Virus record (IMG/VR): IMGVR_UViG_3300049003_000001
Span: 13,660-77,659 of that record
Source of the DNA: a virus
Lineage: Duplodnaviria > Heunggongvirae > Uroviricota > Caudoviricetes
Length of the DNA stretch: 64,000 bases
Strand: one strand, 5' to 3'
The notes under the pieces were generated by a model. The model was given only the letters and a program-made list of their open reading frames with translations. It did no database searches and was not told the origin of the DNA. Each line of letters opens with the position of its first letter. Positions within the stretch are counted from its first letter, which is position 1. Positions 1-64,000 of this stretch are shown piece by piece. The position numbers were made by a program, and so were the translations under genes.

Positions 1-67
1 CGGTCCACGACCCGTTCGGCAAGCACATTCGAAACACAACGGTTTTGAAGAAGGCCGAGGTTCAGTA

Positions 68-982
68 ATGGCGGGCGGGGCGGAATTTGGAATGGACGCC
101 TCCGGAGCAATGTCCGTCATGGGCACGCTGAACGGCTTTACCGCCAAGGTCAAGACTCCGTTCTACATCAATTCGGTGTTGCGCTACGCGCACGCGAGGT
201 TGTCTGATTTCTTCGACCTATGGCTGGACAACAAGGCGACGAATTCCCCGCACGAGTTCATGCACGTCTACGAGTGGCCTCAGCATTTCAGGGCGTACGA
301 AGAGACGGTAGGAAATAGCGCGTACCGCCTGTGGGCTCACAAGTTCACCGGAAAGTCCTCAGACGCATCGGCTGGATTCATTTTCCTGCCGTCCACCCGA
401 CCAACGCCGGTTGACCCTATTTTGTTGAAGCCGGGGCCGGGAGGTCGTGTGGTAAAGCATGGGGTTCATGTATTCCACTTCAAGGCGACGGTCATGGAGT
501 ACGGACTGCCTGTGGATATTACGCCAAAGCTTGCTCAGTACCTCGCCTACGTAATCTCTGCCAGCAAGGGCGGGGGTACGGACGGTGATCCGCTCCGTCG
601 TCCCAATATGCCGGAAGAGCAGGGTGGGGACGTGATGCTCAGCAAGGGGCCGGTCCACATCGATTCGGCCGGTGGCGGAAAGACCACCCACAAGTTCACC
701 ACCGCATTCAAGGAATTCTACGACTCCCTAGCGGCGGACCACATGCGTAACGACATTATGCCGAGGGTGGAGAAGGAACTAGCCGCTACGATGAAGTTGC
801 AGCTAGAGCAGAATGCCAAGGCGTCGATCAAATCAGGAAAGGTTGCCACGAAGAGCCTAGGGCTCACCGGAGGCGAGCATTTCGCAGAGGCTCAGCGCGA
901 GGTCGAGGCAGCGCTGGACGTACAGGCAAATAGGTTTATTGCAGAAGCAGCAGTAAGGAGGCGAGAACTATATGGTAGCTAA
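68..982 (+). CDS. virion structural protein, head-tail joining region (function unresolved)
   Basis: 304-aa ORF directly upstream of the tail module. It has an ATGA-type start overlap with the next gene. I recognised no enzymatic motifs. Confidence 0.3.
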   Translation: MAGGAEFGMDASGAMSVMGTLNGFTAKVKTPFYINSVLRYAHARLSDFFDLWLDNKATNSPHEFMHVYEWPQHFRAYEETVGNSAYRLWAHKFTGKSSDASAGFIFLPSTRPTPVDPILLKPGPGGRVVKHGVHVFHFKATVMEYGLPVDITPKLAQYLAYVISASKGGGTDGDPLRRPNMPEEQGGDVMLSKGPVHIDSAGGGKTTHKFTTAFKEFYDSLAADHMRNDIMPRVEKELAATMKLQLEQNAKASIKSGKVATKSLGLTGGEHFAEAQREVEAALDVQANRFIAEAAVRRRELYGS

Positions 983-1517
983 GCACATTCCATCAGTGTT
1001 CGCGGTGAACAAGTGGCTATGGTCACAGATTGAAAACACCGACGACCACGAGGGAATTCTAAACAAGGCCGATTACAACGGCCTCATTCCGATCATTCCG
1101 ATTCAGGAGTCGGCGCAGTTCGTTCAGGCAATGGACGCGACGGCCGGGGTGGGGGCGTACCCGTACATCGTTTATTCGTGGTATACGAATAGCATTGATG
1201 CGGACTCGTGGTACCAGCAGACCGACACGGTTATCTACACGATCTATTCGACGGATCAGACCAAGCTACGTCAGCTTGTGCTTCTATTCCTCAATCTGTT
1301 GAAGCGTTTCGACATGACAGCGGATAGGGTCAACGATTTCATCTACGACCCGGACAACGCGTTGGGCAGCGAGTACACGGCGTACAACTACAAGACAATT
1401 TGGGTTGCAGCGTCGAATGCTGGCACTCCGAGCGGTTACGAAAATGACCCGAATCAGGCAACCATCACCGTGCGCGTGAAGTACACGAATGATGGAAATG
1501 ACGAGCCATTGCCGTAA
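972..1517 (+). CDS. head-to-tail connector / tail terminator-like structural protein
   Basis: 181-aa ORF between a structural ORF and the major tail protein. The position is syntenic with siphophage head-tail genes. Confidence 0.3.
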   Translation: MVAKHIPSVFAVNKWLWSQIENTDDHEGILNKADYNGLIPIIPIQESAQFVQAMDATAGVGAYPYIVYSWYTNSIDADSWYQQTDTVIYTIYSTDQTKLRQLVLLFLNLLKRFDMTADRVNDFIYDPDNALGSEYTAYNYKTIWVAASNAGTPSGYENDPNQATITVRVKYTNDGNDEPLP

Positions 1518-1620
1518 TTTTGCATTTTGGAACGAAGCACTATACCATAACAATTAAGAAGCGCCTAGCCAGCGAATAGTTTTGAAATTTATTGAATTCA
1601 CTCGGGAGGTGAAAAATACT

Positions 1621-2247
1621 ATGCCATACAGTGTAGGTGATAGCAAGAAGGTTATTGTCGGTGCTGCCGCGTTCTTCGTAGCAGATGCCACTGCGGGTGC
1701 CGTACTTCCGTCCATCCTCGGAACCGATACCACGTCTCGTGCAGAGGATCTACTAGACGGCGCTGCGGCCTGGAAGAATGTTGGATTCACCGATGGTGGT
1801 GTTGAGGTCTCGTACGAGCCAACTTACGGAGACGTAACTGTTGACCAGCTACTTGACTCAGCGGTTATCTTCAAGTCTGGAATGAAGGTTATGGTCAACA
1901 CGACTTTCTCTGAGGCAACTCTAGAGAATCTAGTGATTGTTTGGGGTCAGGCAAGCGACACGCTTGATGACGTCAACCGCGTTCTAACGATTGAAGGTGG
2001 CTCGCTAGGCGAGGCTCCGAACGAGCGCGCACTTGCGTTCGTTGGTCCGGCTCCGCGCCAGACTGCAAGCGACAAGGTTCAGCGTCTATACCACGTAACT
2101 CGTGCAATTCAGACGCAGACCACGGCCCACAGCCTAAAGCGTGACGCCGCAACTGCTCTTCCGGTTTCCTTCCGCTGCCTTCCGGGTACCGCCGTTTCAG
2201 GTGGTACCGCGTACGGTACGGTTCGTGACCGTGCTTTCGGTGCCTGA
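1621..2247 (+). CDS. major tail protein (tail tube subunit)
   Basis: GGGAGG RBS 8 nt upstream of ATG 1621. It lies immediately upstream of the G/GT chaperones and the tape measure gene and is followed by a strong rho-independent terminator. The Thr/Gly/Val-rich ~208-aa composition is typical of tail tube proteins. Confidence 0.6.
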   Translation: MPYSVGDSKKVIVGAAAFFVADATAGAVLPSILGTDTTSRAEDLLDGAAAWKNVGFTDGGVEVSYEPTYGDVTVDQLLDSAVIFKSGMKVMVNTTFSEATLENLVIVWGQASDTLDDVNRVLTIEGGSLGEAPNERALAFVGPAPRQTASDKVQRLYHVTRAIQTQTTAHSLKRDAATALPVSFRCLPGTAVSGGTAYGTVRDRAFGA

Positions 2248-2270
2248 TAGGCCACTTTAAGCTTCGCAAA

Positions 2271-2300
2271 ACCCCCGCTTCGGCGGGGGTTTTGTTTTTG
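2271..2300 (+). terminator. rho-independent terminator after the major tail gene
   Basis: CCCCCGC-ttcg-GCGGGGG stem followed by TTTTGTTTTTG. Confidence 0.8.
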
Positions 2301-2356
2301 CTTATGAATCCCGAAACTGATAAAATCAAAGCAACCTAGAAAGAGGAGAAAATAAC

Positions 2357-2707
2357 ATGTCAGCACAGAACATCTACGAGGTAGTAATCGTTCCGCTACA
2401 GGACGACACGACTGTTGAGCTAAAGCCAGCCAGCATCAAGCTATTGAAGGCAGGAAACAAGGTTCTACAGCGTCTTGGCGAGGCTGAGGACACCGACCAG
2501 ACCCTAGACATTCTTTTGGAGACCTGCATCGTTCTTTTGAAGAAGCAGCGCCCGGCGCTCGCGGACCCGGAGACCGGCAAGGAGCTTGCGGAAGACCTAT
2601 TCGACCTAGAGACCGTATACAAGGTTATCGAGGTAATGCTGGGCGTGAAGCTGAATGACCCAAAATTGGTGGAAGCAGCGATGAGGGCTCAGCAGGAACA
2701 GAACTAA
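2357..2707 (+). CDS. tail assembly chaperone (gpG-like)
   Basis: 116-aa acidic ORF directly upstream of the tape measure gene. It contains the slippery heptamer C CCA AAA at 2659-2665 near its 3' end. Confidence 0.65.
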   Translation: MSAQNIYEVVIVPLQDDTTVELKPASIKLLKAGNKVLQRLGEAEDTDQTLDILLETCIVLLKKQRPALADPETGKELAEDLFDLETVYKVIEVMLGVKLNDPKLVEAAMRAQQEQN

Positions 2708-3015
2708 GCGAAATCAGCCTCGCTGATCTAGAGGCTGAGGTATTCGTTAAAGTCGGGGCTTGGAAGAGCTTTGACGAACTAGAAGAAAACATTAGCCTAA
2801 TCGAACTCGACTGGATGCTCAAAGCGATTAGGCAGGATCAGGAAGAAACGCGAGTCTTCCAGGCCGGAATTCAGGGCATCGACCTTACTAAGCACAAGGT
2901 TGACGCAATTGAAGAGAAGCGCCGAGAAATTGAGCGCCGTGCAAATGAGAAGATGCACGGTTTCGCAGCAGTCGAACGCCAGGAGTTTGAGGAATTCGGT
3001 ATCGTTTTCGAATAA
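2357..3015 (+). CDS. tail assembly chaperone GT fusion (-1 programmed frameshift product; shift at 2659-2665)
   Basis: The -1 frame opens exactly at 2659 (a TGA at 2656-2658 precedes it) and stays open to 3015. The X XXY YYZ motif CCCAAAA is in the G frame. This is the classic G/GT arrangement upstream of a tape measure gene. Confidence 0.55.
2659..2665 (+). other. -1 ribosomal frameshift slippery heptamer CCCAAAA
   Basis: It reads as D-P-K in the G frame (gaC CCA AAA). The -1 frame continues as P-K-I-G-G-S... with no stop until 3015. Confidence 0.55.
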
Positions 3016-3092
3016 CCCCTGAGCCCGAATCGGAGTGAAACAAAATCGAAAGCGTAGTAGTAAGGTTTAGCGGTAGCGCCGACTTCGGTCCG

Positions 3093-6000
3093 GTGAAGTC
3101 TGAGCTTGCAGCATTGCAGGCTCAGTTTGCCGCTCTCTCAAAGGAAATGGACGCGGCCCGTACCAAGGGTCCGCTTGTCAATAATGCACAGCAGTACGCT
3201 CAGCAGCTAGACAAGGTAAACGCGCTCCGCAACGGATTCACCTCAATGGTCCGCGAGGGCGAGAACGTCCACAAGGTACTCACCCCTGGCTTTAATCAGA
3301 TGATGCAGGCCACGGGTGCCTTTGAGGTACGCACGGTAAAGACCGTTAGCGCGTCTCAGCAGTTGACCAAGGCCATCATGGATCAGAAGGTCAGCGTTAC
3401 CGGCGCTATGCGTAACTTTGGAGAATTCCGCAAGACTCTACGCGACGTTTACACCGAGCAGGAGAAGCTACGTAAGGCTTCTGCTATTCAGTGGAAGACC
3501 GATTCGAATGGCAAGAACAACACCACCGATTTGTACCTGCCGAAGAACATTACTCCGGAACTGGTCTCAGCGCAGACCAAGTACGGCACAATGCTTTCCA
3601 CGTTGCAGGCAATGGGTACCGCAACGCAGAATTGGGGTAAGAACACGCAGTGGGCCGGTCGCCAGATCACGGCCGGTTTCACCATGCCTCTTCTACTCGC
3701 AGGCGCGGGGCTAGCAAAGCTAGCTTACACGGCTGACCAGCAGCTTACCCGTATTACCAAGGTTTACGACACGAACACAAAGGTAACCGGAAACGCTCTG
3801 GAAAAGCAGGCTTCCCAGGAGGCCGAGCTTGCTCAGGTCCGCGTTGACAGCCTTAACAATGCGACGAGGCTGGCACAGACCTACGGAGCATCTCTAAAGG
3901 ATACTCTGTCGGTAACGGCGGACCTTGCCGCTATTGGTAGGAAGGGTCACGACCTGTATGCGGACACCGCTCAGGTAACCCGTATTGCGACGCTAGGTGA
4001 ACTTGACCTACAGGACGCAATGTCCATGACTATCACGCTCATGAATACCTACAAGATGAGCACGAAGGAATTGGGAGATTCCTTCAACTACATGAACGAC
4101 CTTGAAAACGCTACGAGCCTTTCGACCCAGGACTTCGCGCAGGCGATTCCGCGTGCGGCTAGCTCGATGGCGTCTCTAGGCGTTTCATTCAAGGATTTCG
4201 GTGTCCTTATGGTTGCCATGAAGGAAGGTGGAGTTGACGCCGTTCAGGGCGCTAACGCGCTAAAGAGCGCGACCGGACGCTTGCTCAACCCGACTGCCGA
4301 GGCGAAGGCCGCATTCGATGCTATGCACATTTCCATTGAGCAGGTTGTCAAGTCTGCCGGTGGTAACCTATTCGAAACCCTAAAGGCCCTTGCTCCGCAG
4401 ATGGCCGGATTTGACGCGCTGACTCAGCAGGCCGCGATTAAGTCTCTATTCGGAACCTACCAGTTCAACCGCATGAACGTTGTTTTGCAGAACCTTGGCT
4501 CTGCCCTTGCGGGCACGAGCACGGAGTTCTCGCAGACCGCGAAGGCGATTGAGGAATCCAAGAAGAGCACGCAGGAATGGGCGCAGGTAGCCGACGCCGA
4601 AATTAAGCAGTTCCAGCAGTCGTCTTCCGGACGTATGAAGATTGCGATTGCGACTCTACAGGCCGACCTGACCAAGATGGGTGCCCCGATCCTAGAGGCG
4701 CTTATCCCGGTTGTTGGCGCTCTAGGCGATATCGTCAAGTTCCTTACCGACCTACCAGGCCCGATTAAGACTGCGGCCAAGTGGTTCGGAATTATCATGG
4801 GTGTCGCCGGTCCGTTGATGATGGTTGTCGGTATTTTCGCTAACTTCGCGGGTACGATTATGAAGGTTGCGGGAGCCACCGGACGCCTTCTAACCGGATT
4901 CAAGATGCTTAATGACGAAACAGCAGCGGACAACGCGCTGACGGCGACCTCTATCCAGACCAAGGACAAGGCCGCTCAGGCGACCGCCACCCTGGCCTTG
5001 CGTATGCAGGAATTGGTCAAGATCATGGAGCAGCGTCTTGCTCTACAGGAAGAAATCAACATTGCCGAAATGGGCGGGGTCAGGAACGCATCAAGCGCGA
5101 TGACCGCCACCACAGCGGCTAATTCTGGTGGAAATCTTTGGGGACCGGCTGCCGGACAGAAGGTAGCCCCGACTCAGACCAACCCGCTATTGTGGGGTAA
5201 GGAAGGTGCTGCCGAGGCGTCTGCAAAGGTAGCTGCCAACGCGGAGAAGACCGCAATTTCCTGGGGCAAGGTCGGTGCCAACGTCGGCGCGCTAGCAATT
5301 GGCGCAACGATGATGGGCAGCATGGTTGACGGCTCTGGTAGCATTGCAACAAATCTTATTCAGGGCTCAATCGCTTTCGCCATGCTTGCGCCGGTCATCG
5401 GACAGGTTGTCCAGAAGATCAAGGCAATTCGCGTGGCTCAGGCAGCGATGGCAACTGAGGGTGTAGCGGGAACCAGCCTAATCGGCGCGGGATTCGGCAA
5501 GGTGAAGAACCTTGGAAAGAGTGCGTTCAGCGCTGTCGCCTCCGGAGCTAAGTGGCTATTCACCACGGGTCCGGGACTCATGACCGCCGGACTTGTCGCG
5601 GCCGGAATCGCGTGGCTGGCAATCGATAATTACATGAACCGTGCCAGCCGTCGTCAGGATGAAATCAACAAGTCTACCGACACCTGGCGCTCAATCCTGG
5701 GGTACACCGGACAGTCTCTTGAAGATATCACCGGAAAGTTCGATCCGTCTAAGCGCTTCGGTGCTTTGAGCAAGGCCGCAACGCAGTTGTCGGACCAGAA
5801 TCAGGGATTGGTTGACGCTCTAGGCGAGGCCAAGGGGAACTTGAACAAGGTATATGGCCTTGCCATGAACGAGGCTTTGAAGGTCCGCGTGGACGGTGGA
5901 ACCGCAATTCAGGCCAAGATGGCATTTGACGTTGCGCTAAAGGCTGCCGGTATCGGTCAGTCTGATTTCGATAAGCTCAACATCAGGTTCGACAAGATTG

Positions 6001-8831
6001 ATCTTGAAGACCCGCAGGCGGTTGCTGACGCCATCAACAGCCAGATTCAGACCGCGCTCGACGCCTCAAAGAATCCTGATTTCCACCTAAGCGGTGGATG
6101 GACGGGCTCGCTGTGGAATAGCTTGACCACGCCGGGAAGCGCTCGCGGAACCGCCAACGGCCTTCTAGGTGACGACGCATCGGCCATGTTCAAGAATGTT
6201 GGAAACGACATTTACAACGCTATCGCTAACGCAATTCAGAGTGGAGACCCGACGCAGATCGACTCCGCGATGAAGTCGCTGACCTCTGGCTTGAACAACA
6301 CCTTCAAGGATTCATTCAACGACATTCGCTCGCAGGGTGACAACGCGAAGATTTTCAAGGAAATGGGCATCACGTCCATGACCCAGCTTCGTGACGCGAT
6401 GATTGCGGCCTCGTCGGCGGACAAGAAGGGCACCGCCACACAGATTCAGAAGAATCTTCTAGGCGCGGGCATCACGAACAATGACCAGTACAAGGAATAC
6501 TACCAGGCTTGGAAGACGATGCTTGACGCCATTGGCGCGGCGTCGGGTCTAAAGGGCAAGGCTCTAACTGACTTCCAGCAGAAGATTCTTACGATTGCCG
6601 GGCTAGGAAGCCACTTCAAGAGTTCTATGGACGGAAACGCCGATGGTGTCAAGAAGCTCGGTGACGCGGCTCAGACGGCTGCCGGGGACATTAGCAGTCT
6701 AGAGGACGCGATGAACACCACGGGCGCTATTGCCACGGGCTCGCAGTACGCGGACGAAATGAAGTCGGCTTACGGTGGAACAATCTCCACCTACGTAAGC
6801 CAGATTTCTGACGCCTACAGCAAGGCTGAGCAGGCAGCAGCGGACCGCATTCAGGCCGGTGGAGACAAGCGTCAGGCAGCTTTTGAGTCTCAGCTAAAGG
6901 GAATTGCCGCAAGGTACAAGGCCCTAGGCAAGACCTACGATAACGACATGGAGGCGGCGAAGACTGCTGCCGATGGAAAGATCGAGGCTATCAACGGTCA
7001 GATCGATGCGCTAAAGAAGGAGGACGACGTACGTCAGGAGCTATTCGACAACGAGAAGACTCGCATCTCTCGTCTAGCCGAATTGTCGAATGACAACACC
7101 GACTTCAACGCAGCGCTGAATTCTGGAAACTTGGACGAGGCTGCCAAGATTTACAACAACTCTACCGCCAAGGTTCAGGGTTGGAGGATGGACGATCAGG
7201 AAGCGGCAATGGCTAAGGCCAATGCCAAGAAGACTGAGCAGCTACAGGCGCAGATCAAGCAGATCGAGACAGATCGTGACGCTTATGTCAAGGCAATTCA
7301 GGACAAGAAGGACGCTCTATCTGATTTGCAGCAGGCCGAGGAAGACGCGGTAAACGCAGCAAAGGACGCTGACCAGAAGCGCACGCAGGCTTCTATCAAG
7401 GCGAGCAACGACCGTTACGAGGCCGACAAGAAGGCTATTCAGCTACAGCTTGACGCTATTACGGCATTCGTGCCGCAGTCGGTGGGTCAGGTGCAGACGC
7501 AGATCGGGCAGATTAACGCGGCCTACCAGGGCTACGGATACCAGCTACAGGGATACTCTAGCACGTGGTCGAAGGAAATTGGAAACGACCTTAACTGGAA
7601 TATCCAGAAGGCAGCTTCCGCATTGCAGTCTGATATTGGATGGAGCCAGATTGGTACGTTCATTCAGCAGCAGATCGACTCTGGCGCGGCGTTCACGCTA
7701 GAGCAGGCGCTTACCTTCCTAAAGACTGGCGTTTGGCCGAAGAACATTGGCGGCTCTAATGCGGGTGTGGGTGCGGGTGCTGCCGCGAAGTGGCTTCCGT
7801 CAACCCCCGCAAATATCCGCGAGACCGGAAATGGTCGCCAGGTCACCGGAGGTAAGGGTGGCATGGGCGGTAGCACGAGCTACGCGACGGGTGGTTACAC
7901 CGGCCACGGTGGAAAGTACGAGCCAGCCGGTATTGTCCACAAGGGTGAGTTCGTATTCCCACAGGAAGCCGTAGAGCGTATCGGTATCGATAAGCTAGGT
8001 ACGTGGGCCGGTCTTCCGGGATATTCTAGCGGTGGTCTCGTAGGCCAGGCCATCGGAATGCGTGAAATCCTTAACGCCGGTATTATGGCAAAGGCTGCCA
8101 AGGACGCCGCAAATGGCGCTTGGGCAGCGGCCAACGCCGGGCCGGTTGGTAAGGGTGCGGCTGACGCTCTCGGATACACCGGAGGCGTCGGAGGAAGCGT
8201 TGCAAAGGTATTGGCAGTAGCCCGCTCAATGATGGGTACTCCGTACATTTGGGGTGGCGCTGGCGCTGGCGGTGCGGACTGTTCCGGATTCATGAGCATC
8301 ATCGAGAACGCAGTTTTCGGAAAGGTTCCGCCGTACGGCCGCCGCTGGGCAACTGCTAGCTTCGCTGGTGGTAAGGAAATCGACGGTTGGAAGCGTGGCG
8401 GTTCTGCCGCAAACGTATTCCGTATCGGTGTCGATCCGGGTAGCCACGTCGCGGGTACCTTCGCTGGTCACTCTGTGGAATCGGGCTCAGGCCACGGACC
8501 ACGCGTTGACGGAAATGCTCTAAACGCTTCTTCCGGATTCAAGTACCAGTATTACCTACCGGCGGCTGACAGGATTCCTCAGCTATACAAGGGTGGAACA
8601 ATCAGGTACGACAACACCCTTGCCAATCTCCACAAGGGCGAGACGGTATTGACCGCTCCACTAACGGAGAAGTTGCAGGATAATGTTGCTTCCGGATTGG
8701 GTAACACATACAATGTAGATATTGATATGAGCAATTCCAGCTTTGACAGTCAGATTGACTTTGAGCGTGGCGTAAAGCGCGCGTTGGAGCAGATTGACGC
8801 AAAGACTGGTAGGACGAGGGTGATTAACTGA
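3093..8831 (+). CDS. tape measure protein with C-terminal NlpC/P60-like peptidase domain
   Basis: 1912-aa ORF with a long Ala/Gln/Lys-rich coiled-coil centre and hydrophobic segments. An NlpC/P60 signature YIWGGAGAGGADCSGF...H...H lies near aa 1700-1790. GTG start. It sits after G/GT. Confidence 0.9.
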   Translation: MKSELAALQAQFAALSKEMDAARTKGPLVNNAQQYAQQLDKVNALRNGFTSMVREGENVHKVLTPGFNQMMQATGAFEVRTVKTVSASQQLTKAIMDQKVSVTGAMRNFGEFRKTLRDVYTEQEKLRKASAIQWKTDSNGKNNTTDLYLPKNITPELVSAQTKYGTMLSTLQAMGTATQNWGKNTQWAGRQITAGFTMPLLLAGAGLAKLAYTADQQLTRITKVYDTNTKVTGNALEKQASQEAELAQVRVDSLNNATRLAQTYGASLKDTLSVTADLAAIGRKGHDLYADTAQVTRIATLGELDLQDAMSMTITLMNTYKMSTKELGDSFNYMNDLENATSLSTQDFAQAIPRAASSMASLGVSFKDFGVLMVAMKEGGVDAVQGANALKSATGRLLNPTAEAKAAFDAMHISIEQVVKSAGGNLFETLKALAPQMAGFDALTQQAAIKSLFGTYQFNRMNVVLQNLGSALAGTSTEFSQTAKAIEESKKSTQEWAQVADAEIKQFQQSSSGRMKIAIATLQADLTKMGAPILEALIPVVGALGDIVKFLTDLPGPIKTAAKWFGIIMGVAGPLMMVVGIFANFAGTIMKVAGATGRLLTGFKMLNDETAADNALTATSIQTKDKAAQATATLALRMQELVKIMEQRLALQEEINIAEMGGVRNASSAMTATTAANSGGNLWGPAAGQKVAPTQTNPLLWGKEGAAEASAKVAANAEKTAISWGKVGANVGALAIGATMMGSMVDGSGSIATNLIQGSIAFAMLAPVIGQVVQKIKAIRVAQAAMATEGVAGTSLIGAGFGKVKNLGKSAFSAVASGAKWLFTTGPGLMTAGLVAAGIAWLAIDNYMNRASRRQDEINKSTDTWRSILGYTGQSLEDITGKFDPSKRFGALSKAATQLSDQNQGLVDALGEAKGNLNKVYGLAMNEALKVRVDGGTAIQAKMAFDVALKAAGIGQSDFDKLNIRFDKIDLEDPQAVADAINSQIQTALDASKNPDFHLSGGWTGSLWNSLTTPGSARGTANGLLGDDASAMFKNVGNDIYNAIANAIQSGDPTQIDSAMKSLTSGLNNTFKDSFNDIRSQGDNAKIFKEMGITSMTQLRDAMIAASSADKKGTATQIQKNLLGAGITNNDQYKEYYQAWKTMLDAIGAASGLKGKALTDFQQKILTIAGLGSHFKSSMDGNADGVKKLGDAAQTAAGDISSLEDAMNTTGAIATGSQYADEMKSAYGGTISTYVSQISDAYSKAEQAAADRIQAGGDKRQAAFESQLKGIAARYKALGKTYDNDMEAAKTAADGKIEAINGQIDALKKEDDVRQELFDNEKTRISRLAELSNDNTDFNAALNSGNLDEAAKIYNNSTAKVQGWRMDDQEAAMAKANAKKTEQLQAQIKQIETDRDAYVKAIQDKKDALSDLQQAEEDAVNAAKDADQKRTQASIKASNDRYEADKKAIQLQLDAITAFVPQSVGQVQTQIGQINAAYQGYGYQLQGYSSTWSKEIGNDLNWNIQKAASALQSDIGWSQIGTFIQQQIDSGAAFTLEQALTFLKTGVWPKNIGGSNAGVGAGAAAKWLPSTPANIRETGNGRQVTGGKGGMGGSTSYATGGYTGHGGKYEPAGIVHKGEFVFPQEAVERIGIDKLGTWAGLPGYSSGGLVGQAIGMREILNAGIMAKAAKDAANGAWAAANAGPVGKGAADALGYTGGVGGSVAKVLAVARSMMGTPYIWGGAGAGGADCSGFMSIIENAVFGKVPPYGRRWATASFAGGKEIDGWKRGGSAANVFRIGVDPGSHVAGTFAGHSVESGSGHGPRVDGNALNASSGFKYQYYLPAADRIPQLYKGGTIRYDNTLANLHKGETVLTAPLTEKLQDNVASGLGNTYNVDIDMSNSSFDSQIDFERGVKRALEQIDAKTGRTRVIN

Positions 8832-9232
8832 TGGTAAGGACGTTCTTGAAGCCGTCCCTCATGACCTGGGGCGGCAACAAGATTACTGACCACAATAGGT
8901 CAGAATTGGCAATCAAGAATGATCGAATCGAGGAAAAGACCCGTATGGCTAACGGAACGATGCGTAAGTACATCGTTGCTGACAAGCGTACTTTCTCGTG
9001 TTCGTGGGCGGACTTGCCTCAGAGCGCTCTCTTCACAGTGGACGGCTTTTGGGGAAAGAACGAGATGCAGACTTGGTATAACACCAAGCCGGGCGCGTTT
9101 GATTTGAAGGTGTTCTACGGTGACGGCACGAATGAAACCGTGTCCGTCATGATGAGCAGCTTCGCCGCGACCCTCAGCAAGCGAGGCGCGTTCGATTTCT
9201 GGAATGTAGATGTGGAGCTAGAAGAAGTATGA
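8831..9232 (+). CDS. minor tail protein (distal tail-like)
   Basis: Its ATG overlaps the TMP stop (ATGA). It is the first gene after the tape measure gene. 133 aa. Confidence 0.45.
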   Translation: MVRTFLKPSLMTWGGNKITDHNRSELAIKNDRIEEKTRMANGTMRKYIVADKRTFSCSWADLPQSALFTVDGFWGKNEMQTWYNTKPGAFDLKVFYGDGTNETVSVMMSSFAATLSKRGAFDFWNVDVELEEV

Positions 9233-12200
9233 AGCCTGCGACAACAGCAGCAAAGAACACTATTCAGCGTGAGCACGCGGTTGCCGTCCAGCCGCGTCTC
9301 ACTGCTGAGTGGGAATACAACCGTTTCCGTGTACCGCAGGTCACGGTATTTCCGGCGCAGTTTGATCCCGACTGGATTGCAGCATTCGGTGACGTGCAGA
9401 GCGTTGCACAGCCGAATCGTCCGCGTACCGGAATTGCGAAGATTCGCCTTGACGCCGGGGTCAAGCCGCTGGGAGCCTCGCGTGACACTCCGCAGGCATC
9501 TCGCTTTTACCCGGCAGGCCCGACAGACCCGTACAAGTATTTCGGATCAGAGCAGGTTACCAAGCTTGTCCAGAATGCAGACGGCTCGTACGATTTCGAT
9601 GCCCCGATTCAGATTGCCGTCGTTTACGACGAGCCGGTAGTAACCAACAAGATCGTTTTGGGATTTGAGACCAGCTACGCCAAGCCGGTCGATTACACCG
9701 TTGAGTACACGCTTGACGGTAATTCGTGGTTCCCGGCGGCTACCAACGTGGCTCTGGAATCCGATGGCACCGCCACCCTCTACCGTGGACGCACCGGGTG
9801 GGATATTGCCCGTAACCTTGACTACCCGGCGGTAATTCAGGGTGTCAGGCTCAATGTATATTCCATGAACCAGCCGTACGCCCACGTGGACGTATTGCAG
9901 GTAGGCGCACGCCTAGAGAATGACCTAACACCTTACCTAATCTCCTACAGCGTGCAGATGGAGGTCGCGGACCGCTCGTTCCTTGCGCCTCTCGGCAAGG
10001 CTAGCGCGAACAAGGCCAAGGTCAAGCTGAGCAACATCGACGGTCGTTTCAATAACCACAATACTGCATCGCTATACAAGGGGATGATCGACAAGAAGAT
10101 CAAGTTTACGCTTGACCTGGGAATCGACGCGACTCCACAGAGCGGTTCGAAGTACGAATACGTTCGTGAATTCACCATGTGGACCGACACGTGGGGTGTT
10201 GAGGGTCAGACGACGGTTGACGTTGACCTACAGGACTCATCTATTTTCTTGCAGGAAGAGAACATGCCGGTCGTGTTTTATGAAAACACGGCGGCGGGTG
10301 CGGTGGTGTGGCAGATCATGGATTACCTAGGCCACACAAATTACGCATACTCCCGAGCAGCGCAGGACTACGGACAGATCATCCCGTTCTACTGGCCGGA
10401 AAAGGACAACACCGTTTGGAAGGAATTCGCTAGCATTGCGGAGGCCACTCAGACGGCCATCTTCTACGACGAGAACGACGTATTGCAGATTCGTGCTCGC
10501 GCTGCCATGTACTCCGACAAGGCGGTTGACTGGAACTTTGACGCGGTAAGCAACGGGCAGAAGCTTCCGGACGTTATTGACATGGAAATCGGGTACGACT
10601 TGGAGTCGAATTCGGTTGACGTGAAGTACCAGCCTGCCCATTACTCAGATTCCAGCAACGGTATTCCCAAGATGGAGACCGTATGGGACGCCGAGGAAGA
10701 GACCATCCTTCTCCGCGCCTCAACGATGAGCCAGAACCTACTAATCGGCGGGACCGACTTGTGGGTTGCTCAGGCGACCGCTAATTTCTGGCCGTACCAC
10801 TCTGATATCAATATCGAGGGTGAAATCCTGGCCTACATCGGAAAGGAATACGCCTACTACACGTTGCAGACCGGCAACTACATCATTGTCGGCGGGGACA
10901 TGGTTGTGCCAGGTCCGGATACCCACGTGCTCAACAAGAAGGTAATTTACTCCCTTGAAGAGCAGCAGCAGTTGGACAAGCTGGACGAATTCTACTCGTG
11001 GAAGAATTCCTACACAGGCCGCTTGGTCGTTACCGAGCGCGGAAAGTATGGGTCGTTGGAGGACAATCACTATTCACAGGTGACCTCTTACATGAGCTAC
11101 GTGGCTAACGGTGACCACCCAACGTATTACTACGATTGGAGCGCCGGGGGACAGTCTCAGCAGGACGGTTTCGTTCGCCTGACCAACAATTCAACCGCCG
11201 CGAATACGTACCACGTGCTAAAGCATCCGATGAAGCTCGACCTGTCCGCTAAGACGGCGTACTTCGGCACCCGTATGCGTTTCTCTAATGAGAGCGCTTG
11301 CTGGATTGCCGGATTGCACATCGCCGGTGACGACGGGCGCGGTGGATACAACTTCGAATTCTCTCCGACCACCACCGTTGAGGCCGAGAGCCGCACCCAC
11401 CACAATGAGGTCTCGCTTTCTCAGATGCCTACTGGTGGAACCTACAGTTGGGTTCCGGAATTCGACGCGACCGATGGCGTGGGATACCAGTTCGGAATGC
11501 TGACGCAGGAGTGGTACGACATTGACGCCAAGTGGGAGAAGTTGAGCAACGGCGACGTTAACATTAGCCTTTTCGTCAACAGCGTCTACACCGGCCGCTG
11601 GCTAATTCCGGCCGCTCAGGTGCTACCGACCACCGGGCGCTTCGGCATCTTTGTCCGTGGTACCGCTGAGGCCGATTTCGAATACCTCTACGGAGTGGTG
11701 GACGACGAGGCCAACCCGTTCCTTGACCCGGACGCAACCGGATTCCTTGACCTAGAGCGCGGGGGATACATGAGTGGTTTCGTGCAGAAGAACATTCGCT
11801 ACAACTTCGGAACCGTTACCCCGGCTTACCAGTGGGCAGCGGGTGGCACGTACTACCCTCAGCGCGTCCAGAACAATCGATTCGCATTCGATGAGTTCGG
11901 GCCGGTTGTTCACGAGGTCAGGAAGTTTGATGTTAAGTTCAAGGAAGAGAACGTCCCGGTGGCGCACTCCAATTTGTACTTCAACAACCCGGAGCAGATC
12001 GATGTGACCTACTACGAGTCTGACGCATTCGGTGCGAGCTTCCTTCTAGCTAATGCTGCCCGCCACGACGCCTTCGCCAAGGGAGATGACGGCATCACCT
12101 TCGGCAAGGATAATATCAAGACCCGCACGATGTTCATTTACGGCAGGTCGGTATATCAGGACGAAGAGCGCACGAAGACCACGGACGATGCGTCATCAAT

Positions 12201-12489
12201 TCGCCGTCGCGGAATGACCAAGACGGAATTCAGCAATCGTCTGGTACAGACCGAGGAAATGGCGGATGGCTTGGGTCAGTGGATTCTAGACCTGTGGGCG
12301 TCCGGAGTAGATGAGGTCACCCTGAATGTATTCGGTAACCCGTTCATTCAGCTAGGCGACCTCGTAACGATCAATTACCCGATCAAGGACATGTTCCCGA
12401 CCACTCACAAGTATTTCATCGTCTCTATCGACAATGAGTTTGATGGTGGATACAAGACGAAGGTCGTATTGCGCCGCGCTCGCGTCTGA
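9229..12489 (+). CDS. minor tail protein, large (baseplate/hub or tail-associated lysin-like position)
   Basis: 1086-aa ORF translationally coupled to the upstream gene. Its position after TMP/Dit is typical of a tail tip protein. Confidence 0.55.
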   Translation: MKPATTAAKNTIQREHAVAVQPRLTAEWEYNRFRVPQVTVFPAQFDPDWIAAFGDVQSVAQPNRPRTGIAKIRLDAGVKPLGASRDTPQASRFYPAGPTDPYKYFGSEQVTKLVQNADGSYDFDAPIQIAVVYDEPVVTNKIVLGFETSYAKPVDYTVEYTLDGNSWFPAATNVALESDGTATLYRGRTGWDIARNLDYPAVIQGVRLNVYSMNQPYAHVDVLQVGARLENDLTPYLISYSVQMEVADRSFLAPLGKASANKAKVKLSNIDGRFNNHNTASLYKGMIDKKIKFTLDLGIDATPQSGSKYEYVREFTMWTDTWGVEGQTTVDVDLQDSSIFLQEENMPVVFYENTAAGAVVWQIMDYLGHTNYAYSRAAQDYGQIIPFYWPEKDNTVWKEFASIAEATQTAIFYDENDVLQIRARAAMYSDKAVDWNFDAVSNGQKLPDVIDMEIGYDLESNSVDVKYQPAHYSDSSNGIPKMETVWDAEEETILLRASTMSQNLLIGGTDLWVAQATANFWPYHSDINIEGEILAYIGKEYAYYTLQTGNYIIVGGDMVVPGPDTHVLNKKVIYSLEEQQQLDKLDEFYSWKNSYTGRLVVTERGKYGSLEDNHYSQVTSYMSYVANGDHPTYYYDWSAGGQSQQDGFVRLTNNSTAANTYHVLKHPMKLDLSAKTAYFGTRMRFSNESACWIAGLHIAGDDGRGGYNFEFSPTTTVEAESRTHHNEVSLSQMPTGGTYSWVPEFDATDGVGYQFGMLTQEWYDIDAKWEKLSNGDVNISLFVNSVYTGRWLIPAAQVLPTTGRFGIFVRGTAEADFEYLYGVVDDEANPFLDPDATGFLDLERGGYMSGFVQKNIRYNFGTVTPAYQWAAGGTYYPQRVQNNRFAFDEFGPVVHEVRKFDVKFKEENVPVAHSNLYFNNPEQIDVTYYESDAFGASFLLANAARHDAFAKGDDGITFGKDNIKTRTMFIYGRSVYQDEERTKTTDDASSIRRRGMTKTEFSNRLVQTEEMADGLGQWILDLWASGVDEVTLNVFGNPFIQLGDLVTINYPIKDMFPTTHKYFIVSIDNEFDGGYKTKVVLRRARV

Positions 12490-12527
12490 TGTTTGCTTAC
12501 GAATAATCAGTCACATATAATTGTGGC

Positions 12528-12833
12528 ATGGCTAAGGAAACAAGCAAGCAGATTATTCTCGATAACGATTTCTTCGTTCCGCCGGGCCTCGTTGATGTTC
12601 GTGCGGCTGGGAAGGAAGACGGCGAGTTCTACTACGATGCAGCGACCCAGGCGGTCGAGGGGCCGACCCTAGAGACCCCTGTTTCGAAGATTCCTATGCC
12701 TCCGTCCAGCTACGAAGTTGTGGAGCAGCATGTCCGCATCTCGTCAGACGGCCGAGCGGTCGTTGACGTAATGGTGGAGTTCCCTGACATTTCGGGTGTT
12801 GAGTCTATTGATGTGAGGGTGACAAAGGCATGA
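12528..12833 (+). CDS. hypothetical protein (minor tail module)
   Basis: 101-aa ORF within the tail gene run. Confidence 0.3.
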   Translation: MAKETSKQIILDNDFFVPPGLVDVRAAGKEDGEFYYDAATQAVEGPTLETPVSKIPMPPSSYEVVEQHVRISSDGRAVVDVMVEFPDISGVESIDVRVTKA

Positions 12834-13186
12834 TTACTAACGATGGCAAGAGCGTCATCAAGGAATTCTTCGGCGGTCAGTTGAAGGAAATTGCGGACCA
12901 GATTGTCCTAGGCAGCGGAACCACGGCGGCATCCTTGACGGATACCGCTCTGGCGACGCTTATTTCCACGCTCGACGTAAAGAGCATCAACGCCGACCTG
13001 GCGAACGACCGTATCGTCTTCCGTGCCACTATTCCGGCGGGGGTATCCCTGACCATCAATGAAATTGGTTTGATCCGTCGTGGGACGACTGACAGGCTTG
13101 TCGCACGCTCTGTGCTCAGCACTCCGAACGTCACCGACGCCGACCTCCCAACCGATATCGAATACTCGTTGAGGATTACGGTATGA
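12830..13186 (+). CDS. minor tail protein
   Basis: 118-aa ORF with 4-nt overlap coupling to its neighbours. Confidence 0.3.
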   Translation: MITNDGKSVIKEFFGGQLKEIADQIVLGSGTTAASLTDTALATLISTLDVKSINADLANDRIVFRATIPAGVSLTINEIGLIRRGTTDRLVARSVLSTPNVTDADLPTDIEYSLRITV

Positions 13187-15651
13187 GGGTACTTCTACGC
13201 GACCTGTCGCCGGGACAGGCATACGCCATTCAGTTCCGCTCCAACGACGGCGACGGAAACGTTTCCGAGTGGAGTCAGGTTCAGCGATTCAATACGACCA
13301 ACGACACGATTCGTCCGGGTAACGTGGTCAACCTTTCATGGTATGACTCTGGCTCAGCATTCATCGGGCAGTGGGACAAGGTTGTCCTTGACGAGCAGGG
13401 AAACCCGCTCCGTGACTTCCGCGCATATCGTTGCAACGTCTCTTCCGGCGGCGGGGCGGGTGCCGACTTTTACGTCATCGGAGAGCGTTTCGAATTCACT
13501 AAGGCTCAGAACCTAGCCACATTCGGCACGGTTCAGACTTCGCTCACCCTAAAAGTATGGGCCGTTGACCTTACTTTCAACGAGTCAAATATCCCGGCTC
13601 AGGTCACGGTCAACCCATTGCAGCCACCGACTCCGAGCACGCCGACGATTAGCAGTTTCCTCGGCAGTGTCATGGTCACCTGGGACGGGCTCAATTCCGG
13701 CGGTACCGGCATGGGTTCAAACTTTAGCTATTGCGAGGTTCATGCCTCTACCGTTAGCCAGTTCACACCGACAGCTAACACGTTGGTCGGTCGCATGGTT
13801 GCCGATGGCAGCGGGTCTAAGTATGTGATTCAGGGATTGCCTTATGGCTCTCTTTACTACATTCGTTTGATTGCGGTCAATGAAATCGGCAAGAGGTCTC
13901 AGCCGTCCGCGCAGGCATCGGGTACGGCCACCCGCGTGAGCGGTCTCGATATCGCCAACGGCTCTCTGACCAAGGACCAGATTAACTTTACGGCTCTGGA
14001 TATCGGAGGTGCCAACGCTTTTTACCAGACCTCACAGCCGACCTCAGGCATGGTAACGGGCGACCTGTGGTACGACACCGACGACCAGTACGAGGTATAC
14101 CGATACAACGGAACCACGTGGGTGCTCGCGCCGGAAGTTGGATTGGTTTACAGCAAGAAGATTGTTGTCGGTGCCCTGACGGGTGACAAGATTGCGACCA
14201 ACTTCTTCGCTGCCGCTCTCGCGCGTATTGGTACGGCCTACATCGATGAGGCGTATATTCAGTCGGTTAATGCGGCATCGATTCGCACCGGCTCGATTTC
14301 TGCCGACCAGCGCATCATCGCGGGTCCGGAGCTAGAGAACCACGCGGAAATGACCAGCACTGGTTTCTACGTCAAGGGTCCACAGCCGGGAACGCCGGTA
14401 GGCCAGACACCGAATATCATTGACCGTATCCGCATGGGTACCGGAGTCAGTGACTTCTTCGCTATCCCGGACCCGGTTGACCCGGATTCCACCCTCGCTC
14501 AGATTGACGAGAACGGTAACGCTTCTTTCCAGGGATTGTACGTAGACACTGACCCGACTATTCAGGGAACCAAGCTCTCTACCATGATCGGTAAGAAGGC
14601 TAACATCGTAGGATACTCGTACCTTGGTCCGATTACCGACCTTGAACCGGCGGGGTCGGCTGGTATTCGTAGCGAATACGGAATCGGTCAGTTCAACTTC
14701 CCGGTTGTTGCCGGTCGATTCTACGAAATCAATGCAAGACTTGGTTTCTGGTATGTGACTAACGGCGGGGAGGCTTGGCACTACCTGCGCGTTCAGCAGG
14801 ACAACCGAACGGATACCGATATCGCTAATGGTATTGCTCCGACTCCGGTAACGAGCAGCAGCACGGCAATCTTCTCCGTTCCGGTCAACGGTCTTCTCAA
14901 CAATGCCTGGCAGTCATCGAATCATAAGACTACTTGGAAGGCTACCTTCACCGGACGAGCGAGTGTCGGATATTCCCTACACATGCCATACCCACCAGCG
15001 TCGGACTCTGTAATCAAGGTACCCAACCCTAGCTACCTGACGCTGAGCGCAGTCGATATGGGAGATACCCCGGCCGATTACAACAACGGTCGTAGGCACA
15101 ACCAGGGCGGCGCGCTGTATTCGTACACACCACCACCGCCACCGGCCGTCCAGCCGCAGAACTTCTATTGGGAGGGCCGATACAATTGGGCTCGTTCGTG
15201 GAAGGGAAATGGCGCATGGATGACCAACGATGGCGGAAAGGTATACCAGGGAACCGACCCGTCCGGCTACAACGGAAACCAGTACGGCGCATTCGGATTC
15301 AGCAATGCCGATTTTGCGTCGATGCTCTCCGGTGCCTACAACATCAGCGTTCACGTATACCTGTACTTCGCGCACTGGTATTACAACGCGGGTGGTACGG
15401 CTCGTGTTGGATACACAAGTCAGTGGGGAGACCCGGCGGGTGGAGGTCTCGGTGGTGGAATTGCCGGAACGTTCGATTCTTCCGGATGGCCGAAGCCGGG
15501 TGCTCGTGAGCTAGATATTTCCGGATGGGCCGGGGCATTCCAGAACGGCTCTGCCCGAGGAATCGTGCTTGGTCCGGGTAACAACGGATACCAGAATTAC
15601 GGTTACGCTACAGACTGTGTTCTAAAGTTTTGGTACACTAAGAACGTATAA
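13183..15651 (+). CDS. minor tail protein with fibronectin type III-like domain and Gly-rich C-terminus (fibre/receptor-binding-like)
   Basis: The N-terminal segment LSPGQAYAIQFRSNDGDGNVSEWS is FN3-like. The C-terminus is Gly/Tyr/Asn-rich and ends GGGLGGGIAG. 822 aa. Confidence 0.5.
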   Translation: MRVLLRDLSPGQAYAIQFRSNDGDGNVSEWSQVQRFNTTNDTIRPGNVVNLSWYDSGSAFIGQWDKVVLDEQGNPLRDFRAYRCNVSSGGGAGADFYVIGERFEFTKAQNLATFGTVQTSLTLKVWAVDLTFNESNIPAQVTVNPLQPPTPSTPTISSFLGSVMVTWDGLNSGGTGMGSNFSYCEVHASTVSQFTPTANTLVGRMVADGSGSKYVIQGLPYGSLYYIRLIAVNEIGKRSQPSAQASGTATRVSGLDIANGSLTKDQINFTALDIGGANAFYQTSQPTSGMVTGDLWYDTDDQYEVYRYNGTTWVLAPEVGLVYSKKIVVGALTGDKIATNFFAAALARIGTAYIDEAYIQSVNAASIRTGSISADQRIIAGPELENHAEMTSTGFYVKGPQPGTPVGQTPNIIDRIRMGTGVSDFFAIPDPVDPDSTLAQIDENGNASFQGLYVDTDPTIQGTKLSTMIGKKANIVGYSYLGPITDLEPAGSAGIRSEYGIGQFNFPVVAGRFYEINARLGFWYVTNGGEAWHYLRVQQDNRTDTDIANGIAPTPVTSSSTAIFSVPVNGLLNNAWQSSNHKTTWKATFTGRASVGYSLHMPYPPASDSVIKVPNPSYLTLSAVDMGDTPADYNNGRRHNQGGALYSYTPPPPPAVQPQNFYWEGRYNWARSWKGNGAWMTNDGGKVYQGTDPSGYNGNQYGAFGFSNADFASMLSGAYNISVHVYLYFAHWYYNAGGTARVGYTSQWGDPAGGGLGGGIAGTFDSSGWPKPGARELDISGWAGAFQNGSARGIVLGPGNNGYQNYGYATDCVLKFWYTKNV

Positions 15652-15656
15652 GGAGA

Positions 15657-15923
15657 ATGATGGAAGCGTATTTTTTGAGAGACCGTGACCCGCAGGGTGG
15701 CTACTACGAGATTTATCGTTCAAAGCCGACCGAGGAAACGATCCGTAAGACCGTCGTAGAAATCCGCAAGGGTGACTTCCCGGCGGAAACGTGGTTGCAG
15801 ATCAACTTTGCCGAGATTCAGCCGGACCCGCTCAACCATTGGGATGAGCTAATTCTTCCGTGCTGGGAGAAGGCCGAAGCATTTTGGACAAGGGAAGGAG
15901 GTTTTGTGAATGTCTCAGAATGA
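15657..15923 (+). CDS. hypothetical protein
   Basis: 88-aa ORF preceded by an AGGAGAA RBS. Confidence 0.3.
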   Translation: MMEAYFLRDRDPQGGYYEIYRSKPTEETIRKTVVEIRKGDFPAETWLQINFAEIQPDPLNHWDELILPCWEKAEAFWTREGGFVNVSE

Positions 15924-16341
15924 GTTTAATCCGACCAGCTTCAACGGAGAGCCACTGACGACGGCAAAGCTTAATCAGCTTTCCAACAACATTCAGTTCC
16001 TCTTTGAGCGTGGTGCCAAGATTCGTTACAAGAACGAGGACGCCAATCTCACCCGTGACGCATCGCTAAAGGTGCTCGCTGGTAAGACTGCATATCCGAT
16101 TGTATCGGCAAACTACATCTACCAGCCGGTATATTTCGGAAGCTATTTCTCCGCAGGATGCAAGCCGGTCGTCACTGCGACGGTCGAGGCTCCGAGTGGA
16201 GGACACCGAAATCGAGTTATGGTCTACGGACTCAGCGGCGGGGAGATTGACAATATTGGTTTCCAGGCAGTTGTCACAACGGAAGCTGTATCGACAATCG
16301 GTCCGTCCGGTTGGGTTCATTGGATTGCAGTAGGGTACTAA
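15910..16341 (+). CDS. hypothetical protein (possible minor tail)
   Basis: 143-aa ORF overlapping the upstream gene. Confidence 0.3.
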   Translation: MSQNEFNPTSFNGEPLTTAKLNQLSNNIQFLFERGAKIRYKNEDANLTRDASLKVLAGKTAYPIVSANYIYQPVYFGSYFSAGCKPVVTATVEAPSGGHRNRVMVYGLSGGEIDNIGFQAVVTTEAVSTIGPSGWVHWIAVGY

Positions 16342-16360
16342 TTCTTAATCCGGAGTAGAG

Positions 16361-16624
16361 ATGAAGAGGGGCTACTACTCTCCTAAGCGCCGAGCAATCA
16401 TGGCTAAGGGAGAAAAGATCAATCACACAGAAGTATTCGATGAACATGAGTGGGTTTGCCACTTGTGCGGATGTGAGATTGACCGCTATGCTGGACGCGA
16501 TGACTGGATGAGGGTCACGCTGGATCATGTTATCCCGCTGAGCAAGGGCGGGCAGCACGTACGGAGCAACGTAGCCCCGGCGCACTGGAAGTGTAACATG
16601 GAAAAAGGCGACCGGGTAGCCTGA
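16361..16624 (+). CDS. HNH endonuclease
   Basis: CxxC...DHVIPLSKGG...N...HWKCN His-Me finger motif. 87 aa. Confidence 0.7.
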   Translation: MKRGYYSPKRRAIMAKGEKINHTEVFDEHEWVCHLCGCEIDRYAGRDDWMRVTLDHVIPLSKGGQHVRSNVAPAHWKCNMEKGDRVA

Positions 16625-16652
16625 ATTCTTCAAAGTTTCTCGGAATTTCTTG

Positions 16653-16682
16653 TTGACAGCCGGTCTTCGGACCTGCTAGAAT
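16653..16682 (+). promoter_or_regulatory. sigma70-like promoter TTGACA-N18-TAGAAT (conserved phage promoter family)
   Basis: TTGACA at 16653-16658 and TAGAAT at 16677-16682. The flank ...ctgcTAGAATag matches the promoters in the tRNA region. Confidence 0.5.
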
Positions 16683-16710
16683 AGTTCTTAACAAATAAGA
16701 GCTTTTAGAT

Positions 16711-16745
16711 AACCCCCTAGTCGTTAGACTAGGGGTTGTCTTTAT
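16711..16745 (+). terminator. hairpin plus T-tract (terminator/attenuator) in the leader of the phosphoesterase gene
   Basis: AACCCCCTAGTC-gtta-GACTAGGGGTT followed by GTCTTTATT. Confidence 0.5.
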
Positions 16746-16785
16746 TACCTATAAGCTTTACTAGAGATAAGTAGATAATACTAAT

Positions 16786-17535
16786 ATGAGTAATGACACT
16801 AAGTGGCTGATGGCCTCCGATATTCATTTCCCTCTGCACGACCCGCGCAAGGTGGAGTTGTTCATGAAGGTGATGAAGTGGTTCAAGCCTGACGCGGTTG
16901 ATTACCTAGGCGATATCGATGACGCCGACAGCACCGGCCGGTGGGCCGTGGGTCCGGAGTTGATGGTCGGTATCGGTGAGGGTGGAGTCAAGGCAACAAC
17001 TCAGTTGTTTGCTGATACCCGTGCAACTCTGCCTAATGCGGATATCCACATGCACGATGGAAACCACGGCTGGACGAGGCACAACCAATACCTCATGAAG
17101 AACGCTCCGGCCTTGCTGGATATCCTAGATTCGGATACGCTATACCAGTACAGCAAATACGGGGTCAACTGGCACGATTACGACAAGCCTCCGGTCCACC
17201 GATTCGGTGACGTATACGGCCACCACGGCGAGAGCACGAGCAAGCACGCCGGGGAGTCGGTCCGAAACGATATTGGCAAGTGGGACGTATCGCTGGTACG
17301 CGGACACTCGCACCGGATGGGCGCTTATTTCCGCACCTACCCGCTGTCTAATCGGATGCTCCGAGGTTTCGAAATTGGTCACCTCTGCGACGAACGTAAG
17401 ATGGATTACGACACGGCCCCTGACTGGCAGGCAGGCTTTGCCATCGCCCACGTCGTTAACGATTGGCCGCACATTCAGCTAATTCAGATTAACGATTACA
17501 CGTGTGTAGTCGATGGGAAGGTATTCAAGAACTAA
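16786..17535 (+). CDS. calcineurin-like metallophosphoesterase
   Basis: Motifs DIHFP, GDIDD, GNHG, GHHG and GHSH are the DxH/GDxxD/GNH(D/E) phosphoesterase signature. Confidence 0.7.
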   Translation: MSNDTKWLMASDIHFPLHDPRKVELFMKVMKWFKPDAVDYLGDIDDADSTGRWAVGPELMVGIGEGGVKATTQLFADTRATLPNADIHMHDGNHGWTRHNQYLMKNAPALLDILDSDTLYQYSKYGVNWHDYDKPPVHRFGDVYGHHGESTSKHAGESVRNDIGKWDVSLVRGHSHRMGAYFRTYPLSNRMLRGFEIGHLCDERKMDYDTAPDWQAGFAIAHVVNDWPHIQLIQINDYTCVVDGKVFKN

Positions 17536-17750
17536 TGGGTGAGCACGCGAAAGCCGAGAAGGCTCCATCACGTATTCGCGGTTATGCGAAGTTCGTCGTC
17601 GCTCTTGGAGGCGCAGTTAGCGCCGGGGCGACCACATTGACTTTGAGCGACGGTCCGCTGACATGGCAGGACTGGCTCAACACAGCTATTGCATTCGGAA
17701 CCGCTCTCGGCGTGTTCGGAGTGTCTAATGAAGGAAAAGATAAGGGATGA
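17535..17750 (+). CDS. small membrane protein
   Basis: Its ATG overlaps the upstream TAA (TAATG). One predicted TM helix (FVVALGGAVSAGATTLTL). Confidence 0.35.
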   Translation: MGEHAKAEKAPSRIRGYAKFVVALGGAVSAGATTLTLSDGPLTWQDWLNTAIAFGTALGVFGVSNEGKDKG

Positions 17751-17914
17751 TGTTTTGTAGGAAGTGCTCGGGCCGGGTCTTTGTGGATCAGGTATTCAGC
17801 GAGAACAACCATCAGGAGCTATTCTGCATTCGATGCGGCAAGCGCTGGATGATTGACAAGACCAAGGGAGTATTCGGGGCATGGCTGACCTCAAAGGTAA
17901 GAAGTACGACGTAA
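17747..17914 (+). CDS. small zinc-ribbon protein
   Basis: 55-aa ORF with CRKCSG...CIRCGKRW (two CxxC pairs). ATGA overlap with the upstream gene. It falls below the ORF-track size cutoff. Confidence 0.3.
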   Translation: MMFCRKCSGRVFVDQVFSENNHQELFCIRCGKRWMIDKTKGVFGAWLTSKVRSTT

Positions 17915-18435
17915 ACCCTCCTAAGATCGGGCCTCTGGTCCGCACGGAAGCGGCTAAGAAGTATTTCTACACGGACAGCAAGCTCCACCGCACGATCCGG
18001 GGAGACCGTCCTAATGACCTGATGAGAGCGTGGTCATACGAGGATAACGCGGTCGTGGACTTCGTATGGTCTGACGTACGTCGCAGGATGCAGCAGGCTT
18101 TCGACACATATGAGGTCTGCACTCTGCTGAATCGAACTAAGAAGAATATTCTAGAACATATTGCGGCAGGGGCTATCAATCCTCCGTACAAGATCGGAGT
18201 GCAGGCCAACGGCTTCGGGCGCTACAAGTGGTCCGAGGACGATGTGTTGGCGATGCACGCGCATTACCTCACAGTGGGTTCCGGCCGACCGCGAAAGGAT
18301 GGTATGCTTTCTGCGGCGGCACGGATTCCTACAAAGTTGGAACTCGTCGCCATGATGAAGCAGCAGCGCATGATGTACGTGCGTGACGCTGACGGCAACT
18401 TTGTTCCAATCTTTGACGCACAGGATTGGACGTAA
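17881..18435 (+). CDS. hypothetical protein, possible HTH DNA-binding
   Basis: 184-aa ORF. The segment EVCTLLNRTKKNILEHIAAG looks like a helix-turn-helix. Confidence 0.35.
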   Translation: MADLKGKKYDVNPPKIGPLVRTEAAKKYFYTDSKLHRTIRGDRPNDLMRAWSYEDNAVVDFVWSDVRRRMQQAFDTYEVCTLLNRTKKNILEHIAAGAINPPYKIGVQANGFGRYKWSEDDVLAMHAHYLTVGSGRPRKDGMLSAAARIPTKLELVAMMKQQRMMYVRDADGNFVPIFDAQDWT

Positions 18436-18759
18436 GTGGAATACACGATTAACGGCGATGAGATTTCCGTTGAATCCTGCATCGTGCAGGCAACGGTAGC
18501 TCTGGACGCCACAGGGACGATGGCACAGCAGTCGCTAAATTCTGAGCGAATGCTAGAGGTCGCGGACGCTTGGGTCAAGCTGGCCGATTTCATGAATGTC
18601 GTGGAGCAGGCCCGCAACGAGGGTCACAAGCCGGACCGCAAGGTCTCGTTTGGCTTTAGCAAGGAAGAGACCGTCCACAATACGGACGGCGATTTTGAAC
18701 GATTTGAACAGCTAGAGATTGAGGAAGATGATGCACGAGACGACTGCGACGAAGACTGA
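18436..18759 (+). CDS. hypothetical acidic protein
   Basis: 107-aa ORF with an acidic C-terminus. Confidence 0.3.
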   Translation: MEYTINGDEISVESCIVQATVALDATGTMAQQSLNSERMLEVADAWVKLADFMNVVEQARNEGHKPDRKVSFGFSKEETVHNTDGDFERFEQLEIEEDDARDDCDED

Positions 18760-18964
18760 GGCTACGCGGGTCCGCGTCGGTATGGGGTTCACCCGCAATA
18801 TGGGTAACTTCGAATCCATGCGTATTGATGTGTCGGTCGAGGATTCGGCTCGCGCAGGTGAGAACGCCAACGACGCTTTCAACCGCGTTTACGCATTCAC
18901 TGAGAAGAAGCTTATTGAGAAGTTTGGCGAGACCGAGGCGGCATTGGAGTCGGCTAAGGCATGA
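18728..18964 (+). CDS. hypothetical protein
   Basis: About 78 aa. Start chosen at an internal ATG that minimises overlap. Confidence 0.3.
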   Translation: MMHETTATKTEATRVRVGMGFTRNMGNFESMRIDVSVEDSARAGENANDAFNRVYAFTEKKLIEKFGETEAALESAKA

Positions 18965-19329
18965 GTGATAGGTCGCTGGCTCAGCAGGCCAACGCCCTTA
19001 TCACAAAGTACGTCAAGCTCTACACGGAACGCTACGATGTTGCCCCGGTTATCAACCGATACCGCGATAAGTGGGGCTTCACCGATATGCTTAACGACTT
19101 GGGTAAGGCGGACTCCGGGAAGGTGCTAGAGTATTACTTTGGCCTCCGTGGTCCGCACACCCTTGTTGATTTGTTCCGCAGGTACGACGAACTTCACAAG
19201 TGGCGGCTTGCTGACGAGGAAGATAAGCGCCGAGTGGCGCAACTGCACAAAGACACAGCTAAGCGAGTGAAGGAGTATTTGGAACGCAATGGCGACGGCG
19301 GAACTGGAAGTTCTAGCAGCAGCGTGTAA
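18961..19329 (+). CDS. hypothetical protein
   Basis: 122-aa ORF with ATGA overlap coupling. Confidence 0.3.
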   Translation: MSDRSLAQQANALITKYVKLYTERYDVAPVINRYRDKWGFTDMLNDLGKADSGKVLEYYFGLRGPHTLVDLFRRYDELHKWRLADEEDKRRVAQLHKDTAKRVKEYLERNGDGGTGSSSSSV

Positions 19330-20518
19330 GAACGCTGAGGTATATCAGATTCTCTCGGAAGACCCGGAGATTTTCGGGGCACATGCAGATGTGTTCGGGA
19401 TTATCAAGGAATACTACCAGCAGTACCGGCAGGCTCCGACGTTCGATCAGATCAGGAAGAAGATTCCCGATTTGGAGGACGTTCACACGGACGCTCCGAC
19501 CGGGTATTACTTGGAGCAGTTGAAGGATTCATACCTTCGCTCCGAGATTGAGCGGATTATCCTCCGCACCTCCAAGGGTTTGAAGGCGGCAACCCCCAAC
19601 GAGGTTTTGGAGAAGATCAGCAAGGAATGGGCCAAGCTACAGCGAGTTGGCACGAACACGGTGGACGTGAATATCATGGACACCGACCTTGCCCGTGAGC
19701 ACTACCTAGAGGTCGCGTCGCGGGTTGACGAAAATGGTACGCTTGGTATTCCGACCGGGTTCACCGGAATGGATTCCTCGTACACCACCGGATTCGCGCC
19801 GGGACACCTGTGCTACGCTATGGGATTCTCTGGCAAGGGTAAGTCATGGTTCTCCCCGCTTATGGCGCTTAGGGCCTGGCAGCACGGCGTTAAGCCAATG
19901 ATTATCTCGCTAGAGATGACCCCTGAGGCGATGCGTGACCGTATCTACACGATGATGGCTAACGGTGTTCTAAAGAACGATGAATTGACCCGTGGTCAGA
20001 TCGACTTTGATACATACGACACCTGGGCAGCCAGCGTTAAGAAGCTGAATTTGCCTGAGTTCACCGTCGTATCGGGCACCACCGGCCAGGACGTGACGCC
20101 CAACTTCGTCCAGAGCAAGATCGAGCAGCACCGGCCGGGGTTTATTGTTATTGACTACCAGCAGCTACTCATGGATAATGAGAAGAGTCAGAACATGACG
20201 CAGCGCATGACCGCGCTGTCTCGTGAGATGAAGATTCTGGCCGTCAGCAACAACATTCCGATTCTAGTTATTTCGTCCGTCACCGACTCCGACCAGGGCC
20301 GTGACGTGGCTCCGACGATTGACCAGCTTGCCTGGGCTCGCGCGATGGAGTACAACGCCGACATGATCTTCGCGGTCCACCGTAAGGAAGAGACCGAGAA
20401 CATTCTGGAAATCATCGGACGTAAGAACCGATTCGGACCGTTGTGGGCGATGTACTTGGACATTGATTTCAACACGGGTAAGTTCGAAGAGAACTTCGAT
20501 TTGGCAGGTGCAATGTGA
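19289..20518 (+). CDS. DnaB-like replicative DNA helicase
   Basis: Walker A GFSGKGKS and the DnaB C-terminal RecA-fold motifs. 409 aa. It lies upstream of the primase. Confidence 0.75.
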   Translation: MATAELEVLAAACKNAEVYQILSEDPEIFGAHADVFGIIKEYYQQYRQAPTFDQIRKKIPDLEDVHTDAPTGYYLEQLKDSYLRSEIERIILRTSKGLKAATPNEVLEKISKEWAKLQRVGTNTVDVNIMDTDLAREHYLEVASRVDENGTLGIPTGFTGMDSSYTTGFAPGHLCYAMGFSGKGKSWFSPLMALRAWQHGVKPMIISLEMTPEAMRDRIYTMMANGVLKNDELTRGQIDFDTYDTWAASVKKLNLPEFTVVSGTTGQDVTPNFVQSKIEQHRPGFIVIDYQQLLMDNEKSQNMTQRMTALSREMKILAVSNNIPILVISSVTDSDQGRDVAPTIDQLAWARAMEYNADMIFAVHRKEETENILEIIGRKNRFGPLWAMYLDIDFNTGKFEENFDLAGAM

Positions 20519-20741
20519 CAGCACAGATGATCCGCCGGTTCTCTTTCGAGGGAGAGTACGCGGAGACAAAGCTAATCCAGACTCGCATGGAACTGAACAC
20601 GGCGATGATCGTGGAAATGCGGGATGAAGGATTCGTCCCTCTGCTGGACGTAAATCCAGTATGGGCAACGACGTACCTGGGCGGTGAACGGTTTGCATTC
20701 AAGTTCACCATGCAGGGCGTATATGTAGGAGAGGAAGTGGC

Positions 20742-21824
20742 TTGGCGTACAACAGGCGTGATGGACGGAAAACTGATTCCAAACCATCGTGGGAAGTAGA
20801 ATCCGTTTATTCGGAGGAACAAATTGAAGCCGTAATCGAAGAGTGCGGCGAGCGGGTAAACGACTACGAAGAGAGTCACTTTCGCCTGTACTGTCCTTTC
20901 CACGGTAATACCAATAGCCCGACCCTCGTCATCGACAGGGAATCGGGACTGTTCCATTGCTTCAACCCGGCCTGTGGCACCTCCGGGACGCTCATCGAAT
21001 TCGTGATGCGTTTGACCAAGGGAACCCCGTTCGCGGCAGCTAGGCTTATCGCCAAGCACAAGACCGCGACGGGGCTCACCCTGGACGAACGGCTAGCCCG
21101 TGAATTGGCCGTGGAGGAAGAATGGGTGCCTTTCCCGGTAGAGACCCTAGCCCGGTGCTACGATGAATTCTGGCAGACGCCTGCGGCGATTGAGTACATG
21201 CACGGTCGCCACTTTGAGGATGAGACGCTAGAGTATTTCCGTATCGGGTATTCCGCACGCCGTGATACCATCATGGTTCCGATGCACTCGCCGGACGGGT
21301 TGCCAGTTGGCGTCATCGGGCGTAGTATCAAGGGCAAGGATTTCAAGAACAGCAAGGAACTTCCGAAGAAGAAGGTTCCGTGGAATTACCACCGCGCTAA
21401 GCGCGAGGGCGACACAGTGATTATCTGTGAGGCGTCGTTCGATGCGATGCGAATTCACCAGGCGGGTTACCGCAACGTGGTCGCTCTATTGGGTGGTTCA
21501 TTGTCTCCGCAGTGTCAGCGCTTGCTGGCTCGGACATTCAACAATATCGTCATCATGACGGACAACGATGACCCTACGAAGCACGTTTACCCAGGTTGCC
21601 TCATTTGTAAGAAGGCCGGGTCGCTGTGCAAGGGTCACAATCCCGGTGAAGACCTGGGGCTTTCAATTGCCAATAAGATGCGCGACAAGCGTGTCCTGTG
21701 GGCACACTGTGGCGAGGCTACGAGATTCCCTAAGGGCATCAAGGACGCCGGGGATATGACGGACCAAATGATCCGGCATTGTATCTCAAACGCCATCAGT
21801 TCGCTAGAATACATGCTCGATTAA
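20742..21824 (+). CDS. DNA primase (CHC2 zinc finger + TOPRIM)
   Basis: CPFHGNTNSPTL...HCFNPACG zinc finger. TOPRIM-like VIICEASFDAMRI...IVIMTDNDDPT. The exact start is uncertain. Confidence 0.75.
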   Translation: MAYNRRDGRKTDSKPSWEVESVYSEEQIEAVIEECGERVNDYEESHFRLYCPFHGNTNSPTLVIDRESGLFHCFNPACGTSGTLIEFVMRLTKGTPFAAARLIAKHKTATGLTLDERLARELAVEEEWVPFPVETLARCYDEFWQTPAAIEYMHGRHFEDETLEYFRIGYSARRDTIMVPMHSPDGLPVGVIGRSIKGKDFKNSKELPKKKVPWNYHRAKREGDTVIICEASFDAMRIHQAGYRNVVALLGGSLSPQCQRLLARTFNNIVIMTDNDDPTKHVYPGCLICKKAGSLCKGHNPGEDLGLSIANKMRDKRVLWAHCGEATRFPKGIKDAGDMTDQMIRHCISNAISSLEYMLD

Positions 21825-21834
21825 ACAAGCTTTA

Positions 21835-21843
21835 TGGTATAAT
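21835..21843 (+). promoter_or_regulatory. extended -10 promoter element TGgTATAAT
   Basis: TGG at 21835-21837 and TATAAT at 21838-21843. A GAGGTCaaaGACCTC hairpin (21850-21864) follows. It sits upstream of the gene starting at 21896. Confidence 0.45.
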
Positions 21844-21895
21844 AAGTAGAGGTCAAAGACCTCAAACTATACTAAAATTAGGAGAAATAAACAAA

Positions 21896-22621
21896 ATGTC
21901 AGTTATTCAGGGACTCGCAGGTCTTCGCGCCAAGCAGGTTGAGCAGCAGGAAAAGGAAGCGGCTCGTAACCGCCCGAAGGCAGAGTATTTCACGTGGAAG
22001 GAAAACGCAAAGGCCACGAACCCGGACGCCGTTCTGGTTCAGTTTTTGCAGGAGCTTGACCCGTCCGCATCGGGTTACGATGAGGCGAAGGGTTTGGCTG
22101 TCGCCGCCGTAGAGCACGAGGCTCCGGGGCCGAAGGGCTACCTCGCTCGCGCACTTTGCACCATTGACTCTGAGGGTCAGTGCTACGCATGTGAGCGTCG
22201 TAAGGCCGATTATCAGGAGGGTTGGAAGACCAAGACCAACCTTTACATCAATGCGCTAGTCACGCTGCCGGGCCAGAAGGAGCCGGTCACGCGCGTTATT
22301 TCCCGTAACTTCAACCAGAGCTTCGCACAGCAGCTTATGGACGTTGCGGTTGAGGATGGGTCGATCACCGACACCGTTTTCAAGATTACGCGTCACGGTT
22401 CTGGTACGCAGACCGTATGGGTTCTTAGCGCGACTAAGACTCCGGTGGTTGACACCGCCGACGCTGAGGTCTTTGACCTAAAGGAGACCGTCCTGCGCGA
22501 CGTTTCCTACGAGAAGCAGCCGGAATACTTCGGCCGCGTGTGGGATGGCCCGGAGGGTGTCGCTGAGGATTCAGGTGCCGCCGCTGGTGGTTCCACCGCC
22601 TCTGCTGACGACGAGTGGTGA
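21896..22621 (+). CDS. hypothetical zinc-binding protein with acidic C-terminus (possible ssDNA-binding protein)
   Basis: AGGAGAAATAAACAAAATG RBS. CTIDSEGQCYAC cysteine cluster. The tail ends ...SADDEW. Placed between primase and polymerase. Confidence 0.3.
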   Translation: MSVIQGLAGLRAKQVEQQEKEAARNRPKAEYFTWKENAKATNPDAVLVQFLQELDPSASGYDEAKGLAVAAVEHEAPGPKGYLARALCTIDSEGQCYACERRKADYQEGWKTKTNLYINALVTLPGQKEPVTRVISRNFNQSFAQQLMDVAVEDGSITDTVFKITRHGSGTQTVWVLSATKTPVVDTADAEVFDLKETVLRDVSYEKQPEYFGRVWDGPEGVAEDSGAAAGGSTASADDEW

Positions 22622-22630
22622 TTTGAGATT

Positions 22631-22662
22631 GGGCCGGGGCGAAATGCCCCGGCCCTTTCGTC
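22631..22662 (+). terminator. rho-independent terminator
   Basis: GGGCCGGGGC-gaaat-GCCCCGGCCC followed by TTTCGTCGTT. Confidence 0.75.
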
Positions 22663-22665
22663 GTT

Positions 22666-22977
22666 ATGGACAGAACCTTCTACACGTGGTATCTTAAAAG
22701 TCCGAAGTGGGCGGCGAAGCGTGAAGTCTACTTCAACCTTTATGGAAAATATTGCCGGGCCTGTAGGACCACCTATGGGCCTATTCAGCTTCACCACCTG
22801 ACGTACGAGCGCTTGGGCCGGGAGTCCATGCGTGACCTCGTTGCGCTTTGTAGCAAATGCCACCGCGAGGTTGAGCAGCTATACCGCAGAAGCGGGCGGG
22901 GTGACCGGATGGCTATTACGCTAGCCTTCATCAAATCTAAGAGGAAACCCAATGGAAGAAATGGCAGAAGAGCGTAG
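22666..22977 (+). CDS. small HNH-family endonuclease
   Basis: CRAC...LHHLTYE...CSKCH motif. The TAG stop is followed 2 codons later by an in-frame TGA. Confidence 0.5.
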   Translation: MDRTFYTWYLKSPKWAAKREVYFNLYGKYCRACRTTYGPIQLHHLTYERLGRESMRDLVALCSKCHREVEQLYRRSGRGDRMAITLAFIKSKRKPNGRNGRRA

Positions 22978-23212
22978 CAATGAACTAGGGCTGTCTAACG
23001 ACGACCTAGAGAATATCAAGATGGTCATGACCGACCTAATCAACGTCGTAGCCACGTTCAACGGCTTCGATGAGCCGGGTGAGGACGACTGGTCCGAGCT
23101 AAAGGCCACCCTAGATTTCGCAAATTTCGTGGTCTCGGGAATTATCTACTCCAACGGGCTTGACTTGTGCGCCGGGCACGGGGATGATGATGAGGAAGAC
23201 GACGACGAGTGA
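22952..23212 (+). CDS. hypothetical highly acidic protein
   Basis: Poly-Asp/Glu C-terminus. 86 aa. Confidence 0.3.
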   Translation: MEEMAEERSNELGLSNDDLENIKMVMTDLINVVATFNGFDEPGEDDWSELKATLDFANFVVSGIIYSNGLDLCAGHGDDDEEDDDE

Positions 23213-23354
23213 ATATGTTAATCTGGCTCGTCGGCATGACCACAATCATCCTCCTGGCGGGTGTGGTGTGGGCTGTCGTCATGAGTCTGATTATCGATTT
23301 TTGTAATAAGTATTTCAAGTAACGGGTTCGCCCCCTTAGGCCAAGAGAGAGATA

Positions 23355-26300
23355 ATGAATTACACTGAGTTGCACCTGCACGACCACTACTCCGCGCTGG
23401 ATGGTTTGAATACCCCGGACGAGTACATGAAGCGCGCCAAGGAAATCGGGATGACCCACCTGGCGCAGACGAATCACGGAACCGGCGCTGGCTGGCGAGA
23501 CCACCAGACAGCCGCGAAGAATAACGGTATTGTCCCGATCCTTGGATTGGAGGCATACATCTCCGAGACCGACCGATTCGACAAGCGTGCGAAGGCTAGC
23601 CGTAAGGACGGCACTCAGGTCTATAACCACATTATCCTCCTGGCGCAGAACGAGGCCGGTCTAGGCAATCTCATGAAGCTCAACGAGATTGCTTGGGCCG
23701 AGGGTTTCTACCACAAGCCCCGTATCGATTTTGAGGTTTTGGGCGAGTACGCGGACGACCTGATTATTCTGTCGGGTTGCCTCAACTCCATTATCTGCAA
23801 GTCGCTAGAGGCCGGGGACGACCAGAAGGCTTTCGCCACGGCGAAGCGTCTCAACGACATTGCGCCGGGTCGTTTCTACATTGAGCTACAGGGGCACAAC
23901 CCGGCTCTCATCAATCACGGTCTCCTGTGGATTGCCGATTCTCTCGGTATCCCGGTGGTTGCCACGTCGGACTGCCACTACGCTAAGAAGGAAGACCTGT
24001 GGATTGAGGAAGCTATGCTTATCCTCTCCACGAACCCGAAGCCGAATAAGGACTTCGATTACTCAAAGTCTCAGAAGATGGATATGTTGGAGCGATTCAA
24101 CTACCTCTACCCTGACCGCACCATGAGTTTCGAGAAGTTTGAGCTTTTCCTGCACCGCAAGGAAGAGCACATGTCGGTTTTTCAGCGTCAGATGATCGAC
24201 CGCACCGACCTGTACCGGAACACGATGGAGATTGCAAACTCCATTGGGGAATATCCGTTCCACCAGGGCGTTGACCTCCTGCCGAAGCCGAAGAACGCCG
24301 ACCCCGACGTTATGCTGGAAGAGCAGGCGTGGGCCGGGTTGAAGAAGCGCGGTCTGTTCGGTAATCCGGAATACAAGGCTCGTCTCCGTGAAGAGCTTGA
24401 AATCATCAAGAGCAAGAATTTCTCGACGTACTTCATCATTGTGGCCGACGTAATTCAGTGGGCTAAGGATCAGGGAATTATGATGGGGCCGGGCCGTGGT
24501 TCGGCCGCTGGCTCTCTCCTGTGCTACGCTCTCAATATTACCGACGTTGATCCGATCAAGTACGGCCTCCTGTTCTTCCGATTCATTGACCCTGAGCGTG
24601 ACGACTACCCGGACGTTGACTTCGACTCCGCTGACAAGCGTCGCGGGGAAATCAAGGAATACCTCCGTCGTAAGTACGGCCACGTCGCCTCTATCGCTAC
24701 GTTCACGTTCTTTAGGGATAAGGGTGTCATCAAGGACGCTGCCCGCGTCTTCCGAGTTCCCTTCTCTGAGGTCAACCGTGCGCTAAAGGCGGTTGAGGCA
24801 CCCCCGGCGCTCGACTACTTCGATGTGTTCGTGGCCTCGCCCCAGGGCAAGGAATTCAACGACAAGTACCCTGAGGTCATTAAGCTGGCCTCAGAGCTTC
24901 GTGGGCGTATTCGTGGCGGCGGTATGCACGCTGCCGGTGTGGTGCTGGGAAACAAGCCGCTGTCCGACTACATGCCGATTGAGACGGCGACCAATACCGC
25001 TGACAAGAACGCACCTCGCATTCCGCTCATCGCGGCGGACATGAATCAGGTTGCCGAAATCGGCGGGATCAAGCTGGACGCGCTTGGCCTAAAGACGCTT
25101 TCCGTCATGGAGGACGCTCTGGTCATGATCGAGGACCGATATGGTAAGCGTATTGATCTGCTGAGCCTGCCGTTGGACGACGCCGGGGTGTTTCAGATGT
25201 TGTCCGATGGTCACACTAAGGGTGTATTCCAGTGTGAAGCCACGCCGTATACCAATCTACTAATTAAGATGCAGGTTAGTAGTTTCGATGACCTGTCGGT
25301 GTCCAACGCACTGATTCGTCCGGGTGCGATGAACGTGTTCGGAGACTCTTACCTGGCCCGTAAGGCTGGCAAGGAATTCTCTGAGCCGATCCACCCGGAC
25401 CTTGACAAGTATTTGGAGGATACGTACTTCCTCCCGATTTATCAGGAACAGTCGATGCGTCTGGTTTCTGACCTGGCGGGTCTCGGTATGTCGATGGCGA
25501 ATAAGGTCCGTAAGATTACGGCTAAGAAGCAGGACGTTACTCTGCTGGCCGAATACAAGGATTTGTTCATCGATGGCGCTGAGCCGAAGATCGGCCGGGG
25601 CAAGGCTGAGTGGCTGTGGGATTCTATTGAGGAAACCGCGTCCTACGCGTTCAACAAGTCTCACTCCGTGGCCTACTCCATGTTGTCCTATTGGACGGCT
25701 TGGTTGAAGTACCACTACCCGCGTGAGTTCATGGTCGCTATTCTCAACAACGAGGGCGACAAGGATGCGATGACCGATTACCTCATTGAGTGCAAGCGTC
25801 TCGGTATTCGCGTGATGCTGCCGCACGTCAACCGCTCAGGCGTTCATTTCCAGATTGAGGGTGGCGACGCTATCCGCATGGGGCTCTCCAACGTGAAGTT
25901 CCTTTCGGATATTACTGCTGCCCGAGTCCTTGAACGAGCGCCGTACAAGAGCTATACTGAGTTCTACGAGTACGTGATGGAGAAGGGCAACGGCCTGACC
26001 TCGCGCGTGCTACAGGGACTTAACGCAATCGGCGGGGCGTCCTTTGACGATAACCCGAAGACGGGTAACGAGCGAGACAATTTCTACGAGTTCCTGAGGA
26101 TTCCGGCATTCAACACGGGTGCCATCCCACCTCGTATTCGCGCTCAGTTCACCGAGCTTACGGATTATGTCGAAACTGGTTGCTTCATCGTCAGTGGCAT
26201 GGTCAAGAATATCAAGCGCGGCACCGGCTGGGCGCGGGCTGAGATTGTGGATGAGACTGGCACGGCAGGTATCTTCACCGATGAGAATACCCTGATTGAG

Positions 26301-26657
26301 CCCGGCAACCTCTACGTCTTCCTCGTGTCCGATAACCGGATTGCCCGATTCGCGTTGATTCAGGACGTGGTTGAGTTCGCCGGTAAGAACAGCTTCATTG
26401 ATTACCTCTACGCCAAGGATTTCGCGGACGTTCCGCCTCCGATGGTCAAGGTGATTAGCTGGAAGACGGTCGTGACCAAGGCCGGAAAGAAGATGGCTCG
26501 TGCGGTGGTTGCCGACGAGAATAAGACATTGAAGTCTGTCCTGATCTTCCCGCAGGATTTTGTAAAGGCATATAACAAGTTGAAGGAAGGTGCCGTGGTC
26601 GATATCGAGTACGGACGCCTAAAGGATGGGACGGAGATTTTCAGAAATGCAAGCTGA
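23355..26657 (+). CDS. dnaE: DNA polymerase III alpha subunit (DnaE-like, PHP + polymerase domains)
   Basis: N-terminal PHP motif LHLHDHYSALDG...HG. Core motifs GPGRGSAAGSL, FIDPER and PDVDFD. 1100 aa. Confidence 0.9.
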   Translation: MNYTELHLHDHYSALDGLNTPDEYMKRAKEIGMTHLAQTNHGTGAGWRDHQTAAKNNGIVPILGLEAYISETDRFDKRAKASRKDGTQVYNHIILLAQNEAGLGNLMKLNEIAWAEGFYHKPRIDFEVLGEYADDLIILSGCLNSIICKSLEAGDDQKAFATAKRLNDIAPGRFYIELQGHNPALINHGLLWIADSLGIPVVATSDCHYAKKEDLWIEEAMLILSTNPKPNKDFDYSKSQKMDMLERFNYLYPDRTMSFEKFELFLHRKEEHMSVFQRQMIDRTDLYRNTMEIANSIGEYPFHQGVDLLPKPKNADPDVMLEEQAWAGLKKRGLFGNPEYKARLREELEIIKSKNFSTYFIIVADVIQWAKDQGIMMGPGRGSAAGSLLCYALNITDVDPIKYGLLFFRFIDPERDDYPDVDFDSADKRRGEIKEYLRRKYGHVASIATFTFFRDKGVIKDAARVFRVPFSEVNRALKAVEAPPALDYFDVFVASPQGKEFNDKYPEVIKLASELRGRIRGGGMHAAGVVLGNKPLSDYMPIETATNTADKNAPRIPLIAADMNQVAEIGGIKLDALGLKTLSVMEDALVMIEDRYGKRIDLLSLPLDDAGVFQMLSDGHTKGVFQCEATPYTNLLIKMQVSSFDDLSVSNALIRPGAMNVFGDSYLARKAGKEFSEPIHPDLDKYLEDTYFLPIYQEQSMRLVSDLAGLGMSMANKVRKITAKKQDVTLLAEYKDLFIDGAEPKIGRGKAEWLWDSIEETASYAFNKSHSVAYSMLSYWTAWLKYHYPREFMVAILNNEGDKDAMTDYLIECKRLGIRVMLPHVNRSGVHFQIEGGDAIRMGLSNVKFLSDITAARVLERAPYKSYTEFYEYVMEKGNGLTSRVLQGLNAIGGASFDDNPKTGNERDNFYEFLRIPAFNTGAIPPRIRAQFTELTDYVETGCFIVSGMVKNIKRGTGWARAEIVDETGTAGIFTDENTLIEPGNLYVFLVSDNRIARFALIQDVVEFAGKNSFIDYLYAKDFADVPPPMVKVISWKTVVTKAGKKMARAVVADENKTLKSVLIFPQDFVKAYNKLKEGAVVDIEYGRLKDGTEIFRNAS

Positions 26658-26901
26658 ACTAGAGATGGCCGCTCTGCGAGAGCAGTTCGACCAGGCGGTA
26701 TACACCTTGAAGTGGTACCACGCAATTATTTCGATTCTCGTTGAGGAAGAGGGCGGCGTCGTCGCTCTCGACACCGAGACGGTGGAGAAGTACGACCTCA
26801 ACGGTCAGATTCAGATTACGCGGGACGAGGCGCGTGACCAGTACCTTGTCACGGCCAGCCCGGCAATCATCGAGGGGGATTTCGATGAGTCTGTCGTTTG
26901 A
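26626..26901 (+). CDS. hypothetical protein
   Basis: 91-aa ORF that overlaps the end of the polymerase gene. Confidence 0.25.
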   Translation: MGRRFSEMQAELEMAALREQFDQAVYTLKWYHAIISILVEEEGGVVALDTETVEKYDLNGQIQITRDEARDQYLVTASPAIIEGDFDESVV

Positions 26902-27232
26902 CAATTATCAGGACCAGGCCGCGACTACGGCGATTTACCCGCAGGCTCGCACGGGCAGTTTCAACGCCGTGAGCTATGCCCTCCTAGGTCTCGGCAACGA
27001 GGCCGGTGAGGTGCAGGGCAAGCTAAAGAAGGTCTGGCGGGACAACGAGGGCGTTATCGACCACGAGCGCGCTGAGGGAATTGCTGACGAGCTTGGCGAC
27101 GTGCTCTGGTACCTCGCCGCTGCCGCCACGGAGCTTGGCTACAGCCTGAGTGAGCTTGGCGAGCGCAATCTTGCAAAGCTCTTCTCTCGCAAGGAGCGCG
27201 GGGTCATTGGCGGGTCCGGCGACAACCGATGA
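26885..27232 (+). CDS. MazG-like nucleoside triphosphate pyrophosphohydrolase
   Basis: EAGEVQGKLKK...ADELGDVLWYL is the MazG EExx(E/D) all-alpha NTP-PPase signature. Confidence 0.65.
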   Translation: MSLSFDNYQDQAATTAIYPQARTGSFNAVSYALLGLGNEAGEVQGKLKKVWRDNEGVIDHERAEGIADELGDVLWYLAAAATELGYSLSELGERNLAKLFSRKERGVIGGSGDNR

Positions 27233-27465
27233 ACGCCGGTCTGTTCAAGGACGCCCAAGAGGTACGTATTTCGATCAAGGATGCGGACGGGAACCGATTC
27301 GAATACCGGATCGTTAAGGGAACTCGCCCCCTTAATCTGAACATCGGATACAATGTCGATTATGACGAAGCGTTCCCCGGATATCGGGGAGACTTCCACT
27401 ACGAGATTCCGGCCTACCTCACAGCCGCGCCTAAGCGCAAGCTAACCCTAGAGCTAGATCACTAA
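27229..27465 (+). CDS. hypothetical protein
   Basis: 78-aa ORF with an ATGA overlap. Confidence 0.3.
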   Translation: MNAGLFKDAQEVRISIKDADGNRFEYRIVKGTRPLNLNIGYNVDYDEAFPGYRGDFHYEIPAYLTAAPKRKLTLELDH

Positions 27466-27473
27466 GACCCGGT

Positions 27474-28088
27474 GTGCGAACCACGGGAGAGGCTGATAAG
27501 GTCTCTCCCGTGGCGACCAAGACTGAGTTCCGGTGTGATGAACGGTGTGGTGACAACGGTGGATACAACCGTCACCAGAGGGCAGGAGTGCCCGCGTGCG
27601 CTGACGCCAGGGCGGCGCACGCCCGGCAGATGGATGACTACCGCAGGCGTCGGTATCTCAACGCCGACCGGGGCATGAGTGTCGATATCACGGCCTCACG
27701 CCGCCGGTTGCAGGCGTTGGCTTATCTCGGGTATACGTCCCGCCAGATAGCGCAAATGTGCGGCAAGGACTACCTCAACATTGGTCATTTCTGCGACAGG
27801 CAGAAGACGGTTTGGAAAGACACCGCCGAGGCGCTTGAAAAGGCGTACGAGAAGTACAGCATGATTACCCCGGAACACAACCGGGCGACGACCTTCGCCA
27901 AGAACTACGCTCGCAGGCGCGGGTATGTGGGTCCGCTGGCGTGGGATGACGAAACGATTGACGACCCTCGCGCGCTGCCGCAGGGAGTCCGCCGGGACGA
28001 ATTCCAGAAGTGGCTGAACAACCAGGCCACGGACCTGCAAAAGCAGATATGGCAGGAACAGCAGCAGGCCGAGAAGCTGTCGGCATGA
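27474..28088 (+). CDS. hypothetical protein (Arg-rich, possible DNA-binding)
   Basis: 204-aa ORF followed by an overlapping pair of hairpins. Confidence 0.35.
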   Translation: MRTTGEADKVSPVATKTEFRCDERCGDNGGYNRHQRAGVPACADARAAHARQMDDYRRRRYLNADRGMSVDITASRRRLQALAYLGYTSRQIAQMCGKDYLNIGHFCDRQKTVWKDTAEALEKAYEKYSMITPEHNRATTFAKNYARRRGYVGPLAWDDETIDDPRALPQGVRRDEFQKWLNNQATDLQKQIWQEQQQAEKLSA

Positions 28089-28098
28089 TATAATTAGA

Positions 28099-28148
28099 AG
28101 CGCCGGACCCCCAGGGCGCTATACAAATGCTGGGGGTTAATTCATTTT
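28099..28148 (+). terminator. hairpin pair / putative terminator
   Basis: AGCGCC...GGCGCT overlapped by CCCCCAG-N15-CTGGGGG, followed by a TTAATTCATTTT stretch. Confidence 0.4.
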
Positions 28149-28166
28149 AAGGACAATTACTACTAC

Positions 28167-29186
28167 ATGACAATCAATAAGATCGATGAGCTACTTGCTC
28201 ACTTGCCGAAGGGCGTACGAAACGGAATTATCAAGGCCAGCGAGAGCGAGCGCGTGCTGTATCCGCTGGCGAGCCGGGGGCTCACGAGGGCTCTAGGCGG
28301 CGGTATTGGCAAGGGTCGCATGACCCTGCTGTACGGAAACACCTCATCCGGAAAGTCTCTGCTGATGTTGCAGAGTATCGGTGAGTGGCAGAAGAAGGGC
28401 ATGACCTGCGCCTACGTGGACGCAGAGGGCACGTTCAGCGAGGAATTCGCTCAGCGTCTAGGCGTGGACACCGAGAACCTTATTCTGATTCAGAAGAAGT
28501 CGTTCGGCGCGGTGACCGATGCGGTGGTGCCTTTGCTATCTGCCGGCCTTGACATTCTTGTTATTGACTCCATCTCGCTCATGCTTCCCGAGGTATTCGT
28601 GGATAGCGACGGCGGGGTTGCGGAATTCGATAAGATGAAGCAGATTGGAGCGCACGCGAAGAGTACGAGCATTATGATTAACGCTCTGCACTACTCCAAC
28701 GTGAAGACCTCCATCGTCGTCATTTCTCAGACGACTACCAAGATTGAGAACACATACACGAAACAGGTTCCGCACGGTGGCGTCAAGCTGCCATTCGCCT
28801 GTACTCAGATCATCAAGCTCACGTCGTCTGCGACGGACGCTAATCAGATCAAGGGCCAGACATTCATCGGGAACAAGATTGTCGAACTGCCAATTGGCCG
28901 TCCGGTCGATGCCGTGGTGGAGAAGAACAAGCTAGGCCCGCAGTCACGCACGGCGAGCTACAACCTGTATTACGACGGTCCGTCTCTCGGCGTGGACCGC
29001 TACGACGAGCTTGTGACGCTCGCTGTGGCGACCGGCGCTGTCGATAAGGCCGGGGCATGGTTCCGCTTCGACGGGCAGCAGTGGCAGGGCTCCAAGGCGC
29101 TCGTAAAGGCCGTCAAGGAAGACCAGGCCCTAGAGGATGCCATCGAGGCTGAGCTTGCTCTGGCGCTTAATGGCGGGGAGTTGTGA
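28167..29186 (+). CDS. recA: RecA-like recombinase
   Basis: Walker A YGNTSSGKS. RecA-fold length of 339 aa. An acidic/Ala-rich C-terminus. Confidence 0.8.
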   Translation: MTINKIDELLAHLPKGVRNGIIKASESERVLYPLASRGLTRALGGGIGKGRMTLLYGNTSSGKSLLMLQSIGEWQKKGMTCAYVDAEGTFSEEFAQRLGVDTENLILIQKKSFGAVTDAVVPLLSAGLDILVIDSISLMLPEVFVDSDGGVAEFDKMKQIGAHAKSTSIMINALHYSNVKTSIVVISQTTTKIENTYTKQVPHGGVKLPFACTQIIKLTSSATDANQIKGQTFIGNKIVELPIGRPVDAVVEKNKLGPQSRTASYNLYYDGPSLGVDRYDELVTLAVATGAVDKAGAWFRFDGQQWQGSKALVKAVKEDQALEDAIEAELALALNGGEL

Positions 29187-29389
29187 GCGGGAAGCTAGAG
29201 GAATTTCTGGCGAAGGCTGAGGCCCCCACACAGGCCAAGCCGGGGGGCGTCGAGTGGTTCGCCTCCGTGCAGTGTCAGACCTGCCAGGAAGACGTATTCG
29301 AACAGACGCTCTATCCGACTGACGCCATTCTCGTATGGGAATGTAGCGGCGGACACAAGAGCATGATTGAGAATTACCGCGCATTCTAA
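29183..29389 (+). CDS. small zinc-ribbon protein
   Basis: CQTCQ...CSGGH. 68 aa. Confidence 0.35.
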   Translation: MSGKLEEFLAKAEAPTQAKPGGVEWFASVQCQTCQEDVFEQTLYPTDAILVWECSGGHKSMIENYRAF

Positions 29390-29398
29390 GATGCGAAG
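29388..29398. repeat. direct repeat AAGATGCGAAG (left copy) flanking the reverse-gene cassette
   Basis: An identical 11-mer occurs at 30742-30752. The left copy overlaps the TAA stop of the upstream gene. Confidence 0.7.
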
Positions 29399-29400
29399 AA

Positions 29401-29449
29401 CCAAGATGGCAAGGTGAGTCGCACGCAGCTTCTCACCTTGCCATCTTGG
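29401..29449. terminator. perfect 18-bp inverted repeat hairpin (bidirectional terminator between convergent genes)
   Basis: CCAAGATGGCAAGGTGAG-(13 nt loop)-CTCACCTTGCCATCTTGG. It lies 9 nt past the stop of the minus-strand gene. Confidence 0.7.
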
Positions 29450-29458
29450 CATCTTGCC

Positions 29459-30673
29459 TCAGGTGTTCTTGCCACCCTTGATGACCGTCAGGTTGGACGG
29501 CTTTGCAGTGGTGCGGGTCTTGCGAGGACGGGGCTTCTTTCCGTCCAATTCCGCCTCCATCTGCCGCATTTCCTCTTCCTGCTGGTGCTTGGCAACCAGA
29601 GCCGCCGCCTCGCTGGCCGACAGATTCCGGATATCCGATTCCGGCATGCACCAGAACCAGAAGGCCCCGAGCTTGCGCGACCGGACGTTGAGCTTGCCCT
29701 TGGCCGTGCGGACCTGCGAGGTCGTGAATCCGGCTTCCTTGGCAAGCTGGAAAATGATGACCGGAGACTTGACGCCACCTTCCTCCATGAGCGTGTCGCG
29801 GAGGAATTCGACTGCCTCTTCCCGCTCGTTGCGCTGAGCGGAATCCACCTTGCGGTTCCGCATGAGGTCGTCCGCGTCGATGTTCTCGACCGGCTTGGAT
29901 TCCCACACGAGCTTCGGCTTGCCGCGCACCGTGTGAATTTCGTAGGCGAGCGACGCGGGCTCAGAGGTCACGTTCATCTTCGTGCAGGCGATGATGCGAC
30001 GCTTCGGCTTGTCCGGGTCCGGGCCGACGAGATATCCGAAACGGCACTGGCCGATAAGACCCATCGAACCGCCACCGGCCTGCTTGGCGTTCTTGCCGCC
30101 GCCCTTGGTCAAGTGGCGAACCATGATGACCGTGACGCCGGTTTCCTTCGCCATGTCCGCGAGAGGCGCGACCGCCTTGCGAATCTGCTGGTCGCTCCCG
30201 GAGTGGACTCCGAGGAAAACCATGATCGGGTCGATGATGACCAGACGAATGTTGTTTTCCCGGATGATATCCCGTATAGTGGGGATATCGCGGGGAAGTG
30301 AAGGCGTCTCCCCGCCGACGTTGCTCAACTGGATGATCTTGGAGAGGTCACCACCGGCAGCGTCACAGCGAGCGGCGATTTCCTCCGGGGAGTCCTCCGA
30401 GGCGATGAAGAGCACGCCCTGAGCGCCACCGTGAACGACGGAGTTGTCGGGCCACTTGCCGCCCTTGGAAACCCGAGCGGCGAAATCGGTGGTAACCATC
30501 GACTTCCCGAGACCGGGGTCGCCGTCCAGCACGCCGATGCCGCCGGGAACGAGGTGTCCGTCCCACAACCACGGGGTGCGGTTCTTGGTCCCGCCGACGC
30601 GCCGACGCGCAATTGCGTCGAGCCGGGTCACGGTATATCCCGCAGTGCGCGGGGACCGAGTACGAGTAGCCAC
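29459..30673 (-). CDS. AAA/RecA-superfamily ATPase (RepA/DnaB-C-terminal-like, AAA_25 type) with C-terminal HTH-like tail
   Basis: Walker A GDPGLGKS. Walker B-like LVIIDPIM. GTG start with a GGAGG RBS. It is the only minus-strand gene. The local GC content is visibly higher, with spurious ORFs in all six frames. Confidence 0.65.
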   Translation of the reverse strand: MATRTRSPRTAGYTVTRLDAIARRRVGGTKNRTPWLWDGHLVPGGIGVLDGDPGLGKSMVTTDFAARVSKGGKWPDNSVVHGGAQGVLFIASEDSPEEIAARCDAAGGDLSKIIQLSNVGGETPSLPRDIPTIRDIIRENNIRLVIIDPIMVFLGVHSGSDQQIRKAVAPLADMAKETGVTVIMVRHLTKGGGKNAKQAGGGSMGLIGQCRFGYLVGPDPDKPKRRIIACTKMNVTSEPASLAYEIHTVRGKPKLVWESKPVENIDADDLMRNRKVDSAQRNEREEAVEFLRDTLMEEGGVKSPVIIFQLAKEAGFTTSQVRTAKGKLNVRSRKLGAFWFWCMPESDIRNLSASEAAALVAKHQQEEEMRQMEAELDGKKPRPRKTRTTAKPSNLTVIKGGKNT

Positions 30674-30741
30674 TTGTCCTCCCTTCCTTGTCTGGTGTTG
30701 GGAGGGACGTTACACCCCTCAGACGAACATGTCAAGAGGTC

Positions 30742-30752
30742 AAGATGCGAAG
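30742..30752. repeat. direct repeat AAGATGCGAAG (right copy)
   Basis: Identical to 29388-29398. It is followed at 30764-30777 by CTCATCTTGCCATC, which matches the hairpin arm CTCACCTTGCCATC at 29432-29445. Confidence 0.7.
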
Positions 30753-30823
30753 TTGTACGGGACTCATCTTGCCATCATCCTCACGCTTAGTAGCGCTTAG
30801 ATATACAGGGAGTTAATAGGAAT

Positions 30824-31159
30824 ATGGCACGCAAGCATGGCACGGCTAAGTCCGAGGCCGCAGAGATTAAGCGCATGGGCGCGAAGGCTCAGGCAAATTC
30901 CGGCCGGGGGAAGGTCAAGAAGGGCGACGCCGTAATCGACGGCTACTGGCTCTGCGACGTGAAGGAATATCCGAAGGGATACACCGTCAGCCTAGAGACG
31001 TGGGCCAAGATTTGCACGGACGCCATGAAATCTGGTAATCTAGAGCCTACGCTGAACATCGTGTTGGGCGAGGCAGGCGGGCCGAGAGTCCGTCTTTTTG
31101 TTTTGTCCGAAGATGAATTTAATGAATACCGAGCCTTGCGCTCAGCAGCATATGAATGA
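30824..31159 (+). CDS. small PD-(D/E)XK-family nuclease (VRR-NUC/Hjc-like)
   Basis: GDAVIDGYWLCDVKEY carries the D...D-x-K catalytic motif. 111 aa. Confidence 0.4.
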   Translation: MARKHGTAKSEAAEIKRMGAKAQANSGRGKVKKGDAVIDGYWLCDVKEYPKGYTVSLETWAKICTDAMKSGNLEPTLNIVLGEAGGPRVRLFVLSEDEFNEYRALRSAAYE

Positions 31160-31176
31160 TATAATGGAGAAAGTAT

Positions 31177-31500
31177 ATGAGTGAAAAGGGACCGTACGAG
31201 TACATCGGCTCAGTCTACGAGCTTAACGAGATTGCCCGAGAGATGGGCGACGACGACCTAACCGACGCCCTCGACACCGTAATCAAGATTATTTCTAAGC
31301 CTGATATTCCACCGAAGGCCGCAACAGCAGCGGTCGTCAAGCTACAGGCGTACGCGGTGGCGTTCAAGATGAAGGCCAAGTATTACATGCTGATTAACAA
31401 GGAAGGCGAGGCAGCCAAGAAAAAGAATATCTACCTCTCAATGGCGGAAGCGTTGAAGGATTTGGTAGATAGCTTGAAGTATTTGGCTAAGAATTACTAA
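31177..31500 (+). CDS. hypothetical protein
   Basis: 107-aa helical ORF. Confidence 0.3.
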   Translation: MSEKGPYEYIGSVYELNEIAREMGDDDLTDALDTVIKIISKPDIPPKAATAAVVKLQAYAVAFKMKAKYYMLINKEGEAAKKKNIYLSMAEALKDLVDSLKYLAKNY

Positions 31501-31501
31501 T

Positions 31502-32296
31502 ATGAGTCGTGAAATCGTAAAGGGTTTGAAGTTCAAGCGTGGCGGTCTAGACCCACGCGCCATTGCCGACATTGTTGAGCAGGGCTATCTCAATAAGCGC
31601 CGCGAGTCGGGCTTTATCCAGAAGAAGACCTTCTCCCCGTCCACCGTTGGCTATGGTCACGGCACATGCCCTCGCTATTGGTTTCACGCCTTTACGGGGG
31701 CATGGTTCGATGAGAGCCGTACCGACGCACAGGGTGTCGCCAATATGGACACCGGAACCCACGAGCACGAGAATATGGAGCGCTTCTTTGAAGAGGCCGG
31801 AATTCTCGTCGCCAACGAGGTCGAAATCACAATTGAAAATCCGCCGGTCCGTGGCTTCGTTGACGCAATCATTGATTGGGAAGGCGAAGAGATTGTTGGA
31901 GAGTTCAAGACTACCCGACAGGAAGGCTTTGTATTCCGTGAGATTACCGGAAAGCCGACCAACTACCACCTGATCCAGCTACTTACCTACCTCCGTGCTT
32001 TGAATAAGAAGCGCGGATTTCTCTTGTACTTGAACAAGAATGACCAGACCGTGTGCGTCATCCCGGTCGAGCTAGACGAGACAAACGAAAAGATTATCGA
32101 AGAGGTTTTCGAATGGCTTCGTACCACGCGTGCCGCGTGGGAGGCCGGAACTCTCCCGATGCGTCCGTTCCGCAAGAATAAGGAAACGGGACTCCCGGAG
32201 AACAAGGTTTGTCGTGAATGCCCGGTTAAGCGTGATTGCTTTGCCGAAGGCGAAGGCGTCGTGAAGATTGCTCGTATGGAGCTTCCGACCCTATGA
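31502..32296 (+). CDS. Cas4-like / RecB-family PD-(D/E)XK exonuclease with Fe-S cysteine cluster
   Basis: N-terminal Cys (GTCPRYW). DAIIDWEGEEIVGEFK is a D...E-x-K motif. QLLTYL is a QxxxY motif. C-terminal CRECPVKRDC is C-x2-C-x5-C. Confidence 0.65.
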   Translation: MSREIVKGLKFKRGGLDPRAIADIVEQGYLNKRRESGFIQKKTFSPSTVGYGHGTCPRYWFHAFTGAWFDESRTDAQGVANMDTGTHEHENMERFFEEAGILVANEVEITIENPPVRGFVDAIIDWEGEEIVGEFKTTRQEGFVFREITGKPTNYHLIQLLTYLRALNKKRGFLLYLNKNDQTVCVIPVELDETNEKIIEEVFEWLRTTRAAWEAGTLPMRPFRKNKETGLPENKVCRECPVKRDCFAEGEGVVKIARMELPTL

Positions 32297-32604
32297 CGAT
32301 GGTGGACGAGGGGGTGATTAGTATGAGACTATGTGCTAATCCTAAGTGCATGGTGGGCTTCGTGCCCGCTCGCCACAACCAGAAGTATTGTAGTAAGGAT
32401 TGCTGCAAGGTAGTAACCAATAGCAAGATTATGCAGCAGTATTATGAAGAGAAGGACCGCAAGTCCGGAAAGCCGCGCACGTGCAAGCTGTGCAAGGAAT
32501 CCCGTTTGTCGCGCTACAACGCCGGAACAGTATGCGCCGCGTGTTCAGCCAAGCAGGAATCGGCTGACAGGCTTGCGCTATTGCAGGCATTGGGAGCCGC
32601 GTGA
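32293..32604 (+). CDS. cysteine-rich zinc-finger protein
   Basis: Multiple CxxC pairs (CANPKC, CSKDCC, CKLCK, CAAC). ATGA overlap start. Confidence 0.35.
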   Translation: MTMVDEGVISMRLCANPKCMVGFVPARHNQKYCSKDCCKVVTNSKIMQQYYEEKDRKSGKPRTCKLCKESRLSRYNAGTVCAACSAKQESADRLALLQALGAA

Positions 32605-33179
32605 GCATTACAAGTTTGCAGAAAACCCGAGCGTCACGGGTCATCGGAATTGACGCAAGCACAAAGTCGCTAGCGTTCTGTGTATTCTACAATCGCAGGC
32701 CGATCAAGTGGGGCAAAATCAACTTTGAGGGCGCTGACGTTTACGAGCGCATCAAGGATGCCCACCCGAAGGTGCTCGCTCTGGCAGGCGAATTCGACGC
32801 TGATTTCGTCTGCCTAGAGGGAGCCATCCTGGCGAATAACAAGAATGTTAAGGTCACGATTGACCTCTCCCTCATGTATGGGGCAATCCTCAGCGTGCTC
32901 TTGGCCGGGCGTGCGAAGGTTGTTCAGGTCACTCCGATGACTTGGCAGAATTTCATTGGGAATAAGGCATTCAGCCGTGAGGAAACTCTTAGGCTAAAGA
33001 ATGACTTCCCAGGGAAGTCCGCTAGCTGGTACACTAACAAGAAGCGAGAAATCCGAAAGCAGCGCACGATGGACTACTTCAATAAGAAGTGGCCGCACAT
33101 GAACCTCACTGACAACGACGTGGGAGATGCTGCCGGAATCGCGTACCACAGTTATTATGATTTGACCAGGAGAAAGTAA
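32601..33179 (+). CDS. ruvC: RuvC-like Holliday junction resolvase
   Basis: N-terminal VIGIDASTKSLAFCV. C-terminal DNDVGDAAGIA. Together these match the RuvC catalytic Asp/Glu layout. Confidence 0.7.
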   Translation: MSITSLQKTRASRVIGIDASTKSLAFCVFYNRRPIKWGKINFEGADVYERIKDAHPKVLALAGEFDADFVCLEGAILANNKNVKVTIDLSLMYGAILSVLLAGRAKVVQVTPMTWQNFIGNKAFSREETLRLKNDFPGKSASWYTNKKREIRKQRTMDYFNKKWPHMNLTDNDVGDAAGIAYHSYYDLTRRK

Positions 33180-33403
33180 TGGCAGGAGATACATTTTTCG
33201 GCGGGAGCCTCCCGTCAGGCAAGGTCCACATGGGACGCCGCTGGCACGGTCCGGACGATATTGAGGGTTACACCTGCGATTGTCCGAAGACCCCGTGTGG
33301 TCTCACTGAGTGGGGCAATTGGGCAAAGGATTGCCAGTTCCACGGACCGATGAAGACAATTCGTCAGTCCCACGCGGCAGAGAAGTGCCCCGGACCGCGA
33401 TGA
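33179..33403 (+). CDS. hypothetical Cys-rich protein
   Basis: 74-aa ORF containing CDCPKTPCG. Confidence 0.3.
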   Translation: MAGDTFFGGSLPSGKVHMGRRWHGPDDIEGYTCDCPKTPCGLTEWGNWAKDCQFHGPMKTIRQSHAAEKCPGPR

Positions 33404-33540
33404 AGCGGAAGCTCTACCACAGCAAGGCTTGGCTGAAACTACAGCGAAGCAAAGGTAAGTCCGTGACTGATATCGCCAAGGAATGCAATGTCAGCGCGCA
33501 GATCATCGACGTATATTTGAAGAAGTACGGTCTAAAGTGA
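33400..33540 (+). CDS. small HTH DNA-binding protein
   Basis: 46-aa ORF. KSVTDIAKECNVSAQIIDVYLKK is an HTH. ATGA overlap. Confidence 0.35.
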   Translation: MKRKLYHSKAWLKLQRSKGKSVTDIAKECNVSAQIIDVYLKKYGLK

Positions 33541-34304
33541 TTATTGATGGCTTCATTTTCTACAATGAGCTAGACCTTCTAGAGATGCGGTTGGAAGAGC
33601 TTTACCCGGTTGTGGATAAGTTCATGCTGGTTCAGGCCAGCATGACTTTCCGTGGCGCGTGGAAGGAAGCTCATTTCAACATTCATGACCCACGCTGGGA
33701 CAAGTACCGGGATAAGATTTGGGACAAGGAAATCATCTTCCCGCCCATCATCAATCACCGGAACGACCCGTGGGAGCGCGAGGAATACCAGCGCAACGAA
33801 GTCGGCCGGGCCATCAAGCGGTTCGCCAACTCCGGAGATAAGTTCATTCTCAGCGACGTGGACGAGATTCCTCGCCGGGAAGTCATTGCGGAATTGGCCG
33901 CGACGTGCGATACTGAGGTGGTTCGCCTAGAGACCCCGATGTACTACTACGGACTCAATGTCCGGCAGGGTGATTGGGGAGCTATTCGCTTCGCGCCGGT
34001 AACGATTCTCGATTACTGGACGTGCCAGCAGCTACGTGAGCGCGACCCGAAAGTTTCCGTACAGGACGCCGGGTGGCATTTCAGCTACCTAGGCGATGAC
34101 GAATTCGTTGGAAACAAGCTCCGGTCGTTCAGCCACTCAGAGCTAGACAGGCCGGACGTTCATGCAAACCTGGCGGCTAACCGTCAGGCACTACGTGATC
34201 CGTATGACCACGGACAGCAGCTACGAGTTGAGCAGTTCTTGTTCAGCAATATGCCGCATCACGTCAAGGAAAACCCTGAGTTTTGGAGAAAGTACATATG
34301 GTGA
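33537..34304 (+). CDS. glycosyltransferase (GT17-like, DxD)
   Basis: The N-terminus FIFYNELDLLEMRLEEL...FMLVQA resembles the Glyco_transf_17 family. DVDEIP is a DxD motif. GTGA overlap start. Confidence 0.5.
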   Translation: MIIDGFIFYNELDLLEMRLEELYPVVDKFMLVQASMTFRGAWKEAHFNIHDPRWDKYRDKIWDKEIIFPPIINHRNDPWEREEYQRNEVGRAIKRFANSGDKFILSDVDEIPRREVIAELAATCDTEVVRLETPMYYYGLNVRQGDWGAIRFAPVTILDYWTCQQLRERDPKVSVQDAGWHFSYLGDDEFVGNKLRSFSHSELDRPDVHANLAANRQALRDPYDHGQQLRVEQFLFSNMPHHVKENPEFWRKYIW

Positions 34305-34963
34305 AGGTGGGACTCGTTGTCCCTGTTCTGCACAACTTCAAGGGGCTCGCTGAGCTTTTGAAGTCGGTTGACGCACAGGTTCAGCCAATCATCATTCCGA
34401 ATTGGAATCACAACCTCGGCGTCAGTGCCGGGTGGAACGTCGGAATCGAGCAGTCGATCTACTACGCCTGCGACGTGACTATCGTAGCCAATGACGATAT
34501 CGTGTTTGATCCGAATACGATTCGCAAGCTCCGCGACGGCATCCGCTACGACGGATTCGATCTAGTTACGGCGGTCAACACCCGAGACGGAGCGCCTACA
34601 GCAAAGCGTGAGTATGGGGAAAACCCTGATTTCGCATGCTTCGCCATCGAGCCAGAGGGGTTCACCGAGAAGTTTGGTTCCTTTGATGAGAACTTCTCGC
34701 CTGCCTATTTCGAGGACAACGACATGCACTACCGCTTGAAGGTGGCCGGTGCAAAGGTCGGAGACCGTAGGGACGCTGGCATGTTCCACGCCGGGTCGGT
34801 CACGCAGAATTGGGGAGGCTGGCAGGTAGTCAGTGGCGAAATGTTTGAGTCGAACCGCAGGTATTACGCAAAGAAGTGGGGCGGCACGCCGGGTGAAGAG
34901 ACCTACACCTCCCCATATGGCAAGGACAATCTTCCTATTTCTTATTGGAGTCAGCAGTTTTGA
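34298..34963 (+). CDS. glycosyltransferase family 2-like (GT-A fold)
   Basis: VGLVVPV...SAGWN...ANDDIVFD carries DxD-type motifs. FEDND follows. Confidence 0.5.
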   Translation: MVKVGLVVPVLHNFKGLAELLKSVDAQVQPIIIPNWNHNLGVSAGWNVGIEQSIYYACDVTIVANDDIVFDPNTIRKLRDGIRYDGFDLVTAVNTRDGAPTAKREYGENPDFACFAIEPEGFTEKFGSFDENFSPAYFEDNDMHYRLKVAGAKVGDRRDAGMFHAGSVTQNWGGWQVVSGEMFESNRRYYAKKWGGTPGEETYTSPYGKDNLPISYWSQQF

Positions 34964-35514
34964 TTATTGGTCTAGCCGGGTACGCCCGGTCTGGCAAGGA
35001 CGAGTCCGCGAAGGCATTGGTCAGCCACGGGTTTGAGCGCGTGGCATTCGCAGACAAGATGCGCGAGTTCATCTATCGGCTAAACCCGATTGTGACAAGC
35101 CCGGTGTGGGGAGAGCACAGGCGTCTGGCCGACGTGATTGATGAATTCGGCTGGGATGGCTACAAGGAAACCCCGTACGGCAAGGAAATGCGTGAGCTTA
35201 TGCAGCGCCTAGGCACGGACTGTGGGCGTGAGCTAATCAGCGACAGCATTTGGGTCGATGCCGCTCTCGGCACCGGACTGGTGGCCCCACGAGACCTCGT
35301 GGTAACGGACGTGCGTTTCCCGAATGAGTTTGATGCAATCAAGGCTCGCGGCGGTTATGTGTTCCGAGTTGTTCGTCCGGGAGTGGGACCGGCCAACAGC
35401 CACCCGTCCGAGACAGCACTGGATAATGCCTCATTCGATGCGGTGATTGAGAATGACCGTAGCATCGGAGAGTTGCACGACCTAATGGCTGGCCTTGCCG
35501 CCGGACTCCGTTGA
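34945..35514 (+). CDS. deoxynucleoside monophosphate kinase
   Basis: P-loop GLAGYARSGKDE at the N-terminus. Of the phage dNMP kinase family size. Confidence 0.6.
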   Translation: MESAVLIIGLAGYARSGKDESAKALVSHGFERVAFADKMREFIYRLNPIVTSPVWGEHRRLADVIDEFGWDGYKETPYGKEMRELMQRLGTDCGRELISDSIWVDAALGTGLVAPRDLVVTDVRFPNEFDAIKARGGYVFRVVRPGVGPANSHPSETALDNASFDAVIENDRSIGELHDLMAGLAAGLR

Positions 35515-35545
35515 AATAATTCGAAATAAATGTTATCATAACTCT

Positions 35546-36097
35546 ATGAGTAATATTCAGAAGAGTATTGATGGCAATGAGCGTCTTTTCGAAGAGCGCG
35601 ATAAGGTCGTAGACCTCTACCTGAAAGGGCAGAGTGCTGCGGCCATTTCGCGTTCCACGGGTCTTGCCCGTAAGGACGTAAACGGCTATATCGAAGGGTT
35701 TAAGGCGTTTGCAAAGGACAATCTGCTTTTGCAGGAACGCGGGATGCAGGTCGTGCAGGAATTCGACCACCAGCAGGATTACATCATTCGTGAGTTGGTC
35801 AGCACGATTGCCGACGCGGACGACAACGGGGATTACAAGACCAAGGGCGTATTGCTAAAGACCCTCTCCGACGTACAGCGAGCACGCGTGGACACCATGC
35901 AGAAGGCCGGAATGCTTTCCGATGCCGCGATGGGTGACGAGCTTGCCGCGATGGAGGAAAAGCACGAAATCCTCATTGGGATTTTGAAGAAGGTTTCGGC
36001 CGGGTGCAATCGATGCAAGATGGAGGTTGCCCGAGAGCTAGCCAAGGTAACTGGAAAGCCCGAGCCGGTCGTGGTGGTTGAGTCCGATGAATTCTGA
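35546..36097 (+). CDS. terminase small subunit-like protein (HTH)
   Basis: HTH GQSAAAISRSTGLARKDV. It lies immediately upstream of the terminase large subunit. Confidence 0.4.
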   Translation: MSNIQKSIDGNERLFEERDKVVDLYLKGQSAAAISRSTGLARKDVNGYIEGFKAFAKDNLLLQERGMQVVQEFDHQQDYIIRELVSTIADADDNGDYKTKGVLLKTLSDVQRARVDTMQKAGMLSDAAMGDELAAMEEKHEILIGILKKVSAGCNRCKMEVARELAKVTGKPEPVVVVESDEF

Positions 36098-36173
36098 GTC
36101 CAGAGCCTACCGCATCTTTTTGATTGTCGCGTGGCTAGTCTTTATGTCGTTTGCCGTCTGGTCGTGGCTCTAA

Positions 36174-38033
36174 ATGTTTGATTTTGACGATTTCCTTTCG
36201 ATTGTAGAGGACGGCGATCTAGAAGAGATTCCCGTAGATATTGACACATTCATTCAGGACGAGCGCTACCTGAACCGTCCCGAGGTCACATTGTCGGACT
36301 ACCAGCGACAGTGTATCCTCGCGTCCACTCAGATTTACCGCAAGTCAACTCTGTTGCAGTTCCTCTCGGATAAGGAAGCCGAGAAGCGCTGGCAGCAGAC
36401 CTGCAATGAGGTAATCCTACAGCTAGGCAAGGGTTCGGGTAAGGACTTCATGTCCGCTATCTCGTGTGCCTACATGGTTTACCTATTGCTTTGTCTGAAA
36501 GACCCGGCCAGGTATTACAACAAGCCGTCCGGTGACACCATCGATATTCTGAACATCGCGCAGAACTCCGCACAGGCGTCTAACGTCTTCTTCGCCAACG
36601 TATCCCGATTGATCCAGAAGGCCCCGTGGTTCGTGGGCAGGTACGAGACCAAGGGCGGGTCGGCGGAACCGGCGAAGGCAAACCAGATCGACTTTGACAA
36701 GAATGTAACCCTGTACTCAGGCCACTCCGAGCGAGAGGCGTGGGAGGGCTATAACGTCATCATGGTTATCCTTGACGAGATTGACGGTTTTGCCAACGAC
36801 TCCGCATCCGGTGTTATGGGTAAGACCGCTGCCGGTATTTACGATATGTACCGCGCCTCCGTTGATTCCCGATTCGGTGAGTTTGGCAAGGTGCTCGCGC
36901 TGTCCTTCCCGCGTTACAAGGGCTCATGGATTCAGACGCGCTACGATCAGATCGTTGCCGCGAAGACCACGGTTGTCCGCACAGAAATCCTAAAGCTCGA
37001 CCCGGACCTCCCGGACGGCTTTGAGGGAAATGAAATCAAGATCGAGTGGGACGAGGACCACATCGAGCAGTACAAGTATCCGAAGATGTTCGCCTTGAAG
37101 CGTCCGACCTGGGACGTTAATCCACACAAGCACATCGAGGAATACGCTCGTGCATTCTTCGATAACTACATCGACACCCTCAGCCGTACCGCGTGTATGC
37201 CACCGGACGCCATCGACGCGTTCTTCAAGGACACGCAGAAGGTCAACGACGCATTCACTTCTACGAATATCGTGAGCAACGACGACGGCCGTTTTGATGA
37301 AAACCTTGCGCGACCGGACGACAGCAAGCTATACTTCGTCCATGTTGACCTCGCCCGCAAGCACGACCGCTGTGCGGTGGCGATGGGACACGTTGAGGGG
37401 TTCGTTCAGCGCAAAATTGGTCAGATTACTACCGAGCCTGCGCCGCTCATCAAGATCGATTCACTCAGGTATTGGATTCCTAAGAAGGACCAGCCGGTAG
37501 ACTTCACTGACGTTCGTCAGCATATTCTCGATTTGGCCCGCGCCGGGTACAATATCCGACTGGTCACGTTCGACCAGTGGGAGTCTGCTGACATGAGGAA
37601 ATACTTGGAGCAGGCCGGGCTAAGGACCGACAAGCTGTCGGTAGCAATCAAGCACTATACAGACTTCGCGGTTGCGGTGGCCGAGGGGCGTCTAGAGGGT
37701 CCGGACGAGCCACTATTGCGCGAAGAGCTTCTAGCGCTTAGAATTATGCAGAACGGAAAGATCGACCACATGCGCCAGGGATATAAGGACTTGTCCGACG
37801 CCACGTGTGGTGCTATCTTTAACGCAATTGCCCTGACGCCTCGTGAGCGAAACACCGAGGTCGAGGTCAGGACATATAAGGACGTAAAGAAGCAGGTCGT
37901 CAACGACACTGTGGCTAAGCAGCTTGCCGAGCAGGAAGCCCGCAAGGTAATCCGCGCCCCCTCGGCTAAGGCCACGGGTAAGCAGATGCCTAAGCAGCTA
38001 TTTGATTGGATTAACAGCGCCAAGGTGCTGTAA
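36174..38033 (+). CDS. terL: terminase large subunit
   Basis: Walker A QLGKGSGKD. Walker B VIMVILDEIDG. C-terminal RNaseH-like nuclease Asp cluster (VHVDLARKHDR...). Confidence 0.85.
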   Translation: MFDFDDFLSIVEDGDLEEIPVDIDTFIQDERYLNRPEVTLSDYQRQCILASTQIYRKSTLLQFLSDKEAEKRWQQTCNEVILQLGKGSGKDFMSAISCAYMVYLLLCLKDPARYYNKPSGDTIDILNIAQNSAQASNVFFANVSRLIQKAPWFVGRYETKGGSAEPAKANQIDFDKNVTLYSGHSEREAWEGYNVIMVILDEIDGFANDSASGVMGKTAAGIYDMYRASVDSRFGEFGKVLALSFPRYKGSWIQTRYDQIVAAKTTVVRTEILKLDPDLPDGFEGNEIKIEWDEDHIEQYKYPKMFALKRPTWDVNPHKHIEEYARAFFDNYIDTLSRTACMPPDAIDAFFKDTQKVNDAFTSTNIVSNDDGRFDENLARPDDSKLYFVHVDLARKHDRCAVAMGHVEGFVQRKIGQITTEPAPLIKIDSLRYWIPKKDQPVDFTDVRQHILDLARAGYNIRLVTFDQWESADMRKYLEQAGLRTDKLSVAIKHYTDFAVAVAEGRLEGPDEPLLREELLALRIMQNGKIDHMRQGYKDLSDATCGAIFNAIALTPRERNTEVEVRTYKDVKKQVVNDTVAKQLAEQEARKVIRAPSAKATGKQMPKQLFDWINSAKVL

Positions 38034-38091
38034 TTGACGATGACAAGGGAGAAATGTTAAAATGAGGAATACTTTTTACTAGGGGGAGACC

Positions 38092-38616
38092 ATGCAGCTA
38101 GAGTTGTCACGACAGGAAACGATTGAAATACTAACCATCCGCGACGGCTATACCTGCATGTTCCCGGACTGCACGGAGCCTTTGACGGATACCGGCAACC
38201 ACATGGTCACGCTTGACCATATTTACCCACAGGCGCTAGCGAAGCGCGACGGTTGGTCTATTGATAAGATCAACCATATCAACAACCTACAGTTGATGGG
38301 TAAGAACTGCAACGCTCGTAAGGGCCACCTAATTCCTGACGAAAACGGAAATTTGCCGTTGAAGGTCAAGGAGCCTCGCGCCCTAGCCAAGTCTGAGCGA
38401 CCAGTTATTTGCGAAACTTGCTACGCCGGAAGGTTGCTATTTCTCGGAGAGGAATGCTACGATTGCGGTAGCGGCCCGCAGCCAGCGATTGCCCCAAAGG
38501 CGACACAGAAGACGCCGAAGGAATGCACGCACGCGGGTCATGACCACTGTTGGATGTGCTACCTGGGATTTGTCGAGCGTTCATCCGCCCTGACCAACCT
38601 TGTGACTGGCAAATAG
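38092..38616 (+). CDS. HNH endonuclease with C-terminal zinc fingers
   Basis: DHIYPQA...N...NCNARKGH His-Me finger. TAG stop backed by an in-frame TAA 3 codons downstream. Confidence 0.7.
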   Translation: MQLELSRQETIEILTIRDGYTCMFPDCTEPLTDTGNHMVTLDHIYPQALAKRDGWSIDKINHINNLQLMGKNCNARKGHLIPDENGNLPLKVKEPRALAKSERPVICETCYAGRLLFLGEECYDCGSGPQPAIAPKATQKTPKECTHAGHDHCWMCYLGFVERSSALTNLVTGK

Positions 38617-38629
38617 ACAAAGGAATAAA

Positions 38630-39691
38630 GTGAACATCGCTGAATTGTTCGACAAGGAACTGTTTCAGCAGATGGTGGATGAGAAGATGGTGACCGTTCG
38701 AAATCACGACGGTCATCCTCTTCTCATTGCCAACTACTCAGACGCGGTTCAGTTCCGGAATTACTGGAACGAGGTCACGCTTAACTGCCGTGGTCTCATC
38801 TTTGATTGGGATGGGGAAATTCTCGCCCGTCCGTGGAAGAAGTTCTTCAATTTGGGGGACAGCAAGGCTCCGTGGATCGGCTTTGACGACCGCGTTGAGG
38901 TTACCGACAAGATGGATGGCAGTCTTGGCATTCTTTACATGTACGACGGCAAGCCGTCAATCTCCACTCGTGGCTCGTTCCACAGCACACAGGCCGGGTG
39001 GGCGACGAAGCACATTCGTAAGATTGAAGGACTCGATCTTCGATTTGCTCCGCATTTCACTTTCCTATTTGAGATTATCTACCCTACGAACCGAATTGTT
39101 GTTGATTACGGACGTTTCGAGGGTCTGGTTCTCCTGGGGGCGGTCGAGGTTGAGAACGGTCACGCAATTGGGCCGAATGAGGCAGCCGCTCTCCTGAATT
39201 GGCCGGGACTCACCACGGAGCTAATGCCGCATAAGTCGATCAACGATGTGCTGGCAGCGTCGGACCGTGAGAACACCGAGGGCTACGTCATCCGCCGGGG
39301 CGACGATATGGTCAAGTGGAAGCGTCCCGATTACATCAATCTCCACCGCCTTATCTCAAACCTTTCCGAGAAGTCGGTATGGAGCGGGCTAGAGGGCGGG
39401 AAGACGCCAGAGCAGTTGTGCGAAGACCTTCCGGACGAATTCCACGGATTCGTCAAGGAAACGTCATTCAAGCTAAAGCTGGCATTCCAGACCCGAATCA
39501 ACGAGGTGCAGCGGACATTCGGCAAGGTGATGTATGACCTGCCGGTTATGCCCCCGAGCCGCAAGGATTTCGCATGGGCCGTTCGGGACAATCCGGATAA
39601 GGCATACATGTTCGCTCTGCTAGACGACAAGGACATTGCTCCGATGGTCTGGCAGGAGCTAAAGCCAAAGGGCGAGCCAGAGGTCCGGTGA
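38630..39691 (+). CDS. RNA ligase (Rnl, KxDG nucleotidyltransferase)
   Basis: Motif I VTDKMDGSLG (KxDG). GTG start. Adjacent to Pnkp and the tRNA islands. Confidence 0.7.
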   Translation: MNIAELFDKELFQQMVDEKMVTVRNHDGHPLLIANYSDAVQFRNYWNEVTLNCRGLIFDWDGEILARPWKKFFNLGDSKAPWIGFDDRVEVTDKMDGSLGILYMYDGKPSISTRGSFHSTQAGWATKHIRKIEGLDLRFAPHFTFLFEIIYPTNRIVVDYGRFEGLVLLGAVEVENGHAIGPNEAAALLNWPGLTTELMPHKSINDVLAASDRENTEGYVIRRGDDMVKWKRPDYINLHRLISNLSEKSVWSGLEGGKTPEQLCEDLPDEFHGFVKETSFKLKLAFQTRINEVQRTFGKVMYDLPVMPPSRKDFAWAVRDNPDKAYMFALLDDKDIAPMVWQELKPKGEPEVR

Positions 39692-40647
39692 ATCAAATAC
39701 CGTACATGATGGCGAATACGCCAGAAGAGTTCTATAGAGTTAGGGATTTAGGTGTGAGTAATTTGCTGGCCCTCCGGGGCATCAGCGGGTCCGGGAAGAG
39801 CACCTACGCTCGTGAGCTAAAGGCTCAGGGCTGGGTGGTCGTATCCCGAGACGACATTAGAGAAACCATGTTCCGCGATTACCAGTCGGTAGACGAGGAC
39901 GTGGTAACCGTCGTGCAGGATGCCGCAATTCGGGCAGCCTTGAAGGCCGGACGCCGGGTCGTGGTTGATGACACGAATATCCGGGTGAAGTACCTAAAGC
40001 GATTCGTCAAGATTGCTCAGGACGCCGGGGCTCTGTTTGAGGTAAAGCAGTTCGATTGCGACGCTAACGAAGCAATCAAGCGAGTCGAGAAGCGTTTCAT
40101 GGACGGTGGCCGGAATGTCCCAGAAATGGTCATTCGCAAGCAGGCTCAGGGGCTAAAGTCTAGTAAGCTAGACTGGAATGAGCTTTACGACCAGGGTCCG
40201 ACCTTTGAGCCTTACGAGCGACCCGCAGGAAAGCCTTGGGCAATTCTGGTGGACGTGGATGGCACTCTGGCTCATAACGACGGCCACCGGGGCTGGTACG
40301 ATTACGAGAAGGTCTACGGCGATATCGTCAAGGAAGACATTGCGGAAATCGTCCGGACGTATGCCGAGGGCGGATATCATAAGGTAATCATCATGAGCGG
40401 CCGGGATGATGTATGCCAGGACGAGACTGCCAGGTGGTTGACGGATAACGGAATTCCGTTTGATGAAATCCACATGCGGAAGACCGGCGACCAGCGGAAG
40501 GATTCCATCGTTAAGATGGAGTTGTTCGATGAGTTTGTGCGGGACAACTACCGGGTGGAGTTCGTATTGGACGACCGTAATCAGGTTGTCGAGGCATGGC
40601 GTGGCATCGGTCTCACTTGCCTACAGGTTGCGCCGGGAGACTTCTAA
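39688..40647 (+). CDS. pnk: polynucleotide kinase-phosphatase (Pnkp)
   Basis: N-terminal P-loop GISGSGKST kinase. C-terminal HAD phosphatase motif VDVDGTL...MSGR...DD. Confidence 0.8.
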   Translation: MNQIPYMMANTPEEFYRVRDLGVSNLLALRGISGSGKSTYARELKAQGWVVVSRDDIRETMFRDYQSVDEDVVTVVQDAAIRAALKAGRRVVVDDTNIRVKYLKRFVKIAQDAGALFEVKQFDCDANEAIKRVEKRFMDGGRNVPEMVIRKQAQGLKSSKLDWNELYDQGPTFEPYERPAGKPWAILVDVDGTLAHNDGHRGWYDYEKVYGDIVKEDIAEIVRTYAEGGYHKVIIMSGRDDVCQDETARWLTDNGIPFDEIHMRKTGDQRKDSIVKMELFDEFVRDNYRVEFVLDDRNQVVEAWRGIGLTCLQVAPGDF

Positions 40648-40675
40648 GTCTTAGTCGCTCTGCTACTATCAACTC

Positions 40676-40936
40676 ATGCCGACAGATCATTGGGTGTTAG
40701 TAGCAGAGCGACGGGGCATCACTCCCCGGAAGCGCAAGCGCGAGGTCATCTACGCGACCGACGACGAATCTCGTGCTCGGCGCGACGCCGAGGACATGGG
40801 CAAGACCAATCGTCGCATGAGGTTCTATGTAATGCCCTACTCAGGTGCGGTTGAAGTGGCTCGTAGAGAGTTGAACGAGCTTGAAGCCGCATTAGAGTCG
40901 GCTAAGATCATGAAGGCCAAGATGCGGGGTGACTAA
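40676..40936 (+). CDS. hypothetical protein
   Basis: 86-aa ORF. Confidence 0.3.
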   Translation: MPTDHWVLVAERRGITPRKRKREVIYATDDESRARRDAEDMGKTNRRMRFYVMPYSGAVEVARRELNELEAALESAKIMKAKMRGD

Positions 40937-40939
40937 GGC

Positions 40940-41200
40940 GTGTGCTACGGTTGGCGATGTAATGCCACCGCCAGTCGATCCGAGGGGACGACGACCATGC
41001 AATTCGAATACGAGGCCATCCAGAAGGCACTGAACGGCCAGAAGGCGCACGGGACTGCCAAGGTCACGATCTATCTGACCAAGGGCGATTCGGCGTGGAA
41101 CCCGGCGAGTACCAAGAATCTGATTTACGGACCCGCCGAAGTCATGTACGAGGAAATGCCGGACGGCGCGATCAACGCCTACATCGACGGGGCTAGATAA
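40940..41200 (+). CDS. hypothetical protein
   Basis: 86-aa ORF. Confidence 0.3.
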   Translation: MCYGWRCNATASRSEGTTTMQFEYEAIQKALNGQKAHGTAKVTIYLTKGDSAWNPASTKNLIYGPAEVMYEEMPDGAINAYIDGAR

Positions 41201-41214
41201 TAGCCCGAAAGACC

Positions 41215-41285
41215 GCGCCTGTAGCTTAGCGGCAAAGCAGCCCTCTCTAAAAGGGTGTACGCCGGTTCGAATCCGGTCAGGCGCA
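41215..41285 (+). tRNA. tRNA with anticodon CUA (amber-suppressor-like, Sup)
   Basis: Acceptor GCGCCTG/CAGGCGC. D GCTT/AAGC. Anticodon stem GCCCT/AGGGT with loop CT-CTA-AA (U33, A37). T-arm GCCGG-TTCGAAT-CCGGT. 4-nt variable loop. Confidence 0.7.
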
Positions 41286-41728
41286 CGTGATTCAAGATAT
41301 CGTCATCCGTGGCACGTCCCGGTACATCTCTTACCGCCGTGCAGACGGGAGTCCGGCTTATGCCACTCTTTACAACGCCGACCTCTCGTGCGACCATGAC
41401 GTGCGAGCTAAGGAATTGTGGGAGGGCGGCGGGGTCACTTGCCGCAAATGCGAGGGGTGGTTCTGCTACTGATGATCTGGTATGACGCAGTGACGTACGA
41501 GCCGGTAGCGCCGGGTGAGGGCGAGGACGGTGGTCGCCCTTCTATGGAGTATTACTACTGCCCTCGGTGCAAGGTAGCACGGACGATGGTCGAGAAGATG
41601 CGGGCCATGATCTGTGAGGTCTGCCGGACTGTATTGCTGGTCCGATGAAGCAGCCAGAGGCATTCATCCTGTTTGCGGCGTTTTTAGTCCTCGTGATGGT
41701 GATGCTACATGCGGCGTAAAAGAAAAAT

Positions 41729-41758
41729 TTGACACGGCTGACGCGGGTCTGCTAGAAT
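41729..41758 (+). promoter_or_regulatory. promoter TTGACA-N18-TAGAAT for tRNA island 1
   Basis: gtctgcTAGAATagat matches the 16653 promoter almost exactly. Confidence 0.6.
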
Positions 41759-41831
41759 AGATTTATCAGGGAACGGGGAAGCCACACGCAAGCGCCTCAC
41801 GGTACGCAGCCTCTTTGAGCTTCCCCACACT

Positions 41832-41902
41832 GTCGATGTGGTTTAATGGTAGAACAAGACACTTCCAATGTTTTAGCGCCGGTTCGATTCCGGTCATCGG
41901 CT
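41832..41902 (+). tRNA. tRNA-Gly(UCC)
   Basis: Acceptor GTCGATG/CATCGGC. Anticodon loop CT-TCC-AA. T-loop TTCGATT. Confidence 0.75.
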
Positions 41903-41950
41903 CCGGGTTGGCAACTTACCTTATTGCCCTTTGGGGAGAAGTTGCACAAT

Positions 41951-42024
41951 GGTCCGTTGGTCTAGCGGTTAGGATTCCAGATTTTCACTCTGAGAGAACG
42001 TGGGTTCGAATCCCACACGGACTG
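41951..42024 (+). tRNA. tRNA-Glu(UUC)
   Basis: Acceptor GGTCCGT/ACGGACT. Loop TT-TTC-AC. T-arm GTGGG-TTCGAAT-CCCAC. One 27-43 mismatch and a 6-nt variable loop. Confidence 0.65.
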
Positions 42025-42088
42025 CGCTAGCCGGTAAAGAGGAATCTTTGCCGTAAACGAGGGGTGCGACTCGCAAAACGCACCACAT

Positions 42089-42159
42089 ATCCGCTAAGTG
42101 TTACGGTAGCACAGAAAGCTCCAACCTTTCTAGCGTGGGTTCGACTCCTACAGCGGGTG
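42089..42159 (+). tRNA. tRNA-Trp(CCA)
   Basis: Acceptor ATCCGCT/AGCGGGT with A1-U72. Anticodon stem GAAAG/CTTTC and loop CT-CCA-AC. Confidence 0.75.
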
Positions 42160-42226
42160 CAAACAGGTGACGACCTCCGGTTTAAGTCCGGCGTCTCCCC
42201 CGAGGGACGATAAGCCGAGGGACAAT

Positions 42227-42302
42227 CAGTCTGTAGGGCAGCCAGGCCAGCCCGCTTGATTTGGATTCAAGAGACTCGCAGGTTCGAATCCTGCCAGACT
42301 GA
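42227..42302 (+). tRNA. tRNA-Pro(UGG)
   Basis: Acceptor CAGTCTG/CAGACTG. Anticodon stem CTTGA/TCAAG and loop TT-TGG-AT. T-arm GCAGG-TTCGAAT-CCTGC. Confidence 0.7.
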
Positions 42303-42355
42303 CAGCCGCGATAGATGCAATCGGATAGGGTCCGACCAGAGCGAATCTATCACCT

Positions 42356-42429
42356 GGGGGATTAGCTTAATTGGTTAAAGCATTCGTCTGATACACGAAA
42401 GACTCTCGGTTCAAATCCGAGGTTCCCTA
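42356..42429 (+). tRNA. tRNA-Ile(GAU)
   Basis: Anticodon stem TTCGT/ACGAA and loop CT-GAT-AC. T-arm CTCGG-TTCAAAT-CCGAG. The acceptor stem has three G-U pairs. Confidence 0.6.
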
Positions 42430-42508
42430 CTCGCTCAGAAATGAGTCGAATCAATACCGGCCGGGTGCCAGCGGAGTTGATCGTCCGCCTAGAGAGTCCC
42501 GGCATCAT

Positions 42509-42581
42509 GGGTACTTACGTCAGCGGCCAGACTTCTTCCCTTACACGGAAGCGGACGGGGGTTCGAATCCCTCAGTACCTA
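42509..42581 (+). tRNA. tRNA-Val(UAC)
   Basis: Acceptor GGGTACT/AGTACCT. Anticodon stem CTTCC/GGAAG and loop CT-TAC-AC. Confidence 0.75.
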
Positions 42582-42592
42582 CGCAACATTTT

Positions 42593-42678
42593 GGAAGTGT
42601 GGCAATTGGCATAGCAAACTGTCTTGAAAACAGCTAAGGGTTGATAGCCCGATGCAGGTTCGACTCCTGTCGCTTCCG
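42593..42678 (+). tRNA. tRNA-Ser(UGA), long variable arm
   Basis: Acceptor GGAAGTG/CGCTTCC with G73, closely resembling the E. coli tRNA-Ser ends. Loop CT-TGA-AA. 86 nt. Confidence 0.8.
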
Positions 42679-42683
42679 CACCA

Positions 42684-42710
42684 CCCCTCGTCTCTGGCGA
42701 GGGGTTTTTC
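42684..42710 (+). terminator. rho-independent terminator closing tRNA island 1
   Basis: CCCCTCG-tctctgg-CGAGGGG followed by TTTTTC. Confidence 0.75.
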
Positions 42711-42731
42711 CATGTCTATAGGAGATTTAAG

Positions 42732-43010
42732 ATGGATTTTGCACAGGTGGCTGAGTCGGCGGGTAGCTGGGAAGACGCTCTTCACGAGTTTGACGTCAGG
42801 TGGGACGACGCCCTGGTCAATGAGATTTACGATCAGAGCCGTTGGTCTACGTTCACCCGCTACGTCTACCTCGTGGACGGCCGGTATTGGGAAATCATTG
42901 ACGAGCAGGGTTCCACGGAGTATCAGGAGGGCGGGGATTTCTCGTTCGAAATCAACGAAGTTACCCCGGTCACAGTCCAGAAGGTTGACTACGTACGCGT
43001 AGCCAAGTAA
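42732..43010 (+). CDS. hypothetical protein
   Basis: AGGAG RBS. 92 aa. Preferred over the overlapping alternative frame 42652..43002. Confidence 0.3.
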   Translation: MDFAQVAESAGSWEDALHEFDVRWDDALVNEIYDQSRWSTFTRYVYLVDGRYWEIIDEQGSTEYQEGGDFSFEINEVTPVTVQKVDYVRVAK

Positions 43011-43020
43011 TATCTATTTC

Positions 43021-43254
43021 GTGATTCCGATTGAGGACGCAGCAACCGTCGCCTACGTCGGCGTGATTCATGCAATCAGCGAGGTATACGAAGCTCTTAG
43101 CTACAAGCCCGCTGGTTTGATGATTAACCAGGCGTTGCAGGACGCGCTAGAGGATTTGGTCAACGTCCGGGATACTTTGAAACCGCACGTCAGGAAGGCA
43201 GACCCGCCTAAGAGCGAGACAATGCAGGAATACATGATTAGGATGGGCTGGTAA
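43021..43254 (+). CDS. hypothetical protein
   Basis: 77-aa ORF. Confidence 0.3.
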   Translation: MIPIEDAATVAYVGVIHAISEVYEALSYKPAGLMINQALQDALEDLVNVRDTLKPHVRKADPPKSETMQEYMIRMGW

Positions 43255-43646
43255 TGTCTAACTCATATTTCCACGCACAGTCGTCGGCTCGCAAGTGGGG
43301 CGGTACGCCTGAGGATTATATCCACATTCATGAATTCTTAGACGGCTCTAAGGTCACCTTCGGGGATATCCGGCACCGTGCGCTTCTTCACAATACGTGG
43401 GGAATCTGGCTTTGCCAGGAAGTGCATGGTAGAGTCGTTCATATCGAAAAGGCCGGTGGCGGGACCAAGGTGGTTGCCGTCCGCGAGGTAGCAGAAAACC
43501 ATATCCTAGAAGACCTCGGATTCATCCCCCAGGTTGGCGACTGGCTAGAGAATATGGATATCAAGGTCTGGATGGGCGGGAAGCAAAAGCAGATGATTTC
43601 CCGAGGCCACCTACTCAATGACACAGTGAAAGAAGGAAAGAAATGA
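43254..43646 (+). CDS. hypothetical protein
   Basis: 130-aa ORF. Confidence 0.3.
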   Translation: MSNSYFHAQSSARKWGGTPEDYIHIHEFLDGSKVTFGDIRHRALLHNTWGIWLCQEVHGRVVHIEKAGGGTKVVAVREVAENHILEDLGFIPQVGDWLENMDIKVWMGGKQKQMISRGHLLNDTVKEGKK

Positions 43647-44158
43647 CTGACATTCTAGGTCGCCCGATTACCGGCGACATTGACAAGGGCTACAAGCGCA
43701 AGGCAATCGAGCAGTGGGACGCGGCGCGTCTGGTTGCCGATATCGATGCGGTGTTCGCTGCCGACCCGGATATTGCGGCAATCAACTGGACTCAGTACAC
43801 CCCGTACTTCAACGACGGCGACCCGTGCGAGTTCCGTAGCTACCTCAATGACGATGCCGTCGTGGCAATCGGACAGGTTCCTTATTCGTGGTATTACGAC
43901 GAGGCTGAGGACGAAGAGGGTAAGCCGGTAGAGACCCGAAACACCAGCTACTACAGCACCCGTTCCTACGAGTACAACCCGGTCACGAAGAATTGGGACT
44001 ACCGGGACAAGGAGATTGCCGAGAAGGATCAGGCAATGGCTACCCTCATTGAGAATTGGCAGCACTACGAGGCCATCACCCGTGAGCACTTCGGGGAGCA
44101 CTCCCGCGTCATCGCCACGCGCGAGGGCTTTAACGTGGAGTATTACGAGCACGACTGA
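43643..44158 (+). CDS. hypothetical protein
   Basis: 171-aa ORF with ATGA coupling. Confidence 0.35.
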   Translation: MTDILGRPITGDIDKGYKRKAIEQWDAARLVADIDAVFAADPDIAAINWTQYTPYFNDGDPCEFRSYLNDDAVVAIGQVPYSWYYDEAEDEEGKPVETRNTSYYSTRSYEYNPVTKNWDYRDKEIAEKDQAMATLIENWQHYEAITREHFGEHSRVIATREGFNVEYYEHD

Positions 44159-44257
44159 TGCGCTACCGCAAGCAATGTGGTTTTTGCGGGGATTGGGTCA
44201 GCAAGCGCCGGGGTCGCAGGCCGGACACAGAAATATGTCTGGTTTGCGATAAGAATG

Positions 44258-44287
44258 TTGACAAGCTCGCCTAGGGTTTGTTACAAT
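44258..44287 (+). promoter_or_regulatory. promoter TTGACA-N18-TACAAT for tRNA island 2
   Basis: Same architecture as the other tRNA-island promoters. Confidence 0.55.
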
Positions 44288-44379
44288 ATTCCTGAGAGTT
44301 CTAGCTGATCGATTCTCCGTAGATGGTTTATGAGATGCTAGTCTCATGTGGTTCCCGGTCCACTCAAAACCGGGGTTAT

Positions 44380-44453
44380 GGCCCTGTGGAGTAACGGTTT
44401 ATCTCGTTTGCCTCTCACGCAAAAGAATGCGGGTTCGAATCCCGCCAGGGTCA
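44380..44453 (+). tRNA. tRNA-Glu(CUC)
   Basis: Acceptor GGCCCTG/CAGGGTC. Anticodon stem TTTGC/GCAAA and loop CT-CTC-AC. T-arm GCGGG-TTCGAAT-CCCGC. Confidence 0.7.
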
Positions 44454-44497
44454 CCAACCTAGGGAAAGCCTAGGAGCGCCCGGACCCGAGGCCGAAT

Positions 44498-44568
44498 ATC
44501 GGGCATAGTGGATGTAGTTTAGAGGTAAAATACTTGCTTGCCATGCAAGTGTCCGGGGTTCGATTCCC
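44498..44568 (+). tRNA. tRNA-Gly(GCC)
   Basis: Anticodon stem CTTGC/GCAAG and loop TT-GCC-AT. T-arm CGGGG-TTCGATT-CCCCG. Confidence 0.7.
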
Positions 44569-44570
44569 CG

Positions 44571-44642
44571 TATCCGCACCGGGTATGATCCGATTGGTCG
44601 AGGAAGTGGTTTGTGATACCACTACAAGCGGGTTCGATTCCC
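44571..44642 (+). tRNA. tRNA-His(GUG)
   Basis: Acceptor GGGTATG/CATACCC. Anticodon stem GTGGT/ACCAC and loop TT-GTG-AT. It lies 2 nt after tRNA-Gly. The G-1/C73 His features are not obvious. Confidence 0.6.
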
Positions 44643-44684
44643 GTCATACCCTCGTTAACGTTTCCTCCAATTTAAGGTAAACAC

Positions 44685-44915
44685 ATGTTCGACGTTGATT
44701 CGTTCTCTATGGCCGATGCTATGGCCGACTCTCCCGATTACAAGATCATTCGATCCGGGACCAACATCTACGTATTCCCCTCCGACGCCGATTTCGAGGC
44801 GCTAGCTGGCCGGGACCAGTTGGGTTACTGGCTGGACCGTGCCACCATCATGATTGACCATGATGGCATCGTGCGTACCAACCGATTCGGAATTAAGAGC
44901 CGAAATGCTGTTTGA
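44685..44915 (+). CDS. hypothetical protein
   Basis: 76-aa ORF. Confidence 0.3.
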   Translation: MFDVDSFSMADAMADSPDYKIIRSGTNIYVFPSDADFEALAGRDQLGYWLDRATIMIDHDGIVRTNRFGIKSRNAV

Positions 44916-45237
44916 TGCGCTTATTGCCGTTGACGCCAATGCGAATGACGCTTGGAAGAATGCCGCAGACCAAATCATCATCAATCTAGCCAAGCGAAAC
45001 CGAGTCTTCACCTCAGACGATATTTGGGAAGGCTTGTCTCTCGCTGGCGTCCACACGGCAGAGCACCGGGCGATGGGGCCTCGCATTATTGCGGCGGTCA
45101 AGGCCGGTGTCATCGAGTACCAGACGTGTGACCACTGCGAAACGACAAAGGTCGTCACGAAGTCTCGCCGCGAGGAATCCCACGGCAAGTTCACCACTGT
45201 TTACTCTTCTATTATTTATGGGCAGGTTATCGCATGA
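44905..45237 (+). CDS. hypothetical protein
   Basis: About 110 aa, with its start overlapping the upstream stop. Confidence 0.3.
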   Translation: MLFDALIAVDANANDAWKNAADQIIINLAKRNRVFTSDDIWEGLSLAGVHTAEHRAMGPRIIAAVKAGVIEYQTCDHCETTKVVTKSRREESHGKFTTVYSSIIYGQVIA

Positions 45238-45848
45238 CCAGGGCACTTATTGTCGTAGACGCACAGCGTGATTTCTGCGAAGGCGGGGCTCTCCCGGTGG
45301 AGGGTGGCAACGCGGTCTGTATCCGTATTGCCGACGCCATCCGTAGTCTCGGCAAGGGACAGAAGAAGCTCTACCAGTACATCGTCGGAACCAAGGATTT
45401 CCACATTCCCGGCGACAGCAACGGTGGGCACTTCTCCGATAACCCGGACTACGTGACCACCTGGCCCGAGCACTGTGTGCAGGGCACCGAGGGGTCGATG
45501 TTCCACCCGGAAATTGCTGACGCGGCCTGGGCGGGGTTTGACGCGGTGTTCTACAAGGGTGCTGGCCGACCAGACTATTCAGGTTTCCACGGGAAGGCTC
45601 CGTCCCTGTATCCGGATGGAGATATCTACCTTCTCGATTGGTTGCAGCGCCGCAACGTCACGGATTTGGACATTGTTGGTCTAGCCACGGACTACTGTGT
45701 CAAGGAGACCGCGATGGACGCAATTCAGAATGGATTCAACGTCCGAATCCCTCAGGCGCTCACGGCAGCAGTCGGCGGGCAGGAGGCTCGTGACCTTTGG
45801 ATCAAGACCGTTTACGCGGCTCAGGGGTCGAGCTTGCACCTCAACTGA
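45234..45848 (+). CDS. isochorismatase-family hydrolase (nicotinamidase/PncA-like)
   Basis: LIVVDAQRDF (catalytic Asp), a Lys, and GLATDYCV (catalytic Cys) give a PncA-type triad. 204 aa. Confidence 0.6.
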   Translation: MTRALIVVDAQRDFCEGGALPVEGGNAVCIRIADAIRSLGKGQKKLYQYIVGTKDFHIPGDSNGGHFSDNPDYVTTWPEHCVQGTEGSMFHPEIADAAWAGFDAVFYKGAGRPDYSGFHGKAPSLYPDGDIYLLDWLQRRNVTDLDIVGLATDYCVKETAMDAIQNGFNVRIPQALTAAVGGQEARDLWIKTVYAAQGSSLHLN

Positions 45849-45861
45849 GGTCTGCTAGAAT
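45834..45861 (+). promoter_or_regulatory. promoter TTGCAC-N16-TAGAAT
   Basis: gtctgcTAGAATc is the conserved -10 context. It lies upstream of a small zinc-ribbon gene. Confidence 0.45.
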
Positions 45862-45867
45862 CTCTGC

Positions 45868-46128
45868 ATGGACGTTGACGCAAAGGTTTGCCCGCACTGT
45901 GACACTGACCTGCGGGCGAGCCGGATTCCTCAGGACGCCATCGACCAGGGGCTTTACGGCCCTCCGACCACAGAGCCGAAGTATTACTACAACACCATCG
46001 GTCACGTGGAGCGCGGGGTCTACGATGGTGTGCTCTACTGGTCATGTCCGGCCTGCGGGGGCAAGTGGCATCGGTTCCCGGAAGGTCACTACCTGCGGAC
46101 CCGAGCGGAGAAGTTCGTCAATGCTTAA
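45868..46128 (+). CDS. zinc-ribbon protein
   Basis: CPHCDTD...CPACGGKWH. 86 aa. Confidence 0.3.
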   Translation: MDVDAKVCPHCDTDLRASRIPQDAIDQGLYGPPTTEPKYYYNTIGHVERGVYDGVLYWSCPACGGKWHRFPEGHYLRTRAEKFVNA

Positions 46129-46284
46129 AACGATGGTAGTTATCTGGTGCGACTACACCGACACTAGGTGCATCCGAAAGGTCACCGGGGACACGACGTT
46201 GCGCGCACTTGACTACGCCCGAATGAACGGCTGGTTTATTCAGGGGCATCGCCACCTCTGCCCGTACCACAAGCCGAAGGGGAA

Positions 46285-46470
46285 GTGATGGAGCCGGGGA
46301 TTGGCAGAAAGCGGCTGGCCGCACTTCAACTGATGAAGACGCGGTTGCCGACCGAAGAGTTCGCCGGGCTGACCGAGGCCATGATCGTCAACCACATGAC
46401 CGACGAGCAGTTAGAGGAATTCATTACCTTCATGGCAACCCGCCCGGCCAGAGTTAGGCCGCGAAGGTAA
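46285..46470 (+). CDS. hypothetical protein
   Basis: 61-aa ORF. Confidence 0.25.
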   Translation: MMEPGIGRKRLAALQLMKTRLPTEEFAGLTEAMIVNHMTDEQLEEFITFMATRPARVRPRR

Positions 46471-46673
46471 TGCCTGATCCGCAAATGATTATCCCGTTCA
46501 GCCTCCTGTGGCATGACGAACAGGATTTCCATTATGGTCACTGCCCAATGCCGTACAACGCGGCTGGCGAGGGTCCGGAGATGGATGAGTCCAAGGTCGT
46601 CAAGGTCGTCTGCTGGTGCTGGCGACGCGAGAACTGCCCTGTTATTCCACCGGAGTTGCGCGGCCCGGATTGA
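46470..46673 (+). CDS. hypothetical protein
   Basis: 67-aa ORF. Confidence 0.25.
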   Translation: MPDPQMIIPFSLLWHDEQDFHYGHCPMPYNAAGEGPEMDESKVVKVVCWCWRRENCPVIPPELRGPD

Positions 46674-46790
46674 CCTGTTATACTCATTATGCCCGGCCAG
46701 GAGAAGGCACAGTGGAGCGAGGGCTTTGAAGCTGTGTGATTGACTCAGGCACCGAGTGGGGAGAGTTCCCCCATCCGCCACCGGGCGCAT

Positions 46791-46863
46791 GTCTCTTTAG
46801 CTCAATTGGTAGAGCGGTTGATTGAAGCTCAACAGGTTGGCGGTTCGATTCCGTCAGGGGACA
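46791..46863 (+). tRNA. tRNA-Phe(GAA)
   Basis: Acceptor GTCTCTT/AGGGGAC. D GCTC/GAGC. Anticodon stem GTTGA/TCAAC and loop TT-GAA-GC. Confidence 0.8.
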
Positions 46864-46873
46864 CAGTAGATTA

Positions 46874-46900
46874 AGGGTTGCTATCAAGCAGCCCTTTTTC
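46874..46900 (+). terminator. rho-independent terminator after tRNA-Phe
   Basis: AGGGTTGC-tatcaa-GCAGCCCT followed by TTTTC. Confidence 0.7.
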
Positions 46901-46941
46901 TATGCCCAAAATCAATTACATAGAGACAGGACGTACATACG

Positions 46942-47748
46942 TTGGGTAAGTTCCTAGGCGGCCTTTTCGCCTTCTTTGCTTTTATTCTTGCAATTCTTCT
47001 TTTCATGTCGAGCACCACAATCGGTGCGCGGTCGGTCGGTATTCAGACCAGCTTTGGCAAGTACGTGAACACGCTGCCGTCAGGTCACCATTGGGCCAGC
47101 CCGTTCTCGTCTGTCGAGGAATTCAGCACTCTCACGCAGAACCTTCACCTCAATGGTGGAAATGGTGACGACGAGGGTCCGAAGACGCCGGTTGCCTTCA
47201 AGGGCGGGGCCTCGGGCAACGTCGATGCCACGATTCGTTGGAGGATCAGCGACGACGGCGCACAGAAGCTTTGGAGGGACTACAAGACCTTCGCCAACGT
47301 GCAGAACAACCTCGTCCGTGCCGATGCTCAGAACTCGCTCCGGATTGAGTTTTCCAATTTCACTCCGGTGGACGCTCGTGACGGCAATAACCTGAACACG
47401 ATTATGACGAACGTGCAGAAGTCGCTGGCCGGAAAGCTAAAGAGCTACGGCGTGTCGGTTGACTCCATTCAGATCACGAACGTGGAGCTTGGTCGGCAGG
47501 CTCAGTCGTCCATTGACCGAATTGTCGAGGCTAACGCCAACGTGCAGCGCGCGGAGGCTGAGCAGCAGAAGGCCACCATCGAGGCGCAGACTGCACAGAT
47601 TCGTCAGACCACGCAGACTCCGGAGACCTTGCAGCGCTATTGCCTAGAGGTCGTCAACGCCTGGGACGTGAGCAAGAATGGTCCGCTTCCGGCGACCTTC
47701 AACTGTGGGCTGTCTGAGAACAGCGGATCGGTTATCGTAGGTAAGTAA
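46942..47748 (+). CDS. SPFH/band-7 (HflK/C, prohibitin-like) membrane protein
   Basis: N-terminal TM helix. The central SPFH-like region and coiled-coil IQITNVELGRQAQSSIDRIVEANANVQRAEAEQQKATIEAQ are typical of the band-7 family. Confidence 0.55.
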   Translation: MGKFLGGLFAFFAFILAILLFMSSTTIGARSVGIQTSFGKYVNTLPSGHHWASPFSSVEEFSTLTQNLHLNGGNGDDEGPKTPVAFKGGASGNVDATIRWRISDDGAQKLWRDYKTFANVQNNLVRADAQNSLRIEFSNFTPVDARDGNNLNTIMTNVQKSLAGKLKSYGVSVDSIQITNVELGRQAQSSIDRIVEANANVQRAEAEQQKATIEAQTAQIRQTTQTPETLQRYCLEVVNAWDVSKNGPLPATFNCGLSENSGSVIVGK

Positions 47749-47987
47749 TGAGTAGCTTTAGCGAATCCTTGCTGGACGCTATTCTTGGTTATGTCCAGAA
47801 GCATGTTGACGAGGGCGCTCAGCGAATCGTTTCCTACGAAGAGGAAGAGCGCGCGGACGGTTATTGCGAGACCTGTTACTATGAGTGGACTATCTTTACC
47901 ATCACCTACCTCGGTGGGGATGGATTGCAGAGAGTCTACGAATACTACGGAGACTTCGCAGAATTCGTTCGTGAGTTGACAGACTGA
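47748..47987 (+). CDS. hypothetical protein
   Basis: 79-aa ORF. Confidence 0.3.
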   Translation: MSSFSESLLDAILGYVQKHVDEGAQRIVSYEEEERADGYCETCYYEWTIFTITYLGGDGLQRVYEYYGDFAEFVRELTD

Positions 47988-48005
47988 CCTCGGTTTTGTT
48001 AGAAT
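47976..48005 (+). promoter_or_regulatory. promoter TTGACA-N18-TAGAAT for tRNA island 3
   Basis: ttgtTAGAATagat is the conserved context. Confidence 0.55.
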
Positions 48006-48062
48006 AGATGAGCCGCCGCAAGTACAGGGAGTTTAATCCTTGTGGCTACGGCGGTTACATCT

Positions 48063-48135
48063 GGCCCTGTAGCTCAGTGGATAGAGCGTTTGACTACGAA
48101 TCAAAAGGTCGCAGGTTCGAATCCTGCTAGGGTCA
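48063..48135 (+). tRNA. tRNA-Arg(ACG)
   Basis: Anticodon stem TTTGA/TCAAA and loop CT-ACG-AA. T-arm GCAGG-TTCGAAT-CCTGC. Confidence 0.8.
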
Positions 48136-48436
48136 CTTGCATTAAATAATGCTTTTGTTAGAATTACGCTATGAATACATTCATGGTAAGCGTAATGCTA
48201 CAGGTTGAGGTAGAAGCGTTTGATGAGTCAGACGCGCGTGATGCGGTAATTGACTGCTTCGGAGAAGGTGACTTCTGCGGCGTCGAGGTCAAGGACTGTG
48301 AAGTAACCGATTTTGAATTGCTAGGCTGATGACCGTCACGATCTGGTGCTCCGGATGCTCTGCGGAGCCTGCGGTAGAGTTGTTCGAAATCGAATGGAAC
48401 AACGAATGGGTTTCTTTTCCCGTTGGGGAAGAGTGC

Positions 48437-48465
48437 TTGACACGCGCCCAGGAGAATGCTAGAAT
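48437..48465 (+). promoter_or_regulatory. promoter TTGACA-N17-TAGAAT
   Basis: aatgcTAGAATtg is the conserved context. Confidence 0.55.
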
Positions 48466-48481
48466 TGAAGAATAACAGAAT

Positions 48482-48554
48482 GGCCCTATAGCTCAGCGGT
48501 TAGAGCGTTCGCCTGTCACGCGAAAGGTCGCCGGTTCAAATCCGGTTGGGGTCG
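48482..48554 (+). tRNA. tRNA-Asp(GUC)
   Basis: Anticodon stem TTCGC/GCGAA and loop CT-GTC-AC. G73. Confidence 0.8.
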
Positions 48555-48711
48555 CTTTCTCGGCCAATTCACTACTCGCCATAGTGAACAAGCTCGGGAG
48601 AAATGAGAAAGAGGCTGGATGCGACAGCCGCTACGTTCGTAGCACAAACAGTGAAGATCAGAATTCCGGTGACGGTCTACTCCGGGGCGCTGAAAACCTT
48701 TCTCACATAAT

Positions 48712-48783
48712 GGGTGCGTAGCTCAGAGGCAGAGCAGTTGACTCTTAATCAACGGGTCGGGATTTCGAAATTCCCCGCACCTA
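48712..48783 (+). tRNA. tRNA-Lys(CUU), atypical T-arm
   Basis: Anticodon stem GTTGA/TCAAC and loop CT-CTT-AA. The T-arm is GGGAT-TTCGAAA-TTCCC with a 53·61 T·T mismatch and a near-palindromic GATTTCGAAATTC. Confidence 0.65.
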
Positions 48784-48881
48784 CTCATGGTTAATGTAAG
48801 TGTCCAAAGTACACGGGCATACTGCATTAGCTTCCGTGTACGGATTGGCACGGCGTCTACCTCGGACGATATCGGGGCCAC

Positions 48882-48953
48882 GGGCCTCTAGCTCAGAGGA
48901 AGAGCAGTGGACTTTTAATCCACGGGTCGAGATTTCGAAATTCTCGGGGCCTA
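48882..48953 (+). tRNA. tRNA-Lys(UUU), atypical T-arm
   Basis: Anticodon stem GTGGA/TCCAC and loop CT-TTT-AA. Its T-arm GAGAT-TTCGAAA-TTCTC is paralogous to the 48712 tRNA. Confidence 0.65.
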
Positions 48954-49034
48954 CGTTGCGTTTTTCAGGCGCGCAACTGGTGGAGGACAATCATTTGTCC
49001 CTAGGTTTGCAGATTGTCCTTAACAATCTGTCAT

Positions 49035-49117
49035 GTGTGAGTTGAGCAGGTGGTGCGCTCAGCGGGCTGTAACCCCGTCGTCTACGGACATTGAAGGTTC
49101 AATTCCTTTCTCACACA
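49035..49117 (+). tRNA. tRNA-Tyr(GUA), long variable arm
   Basis: Acceptor GTGTGAG/CTCACAC. Anticodon stem GCGGG/CCCGT and loop CT-GTA-AC. T-arm GAAGG-TTCAATT-CCTTT. Confidence 0.75.
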
Positions 49118-49120
49118 CTT

Positions 49121-49188
49121 GCGGGATAGTGAAATCGGTATCATAGAGGGCTCATAATCCTCAGTTGGCGTTCGAATCGCCTCCCGCC
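49121..49188 (+). tRNA. tRNA-like, anticodon CAU (Met/Ile2?), atypical or degenerate
   Basis: Anticodon stem GAGGG/TCCTC with loop CT-CAT-AA. 6-bp acceptor GCGGGA/TCCCGC. However, the variable-loop-plus-T-stem region is 2 nt too short for a canonical fold. Confidence 0.4.
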
Positions 49189-49204
49189 CCCATTTAGTAC
49201 ACCG

Positions 49205-49234
49205 CCCCAGGTCTCCGGCCTGGGGTTTTTCTTT
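49205..49234 (+). terminator. rho-independent terminator closing tRNA island 3
   Basis: CCCCAGG-tctccgg-CCTGGGG followed by TTTTTCTTT. Confidence 0.75.
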
Positions 49235-49243
49235 GGAGGAATA

Positions 49244-49558
49244 ATGATTGAACTAACTAATACATTTGACAATGAAGTAATTGCTGCCTCATACGCGGGC
49301 GTGACCGTGGCGTATTTCACGGCTCCGTGGTGCGGACCCTGCCGGATGCTAAAGCCCCGGCTGGAAGAGCTAGAAAACGAGAATCCGGGATTGACGGTTA
49401 TCCGTATCGACGCTAGTATTGAGACAGACCTTGCGATTGAGCACCGGGTGATGAGCGTTCCGACGCTTCTCGTCTACAGCGGCGGATATCAGGTGGCTCG
49501 TATCGAGGGAATCAAGCCGAAGAACGTCCTACAGGAGACGTTCGCCAAGTACCTCTGA
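49244..49558 (+). CDS. trx: thioredoxin
   Basis: WCGPC active site. GGAGGAATAATG RBS. 104 aa. Confidence 0.8.
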   Translation: MIELTNTFDNEVIAASYAGVTVAYFTAPWCGPCRMLKPRLEELENENPGLTVIRIDASIETDLAIEHRVMSVPTLLVYSGGYQVARIEGIKPKNVLQETFAKYL

Positions 49559-49566
49559 GGAATTAG

Positions 49567-49965
49567 ATGAATCTCCGTCAAGGGTTTAGAGCCCTCGCCA
49601 ATAACGGTCTGGCTATCGGATCAGTCCTACTTTGCACAAATATGATCGGTGCCTGGCTGTTCATGCTGGCTGAGCACCACTCTTGGCGGGATTCATTCTA
49701 TTGGGCGTGGATTACTTCTCTTTCAATCGGTTATGGGGATATTAGTCCCGAGACGTGGCCGGGAAAGATGATTGCCATGTGTCTCGGAGCTTTCGTCCTA
49801 TACGTGATGACGCCGCTGGTTGTCGGAAAATTTGTCATGGCAGCCCTTGCGAACCAGCACGAATTCACGCATACTGAACAAGAAGAAATCAAGGGGGCTC
49901 TCGCGGGAATCACCGAGAAGTTGACCCTCATGCAGCACGATATCAATATGATGGAGATGAAGTGA
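49567..49965 (+). CDS. minimal K+ channel-like protein (2TM/P-loop, Kcv/KcsA-like)
   Basis: TSLSIGYGD matches the K+ selectivity filter TxxTxGYGD. It is flanked by hydrophobic helices (LAIGSVLLCTNMIGAWLFMLA and MIAMCLGAFVLYVMTPLVVGKFV) with a pore-helix FYWAWIT. 132 aa. Confidence 0.65.
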   Translation: MNLRQGFRALANNGLAIGSVLLCTNMIGAWLFMLAEHHSWRDSFYWAWITSLSIGYGDISPETWPGKMIAMCLGAFVLYVMTPLVVGKFVMAALANQHEFTHTEQEEIKGALAGITEKLTLMQHDINMMEMK

Positions 49966-50474
49966 AGAAGAAGCTAGCCGCCCTGGCAATTGCCGCTCCG
50001 CTAATCGCGGGAGGGCTAAGCGGTTGTGGTGGCGGTCAGTACCACACCGTTGCCGCACAGCAGACCTATTGCGTCGATTCGGCCGGTCACGTGGTTGACC
50101 CGTCGTGGTGCAACGTCGGCAACGTGCATTACAACCCCTCGGTTTACGTTTTCTGGATGGGCGACTCACACGGCCACTCGTACCACCGGGGTTCTACTAT
50201 TCCCCGTAGCTACTACCGTTCGGGTAAGCGAATTAACCCGTCGTCTGCTAGCGCTCGCAAGGCCGCTGGCCTCCCGGCTACCGGCACCGTCCGCAGTGGC
50301 AGCAGCCCAGCTAAGTCGCAGACCGCGCCTTCGCGTAATTCCAGCACGAGCAAGACCAGCGTGGGTGGCTCCACCTCGCGTAGCAGCACGACCTCCCGTA
50401 CGAGCGTCGGTGGCAGCACGTCCCGTAGCTCCGGAGGTTTCAGCGGCAGCCGCTCATCCGGAGGTCGCCGGTAA
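49962..50474 (+). CDS. lipoprotein with Ser/Thr-rich repeat tail
   Basis: Signal peptide plus lipobox LSGC. C-terminal tandem repeat TSVGGSTSRSS(x2) within a low-complexity S/T/R region. Confidence 0.55.
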   Translation: MKKKLAALAIAAPLIAGGLSGCGGGQYHTVAAQQTYCVDSAGHVVDPSWCNVGNVHYNPSVYVFWMGDSHGHSYHRGSTIPRSYYRSGKRINPSSASARKAAGLPATGTVRSGSSPAKSQTAPSRNSSTSKTSVGGSTSRSSTTSRTSVGGSTSRSSGGFSGSRSSGGRR

Positions 50475-50683
50475 TGAATGTTGAATTGCAGACCATCGAT
50501 GGTCAGTTCTTTAGCTCTGATCCGTTCGACAACGAGTACGACGTGAATCTGACCAGCGTGGCCGACGAGCTACGCGGACTATTCACTAGCTGGCGGGAGA
50601 TGGATTACCTCTCGCTGGTCATCGGCGGGCGGGTCCGGTATTTCAACCCGGCCAACGTGCTGTGGGCGGAAATCGTTAACTGA
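50474..50683 (+). CDS. hypothetical protein
   Basis: 69-aa ORF. Confidence 0.3.
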   Translation: MNVELQTIDGQFFSSDPFDNEYDVNLTSVADELRGLFTSWREMDYLSLVIGGRVRYFNPANVLWAEIVN

Positions 50684-51000
50684 TGTTCAAGCATGTTGAC
50701 ACGACCCGTCCGTATCCCGCAACCGAAATGACGACGGCGAAGTGGAAGCAGGTTCCGTGTTTTTGGGTGGATATCAGTGACCTGATTGCTACCCAAGAGG
50801 GCGTGAATTTTCAGCCGCTTATCGTCATCGACCGGGCAATGCGGTACACCTCGCACAGTGGTGATATTCACCCGCACGTCGTGTCCTGGCGGGGTAACCT
50901 ATATCTGGAAGACGGCCATCACCGCACGGTCGGCAGACTGTTTGATGGAAAGAAGACAGTCTTCGCCCGAGTGTTGACCATCGTAGACCACGGAGAGTAG
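50683..51000 (+). CDS. ParB-like nuclease domain protein
   Basis: LYLEDGHHRTVG matches the ParB/Srx DGHHR motif. 105 aa. Confidence 0.5.
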   Translation: MFKHVDTTRPYPATEMTTAKWKQVPCFWVDISDLIATQEGVNFQPLIVIDRAMRYTSHSGDIHPHVVSWRGNLYLEDGHHRTVGRLFDGKKTVFARVLTIVDHGE

Positions 51001-51113
51001 AATGTTTTTCGTATATCTGGCGCTTGGCGTTCTGATTCTGCTCGCACTCTACGGATGGACGCTCCGAAAGAATGCGCCAAACAATAGTCTATTTGATGGT
51101 TGGGAGGATTAAA

Positions 51114-51278
51114 ATGGGATTTACTGAGATTCTTACCCTCATCTTCATCGTGCTAAAGCTGACGCATCAGATCGACTGGTCGTGGTGGTGGGTGCTCTCT
51201 CCGGAGCTTTTCGTCATCGTGCTCTACGTGGTGTTCGCCATCGTCGGCGCGAGCGTTTTTAAGCTTTTCCGCAGGTAA
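51114..51278 (+). CDS. small membrane protein
   Basis: 54-aa ORF with a GGGAGG RBS and two hydrophobic helices. A 36-aa membrane ORF at 51001..51111 precedes it. Confidence 0.3.
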   Translation: MGFTEILTLIFIVLKLTHQIDWSWWWVLSPELFVIVLYVVFAIVGASVFKLFRR

Positions 51279-51281
51279 TTC

Positions 51282-51310
51282 TTGCAAAGCAGTTTGTGGT
51301 CTGCTACAAT
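51282..51310 (+). promoter_or_regulatory. promoter TTGCAA-N17-TACAAT for tRNA island 4
   Basis: gtctgcTACAATt is the conserved context. Confidence 0.5.
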
Positions 51311-51322
51311 TAAAACCACGCT

Positions 51323-51394
51323 GGTTCCGTAGCGTAGGGGAAACGCGGTGGTCTTCTAAACCACTAAACGTTGGTTCGAATCCAACCGGAATCA
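51323..51394 (+). tRNA. tRNA-Arg(UCU)
   Basis: D GCGT/ACGC. Anticodon stem GTGGT/ACCAC and loop CT-TCT-AA. T-arm GTTGG-TTCGAAT-CCAAC. Confidence 0.8.
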
Positions 51395-51487
51395 CAAAGC
51401 GCAAACAGCCACAGCGGGTGACGGGTCATAACCGTAAATGAATGCGCCAGGAGTTAGGGTCGCCATGCCAAAACAAGACTCCGATTT

Positions 51488-51559
51488 ACTCTCGTAGTTC
51501 AGTGGAAGAATAGTCGCCTCCTAAGCGATTGGTCGCTGGTTCGAATCCAGTCGAGAGTA
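51488..51559 (+). tRNA. tRNA-Arg(CCU)
   Basis: Acceptor ACTCTCG/CGAGAGT. Anticodon stem GTCGC/GCGAT and loop CT-CCT-AA. Confidence 0.75.
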
Positions 51560-51742
51560 CGTGTACGTTCCAATCGCCTTTGCCGAGGCGGTTGGCGGGG
51601 ACTAAGAGGGACGGCAATCCTGACTGGTCAATGTGGGGTGCGGCTTGAAACCAAGCCTCTACGTACGTAAGCCGGGGGGTCAGGTGACCGGATAACACTC
51701 ATAACGTTGTCTAGCTCAGTTCGATACTGAGTCACGGTACAA

Positions 51743-51813
51743 GGCACTATGCGAGAAAGGTCATCGACTAGTCTGCAAAACTAGGAATGCGGGTTCGAAT
51801 CCCGTTAGTGCTT
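51743..51813 (+). tRNA. tRNA-Cys(GCA)
   Basis: Anticodon stem CTAGT/ACTAG and loop CT-GCA-AA. T-arm GCGGG-TTCGAAT-CCCGT. Confidence 0.75.
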
Positions 51814-51814
51814 C

Positions 51815-52114
51815 GTGAATAATGAAGGTATGGACGGCAATTTCATCGGCGGCGGGGGACTGTCGCACATCGTCTCCGGAGGTCGAATCTTTGTTGATTC
51901 CGAAGAGCTAACGACATTGTTCTTTATCACCGGGGCGCGGATGGCACGGAGGGCGCACGACACACAGAGCCGAGACCGTGCTATTATTGCAAGCGTCTTC
52001 TCCGATATTGCGGAGAAGTTCGATGAACTCCGCATGGAGCTTCTAAAGCGAGAAATCGAAGCGTCGTTCACTCCGGACGAGCTTACCACCTTGTTTGATC
52101 TAAAGGAAGACTAA
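51815..52114 (+). CDS. hypothetical protein
   Basis: 99-aa ORF starting 2 nt after tRNA-Cys. An internal ATG at 51833 is an alternative start. Confidence 0.3.
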   Translation: MNNEGMDGNFIGGGGLSHIVSGGRIFVDSEELTTLFFITGARMARRAHDTQSRDRAIIASVFSDIAEKFDELRMELLKREIEASFTPDELTTLFDLKED

Positions 52115-52115
52115 A

Positions 52116-52361
52116 ATGGCAAAGGTTACTCCCACCGAGGTTGAGGTTACGACCAAGGTTCCGGGTTACACGCTAGAATTGTCCGACGCCGAGGCGCAGA
52201 CACTCACCCTCGTGCTGGCGATGGTCGGCGGGGATGGGGATAGGTCGGCACGCAAGCACACGCAGTCCGTCTACGACGCGCTAGAGGCAGCCGGAATCGA
52301 CTACGAGTCGAACTTGGACTACCGGCGTATCGAGGGTTCCATCCGATTTAGCACCACCTGA
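52116..52361 (+). CDS. hypothetical protein
   Basis: 81-aa ORF. Confidence 0.3.
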   Translation: MAKVTPTEVEVTTKVPGYTLELSDAEAQTLTLVLAMVGGDGDRSARKHTQSVYDALEAAGIDYESNLDYRRIEGSIRFSTT

Positions 52362-52386
52362 TTTACCTGCCCGCAAGGGCACCTAA

Positions 52387-52719
52387 GGGCCTGACTTGGT
52401 TTCGACTCTTAGTGGACATTGTTAGACGCAGCCGGTCTTGGGTAGAGACCTTAAACAACTCAAAATAATAAATGCAGACTACGACATTGTAGCTGAGGCA
52501 GAGGCCATCACCCGTGAGGCCGCTGCCGCCCTTGTTTCTGCCTGATCTAAACCCTCAGGATTGACAAGCAGGGAACAGTGGACGCCCTGATAACCAAACG
52601 TCCCTAGCAACACCCTAGCACTGCCGTGAGAAATGCAAGACCCGCCGGGGATACGGATGGCTGTAATTCGGATTTCAAGATAAGCTAGGAACACGCGGGT
52701 TCGACTCCCGCCAGGTCCA
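52387..52719 (+). ncRNA. ssrA: tmRNA (SsrA)
   Basis: The 5' end GGGCCTGACTTGGTTTCGAC and 3' end GCGGGTTCGACTCCCGCCAGGTCCA parallel the E. coli tmRNA termini. The acceptor GGGCCTG/CAGGTCC has the G3·U70 Ala identity pair. A candidate tag frame GCA GAC TAC ... GCC TGA reads ADYDIVAEAEAITREAAAALVSA*. Confidence 0.7.
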
Positions 52720-52750
52720 CGTGAGGATTATTGAAAAGGGAATCCTAGAG

Positions 52751-53140
52751 ATGACCGGAGCGGAGACCGCTAAGTGCAAGTCGCTTAGTCTCCGCCATCA
52801 AGGTCTTATGTGCGAAGATTTGGTTGATTGGAAGGCTTACGAGCGTTCCGATAATAAGATGCGCCGTAGGTCGCGCGTCTGGATGATGTTTGATGACGAT
52901 GACCGTCTCCTGAGTTGGGCTCTGGTCACCCCTCGCTGGAAGGCAACGGGGTATGACGCGCAGCTTTATACCAGAATTTCGGAGCGCGGGAAGGGTTATG
53001 CTGGTATCCTCATGAAGAGGGTTCTGGAATACACTCCGACCCCACACGTGTTTCCTCACGACCGAACGAGCGGTGAATTCTTCAAGAAGCATCGTGACAG
53101 TATCCGATACGATAAGTGCAACAGAGGATGGATTGAATGA
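52751..53140 (+). CDS. GNAT-family acetyltransferase-like protein
   Basis: RGKGYAGILMKRVL resembles the acetyl-CoA-binding R-x-x-G-x-G/A motif. The start may be GTG 52721. Confidence 0.45.
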   Translation: MTGAETAKCKSLSLRHQGLMCEDLVDWKAYERSDNKMRRRSRVWMMFDDDDRLLSWALVTPRWKATGYDAQLYTRISERGKGYAGILMKRVLEYTPTPHVFPHDRTSGEFFKKHRDSIRYDKCNRGWIE

Positions 53141-53465
53141 AGCCTAAGAATTACTTTATTGATGGCGACGCAGAGAAGCTAGCTCGCCTAAAGGCTGAAC
53201 TAGACTTCATCGGGCGTGAGTGCGAGATTCGGGATGGCCGTCTAGTCGTATTCGCATTGCCGCAGAAGAAGGCTAAGCCGAAGGGCGGGGCTCGTGGAGC
53301 GCGCCGAGGCCGATAAGCTAGCCAGTTGGTTTGCCACATTCCGCAATAAGCTCCGTATGGAGTACGGTCAGGCGATGGCCCTAGAGGGATTCGACCCGGA
53401 CGTAATTGCCAATGTGCAGCAGCGAGTTGCCACAGAGATGTTGGAGTGGCTAGAAGGTCCGTCGT

Positions 53466-53772
53466 GAGGTGGGAGTGGTGGGCATACGCCGGAATCACTC
53501 TGGTGTGCCTCGCCATCGCCTTCATTGCCGACAGGTATTCACAGAAGAAGCCTGCCAAGCCGGGACGCCATGCGAACACCGGAGAAATTCCTACGGTCAC
53601 TCACAGGCTCGCAGACGACTGGTCGTTTAAGACCGCAGAGCAGCCGGTGGTCAAGCTGACCGAAAAGCCTCCGGTTCCGCCGTTCGCACCGCCTACGGTG
53701 GAGATGGAAGCTATCGATCCGGCCGACTACCCGGACTGGATTTCAGAAATGTTGAAGGAAGACCTTCGATAA
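53466..53772 (+). CDS. membrane protein
   Basis: GTG start. One TM helix (WWAYAGITLVCLAIAFIA). Pro-rich tail. Confidence 0.3.
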
Positions 53773-53774
53773 AT

Positions 53775-53803
53775 TTGACAGGCGTTTTTCGGAATGCTAA
53801 ACT
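53775..53803 (+). promoter_or_regulatory. promoter TTGACA-N17-TAAACT for tRNA island 5
   Basis: aatgcTAAACTagat. The 57102 promoter carries the same TAAACT variant. Confidence 0.5.
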
Positions 53804-53937
53804 AGATATGTAAGGCAGACGGACAAGGCTTTGGCCGGTGAGTCTGGGTGGAACGTGGGAGACGTAATAGTCGTTAGACCACTAAAGCGCAGGTAACAAA
53901 CGGGTGGGATGCGAGTGGTCTAGCTTTACATATTTAT

Positions 53938-54011
53938 TCCCCTGTAGCTCAATTGGCAGTAGCGGTCGGCTGTTAACCGACAGGTTCTAGGTTCGAGTCC
54001 TAGTGGGGGAG
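53938..54011 (+). tRNA. tRNA-Asn(GUU)
   Basis: Anticodon stem GTCGG/CCGAC and loop CT-GTT-AA. T-arm CTAGG-TTCGAGT-CCTAG. G73. Confidence 0.75.
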
Positions 54012-54088
54012 CTTGTGTCAGTAACTCAAATTGATGGATCAAAATACTCCATCTACACCATACCAAGCGGTGAGACTGACACTCATAA

Positions 54089-54160
54089 GCCCAACTCGTA
54101 TAACGGCTATTACTTTGCCTTTGTAACGCAATAATCTCGGTTCGACTCCGGGGTTGGGCT
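54089..54160 (+). tRNA. tRNA-Thr(UGU)
   Basis: Acceptor GCCCAAC/GTTGGGC (perfect). Loop TT-TGT-AA. A C·C mismatch at 31-39. Confidence 0.6.
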
Positions 54161-54240
54161 CCATGAACGCGAAGCACTGGTGCGTAACGTTCTACTTCGC
54201 ACTGGTGTGCGTTGTGTATTATCTGATCCTTTTTCATTAA

Positions 54241-54313
54241 GGGCTGTTAGCTCATTTGGTAGAGCGCTGCTTTTGCAAAGCAGAGGTACTCGGTTCGATC
54301 CCGTGACGGTCCA
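54241..54313 (+). tRNA. tRNA-Ala(UGC)
   Basis: Acceptor GGGCTGT/ACGGTCC with G3·U70. Anticodon stem CTGCT/AGCAG and loop TT-TGC-AA. Confidence 0.75.
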
Positions 54314-54385
54314 CAGCGCGTTGGTGTAATTTCTGCACGCCGGACTCATAATCCGGAGGTCAGGTGAAAGCCCTGGCAAGCTTAT

Positions 54386-54459
54386 TCTCCGGTAGCACAA
54401 TTGGCAGTTGCACTGCGCTCTGAACGCAGGGGTTGGTGGTTCGAATCCATCTCGGAGAG
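54386..54459 (+). tRNA. tRNA-Gln(CUG)
   Basis: U1-A72 acceptor TCTCCGG/TCGGAGA. Anticodon stem CTGCG/CGCAG and loop CT-CTG-AA. Confidence 0.75.
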
Positions 54460-54468
54460 CATAACCCA

Positions 54469-54496
54469 CCCCCGTCCTTGTGGCGGGGGTCTTTTG
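54469..54496 (+). terminator. rho-independent terminator closing tRNA island 5
   Basis: CCCCCG-tccttgtgg-CGGGGG followed by TCTTTTGT. Confidence 0.75.
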
Positions 54497-54525
54497 TAAT
54501 GTAAATCAATCCAAGGAAAAATACT

Positions 54526-55023
54526 GTGAAGAGCACGGCCAAGGTAGTTTACACACCACATGAGATTAAGGGCGGGGGTCGTCCGATCAATCGCCTAGAG
54601 TGCGATATGGAGGATACCCTGCTACACCTAGGCTACGGCCGGGTGGTCACGGACGGCAGGGCCGATAAGGCTCTCGTTCCATTCATGAAGGACAAGCGCG
54701 GGCTATTCAAGCGAGGGCTCCGCTGGGGCACCACAATCGCCGGGCGTCCGAAAATTACCGACTTCGTTATTTCCTCACGAGCCGGTGACCCGATTCTCGT
54801 AGAGGCGAAGATGCAGGACTCACGCGGTACTGCCTACGAGAAGATTCCGTATTCCGTGCTGAATCTACAGAGCACCGGACTACCGTGGGCACTGGTCTAC
54901 GATGGCGAGTACATTCCGGAAATCCTCATGGACGACATGCGGAAGATGAGCAAGGAAGACCTCAACTGCTACGGAATCTATCGCTACGAGCACTTTGAGA
55001 ATTTCGTCCGGTCCCTGGGGTGA
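54526..55023 (+). CDS. PD-(D/E)XK-type nuclease-like protein
   Basis: DFVISSRAGDPILVEAK carries a D...E-x-K motif. 165 aa. Confidence 0.4.
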   Translation: MKSTAKVVYTPHEIKGGGRPINRLECDMEDTLLHLGYGRVVTDGRADKALVPFMKDKRGLFKRGLRWGTTIAGRPKITDFVISSRAGDPILVEAKMQDSRGTAYEKIPYSVLNLQSTGLPWALVYDGEYIPEILMDDMRKMSKEDLNCYGIYRYEHFENFVRSLG

Positions 55024-55268
55024 CGGAGTTCGATTGCGCCGACTGCGGTGTTGACACAAACCTCAATGGCGAATACTATATGGTGAACGACGATATGTGG
55101 GAAACCGCCGCAGAAGATGTGGTGGACGGCATGTTGTGCATCGGGTGCCTAGAGGATAGAATTGGCCGTGAGCTTGAATTGAAAGACTTCGCGGACGTTC
55201 TGCTCAACAACATCGACATGGGTTGGCGCAAGTCTGACCGATTGATTGAAAGGCTTCTAAGAGGATGA
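55020..55268 (+). CDS. zinc-finger protein
   Basis: CADCG...CIGC. 82 aa. Confidence 0.3.
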   Translation: MTEFDCADCGVDTNLNGEYYMVNDDMWETAAEDVVDGMLCIGCLEDRIGRELELKDFADVLLNNIDMGWRKSDRLIERLLRG

Positions 55269-55434
55269 AGGTCGTCCCAAAGCTCACCACGACCAATGTG
55301 ACAAAGCCGCTGGTCAACGGTGTGGGCGAGGTCATAGGTTTCCACGCCGGGGAGGCGGGTGTGTTTTTCCGCGTTATCTGGTATGGTCGTCCGGGCGTAC
55401 ACACGGTACATCATTCTGAGTTGGAGGTAGCGAA

Positions 55435-55722
55435 GTGAATTTCTGGATCATCGCAGTGATTTTTCTGGTCGGTGCCCTGGTAGTTCTCCTGCACCTGATC
55501 GGCAAGCGTCACAACAAGCGCGAGGCGGCAGCGGAGCAGGCGGCGAAGCAAATTGCCACCGGGCATATGGCCTTCGTTCCCGAGGGGCGGACAGAATTCC
55601 TGGGAATTCAGGTCTCCAAGAACCGGCCGGGGAGCCCGAACCCGCTGTACGTCGCGGTGCCCACTCTCCGGACTGACACGGTAATGATGCAGGCAATTCC
55701 GGCGGACTCTCGTCCGTGGTGA
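55435..55722 (+). CDS. membrane protein
   Basis: N-terminal TM helix FWIIAVIFLVGALVVLL. 95 aa. Confidence 0.3.
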   Translation: MNFWIIAVIFLVGALVVLLHLIGKRHNKREAAAEQAAKQIATGHMAFVPEGRTEFLGIQVSKNRPGSPNPLYVAVPTLRTDTVMMQAIPADSRPW

Positions 55723-55822
55723 CCGAGACCCCGTGTGATTACGGGATTCACGTCCTCTGCTGCCACGACTGTCCGTGTGAGTGCCATTCGCCGGATCAGC
55801 CCGAATAGGGTATAATTGAATA

Positions 55823-55907
55823 GGAAGCGTCGCATAGAGGCTTATTGCGGTCGGTTGCTAACCGACTGAGGGTCACACCTCCGCAGGTTCGAATCCTGTC
55901 GCTTCCG
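55823..55907 (+). tRNA. tRNA-Ser(GCU), long variable arm
   Basis: Acceptor GGAAGCG/CGCTTCC (perfect) with G73. Anticodon stem GTCGG/CCGAC and loop TT-GCT-AA. It is preceded by a TATAAT at 55811-55816. Confidence 0.8.
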
Positions 55908-55953
55908 CTTTAGAGTGTCTGCTTTTAAACATTCATGATGTTACAATTACGTC

Positions 55954-56409
55954 ATGACTAAAGCAGCTAAGGAGGTCGCGTACTTCCTAAACAACAGGCC
56001 ACTGTGCTTCCTTAGCACGGTATTCTCGTTCCGAGATGCCTTGCTTGGTTTCGGTCTATTGTTTGGTCGTCCCGACTTCACACGAACCCTCCTGCACCAT
56101 AACCTAGATCAGCTAGGCGGCGCATGGATTTACGGCCTCTTGATTATGATTATTGCTATTTTCACGGGATTTACGGCCGTCCGTGATTACACGAAGTTGA
56201 CTCAGCTTGGCCTCCGCGTGCAGTCGTGGTTCTGGCTATTCGCATGCGTCAGTTACCTCATCAACGGTAATTATCTCCTGGCGTCGGTCTGGTTCTTTAT
56301 GGCTAGCCTGCCCTCCGGATACATTGCCTTTTACTACAAGTACACCCCCATTTGGGAATCACCTAAGCGCGAGTGGCGTGCAAGGTATGGATTGGAAGAA
56401 ATTAGATGA
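55954..56409 (+). CDS. multi-pass membrane protein (4 TM)
   Basis: Four hydrophobic helices. 151 aa. Confidence 0.35.
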   Translation: MTKAAKEVAYFLNNRPLCFLSTVFSFRDALLGFGLLFGRPDFTRTLLHHNLDQLGGAWIYGLLIMIIAIFTGFTAVRDYTKLTQLGLRVQSWFWLFACVSYLINGNYLLASVWFFMASLPSGYIAFYYKYTPIWESPKREWRARYGLEEIR

Positions 56410-57104
56410 CTACCCCGACCCCAGGTCCGTTCATTACCTCGCAGGATCAGTACGACGCCAAGAGTGAGCACCCGTTTGATATTGGTCAGATGAAGTTGGC
56501 TAACCTCAACTTCAATATGAATATGACCGACGCCGAGTTGCGTGCGCTTGCTGAGCAGGCAATTGTTCTGCGGGACAGGTACAAGGCGTGGGAGGAATTC
56601 TACACAGACTTCACCTTCCGCAAGGCGCGTCTATTCGGCTTTGACGCCGTTATGAGCAACTTGGACGTGGTTCAGGTGGCAGCAGAGCTTGGCACGACAG
56701 TGGCAAAGCTGGCAGCGTCGATGGGTGGCCGTGCGAGCGCTGAGCGTGCCCGTATTGCTGTATTGCAGCAGTATTGGGACACCGGGCAGCTTCCGGTGGG
56801 TGACGTGCTCACCGAGACGGTTATTCCGTCCGCCGGATTCACGATGCAGCCGAACGCTACGTTCGCCCCGGCCTACGTCATCTTCACGAATAAGTCAACC
56901 AACGGTTCGTCTCAGTTCTTGTGGGATTTCGGAGACGGGCAGACCTCTACCGAGGCCAACCCGATTCACACCTACAATGACAACGGCACGTATACTATTA
57001 CGTTGAAGGCTCGCAACACGGCGGGGTGGAGTTCGGTTGTTTCAAAGGTTCTCACCCTAGCGCCGCTGGTGGTTCCTCCGGATTCGCCACCGATCATGGC
57101 TTGA
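56406..57104 (+). CDS. PKD-domain protein
   Basis: The C-terminal segment WDFGDGQTSTEANPIHTYNDNGTYTITLKARN is a PKD consensus. Confidence 0.6.
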   Translation: MTTPTPGPFITSQDQYDAKSEHPFDIGQMKLANLNFNMNMTDAELRALAEQAIVLRDRYKAWEEFYTDFTFRKARLFGFDAVMSNLDVVQVAAELGTTVAKLAASMGGRASAERARIAVLQQYWDTGQLPVGDVLTETVIPSAGFTMQPNATFAPAYVIFTNKSTNGSSQFLWDFGDGQTSTEANPIHTYNDNGTYTITLKARNTAGWSSVVSKVLTLAPLVVPPDSPPIMA

Positions 57105-57129
57105 CGAATTCCGCGAAGCTGTGCTAAAC
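57102..57129 (+). promoter_or_regulatory. promoter TTGACG-N16-TAAACT
   Basis: gtgcTAAACTagatttatc is nearly identical to the 53791-53810 and 41751-41765 contexts. Confidence 0.5.
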
Positions 57130-57165
57130 TAGATTTATCAACGGGGAGACAACGAAGTCTCCTTA

Positions 57166-57238
57166 TGGCCCTGTATTCCAACGGTAGAGAAAGTGGATTC
57201 AAAACCCATACAGTGTCGGTTCGAATCCGACTAGGGCT
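57166..57238 (+). tRNA. tRNA with anticodon CAA (Leu anticodon on a class-I short-variable-arm body)
   Basis: Acceptor GGCCCTG/TAGGGCT. Anticodon arm GTGGA-TT-CAA-AA-CCCAT with an A·C at 31-39. T-arm GTCGG-TTCGAAT-CCGAC. A73. Confidence 0.55.
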
Positions 57239-57348
57239 ACGTGGATAGTTGCAACTGTCCAAAGAAGTGTTGGGGTGCGATACCCAATCGAGTAAACAAC
57301 ACTTTCCAATGAAAGGTGCAGTCATCCGGGGACTGCATGCTTTCACAT

Positions 57349-57429
57349 GCCCGTGTGGTGGAATGGCAGACACGCGTGCCTTAGGAGCACGTACCGCAAG
57401 GTGTGCAGGTTCAAGTCCTGTCACGGGTA
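57349..57429 (+). tRNA. tRNA-Leu(UAG), long variable arm
   Basis: Acceptor GCCCGTG/CACGGGT. Anticodon stem CGTGC/GCACG and loop CT-TAG-GA. A 13-nt variable arm. T-arm GCAGG-TTCAAGT-CCTGT. Confidence 0.75.
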
Positions 57430-57430
57430 C

Positions 57431-57847
57431 ATGGCGTATACCTCGAAAGAGCAATACGAAAGAGTTTACTACGGTAGAAAGAACGGTTATCTACAGTATC
57501 TAGGTGGCAAGTGTGCAGTCTGTGGGTCGTCCGACGATCTAGAGTTTGACCACATTGACTGGCGGACTAAAGACTTTGGTATTATGAGAAAGTGGTCCGC
57601 CGCAGATCAGGCCCAGGTGTATAGAGAGCTTGACAAGTGTCAGTTGCTTTGTGTTGAGCACCACGCCGAGAAGACCAGCAAGGACATTAGCCAGCAGAGG
57701 TCGGAGCAAATCAAGCCGATCAATCACGGCAAGATGTACGCATGGCAAAAGCGCAAGTGTCGCTGTGACATTTGCTCCGAGGCGCGTCAGGCATTCTATG
57801 ACGCCAGAAACGAAAGGCGCAGAAATGGCAATGTTGTTTCGCGTTGA
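57431..57847 (+). CDS. HNH endonuclease
   Basis: CAVCG...EFDHIDW...N...LLCVEHHAEKT. Its ATG is 2 nt after tRNA-Leu. Confidence 0.65.
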   Translation: MAYTSKEQYERVYYGRKNGYLQYLGGKCAVCGSSDDLEFDHIDWRTKDFGIMRKWSAADQAQVYRELDKCQLLCVEHHAEKTSKDISQQRSEQIKPINHGKMYAWQKRKCRCDICSEARQAFYDARNERRRNGNVVSR

Positions 57848-58190
57848 GAACCCGTTCACTAAGGCCGGGCTCTGGTACAGCGAGACCGGGAAGTACACCG
57901 GAATCGTGACCAAGATGGAGAATTACCGAAACAAAGACCTTCCGATGGCCCACGAGGACTGCATGGCCGGTGGCTGGCACTCCGCTGTGGATAACTTGGA
58001 CGACTTGAAGCAGTGGTTCAACTTTGAGGAAATGACGGAGCTAGAGCGAACGGGCTACGGCATTTACGCATTCAACGTGGACAGCTATCGGATTGGCCGG
58101 TCGGAGACGGGCATCGAGCACGCAGTGTTTCAGCGAGACGCGGTGGTCGGTGGCAAGTACCTCCGGTTGGACCGAGGGGTTCTACTCTAG
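57825..58190 (+). CDS. hypothetical protein
   Basis: 121-aa ORF whose start overlaps the end of the HNH gene. Confidence 0.3.
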   Translation: MAMLFRVENPFTKAGLWYSETGKYTGIVTKMENYRNKDLPMAHEDCMAGGWHSAVDNLDDLKQWFNFEEMTELERTGYGIYAFNVDSYRIGRSETGIEHAVFQRDAVVGGKYLRLDRGVLL

Positions 58191-58269
58191 TTTTACAGCC
58201 GGGTTATCCGTAAACCTGGCTTTGCTTCCCAAAGGAAAACGGTTCTCAACAAAATACCGGGAAGCACCT

Positions 58270-58343
58270 GGCCGTATAGCCCAATTGGCAGAGGCGTTGC
58301 GCTTAGAACGCAAAGGTTGGGGGTTCGAATCCCTCTACGGCTA
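58270..58343 (+). tRNA. tRNA with anticodon UAG (Leu anticodon) on a class-I body
   Basis: Acceptor GGCCGTA/TACGGCT. D GCC/GGC. Anticodon stem TTGCG/CGCAA and loop CT-TAG-AA. 5-nt variable loop. T-arm GGGGG-TTCGAAT-CCCTC. A73. Confidence 0.6.
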
Positions 58344-58347
58344 CCTA

Positions 58348-58390
58348 GACCCACTGTGCATACTACCATGATGCACAGCGGGTCTTTTTA
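58348..58390 (+). terminator. rho-independent terminator (14-bp stem, one mismatch)
   Basis: GACCCACTGTGCAT-loop-ATGCACAGCGGGTC followed by TTTTTA. Confidence 0.7.
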
Positions 58391-58406
58391 TTGTTTAAGG
58401 ACCGCT

Positions 58407-59069
58407 ATGAAATTGCTAGATTTGTTCTGTTGCGCGGGAGGCGCAAGCGTCGGCTACAAGCTCGCCGGATTCACGGATATTACGGGTGTGGATATCGAGC
58501 ACCAGAAGAATTATCCATACCGTTTCGTGCAGGCTGACGCCCTAGAATACGTACGTGAGCACGGGCATGAATACGACTTCATCCACGCCAGTCCGCCATG
58601 CCAGGCATCCTCCCTCATTTCTAAGGGAACTAATGCTGGTAAGTTTGAGTATGAACAGCTAATTCCCGATACAAGAGCCGCCTTAGAGGCGACGGGCAAG
58701 CCTTATTGCATTGAAAACGTGGCTGGTGCCGAGATGAGACGCGACCTAACTCTGTGTGGAGAATACTTCGGCCTCGGCGTCATCCGTCACCGCTGGTTTG
58801 AGTTGAACTGGTCGTGCGAGCAGCCGCCCCACATCAAGCACAGAGGCCGGGTGGCCGGATTCCGGCACGGAGTTTGGTACGAAGGCCCGTACTTCGCCGT
58901 ATACGGACGTGGGGGCGGCAAGGGCAGCCCTCAGCAGTGGCAGAAGGCTATGGGGATTTACTGGACCCACCTACAGCGGGAGCTAGCCGAGATGCTTCCC
59001 CCGGCGTACTGCGAGTACATCGGCGGACAGTTTCTAAAAAACCTTGAAACAGGGCTTGACGGAGCGTAG
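58407..59069 (+). CDS. DNA (cytosine-5)-methyltransferase
   Basis: Motif I LFCCAGGAS (FxGxGG). Motif IV SPPCQ (PCQ). ENV motif CIENVAG. Confidence 0.75.
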   Translation: MKLLDLFCCAGGASVGYKLAGFTDITGVDIEHQKNYPYRFVQADALEYVREHGHEYDFIHASPPCQASSLISKGTNAGKFEYEQLIPDTRAALEATGKPYCIENVAGAEMRRDLTLCGEYFGLGVIRHRWFELNWSCEQPPHIKHRGRVAGFRHGVWYEGPYFAVYGRGGGKGSPQQWQKAMGIYWTHLQRELAEMLPPAYCEYIGGQFLKNLETGLDGA

Positions 59070-59304
59070 CCGCTCGTTTACTGTTATTCCTGTGAGCACG
59101 ACGCAGCTTCCTTCACTCCCCGCCGGTTTCCGGTTCCGCCGAATCAACAAGCGGGCCTGGGTTTTCATGGCTTTGCAGAAAGAGACGTGGTACGGTTGGA
59201 AGACGATTTCCAAGGCGTCGGTTGACCCGATTGGGTTGACGCTACAGCAGGCGCTAATTAGCACCGCCTACGACCTGGCGGATGCACAGTGGGGATATCA
59301 GTGA
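59044..59304 (+). CDS. hypothetical protein
   Basis: 86-aa ORF. The start is uncertain. Confidence 0.25.
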   Translation: MKQGLTERSRSFTVIPVSTTQLPSLPAGFRFRRINKRAWVFMALQKETWYGWKTISKASVDPIGLTLQQALISTAYDLADAQWGYQ

Positions 59305-59610
59305 GCAAGGGTAAGACCGAAAAGCCCTGCCCCCGATGCGGAGAGGGAAAGATTCTCACCGGGGAGCGGTCGCAATACAACGGCAGAGATAAGTCCGGCA
59401 AGCAAGTCTGCGCCTCGTGCATCATGGAAGACTTGCTTGCCCCATTCGTTACGAGGATTTAATGGCAAAGCACTTTTACCAGATCGACATTATCGCCACG
59501 GAGATGCCGGACGAGGATGAACTGGAAAACCTGCAAGAAGAGCTAGAGGCCGTGTTCGGTCTCGGCACCCGAATTCGAATTGACTACGTAGATAGCGAAG
59601 GCTGAAAAAT

Positions 59611-60030
59611 ATGACCGAGACCACTGTTACTGCCGCTGGAATTCTCACGAAGGCTCGTGATATTCTCATTGAGCGCGGGGTTGAGCGCGGCGGATGGTTC
59701 ATCAACGAAGACACCGAGTGCCAGGTGTGCAGTATGGGTGCGATTTACCTAGCTGCCGGTGGCGAGGTCGTGGTGAGCACTTACATGGATTCCGAGTGGG
59801 ACGAAGAGACTTCCGAATATATCGGGGAGGTTGAGCGCAAGTCCGTCAGCATTGGCGGATACACCAGCGACGCGGCCATGTCTCAGGCCACGGATATCCT
59901 CACGCAGACCACCCGCGCAGACCACCCCGAGGTCGAGTATTTCACCGTTCCGCTGTGGAACGACCGCACCACCACCGACGCTGAGGTCATCGAGGCGTTC
60001 AACAAGGCAATTGCTGCCGCAACTAACTGA
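59611..60030 (+). CDS. hypothetical protein
   Basis: 139-aa ORF. Confidence 0.3.
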   Translation: MTETTVTAAGILTKARDILIERGVERGGWFINEDTECQVCSMGAIYLAAGGEVVVSTYMDSEWDEETSEYIGEVERKSVSIGGYTSDAAMSQATDILTQTTRADHPEVEYFTVPLWNDRTTTDAEVIEAFNKAIAAATN

Positions 60031-60048
60031 TTAGGAATATAGATTAAA

Positions 60049-60324
60049 ATGGGTTTCTTCAAGAACGAGGTCGCTGTTCTCCGCGAGGTTCTGCCTCCGT
60101 CGCTGGACGAGCGTCTTTCTCAGGCGGCAGACGCCGCTGACCTGGCCGTCTCCCTGTTCACCCGCGCAGCGGACAATCTGGAATTCGCTGCCGAGGCAGC
60201 CGTGGCCGTGGCCGAAGAGTCCGCTGCCAAGGCGGCAATTCACGCCAAGCGCGAGGCTACTGCCCGCTCCGCTGCCGCAAAGAACCGCGCACAGGCTGAG
60301 AAGATTCGCAACCTTCTCGGCTGA
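60049..60324 (+). CDS. hypothetical Ala-rich protein
   Basis: 91-aa ORF. Confidence 0.3.
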   Translation: MGFFKNEVAVLREVLPPSLDERLSQAADAADLAVSLFTRAADNLEFAAEAAVAVAEESAAKAAIHAKREATARSAAAKNRAQAEKIRNLLG

Positions 60325-60345
60325 TAAGTAGCACACAACACAGTG

Positions 60346-60381
60346 TCAAGGGCAACAAGATCAAACTTAGCCCTTGACAAC
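60346..60381. promoter_or_regulatory. 9-bp inverted repeat GTCAAGGGC-N17-GCCCTTGAC overlapping a TTGACA hexamer (operator-like)
   Basis: Perfect IR arms. TTGACA at 60374-60379 lies in the right arm. It is upstream of the gene starting at 60449. Confidence 0.4.
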
Positions 60382-60448
60382 CCCGTCTTACACCCGTGTT
60401 AGAGTGGTTGAGCACCGCGAACCACCGCCAAGAGAGGCTGTATCTGCA

Positions 60449-60757
60449 ATGGCTCGTACCCTGGACGCTTTCCCGCAAGAGGCCACCATCCGTGCTGGCC
60501 GATACCCCTGGGGAACCTGGCTCAACGGCAAGGTCTGGCATCTGGAACACGGCACGAAGGAAGAGGTGGACCGTGGCGAAAAGGATTACCACATCTCCAC
60601 GAAGAGCTTCCGCAGCGCCGTCACGCAGGCACAGAAGGCCCTGAATCGCAAGGGCACGGCAGGCAAGGCTCGTACCGCCGTGGTGAAGGAAGGCAAGGAA
60701 GAGGTCGGCCTGATTGTGCATTGGGTCGCACCGGGTGACGAGGATTCCGGAGAGTAA
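60449..60757 (+). CDS. hypothetical protein
   Basis: 103-aa ORF with an AGAGAGG RBS. Confidence 0.3.
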   Translation: MARTLDAFPQEATIRAGRYPWGTWLNGKVWHLEHGTKEEVDRGEKDYHISTKSFRSAVTQAQKALNRKGTAGKARTAVVKEGKEEVGLIVHWVAPGDEDSGE

Positions 60758-60759
60758 TC

Positions 60760-61071
60760 ATGGAATGGGAACGCCGTAGTAAGCGGTTGTGGGTCGCTGA
60801 GCACGAGGGACGGCGTTTCCGAATTGAACGCGCGGGGGTGTCTAGAGATTCCGGTACAGTGGTCCTCAGCGAGACGGACGGCCTCCACCGGGTGATCCGC
60901 AAAGAGCCGGTAGACACTCCCACGAAGGCCAAGATAATCGCGGAGAGATGGGCAATCGAAAACCCGGATGCCAGCACAGAGTCGGCGGCTAGAACAAGCC
61001 GCCCGCCAGCTACAAACCGCGCAACACCTATTCGAAGGTTCGGTACGGGAATGCAGGGACGCCGGGTTTGA
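60760..61071 (+). CDS. hypothetical protein (3' part overlaps an alternative-frame ORF 60968..61150)
   Basis: Plausible N-terminal 70 aa, then a low-complexity tail. See the finding for this region. Confidence 0.25.
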   Translation: MEWERRSKRLWVAEHEGRRFRIERAGVSRDSGTVVLSETDGLHRVIRKEPVDTPTKAKIIAERWAIENPDASTESAARTSRPPATNRATPIRRFGTGMQGRRV

Positions 61072-61150
61072 GGTTGACGAAATCGCCTTGATTGCCCGGC
61101 TCTCTGTGGAGCAGGTACGAGAAGTGCTGGATAACCCACGCACTTTGTAA
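60968..61150 (+). CDS. hypothetical HTH-containing protein
   Basis: DEIALIARLSVEQVREVL is HTH-like. 60 aa. It overlaps the previous ORF by 104 nt in another frame. Confidence 0.25.
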   Translation: MPAQSRRLEQAARQLQTAQHLFEGSVRECRDAGFEVDEIALIARLSVEQVREVLDNPRTL

Positions 61151-61449
61151 GATGGAACACCCCGCTAGCTATTCACGTTGGCGGGGTGTTCTCGTATACT
61201 GGAAAAGACAATGAAGCGCAAACTACTCTACGCGGCACTGATGGCCTACTGTATCGCAGTATGGTCCCTTCTCGGATTCGGAATTTGGACGGTATGGACA
61301 TGAGCCCCAACATCTTTGACGGTCTCTTTTACCTGATGATTCTCACCTTCATCCTCCTGATGCTCCGGGCGAAGTTCCGGCGGAAGTAGCCATTTGCTTT
61401 TGAATTTGGGAAAGCGTACAATAACGATATAAACCCGTTAGGAGGTGTT

Positions 61450-61776
61450 TTGATAATGAGTTTCAATTTTGGTGGACCGGCTTCCGGTCCGGATCGCGGT
61501 GTTGAAGAGGCCGATGGCCGCTACGCGCGTGACCACGAGGCCCGTGGTGGCGACCAGAAGTACACCTACGATGGTGCGAAGAAGCCGGTTCTAGCGACCG
61601 TAGCGGCCGACGCCGCAGGCGGACGTAACGACCGCGACCTCCTAGAGCAGACCGTAGACCGTCAGGAGCATCTTTACGTCGATGGTGAGACGGGCATTTC
61701 TGCCGTTACCGGCGCGAAGGGTGCTGACTTTGACGAGCTAAAGGCTGGCCCGCCAGCACAGGTTGCAGGTCAGTGA
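61450..61776 (+). CDS. hypothetical protein
   Basis: AGGAGG RBS. 108 aa. Followed by a terminator. Confidence 0.3.
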   Translation: MIMSFNFGGPASGPDRGVEEADGRYARDHEARGGDQKYTYDGAKKPVLATVAADAAGGRNDRDLLEQTVDRQEHLYVDGETGISAVTGAKGADFDELKAGPPAQVAGQ

Positions 61777-61801
61777 TTTAAGCTTTAAAACAATAGAAGG
61801 G

Positions 61802-61832
61802 CCGGGGAGGGTTGACTTCCCCGGTCTTTTTA
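61802..61832 (+). terminator. rho-independent terminator
   Basis: CCGGGGA-gggttgact-TCCCCGG followed by TCTTTTTA. Confidence 0.7.
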
Positions 61833-61861
61833 TGTTATGATAAATGAGCAACGTCGCATTA

Positions 61862-61935
61862 GTTTCAGTTGGTAGAACATTCCCTTGGTACGGGAAAGGT
61901 CGTCGGTTCGACTCCGACATGCGGCTCAATGACAA
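61862..61935 (+). tRNA. tRNA-Thr(GGU)
   Basis: Acceptor GTCGCAT/ATGCGGC. Anticodon stem TTCCC/GGGAA and loop TT-GGT-AC. T-arm GTCGG-TTCGACT-CCGAC. Confidence 0.75.
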
Positions 61936-62037
61936 GGATTGGTACCTTGTCTGTCGGTGGGGCACGAATCCACGTCCAAAGTCCGCGACCGACGATAAAT
62001 AAGGTCGGTGTCGCAGCCAGAGAAACGGGCACCTACT

Positions 62038-62109
62038 CGTCGCATTAGTGGTAGTGGTAGCACATTCCTCTCGTAAGGGAATAGCGACAGTTCGATTCTG
62101 TCATGCGGC
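62038..62109 (+). tRNA. tRNA-Thr(CGU)
   Basis: Same acceptor GTCGCAT/ATGCGGC. Anticodon stem TTCCT/GGGAA and loop CT-CGT-AA. T-arm GACAG-TTCGATT-CTGTC. Confidence 0.75.
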
Positions 62110-62113
62110 TCGC

Positions 62114-62141
62114 TCGGCTGGGAAAAGACCCGGCCGTTTTT
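62114..62141 (+). terminator. rho-independent terminator after the Thr tRNA pair
   Basis: CGGCTGGG-aaaaga-CCCGGCCG followed by TTTTTG. Confidence 0.7.
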
Positions 62142-62158
62142 GTATCTAAGGAACAATA

Positions 62159-62362
62159 ATGCTAAAGCTGAACTACGATGCTGTCCACCGTTTCGTTGAC
62201 GGATTCCCCAACGCTTCCTGGGACGGCTACACGCTAGAGCTTTTCAAGCCGACTCCGCGTGGTTTCACGAACAAGAATGGCGCATTCCGCAACGGTCAGT
62301 GGGGCCTGCTTGACCGCATCGCGCCGGACGACAAGGGAATCTGGACCTTCCGGGTTCGATGA
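62159..62362 (+). CDS. hypothetical protein
   Basis: 67-aa ORF. Confidence 0.3.
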   Translation: MLKLNYDAVHRFVDGFPNASWDGYTLELFKPTPRGFTNKNGAFRNGQWGLLDRIAPDDKGIWTFRVR

Positions 62363-62664
62363 ATCTTCTAGACCAGCTTGGCCTTGACCCGGAGCACTTG
62401 GAGTGGCAGCAGCTAGCCTTGTGCTCTGGCACAGAAATTAACTGGTTTTACGACAACTACGAGTCGGATCAGGAATTCGCCAAGGCCATCGATTCGACCT
62501 GTCTCACCTGTCCGGTAATCAAGGAATGCGGATTGCAGGGCCTAGAGGGTGAGTTCGGTGTTTGGGGCGGGATCTATTGGGCTGGCAACAAGAAGCCCGA
62601 TAAGGCCAAGAACGCTCATAAGACGCCGGAGGTCTGGAAGGAAATTTACCAAAAGTACCTATGA
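62359..62664 (+). CDS. whiB: WhiB-family (Wbl) transcription factor
   Basis: Four Cys (C22, C48, C51, C57 as C-x25-C-x2-C-x5-C) and a GVWGG turn motif. 101 aa. Confidence 0.7.
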   Translation: MNLLDQLGLDPEHLEWQQLALCSGTEINWFYDNYESDQEFAKAIDSTCLTCPVIKECGLQGLEGEFGVWGGIYWAGNKKPDKAKNAHKTPEVWKEIYQKYL

Positions 62665-62921
62665 TTGCTTATGAAGAGGTAGCCGCACTTTTCCACCATA
62701 AGCCGATCCCGCACGGGGCATTGGTTCATTTGGTGGAGTACCCCGGAGGCGACCAGCCACCGGAGTATTACGGAGTCCGTTTTTATCGGAGCAATTTCGA
62801 TAAGCTGACACCGATCAACCGATGGGCGGTCATGGATTGGGGCAACGCGACCCTAGCCCTGATGAACACGCTCATCCCCACGTATATCGAAATTTGGCGA
62901 GCACCAGGAGTTCCAGAGTAA
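62661..62921 (+). CDS. hypothetical protein
   Basis: 86-aa ORF. Confidence 0.3.
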   Translation: MIAYEEVAALFHHKPIPHGALVHLVEYPGGDQPPEYYGVRFYRSNFDKLTPINRWAVMDWGNATLALMNTLIPTYIEIWRAPGVPE

Positions 62922-63067
62922 AATGCAGGTATGGATTCCCACCGAACTGCGGGTAGGGGTTGTGGAAAGCCAAATGGCCTATGGGGCTATCGTTCGATAC
63001 AAAAAGGGTGGAATCGTATACCACGAGCTATTGACAGACGAAGACTACGAGCCGCTATACGCGCTCG

Positions 63068-63352
63068 ATGAAATTTTGGAGGAAATGTACTGTGACTGAT
63101 AACAACGAGAGGGTGGTATGCTCGGTTTGTAGTGGTCAGCGTGAACAGCTAACTCCAAAGAAGTCCAAGCTGCTAAAGTCGATGACCCTATTCCTGTGCA
63201 ACGACTGCCTAAAGGGCAACAAGGAGCCGCGATTCCTGATTATCCTAGTCGGTCGGACCAAGGGAACTCAGGCGGTTCTGGATTACGTGAAGAACCACCG
63301 ATACCACGGCGAGCCGATCCTGGCCTCGGAATTGCTCTCCAAGAATAATTGA
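63068..63352 (+). CDS. zinc-ribbon protein
   Basis: CSVCSG...CNDC. The start is possibly GTG 63091. Confidence 0.3.
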   Translation: MKFWRKCTVTDNNERVVCSVCSGQREQLTPKKSKLLKSMTLFLCNDCLKGNKEPRFLIILVGRTKGTQAVLDYVKNHRYHGEPILASELLSKNN

Positions 63353-63403
63353 CAGCAATTTACTAAGTTCGCGTTTAAAACGGGTTTAGCTTATACTATC
63401 TGT

Positions 63404-63811
63404 ATGAAAAACAGGTGGGTAAGCGTCTCCCGACGCCTTGCAGCAATTCCAGCGCCAGCGACATTGTTCGTCCTGGCGCTGGTTTTGTTTGTTTGGGGTG
63501 CGCTTGTTCTCACCCCTTGGTTCAGCGCCCCGGCCGTGACGGCAGCCTTCGCAGGTAATCACATCTACGAGGGTGTCATCGGCGGGATTTACATGCTTAT
63601 CGGCGGTACGAGGTTGCTCGGGGTCATCTTCAAAAACAAGGGGATGATGCTCGTAGCACCGTACGGCCTCATGATGGGCTATTTGTTCCTCGCGCTCGTG
63701 CGAATTGAAGTGGTAGGCTTCTTCCCGCTTACTTGGGTTCCCATCGCCGCATGCGCTATTATTTCAGGGATTTGCCGATTGGCAATCCTTTACGGTGGTC
63801 AGGTAGAATGA
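63404..63811 (+). CDS. multi-pass membrane protein
   Basis: Four hydrophobic helices. 135 aa. Confidence 0.35.
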   Translation: MKNRWVSVSRRLAAIPAPATLFVLALVLFVWGALVLTPWFSAPAVTAAFAGNHIYEGVIGGIYMLIGGTRLLGVIFKNKGMMLVAPYGLMMGYLFLALVRIEVVGFFPLTWVPIAACAIISGICRLAILYGGQVE

Positions 63812-64000
63812 GCGAAGCCTACCTAGCACTAGCGGGAACCTTGTTCGGCGGGGCCGGGTTCAAGATTATCGAGCACTTTCTAGGTCGTTCGAAGAATAAG
63901 AACGACACAGCGACAGCCCTCAGGGACGAGCTACGCAAGGAGTTGACGGAACTCCGCAAGGAAGCCGACGAATTGCGTGACGAGCTTGACCTGTGGCGCG
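63808..64000 (+). CDS. hypothetical protein (5' partial in window; N-terminal TM then charged coiled-coil)
   Basis: The ORF runs off the window end. ATGA overlap start. Confidence 0.3.
   Translation, partial: MSEAYLALAGTLFGGAGFKIIEHFLGRSKNKNDTATALRDELRKELTELRKEADELRDELDLWR

Follow-up and report, generated by a model that had tools for sequence, protein, structure and literature searches.

Does an open reading frame (ORF) of 132 codons with the motif TSLSIGYGD encode a genuine potassium channel subunit in a tailed phage and, if so, which of the genes packed around it belong to the same system? Both questions arise from the window, a 64,000-nucleotide stretch of a viral genome, for which a sequence-only reading proposed a miniature K+ channel of the KcsA type within a single envelope-acting operon. 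The ORFs described in that reading were all confirmed at their coordinates, on the + strand, and the features of the locus are collected in Table 1.

The phage identity of the window is evident from a tape measure protein, minor tail proteins, a DnaE polymerase, 31 tRNAs and a tmRNA; RNA repair genes are encoded by the channel-bearing phage as well. A near-identity DNA search of INPHARED using the cassette and 25 kb of the window returned nothing useful, and the phage is uncultured. Streptomyces phages of the Stanwilliamsviridae encode DnaE polymerases ~60% identical to that of the window, which makes an actinobacterium the most likely host. As first read from the letters, the group of genes stands directly behind the terminator of a tRNA cluster: the last gene of the cluster is a tRNA-Met (49120–49192), and a GC-rich hairpin with a T-run closes it ~17 nt upstream of the thioredoxin start. 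A hairpin and T-run, built on another stem sequence, occupy the equivalent position in three relatives (L005, L170 and L004). Genes as a rule overlap tightly across the whole cassette, and the channel gene, directly behind the terminator-like hairpin, has no room for a promoter of its own.

Table 1 Features of the channel locus, numbered by position in the window
Feature	Coordinates	Strand	Evidence
GC-rich hairpin (10 bp stem) followed by T-run	49204 to about 49226–49236	+	Terminator-like scan; sequence
Thioredoxin, 104 aa	49244..49558	+	WCGPC; Pfam Thioredoxin
Miniature K+ channel subunit (predicted), 132 aa	49567..49965	+	Profiles; hydropathy; AF2; fold search
Channel: N-terminal amphipathic helix ahead of TM1		+	AF2
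Channel: outer helix TM1, residues 14–36	49606..49674	+	AF2; hydropathy; hhalign to KcsA
Channel: pore helix (residues 40–51, FYWAWIT, Y45/W46) and filter T50–D58	49684..49740	+	AF2; conservation
Channel: inner helix TM2, residues 64–93	49756..49845	+	AF2; hhalign
Channel: cytoplasmic tail, motif F100-T-H-T-E104-Q105-E106 then helix 102–131	49864..49959	+	Conservation; AF2
Lipoprotein (predicted), 170 aa	49962..50474	+	Lipobox L-S-G-C22; homolog alignment
Acidic soluble ORF, 69 aa	50474..50683	+	No family match
Stand-alone ParB/Srx-fold protein, 105 aa	50683..51000	+	Pfam PF23719; AF2; Foldseek
Membrane peptide, 36 aa, single TM	51002..51112	+	Hydropathy
Membrane peptide, 54 aa, phrog_1374	51114..51278	+	PHROG match; Shine-Dalgarno

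A predicted 2TM/P-loop potassium channel subunit

Independent profile searches agree on the 132-aa ORF. Pfam Ion_trans_2 (PF07885) matches it with 48.6 bits (E = 7.4e-13), above the curated gathering threshold of 22.5 bits, PHROG 14690 matches residues 7–120 (E = 1.5e-30) and hhalign pairs it with KcsA (98.4%). Searches of solved structures with phmmer and profiles returned hundreds of K+ channels and nothing else, and a profile of the channel family matches 254 solved K+ channel sequences; by these scores, the match is far beyond chance. The selectivity filter, T50-S-L-S-I-G-Y-G-D58, fits the signature T-x-x-T/S-x-G-Y/F-G-D, and among 106 family members G55, G57 and D58 are invariant while conservation of W46, T50 and Y56 reaches 90% or more. 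At the S4-site position of the filter a serine replaces the canonical threonine, with the hydroxyl kept; position 53 is serine in 29 and threonine in 75 of the 106 members.

Two existing annotations of the gene need correction. The JGI gene call begins at M26 and yields 107 aa; the 132-aa form is supported over it because a GAGGA Shine-Dalgarno sequence lies 5 nt upstream of the ATG at 49567, with none upstream of M26, and because homologs preserve residues 1–25 (position 12, for instance, where the window channel has N, is N or D in 90 of 103 sequences). The locus in this way exposes a truncated channel gene call in the source metagenome. It also exposes a systematic mis-annotation: the RefSeq/PHROG name "cAMP-dependent Kef-type K+ transporter" is, judged by domain content, a misnomer, since Ion_trans_2 is the sole domain in the 132 aa and CPA2, cNMP-binding and TrkA_N domains gave no match.

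The AF2 monomer model (pLDDT 96.9) has two transmembrane helices and a re-entrant pore helix, places both termini in the cytoplasm and accords with the hydropathy peaks at residues 15–33 and 68–86. The GYGD motif lies in a filter loop after the pore helix, the context that a P-loop fold calls for. Full-length KcsA (3eff) ranks first in a Foldseek search of the PDB, the best 50 matches are all K+ channels, and the model superimposes on KcsA with an rmsd of 1.4–1.9 Å over ~83 residues. A fold search of BFVD gave phage and giant-virus K+ channels as best matches, with holins at noise level. These profiles and models bear out both the channel assignment and the KcsA-like 2TM/P architecture proposed at first reading, and they confirm the ORF as a genuine 2TM/P-loop K+ channel subunit for which K+ conductance itself is predicted.

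The cytoplasmic tail comprises 38 structured residues in the model. Directly after TM2, all 106 sequences share E104 and Q105, and H102 and E106 are conserved; further along, hydrophobic residues are conserved at the a/d heptad positions 108/112/115/119, which makes the tail helix a putative coiled coil. A profile search of the PDB found no solved structure that aligns over the F-T-H-x-E-Q-E motif. This family-wide cytoplasmic motif provides a mutable handle on gating, and with ~130 residues and a very confident predicted structure the protein should be an easy minimal model channel.

Comparison with known potassium channels

The predicted 2TM/P fold is common to KcsA of Streptomyces lividans and the MthK pore. 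Features of KcsA found in the window channel include the family-invariant E36 inside an LAE motif at the end of TM1, an aromatic pore helix, GYGD, the post-filter motif P-x-T-x-x-G-R/K at the entry to TM2 (P61, T63, G66 and K/R67) and a C-terminal helix as in 3eff. The two proteins differ at the E71 position, which is Ile in the window channel, and at the G99 hinge, where V77 stands in place of glycine and a near-invariant proline (P83) is found further down TM2. Like that of MthK, the turret of the window channel is short, with 7 residues fewer than the KcsA turret; unlike MthK, the window channel lacks an RCK domain.

The tail also recalls KcsA, in that E104-Q105 together with H102/E106 resemble its R-E-Q-E-R sequence; the KcsA pH sensor at the bundle crossing comprises H25, E118 and E120. 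However, hhalign stops at residue 78 and leaves the tails unaligned, and the spacing to the filter differs by 8 residues, so homology between the E-Q-E tail and E118-Q119-E120 is kept as a lead only.

Kcv-type channels of chloroviruses and phycodnaviruses are likewise virus-encoded, minimal and pore-only, with a GxGD filter and a tetrameric K+ pore. BLASTP similarity to Kcv spans only ~30 residues around the filter, and BFVD matches to algal-virus channels are weak (E ~0.15 or worse); on these sequence and fold comparisons, the window channel is not in the chlorovirus Kcv family. Kcv has no cytoplasmic tail, in contrast to the 38 residues here, and is carried in the internal membrane of the virion, a structure that the virions of tailed phages are not known to contain.

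Distribution of the channel family

The window channel is a new example of a known and already catalogued kind of phage gene, and the family is not new. Its members in Myrna, Phabba, ME3, ventosus and BillNye were already listed in 2018 as putative K+ channels of phages (Greiner et al., PMC6163359), and tblastn matches the same five phages at 33–41% identity and 70–94% coverage; our literature search found no report of a functional test on any phage member. The members of PHROG 14690 (Myrna gp260, Phabba, ME3, ventosus, BillNye, Muntaha, Wakanda and Circinus) belong to the same family, with 33–41% identity, 117–126 aa, the same 2TM/P layout and a shared C-terminal (N/D)-x-F-T-H-x-E-Q-E motif; the tail of the window channel is slightly longer. 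Further phage homologs occur in phiPsa and the LAh phages. Relatives are encoded by at least 116 IMG/VR contigs, as counted in a scan with a 16-sequence alignment, and by many bacterial chromosomes. The family of short channels (about 115–190 aa) is thus widespread in bacterial chromosomes and many tailed phages, and the rarity of phage K+ channels implied by the sequence-only reading was overstated, given the 2018 list, a PHROG of their own and the IMG/VR count.

Within this family, the window channel and P0002–P0008 form a separate, metagenome-only sub-branch, by which the locus adds a divergent branch to the phage K+ channels. Compared with PHROG 14690, only this sub-branch has a thioredoxin gene directly upstream and a lipoprotein gene directly downstream. 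The PHROG 14690 channels of Streptomyces phages occupy the same tRNA-rich genome arm as that of the window. Only four cultured Streptomyces phages carry the channel, against 211 Streptomyces phage records that match the window's polymerase, and L170, which is collinear with the window, lacks it; by this distribution, the gene is dispensable and accessory.

A lipoprotein as candidate channel partner

The lipoprotein gene that had been read immediately after the channel was recovered. Its product begins MKKK, continues with AALAIAAPLIAGG and reaches the lipobox L-S-G-C22, a basic N-terminus and hydrophobic region followed by [LVI][ASTVI][GAS]C that identify it as a bacterial lipoprotein with predicted lipidation. 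Cys22 (codon at 50025–50027) is invariant in 7 homologs. The mature protein has a conserved ectodomain of ~75 aa followed by a low-complexity tail rich in S/T/G/R; the alignment invariants are C22, Y36, C37, C50, P59, W65, H72 and Y74, and the ectodomain is probably disulfide-bonded. The tail repeat TSVGGSTSRSS, described at first as tandem, is present in two copies at the protein level, with 4 residues between them and no tandem repeat in the DNA (TRF). Only 4 homologs of the lipoprotein were found in databases.

The lipoprotein is closely tied to the channel in gene order. Its GTG start overlaps the channel stop (GTGA) in the window, and 4 relatives also have a start/stop overlap. All 6 genomes of the clade that carry the channel have a lipoprotein gene directly 3' of it; as these are related phages, 5 of them from one metagenome series, the pairing could stem from synteny by descent without a functional link. 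In L005, L006, L008 and L009 the gene next after the channel encodes a homolog of the lipoprotein; in L004 that place is taken by a shorter protein with a lipobox. L170 has neither gene, and more distant phages have the channel without the lipoprotein. On this synteny, the lipoprotein is the only cassette gene that tracks the channel within the clade and is the best candidate for a channel partner, one that would act from the outer side of the membrane. The locus in this way offers a concrete hypothesis built on two proteins.

Proposed role during infection

The explanation of the locus as a whole that we consider probable is that the ORF encodes a pore-only subunit in the KcsA/MthK/Kv superfamily of K+ channel pore domains, with the role set out here and the lipoprotein as partner candidate. 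The gene would be expressed during infection, and four subunits would assemble in the host cytoplasmic membrane around a K+-selective pore, with the C-terminal heptad helix serving as a tetramerising coiled coil. The His/Glu-rich F-T-H-x-E-Q-E segment just under the inner-helix bundle may act as a gate or sensor. Once open, the channel would raise K+ conductance and draw the membrane potential toward E_K. The host depolarisation suggested earlier is therefore doubtful, because a K+-selective pore shifts the potential in the direction of E_K instead of collapsing it. As the most likely role we tentatively rank the control of K+ in the cytoplasm and of membrane potential while a translation-heavy phage replicates, one with 31 tRNAs, a tmRNA and RNA repair genes.

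Ranked next, and unlikely on the present evidence, is that channel and lipoprotein mainly form a superinfection-exclusion pair, in which the lipoprotein on the outer face blocks DNA delivery by rivals and the channel shifts the potential needed for genome entry. Lipoproteins act as exclusion factors in other phages (Ltp and Llp), and the two genes strictly co-occur within the clade, occupy a mosaic genome slot that has either both or neither of them and are dispensable accessory genes of sporadic distribution; the conserved, probably disulfide-bonded ectodomain would also suit such a function. However, the lipoprotein has no similarity to known exclusion proteins or defence models, and defence-system models run against all cassette proteins and a Band_7 protein gave only noise. 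The more distant phages with a channel but no lipoprotein also count against exclusion, as do the lack of any sign of a temperate lifestyle in the channel-bearing phage and the fact that a K+-selective pore alone does not abolish membrane potential.

Somewhat less probable again is a stronger form of the two-protein hypothesis. Here channel and lipoprotein would be an obligate two-gene membrane module gained and lost as a unit, with the lipoprotein as extracytoplasmic auxiliary subunit and the F-T-H-x-E-Q-E motif plus coiled-coil tail as a gating class of miniature K+ channels not described before and common to phages and bacteria; such a module would reprogram the membrane potential or K+ content of the host, or exclude rival phages.

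Three observations would suit a gene that is neutral or decaying bacterial cargo without a role in infection: phage sequences are mingled with cellular ones in the tree, the sampled bacterial homologs are flanked by housekeeping genes and distribution among related phages is sporadic. Yet every functionally critical residue is intact: across divergent phages identity is only 33–66% while the filter, P61, G66, P83 and E104/Q105 are kept, which indicates long-term purifying selection, and in Stanwilliamsviridae the channel gene is located similarly, within the tRNA arm. We therefore regard cargo as very unlikely. The housekeeping neighbours also speak against the bacterial homologs being prophage cargo.

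Neighbouring genes and the one-operon question

A scheme in which all seven genes cooperate as one envelope-acting operon, as the sequence-only reading had it, is less likely still. The genes are tightly packed, with 1–4 nt overlaps, between the hairpin and a tRNA gene and for that reason are probably co-transcribed. However, L170 keeps thioredoxin, the ParB/Srx gene and both membrane peptides in the window's order without channel or lipoprotein, so the genes do not form one functional unit. Conversely, L004, L005, L008 and L009 have thioredoxin, channel and lipoprotein with the ParB/Srx gene missing. Thioredoxin and the ParB/Srx protein have neither signal peptides nor transmembrane segments and are of a soluble, cytoplasmic type, and all 157 more distant channel loci lack a thioredoxin homolog within 4 kb on the same strand as the channel. 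By gene content, thioredoxin, the ParB/Srx protein and the small peptides are backbone neighbours and not parts of the channel system.

The thioredoxin assignment itself stands (Pfam E = 1.5e-19, with a WCGPC active site), and its score of 74 bits against TIGR01068 lies under the equivalog cutoff of 96.8. Hydropathy revealed no signal peptide or hydrophobic segment, and the homolog in L170 is 65% identical. A link to the channel through redox regulation or disulfide formation in the lipoprotein was ruled out because the channel family alignment contains no conserved cysteine, the thioredoxin has no export signal and the gene persists where the channel is absent. For the 69-aa ORF, tblastn found no counterpart in the related loci examined.

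The 105-aa protein had been read as a ParB-like nuclease, of which the fold held up and the nuclease activity is unsupported. Pfam PF23719 ('VapB-like') matches it at E = 3.2e-24, and it carries the motifs L-I-A-T-Q and L-E-D-G-H-H-R. Sequence and profile searches of the PDB gave no match, and it was fold search that placed the protein: with the AF2 model (pLDDT 84.7), the best Foldseek matches in the PDB are 2hwj (Atu1540, ParBc_2), sulfiredoxin and the N-terminal domains of ParB (the CTPase domain), Noc and KorB, with probability 1.0 and TM about 0.5–0.58. On this model it has a ParB/Srx fold with D-G-H-H-R as in ParBc_2-type proteins. Unlike Srx and ParB, it lacks the catalytic cysteine of Srx (G-C-H-R), the GERRxR CTP-binding box and a DNA-binding domain, and has the invariant L-E-D-G-H-H-R instead. 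In L170 its gene adjoins thioredoxin.

Both tiny membrane peptides described earlier are present; they lie beyond position 51000, where that description ended, and extend to 51278. The 36-aa peptide has a homolog in L170 (52% identity). For the last ORF, a start at 51114 is most likely and not the one at 51072, because phrog_1374 matches residues 14–63 of the longer version and a GGGAGGA Shine-Dalgarno sequence precedes 51114. Homologs of the 54-aa form occur in L170 (74%), L004 and L008.

Genome context of the channel gene

The channel gene sits in the replication, RNA-repair and tRNA arm, outside the structural and lysis modules. Least likely of all is that this small phage-encoded membrane protein is a holin-like timer of lysis or a virion-delivered channel aiding genome entry, for which Kcv is a precedent (PMC6163359), as no endolysin or holin gene was found near it, holins match its model at noise level only, the virion offers no membrane of the kind that carries Kcv, and the intact GYGD filter speaks for a selective pore rather than a non-specific hole. 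Lastly, a tRNA with a CUA anticodon is present, which raised the matter of genome-wide TAG recoding; this was ruled out, TAG being the stop codon in 7 of 62 long ORFs.

Identification of a phage potassium channel

The 132-amino acid (aa) ORF at 49567–49965 encodes a genuine phage K+ channel subunit of canonical form and lies in a phage accessory region. It scores 48.6 bits for Pfam Ion_trans_2, above the gathering threshold of 22.5 bits, and matches PHROG 14690, a phage protein family, over nearly its full length (E = 1.5e-30). Sequence searches of the PDB returned only K+ channels (K2P/TASK, TOK, KCNQ, Kv, MthK, KvLm and KcsA). With a family profile, channel residues 21–78 align to KcsA 36–100 at 98.4% probability, a match corroborated by the Foldseek and PDB searches. 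Hydropathy indicates two transmembrane (TM) segments, and an AF2 model built from 106 relatives has very high confidence (pLDDT 96.9), with helices at residues 3–11, 14–36 (TM1), 40–51 (pore helix), 64–93 (TM2) and 102–131. In a Foldseek search of the PDB, full-length KcsA was the top match, all of the 50 best matches were K+ channels and the modelled pore superposed on KcsA at 1.4–1.9 Å over ~83 residues. Among viral predicted structures, the best matches were phage and giant-virus K+ channels, with holins only at noise level. The sequence-only reading had proposed a K+ channel, and on this the domain, family, PDB and fold evidence all agree; based on the profile, hydropathy, AF2 and Foldseek results, the protein has a P-loop fold with GYGD in a compatible context.

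An exhaustive search of the family yielded 2,148 cluster representatives (E ≤ 1e-3) and >100 short single-pore relatives. Across 106 relatives, E36, G55, G57, D58, P61, E104 and Q105 are invariant, W46, T50, Y56, G66 and P83 show conservation of 90% or more, and the filter reads T-x-x-[T/S]-x-G-Y-G-D as a consensus; the Ser that the window's channel has at position 53 is shared by 29 of the 106. As in KcsA and MthK, TM1 ends in LAE, the pore helix is aromatic and the filter is followed by P-x-T-x-x-G-R/K. Compared with KcsA, however, the channel's turret is seven residues shorter, the family lacks Gly at the hinge, and P83, a near-invariant Pro, is placed lower in TM2, where residue counting would put it roughly at the PVP position of Kv channels.

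The cytoplasmic tail carries a family-specific motif, (N/D)-x-x-x-F-T-H-x-E-Q-E, followed by a helix with hydrophobic residues at heptad positions a/d (108, 112, 115 and 119) in 78–96% of members. No solved structure aligned over this motif in a PDB search with the family profile. We infer that the tail may form a coiled coil that tetramerises, with a ring rich in His and Glu serving as gate or sensor. The motif looks like the R-E-Q-E-R pH-sensor segment of KcsA, but homology between the two received no backing from profile alignment.

Known relatives

Using tblastn, channel homologs were found in ~16 cultured phages at 33–41% identity, including Acinetobacter ME3, Pseudomonas ventosus and phiPsa, Aeromonas LAh phages, Streptomyces Muntaha, Wakanda, BillNye and Circinus, and Mycobacterium Myrna and Phabba. 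Putative K+ channels have been listed for Myrna, Phabba, ME3, ventosus and BillNye by Greiner et al. 2018 (PMC6163359), who tested no phage channel; we found no later functional study of phage channels in the literature. Relatives are also encoded by at least 116 IMG/VR contigs, of which many belong to jumbo phages, and by at least 364 stretches of GTDB genomes, while short relatives with the tail motif were found at 27 viral and 19 genomic loci. Sampled bacterial copies are flanked by housekeeping genes, and in a neighbour-joining tree the viral sequences are intermingled with cellular ones. The label 'cAMP-dependent Kef-type K+ transporter' used by RefSeq and PHROG (NC_070786 gp158, NC_011273 gp260 and NC_041884 gp314) is unsupported because these proteins hold only a K+ channel pore domain. 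Channels of this kind are thus already known and catalogued, though functionally uncharacterised; what is modestly new here is that the channel is paired with a lipoprotein and that its tail motif is conserved.

Cassette layout and gene calls

The cassette region matches its earlier description, with the ORFs at the sites read from the sequence. Its seven tightly spaced ORFs, bounded downstream by a tRNA-Arg, each have a Shine-Dalgarno sequence and are joined by overlaps of 1–4 nt (GTGA, TAATG, TGATG) or gaps of 1–8 nt. The source metagenome's gene call (P0001) begins the channel at Met26, giving 107 rather than 132 aa and removing most of TM1. We favour the 132-aa product because a GAGGA Shine-Dalgarno lies 5 nt 5′ of the ATG at 49567, none precedes Met26 and residues 1–25 are kept among homologs.

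Features of the window and of related loci (L004 and L005, related contigs with the channel; L170, collinear relative without it; L001, Muntaha locus; L003, ME3 locus)
Sequence	Feature	Position	Strand	Remark
Window	Tape measure protein, 1912 aa	3093–8831	+	Residues ~1586–1833 match endolysin family phrog_971
Window	619-aa ORF among replication genes	36174–38033	+	Weak terminase large subunit match, E = 4.5e-16
Window	HNH endonuclease	38092–38616		Adjoins 619-aa ORF
Window	RNA ligase (phrog_562) and polynucleotide kinase (phrog_505)	38630–40647	+	Directly upstream of tRNA islands
Window	CUA-anticodon tRNA	41215–41286	+	ARAGORN 'Pyl'; amber-suppressor-type; heads first tRNA island
Window	Band_7/SPFH protein, membrane-anchored	46942–47748	+	phrog_200, E = 4e-52
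Window	tRNA-Met	49120–49192
Window	GC-rich hairpin and T-run	49204–49236		3′ of tRNA-Met
Window	Thioredoxin	49244–49558	+	WCGPC
Window	Channel, 132 aa	49567–49965	+
Window	Lipoprotein, 170 aa	49962–50474	+	Lipobox LSGC
Window	orf69, 69 aa	50474–50683	+
Window	ParB/Srx-fold protein, 105 aa	50683–51000	+	EDGHHR
Window	Small hydrophobic ORF	51002–51112	+
Window	Small hydrophobic ORF	51114–51278	+	Start probably 51114
Window	tRNA-Arg	51323
Window	tmRNA	52387–52720	+	Tag peptide ADYDIVAEAEAITREAAAALVSA
L004	Band_7/SPFH protein	5033–5884
L004	Hairpin and T-run	7455–7492
L005	Hairpin and T-run	1728–1765
L170	Likely homolog of 619-aa ORF	1–1306		Pfam MJ0330_N
L170	Hairpin and T-run	5545–5575
L170	tmRNA homolog	7671–7995		Syntenic position, different tag
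L001	Muntaha gp159, 66 aa	4371–4571		Acidic, soluble; overlaps channel stop codon
L003	ME3 gp315, 66 aa	3378–3578		Acidic, soluble; overlaps channel stop codon

A channel–lipoprotein pair in a mosaic slot

The cassette had been read as one envelope-acting operon, a view contradicted by the gene content of L170 and by related contigs. L170 is collinear with the window (same small ORFs, tRNA-Asp, tRNA-Lys, tRNA-Arg and tmRNA) and keeps thioredoxin (65% identity), the ParB/Srx protein (65%) and both membrane peptides; a 29-aa TM peptide fills the slot of channel, lipoprotein and orf69. Five related metagenomic contigs (L004, L005, L006, L008 and L009) encode channels 55–66% identical to the window's. 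All five have thioredoxin upstream, with an extra small ORF between in L009, and a lipobox protein directly downstream, which in L005, L006, L008 and L009 is a clear lipoprotein homolog overlapping the channel stop codon and in L004 a shorter protein. The ParB/Srx gene is absent from all three contigs reaching past the lipoprotein (L004, L005 and L008). At 157 more distant channel loci, no thioredoxin homolog was encoded within 4 kb on the same strand as the channel, and no convincing homolog of the lipoprotein was seen. Based on these comparisons, channel and lipoprotein behave as a pair, both present or both absent, in a mosaic slot of the genome, and thioredoxin, ParB/Srx and the membrane peptides are backbone neighbours. 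All six cases of co-occurrence are in related phages, mostly of one sample series, and the pairing could possibly reflect synteny by descent. In the distant phages Muntaha and ME3, gp159 and gp315 occupy the place held by the lipoprotein in the window's clade.

The lipoprotein call itself held up: the lipobox is present and its Cys22 is invariant in the homolog alignment. In the ~75-aa ectodomain, C37 and C50 are invariant and Tyr, Trp and His residues are conserved; the S/T/G/P-rich tail that follows is variable and ends in basic residues. The reported tandem repeat exists as two protein-level copies of TSVGGSTSRSS but not as a DNA tandem repeat. Only four database homologs were found, and neither Pfam nor PHROG gave a family match.

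The 105-aa protein, previously called a ParB-like nuclease, belongs to Pfam PF23719 ('VapB-like', E = 3.2e-24) and had no PDB match by sequence. Its AF2 model (pLDDT 84.7) matches Atu1540, sulfiredoxin, ParB, Noc and KorB N-terminal domains, which upholds the ParB/Srx fold, but 'nuclease' is unproven, and motif inspection found neither the Srx Cys nor the ParB GERRxR box.

Expression and proposed role

The position of the hairpin and T-run is kept in four related phages (the window, L004, L005 and L170), with stem sequences that differ by compensatory changes, and the hairpin directly abuts the ribosome-binding site of the next gene. It is probably a terminator, attenuator or tRNA-cluster processing element. 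There is no room for a promoter between it and the first Shine-Dalgarno; therefore, cassette expression probably relies on read-through, which might keep channel levels low.

The window runs from tape measure and minor tail genes through DnaB, primase, SSB and DnaE polymerase; MazG, a UvsX/RecA-like recombinase, a Cas4-like exonuclease and RuvC; and dNMP kinase, HNH endonuclease, RNA ligase and polynucleotide kinase, to 31 tRNAs and a tmRNA among small genes. The polymerase is ~60% identical to those of Stanwilliamsviridae Streptomyces phages, so the host is probably an actinobacterium, in which the lipoprotein would be located on the outside of the cytoplasmic membrane.

The role ranked as most likely is that the channel controls K+ and membrane potential while the phage replicates. 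Made after infection, it would insert N-in/C-in into the host membrane, where tetramerised subunits would raise K+ conductance, moving the potential toward E_K and allowing K+ to re-equilibrate. Superinfection exclusion together with the lipoprotein ranks second. A lysis-timing or virion-delivered channel is unlikely; the window has no lysis genes close to the cassette.

Other features of the window

The Band_7/SPFH gene lies ~1.8 kb upstream of the cassette; membrane microdomains are organised by SPFH proteins, which can also regulate channels. The RNA ligase and polynucleotide kinase form a tRNA-repair module, which would fit a defence against anticodon nucleases of the host. Despite the CUA-anticodon tRNA, genome-wide TAG recoding was ruled out since TAG still ends 7 of 62 long ORFs, the ParB/Srx ORF among them; regulated read-through, which there would append 28 codons, is possible. 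The 619-aa ORF may be a terminase-like ATPase or nuclease that has another role. Lastly, the endolysin-family match in the C-terminal region of the tape measure protein suggests an embedded cell-wall hydrolase domain.

Follow-up and report, generated by a model that had tools for sequence, protein, structure and literature searches.

A predicted one-piece tmRNA with a long acidic tag in the tRNA array of an uncultivated phage

Genes for tmRNA (ssrA) are carried by 2.3% of sequenced phages, for which a role in maintaining hijacked translation has been proposed (PMC9004378), and huge phages are also among the ssrA carriers (PMC7162821). Phage tmRNAs, including those in the tRNA arrays of Stanwilliamsviridae, have already been annotated and published (PMC5764925, PMC4131195, PMC9004378), and phages of this family were described as carrying "43 to 48 tRNAs, one tmRNA." The family includes the subfamilies Loccivirinae (cluster BK: BillNye/Circinus, Ankus, and Byblos) and Boydwoodruffvirinae (cluster BE: Samisti12), and at the same site, following tRNA-Arg(cct), homologous tmRNAs have been annotated in Samisti12, Circinus, and others. 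In most BE and BK phages, the encoded tags are short and host-like, for example, ANSKFAFALAA, ANSKNASAYALAA, and ANSNFALAA, whereas the locus described here specifies a long, acidic one. A further point of comparison is Bxz1 (cluster C1, Bixzunavirus), a myovirus of another family that infects Mycobacterium. Among aquatic phages, many tmRNAs are two-piece molecules of permuted order, and some huge phages (Lak phages) encode SmpB; the present tmRNA, in contrast, is one-piece, and no SmpB is encoded in the 64 kb analyzed here. A tmRNA as such is already known in this phage family; the unusual point is the long acidic tag.

The stretch of DNA analyzed (64,000 nucleotides, positions 13,660 to 77,659 of IMG/VR record IMGVR_UViG_3300049003_000001; here, the window) contains phage-like genes on one strand over its whole length, with flat GC content. 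These include genes for the tape measure and minor tail proteins, DnaB, DnaE, RecA, TerL, an RNA ligase (Rnl), and Pnkp; structural, replication, and packaging genes flank the tRNA array region on both sides, and no integrase was detected among the ORFs scanned in the window. The closest relatives are Streptomyces phages of the Stanwilliamsviridae, as indicated by single best protein matches from about half a genome (DnaE, 59 to 60% at the amino acid level; minor tail protein, 36%), with no similarity at the nucleotide level. The carrier is thus an uncultivated phage distantly related to the Stanwilliamsviridae, from which it differs in GC content (∼55% versus ∼45 to 50%); it is a large, tRNA-rich, probably lytic actinobacteriophage. 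Over 10.3 kb that include the tmRNA, a Logan contig from SRR27584583 matches the window with 100% identity.

The first-pass annotation, made from the letters alone, had placed the tmRNA between tRNA islands, and the gene indeed lies inside a same-strand array of tRNA genes (Table 1) that covers 20/20 amino acids and includes a tRNA with a CUA anticodon, as is also found in the Bxz1 genome. As in the Stanwilliamsviridae, the tmRNA is one-piece and located in a large same-strand tRNA array between tRNA-Arg(cct) and tRNA-Asn(gtt). The order tRNA-Arg(cct)-tmRNA recurs in Circinus, Comrade, Faust, Blueeyedbeauty, Annadreamy, Bxz1 (where the tmRNA directly follows the tRNA), and metagenomic relatives. 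The window has this neighbor order as well, with tRNA-Cys and two small ORFs located between tRNA-Arg(cct) and the tmRNA.

A one-piece tmRNA was called by ARAGORN at 52387-52720 (+), with the tag ADYDIVAEAEAITREAAAALVSA*. The Rfam model RF00023 matched at 52387-52722, spanning model positions 1-374 of 374, with a score of 69.5 bits (E 5.6e-25; gathering score, 47); this score is below those of cultured relatives (77 to 95) and the lowest of the three tested. Thus, the phage SsrA that the first-pass annotation had proposed was recovered by both programs, with a tRNA-like domain (TLD) and a tag ORF in place. The tmRNA-like termini that it had read in the sequence are there as well: the RNA opens with GGGCCTGACTTGGTTTCGAC at 52387 and closes with GCGGGTTCGACTCCCGCCAGGTCCA, the last base of which is 52719. 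The sequence then runs on as ACGT, so that CCA is not encoded, and the same holds for 31/31 tRNAs of the array. By its homology to annotated phage tmRNAs and its predicted fold, the gene is a genuine, intact phage-borne ribosome-rescue RNA gene. A two-piece (permuted) tmRNA was ruled out by the standard, non-permuted gene order of the ARAGORN call, in which the 5′ acceptor strand comes first and the T-arm last. A TLD-only ssrA decoy of the DS6A type was likewise ruled out, since the RNA has its full mRNA-like region as well as PK1 and the tag ORF. Next to the tmRNA gene, neither a promoter of the sigma-70 type nor an intrinsic terminator was detected above chance expectation.

Table 1 Features of the tmRNA gene and its surroundings (positions in the window; S1 and S2, pseudoknot stems)
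Feature	Positions	Strand	Elements and pairing	Basis
tmRNA (ssrA), one-piece	52387..52719	+	333 nt to discriminator A; CCA unencoded	
Acceptor stem (P1), 5′ strand	52387..52393	+	GGGCCUG, pairs with 52712-52718 (CAGGUCC); G3.U70 at 52389/52716	Sequence and fold
P2a, 5′ strand	52407..52413	+	UCUUAGU, pairs with 52684-52690 (GCUAGGA)	Fold of joined ends
P2 top	52428..52433	+	GCAGCC, pairs with 52659-52664 (GGCUGU)	
PK1	52434..52463	+	Between P2 and resume codon; S1, GGUC 52434-52437 with GACC 52447-52450; S2, UUGGG 52438-52442 with CUCAA 52459-52463	Compensatory changes across family
Frame-setting U(-5)A(-4) and resume codon	52469..52476	+	UA, 52469-52470; GCA, 52474-52476	
Tag frame	52474..52545	+	23 codons (ADYDIVAEAEAITREAAAALVSA) and UGA (52543-52545); stop codon within 5′ strand of hairpin 52541-52545/52555-52559	ARAGORN, fold, codon signature
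Post-tag H-type pseudoknot	52569..52603	+	S1, CAGGG 52569-52573 with CCCUG 52585-52589; S2, GGACG 52580-52584 with CGUCC 52599-52603; loop 3, AUAACCAAA	Automatic pseudoknot search in 20 family members
Lineage-variable 3′ domain	52604..52656	+	Predicted hairpin, 52604-52607/52615-52618; predicted small GC-rich hairpin or mini-pseudoknot, 52641-52656	Single-sequence folding; alignment inspected by eye versus relatives L238 and L215; support weak
T-arm, acceptor 3′ strand, and discriminator A	52695..52719	+	T-arm GCGGG UUCGACU CCCGC, 52695-52711; acceptor 3′ strand, 52712-52718; discriminator A, 52719	Sequence and fold
Array of 31 tRNA genes	41215..62111	+	tmRNA embedded	ARAGORN, Rfam RF00005
tRNA-Arg(cct)	51488..51560	+	Conserved upstream neighbor of tmRNA	ARAGORN
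tRNA-Asn(gtt)	53938..54012	+	Conserved downstream neighbor, then tRNA-Thr(tgt)	ARAGORN

Comparison of the tmRNA by blastn (word size 11) with 50,697 phage records gave no match, megablast of the 15 kb around it returned single tRNAs only, and IMG/VR searches anchored on the adjacent GNAT and Band7 proteins yielded no relatives. Exact k-mer scans of IMG/VR returned >120 contigs for a 25-mer from the 3′ end and 8 for a 20-mer from the 5′ end; almost all of these were rejected as unrelated, being mostly permuted two-piece tmRNAs that have only TLD sequence in common with the window. In global alignments, identity to the Stanwilliamsviridae tmRNAs is ∼57 to 59% at the nucleotide level, which is too low for blastn. 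Homologs of the window tmRNA in syntenic position are present in >100 cultured lytic phages. The motifs in common with the Stanwilliamsviridae tmRNAs are GGUUUCGAC...GCARCY...AUARAUGC (before the resume codon)...AUGGYUGU, together with the GCARCY/GGYUGU pairing, PK1, and a pseudoknot after the tag whose loop is of the AACAGAA type; the window RNA differs in length (333 nt versus 267 to 298 nt). The tmRNA of Bxz1 is longer still (435 nt) and barely alignable outside the TLD (∼48% in global alignment), although its acceptor stem, GGGCCUG/CAGGUCC, is identical to that of the window.

The helices were tabulated by anchor-based extraction and pseudoknot search because MAFFT alignments were out of register at the 5′ end and in the variable 3′ domain. 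The tRNA-like domain expected from the pairing of the two ends does form, and the acceptor stem contains the G3·U70 pair noted in the first pass; among 20 family tmRNAs, G3.U is invariant, pairs 4 to 6 covary, and there are zero non-canonical pairs. The T-stem covaries as well, again with zero non-canonical pairs (n = 20 sequences), as does the helix equivalent to P2a in the alignment of relatives. The top of P2 is paired in 20/20 sequences, with G-C/A-U covariation at pair 4. In PK1, S1 covaries as AU/CG/GC/UA in the alignment, and compensatory changes were found in both S1 and S2 when 20 PK1 regions were tabulated. Most of the 20 family members share the architecture of the post-tag pseudoknot and its A-rich loop 3, with S2 sequences that are wholly different yet complementary; the pseudoknot is weaker or different in the family members Comrade, L194, and L259. 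Of the PK1 to PK4 fold suggested as a check, PK1 and one post-tag pseudoknot were recovered, but no canonical PK3 or PK4 is apparent, with only weak predicted hairpins in the remaining ∼55 nt of the 3′ domain. The pseudoknots of tmRNA have been described as replaceable (PMC2481249).

With bacterial tmRNA (RF00023), the window RNA has in common the TLD with G3.U70, the T-loop, P2, PK1, and a GCN resume codon that a frame-setting U-A dinucleotide precedes by four to five bases, along with the tag ORF, a hairpin that contains the stop codon, and one or more pseudoknots downstream. The differences are the reduced 3′ pseudoknot domain of the window RNA, with one post-tag pseudoknot well supported, an acidic tag that lacks the host-typical ...ALAA end, and a virus without a cognate smpB in the 64-kb window.

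The A-rich stretch reported upstream of the resume codon was identified as CAAAAUAAUAAAU, and the resume site itself reads AUAAAU|GCA, placed in a weak hairpin by single-sequence folding. The sequence AUAAAUGC is invariant in 13/13 acidic-tag tmRNAs, and the E. coli equivalents of U(-5)A(-4) are U85/A86, the role of which has been described (PMC2481249). From this GCA, the 23-codon frame runs as annotated in the first pass to ...AAAALVSA and TGA. The tag, with a net charge of -4, was aligned with 14 other tags. Variable sites in the tag ORF number 3/1/10 at codon positions 1/2/3 in one comparison and 5/5/16 in a second, and the ratios of synonymous to non-synonymous codon differences are 53:14 and 149:91, respectively. 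Because the substitutions fall mostly at third positions, the frame is read and the peptide is under selection.

The first-pass annotation had singled out the tag as unusually long and as ending in LVSA; its length and ending stand, but the tag is not a one-off, since a conserved family of acidic tags exists. Such tags are present in BillNye/Circinus/Ankus/Byblos, several metagenomic phages, and mycobacteriophage Bxz1. The BillNye-type tag, long and acidic like that of the window, is ADNIDAEYEALCAEYALVTV, a form that can be written as ..IDAEYEALCAEY.LVTV; an ARAGORN run on the Bxz1 record gave ...TDAEIEAFFAEEAAALV, likewise long and acidic, which ends ...EEAAALV versus ...REAAAALVSA in the window and thus lacks the last two residues. 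Window-like tags follow the pattern A[DN]YD[IV]VAEAEAI[LT]..A.LV[ST][AV], metagenomic relatives have ADYD[IV]VAEAEAIL..A.LV[ST][AV], and the sub-type ADYDIVAEAEAI... was seen only in the metagenomic relatives L194, L202, L203/L230, and L238 and in no cultured phage. The window tag falls within the subgroup whose tags are 20 to 32 residues long, are negatively charged overall, contain the core ..AE.EA....A.L[VA], and have a C terminus that is small or non-polar. The resemblance between tag types was compared with 5,000 composition-matched shuffles: the 11/20 identities between L202 and Circinus were reached by 0/5000, the 10/20 between Circinus and Bxz1 by 1/5000, and the 10/21 between the window and Bxz1, in the best ungapped register, by 39/5000. 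As judged from these comparisons and the codon signature, the Bxz1-, BillNye-, and window-type tags are one conserved peptide family under protein-level selection. No tmRNA with the pattern of this acidic-tag family was found in 185,579 cellular species genomes, and a full-text search of the literature library for the tag strings found no paper mentioning these tags. An amphipathic-helix reading was tried and rejected, as none of the four tags examined (window, L202, Circinus, and Bxz1) had a hydrophobic moment at 100 degrees above that of its shuffles; the tag peptide therefore suggests no binding mode.

No SmpB is encoded in the 64-kb window (of a genome that is probably ∼120 to 135 kb), and Pfam scans of ORFs of ∼130 to 200 amino acids detected neither SmpB nor an RF-1 domain protein. 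The organism counts listed for the 68 phage records with SmpB include no phage of Streptomyces or Mycobacterium. With no SmpB in the window or in cultured relatives, the RNA would have to use the SmpB, AlaRS, and CCA-adding enzyme of the host.

Taken together, the feature is very probably a functional ssrA gene in a large tRNA-rich actinobacteriophage, where it would sustain translation during infection. By analogy with described tmRNAs, we infer expression, charging, trans-translation, and a benefit to the phage. The RNA would be transcribed along with the surrounding tRNA array and processed at its tRNA-like ends, with CCA added by a nucleotidyltransferase. Host AlaRS would charge it with alanine via the G3.U70 pair, and it would bind EF-Tu and the SmpB of the host, since no phage SmpB is present in the window. 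The complex would enter ribosomes stalled on truncated or non-stop mRNAs, where translation would resume at GCA 52474, with U(-5)A(-4) setting the frame; (A)DYDIVAEAEAITREAAAALVSA would be appended as the tag peptide, and termination at UGA would free the ribosome. The likely benefit, as for the tRNA set and the RNA ligase/Pnkp pair, would be that translation is kept up while host RNAs are degraded or attacked, and ribosomes may also be rescued when phage mRNAs with non-host codon usage (∼55% GC) stall. Because the tag is under selection and belongs to a phage-specific acidic family, the fate of the tagged proteins probably matters too.

This last point leads to the possibility, real but not favored, that the tag rather than rescue is the purpose of the molecule, which would compete with host tmRNA and swap the ...ALAA degron for an acidic peptide. 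The altered fate could be delivery to another protease or adaptor, or protection from ClpXP, and either is compatible with a working tmRNA. The conservation of the acidic tag at the protein level across divergent phages, the excess of similarity between tag sub-families over shuffles, and the absence of the pattern from the cellular genomes searched are all in line with this explanation. So is the finding that sister phages within the Stanwilliamsviridae have short host-like ...ALAA tags instead, which makes the acidic tag a distinct, maintained state. Conversely, many family members manage with ALAA tags, the tag does not score as amphipathic-helical, and small or non-polar residues are retained at the ends of the acidic tags. 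Endings of the LVSA, LVTV, LATV, and LAVA type can still act as protease degrons. Somewhat more tentative, and rather unlikely as it stands, is the proposal that the long acidic tag is a virus-specific effector peptide and not a copy of the host degron. Purifying selection maintains it in three or more actinophage lineages, and the cellular genomes searched yielded no example. If the proposal is true, such a tag could reroute or protect proteins released from stalled ribosomes, for example, via another actinobacterial unfoldase or adaptor or via ClpXP evasion, and these phages would reprogram the outcome of trans-translation rather than merely supplement the host system.

Two further explanations would deprive the gene of its role or of its phage origin. 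That the tmRNA is an inactive relic, or a decoy of SmpB/AlaRS that titrates SmpB as proposed for mycobacteriophage DS6A, appears improbable. There is a precedent in DS6A, the ssrA of which hardly extends beyond a TLD, and tmRNA is inhibited by a molecule resembling it (PMC4131195); in TunaTartare, a family member, most of the tmRNA has been lost, so that the gene is dispensable at least in some settings; the lowest Rfam score of the three and the poorly structured 3′ domain point in the same direction. However, the mRNA-like region of the window RNA is intact, with U(-5)A(-4), the resume codon, the 23-codon frame, and the stop all present, compensatory changes preserve PK1 and the post-tag pseudoknot, and a relic or decoy would not maintain the third-position-biased substitution seen in relatives. 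The notion that the gene is a bacterial host ssrA, either chromosomal or at the junction of a prophage in the host tmRNA gene, is essentially refuted. Phage integration into ssrA is common (PMC3029335), and many IMG/VR contigs contain tmRNAs of possible host origin, but the one-strand, phage-like gene content and flat GC of the 64 kb, the location of structural, replication, and packaging genes to either side of the array, and the lack of an integrase among the ORFs scanned all speak against it. The same is true of the homologous and syntenic tmRNAs in the >100 cultured lytic phages, the length of the window tmRNA, which is shorter than typical bacterial tmRNAs, and the absence of the family pattern from the 185,579 species genomes.

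Apart from the tag comparison, the ssrA gene of the window is a single, ordinary finding that is already explained. It adds a divergent uncultivated lineage to the phages that bring their own rescue RNA together with a full set of tRNAs and a pair of RNA-repair enzymes, in keeping with the present understanding that large phages shield translation against host shut-off and RNA-targeting defenses. The more useful outcome is a comparative by-product, namely, the grouping of the acidic tags of the Bxz1, BillNye, and window types as one peptide family. Cultured members of this family exist (BillNye/Circinus on Streptomyces and Bxz1 on M. smegmatis), and the function of the tag is therefore directly testable.

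A single tmRNA gene was detected in the window by ARAGORN (52387-52720, + strand; coding part, positions 88-159 of the tmRNA; tag, ADYDIVAEAEAITREAAAALVSA*), and the Rfam tmRNA model RF00023 aligns over its full length (positions 1-374) to 52387-52722, scoring 69.5 bits (E 5.6e-25) against a gathering score of 47. Together with sequence inspection, both searches bear out, at its exact coordinates, the phage tmRNA (52387-52719) proposed in the first-pass annotation. The tRNA-like domain drawn there from the two terminal strands indeed forms, with 7 pairs, a T-arm, and a discriminator A, and includes the alanine identity pair G3.U70. The GCA resume codon and the 23-residue tag frame ending in UGA were likewise recovered by ARAGORN and show coding-type variation in relatives. 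Thus, the original observation is real and its interpretation correct. CCA is not encoded after the tmRNA, where the sequence runs on as ACGU, nor in any of the window's 31 tRNA genes.

Annotated features of the phage genome segment and of the tmRNA
Feature	Position	Strand	Basis or detail
Tape-measure protein	3093-8831	+	PHROG/Pfam
Minor tail proteins	9229-12489, 13183-15651	+	PHROG/Pfam
DnaB-like helicase	19289-20518	+	PHROG/Pfam
DnaE-like polymerase	23355-26657	+	PHROG/Pfam
MazG	26741-27232	+	PHROG/Pfam
RecA/UvsX	28167-29186	+	PHROG/Pfam
Large terminase	36174-38033	+	PHROG/Pfam
RNA ligase (Rnl)	38630-39691	+	PHROG/Pfam
Polynucleotide kinase (Pnkp; kinase/phosphatase)	39688-40647	+	PHROG/Pfam
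Array of 31 tRNA genes, small ORFs interspersed	41215-62111	+	ARAGORN, Rfam
tmRNA acceptor stem	52387-52393 (GGGCCUG) with 52712-52718 (CAGGUCC)	+	Third pair G.U
tmRNA T-arm		+	GCGGG-UUCGACU-CCCGC
tmRNA discriminator A	52719	+	

All substantial ORFs of the 64-kb window lie on the + strand, the GC content is flat (~0.53-0.58), and protein-coding genes were identified through PHROG and Pfam matches. The nearest phages by tblastn are Streptomyces siphoviruses of the Stanwilliamsviridae (clusters BK and BE; genomes of ~120-135 kb): the DnaE is 59-60% identical to those of Ankus, BillNye, and Circinus, and the minor tail protein shares 36% identity with those of BE phages. By blastn and megablast, no similarity to phage records was found beyond single tRNAs. 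Window positions 46905-57223, tmRNA included, recur with 100% identity in a 10.3-kb Logan contig (run SRR27584583); the public gene call on this contig places a 71-aa CDS over the tmRNA (5575-5790, corresponding to window 52479-52694, minus strand), almost certainly spuriously. The listed GTG start of a GNAT acetyltransferase ORF (52721-53140, +) adjoins the tmRNA 3′ end, but the ATG at 52751, preceded by AAGGG, seems the more plausible start. Small accessory genes for SPFH/Band7, thioredoxin, Ion_trans_2 ion-channel-like, and VapB-like antitoxin domain proteins are found among the tRNAs (46942-51000, +), and the Band7 gene near the tmRNA is conserved also in Samisti12 and Comrade. The tRNA at 41215-41286 (+; Rfam tRNA model, 66.5 bits), labeled tRNA-Pyl by ARAGORN, has a CUA anticodon and so would read amber; mycobacteriophage Bxz1 has a similar one (10437-10509), and of the three stop codons, TAG is used least by the likely genes of the window (5/57).

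Each cultured relative has a single annotated tmRNA within its tRNA array: Samisti12 (267 nt; tag ANSKFAFALAA), Circinus and BillNye (296 nt; tag ADNIDAEYEALCAEYALVTV), Comrade, Faust, Gilson, Blueeyedbeauty, Wakanda, Annadreamy, and many more. The window shares the Loccivirinae gene order tRNA-Arg(cct), tmRNA, tRNA-Asn(gtt) (here starting at 51488, 52387, and 53938), except that a tRNA-Cys and two small ORFs intervene; in Bxz1, too, the tmRNA gene is directly 3′ of tRNA-Arg(cct). More broadly, a 2014 catalogue of phage ssrA genes covers Bacillus phage G and mycobacteriophages of the Bxz1 type (PMC4131195), both tmRNAs and SmpB are known from huge phages (PMC7162821), and according to a survey from 2022, 402 of 18,146 phage genomes (2.3%) contain tmRNAs (PMC9004378). 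The window tmRNA is therefore a divergent new addition to an already known actinophage lineage. Its exact 25-nt T-arm/acceptor sequence also occurs in >120 viral IMG/VR contigs, but in permuted two-piece tmRNAs, many of which have long tags, e.g., ANADTFDFSAMSFTGNTV...ALAA.

The length of the tag had been singled out as an oddity; instead, the tag belongs to a conserved family of acidic peptides in related phages. A family pattern (GGTTTCGAC-N18-26-GCARCY-N28-44-ATARATGC) was applied to a metagenome collection, yielding the window-like tags ADYDIVAEAEAILAKAALVTV (L202), ADYDVVAEAEAILADASLVSA (L238), ADYDVVAEAEAILASAALATV (L194), and ANYDVVAEAEAILRSADLVSA (L203 and L230), along with BillNye-like tags from eight further contigs (L215, L257, L186, L259, L244, L240, L151, and L205). 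The longer of these contigs have a tRNA array in the order Arg(cct), tmRNA, Asn(gtt); L230 encodes Rnl and Pnkp homologs (46% and 49% amino acid identity), and L238 holds the closest tmRNA relative (67% identity). An identical window-like tmRNA of 423 nt occurs in L203 (4924-5346) and L230 (9393-9815); its 3′ domain holds a large insertion, and its tag is followed by two consecutive stop codons, TAG TAG. In IMG/VR, no window-type tmRNA was retrieved with the pattern, which does match the window's own tmRNA. Across 185,579 bacterial and archaeal species, one genome each, it hit no such tmRNA; its matches were due to chance or were permuted, unrelated tmRNAs of beta-proteobacteria. Because the pattern was built on the phage family, this result shows that cellular genomes lack the phage-type gene and does not extend to acidic host tags.

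Variable sites fall mostly at third codon positions (positions 1/2/3, 3/1/10 over the first 13 codons of the window-like group and 5/5/16 over 18 codons of the BillNye-like group), and pairwise codon differences are mostly synonymous (53:14 and 149:91, respectively), which shows that the tag frame is read and the peptide is under selection. Similarity among the tag subfamilies, including the Bxz1 tag ATDTDATVTDAEIEAFFAEEAAALV (confirmed by running ARAGORN directly on Bxz1), exceeds that of composition-matched shuffles: the 11/20 identities between the L202 and Circinus tags were reached by none of 5000 shuffles, the 10/20 between Circinus and Bxz1 by 1, the 10/21 between the window and Bxz1 by 39, and the 8/20 between the window and Circinus by 107. 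Other phages of the relatives' family, in contrast, have short host-like tags ending in ALAA. An amphipathic helix was ruled out for the tags by their hydrophobic moments, and a full-text literature search for the tag strings found no paper.

Two alignments that include the window tmRNA, one with ten tmRNAs of cultured phages (A2) and one with twelve acidic-tag tmRNAs (A3), share GGUUUCGAC, the helix GCARCY/GGYUGU, PK1, AUARAUGC directly before the resume codon, and AUGGYUGU. Because MAFFT puts the ends out of register, helices were taken by anchor-based extraction from 20 sequences. Pair 3 of the acceptor stem is G.U in 20/20; pairs 4 to 6 vary (GC/CG/AU, CG/UA/AU, and UA/AU/CG) yet are canonical throughout, and the T-stem and the top of P2 covary without mismatches. 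A column-pair scan recovered P2a and stem 1 of PK1 with changes on both sides, and both PK1 stems are compensated, e.g., GGUC/GACC, AGUC/GACU, UGACA/UGUCA, and CUUC/GAAG in stem 1 and UUGGG/CUCAA, UUGAGG/CCUCAA, and UUGGUC/GGCCAA in stem 2. No sequence in A3 departs from U(-5)A(-4) ahead of the resume codon; this dinucleotide is the counterpart of U85/A86 in Escherichia coli tmRNA, where A86, four nt 5′ of the resume codon, is the main determinant of frame choice (PMC2481249). Of the expected pseudoknots PK1 to PK4, PK1 was found, along with one H-type pseudoknot after the tag (automatic search; S1 CAGGG/CCCUG, S2 GGACG/CGUCC, loop 3 AUAACCAAA). Most of the 20 family members have the latter at the equivalent position and with the same architecture, an A-rich loop 3, and S2 sequences that are unrelated yet complementary; it is weaker or different in Comrade, L194, and L259. 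The last ~55 nt before the P2 3′ strand (52604-52656) are lineage-variable and give only weak predicted hairpins, so that canonical PK3 and PK4 cannot be affirmed; tmRNA pseudoknots are replaceable (PMC2481249). In sequence and structure, the gene possesses all determinants known to be needed for tmRNA function.

A host ssrA at a prophage junction is effectively excluded by the phage-wide context of the gene and by its synteny with lytic phages. The intact, selected tag frame and the compensated pseudoknots argue against a relic or SmpB decoy, as in DS6A. In TunaTartare (NC_070784.1, 80163-81634), the family tmRNA is reduced to its 3′ 72 nt, an endonuclease VII gene takes up the space of the missing 5′ portion, and no tmRNA is called by ARAGORN; this looks like natural loss within the family and shows that the gene is dispensable in some settings.

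The tmRNA would depend on host factors. SmpB was not detectable in a six-frame search of the 64-kb window, and the organisms listed for the 68 SmpB-matching phage records include no Streptomyces or Mycobacterium phage. Bxz1 gp200 (33907-34248), an RF-1-domain protein encoded between the DNA polymerase and UvsX genes, is possibly an ArfB-like rescue factor; at the equivalent window position, occupied by MazG and an unknown ORF, no counterpart was found. From established tmRNA biology, the RNA would be transcribed as part of the tRNA array (neither a dedicated promoter nor a dedicated terminator was seen), matured like a tRNA, given its CCA, and charged with alanine by host AlaRS via G3.U70. Bound by host SmpB and EF-Tu, it would rescue ribosomes stalled on non-stop or damaged mRNAs, with translation resuming at GCA, adding the 23-residue tag, and terminating at UGA.

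The phage has a complete tRNA set and, directly 5′ of the array, the overlapping Rnl and Pnkp genes (38630-40647, +), which together make up an RNA-repair pair and could restore tRNAs or tmRNA after cleavage. Most economically, the tmRNA is read as one component of a module sustaining translation during infection, a role already proposed for phage tRNAs (PMC5764925) and viral tmRNA (PMC9004378). Wider interest attaches only to the family of conserved acidic tags: a phage-specific fate of tagged proteins is possible, a matter for experiments that the cultured relatives make tractable.
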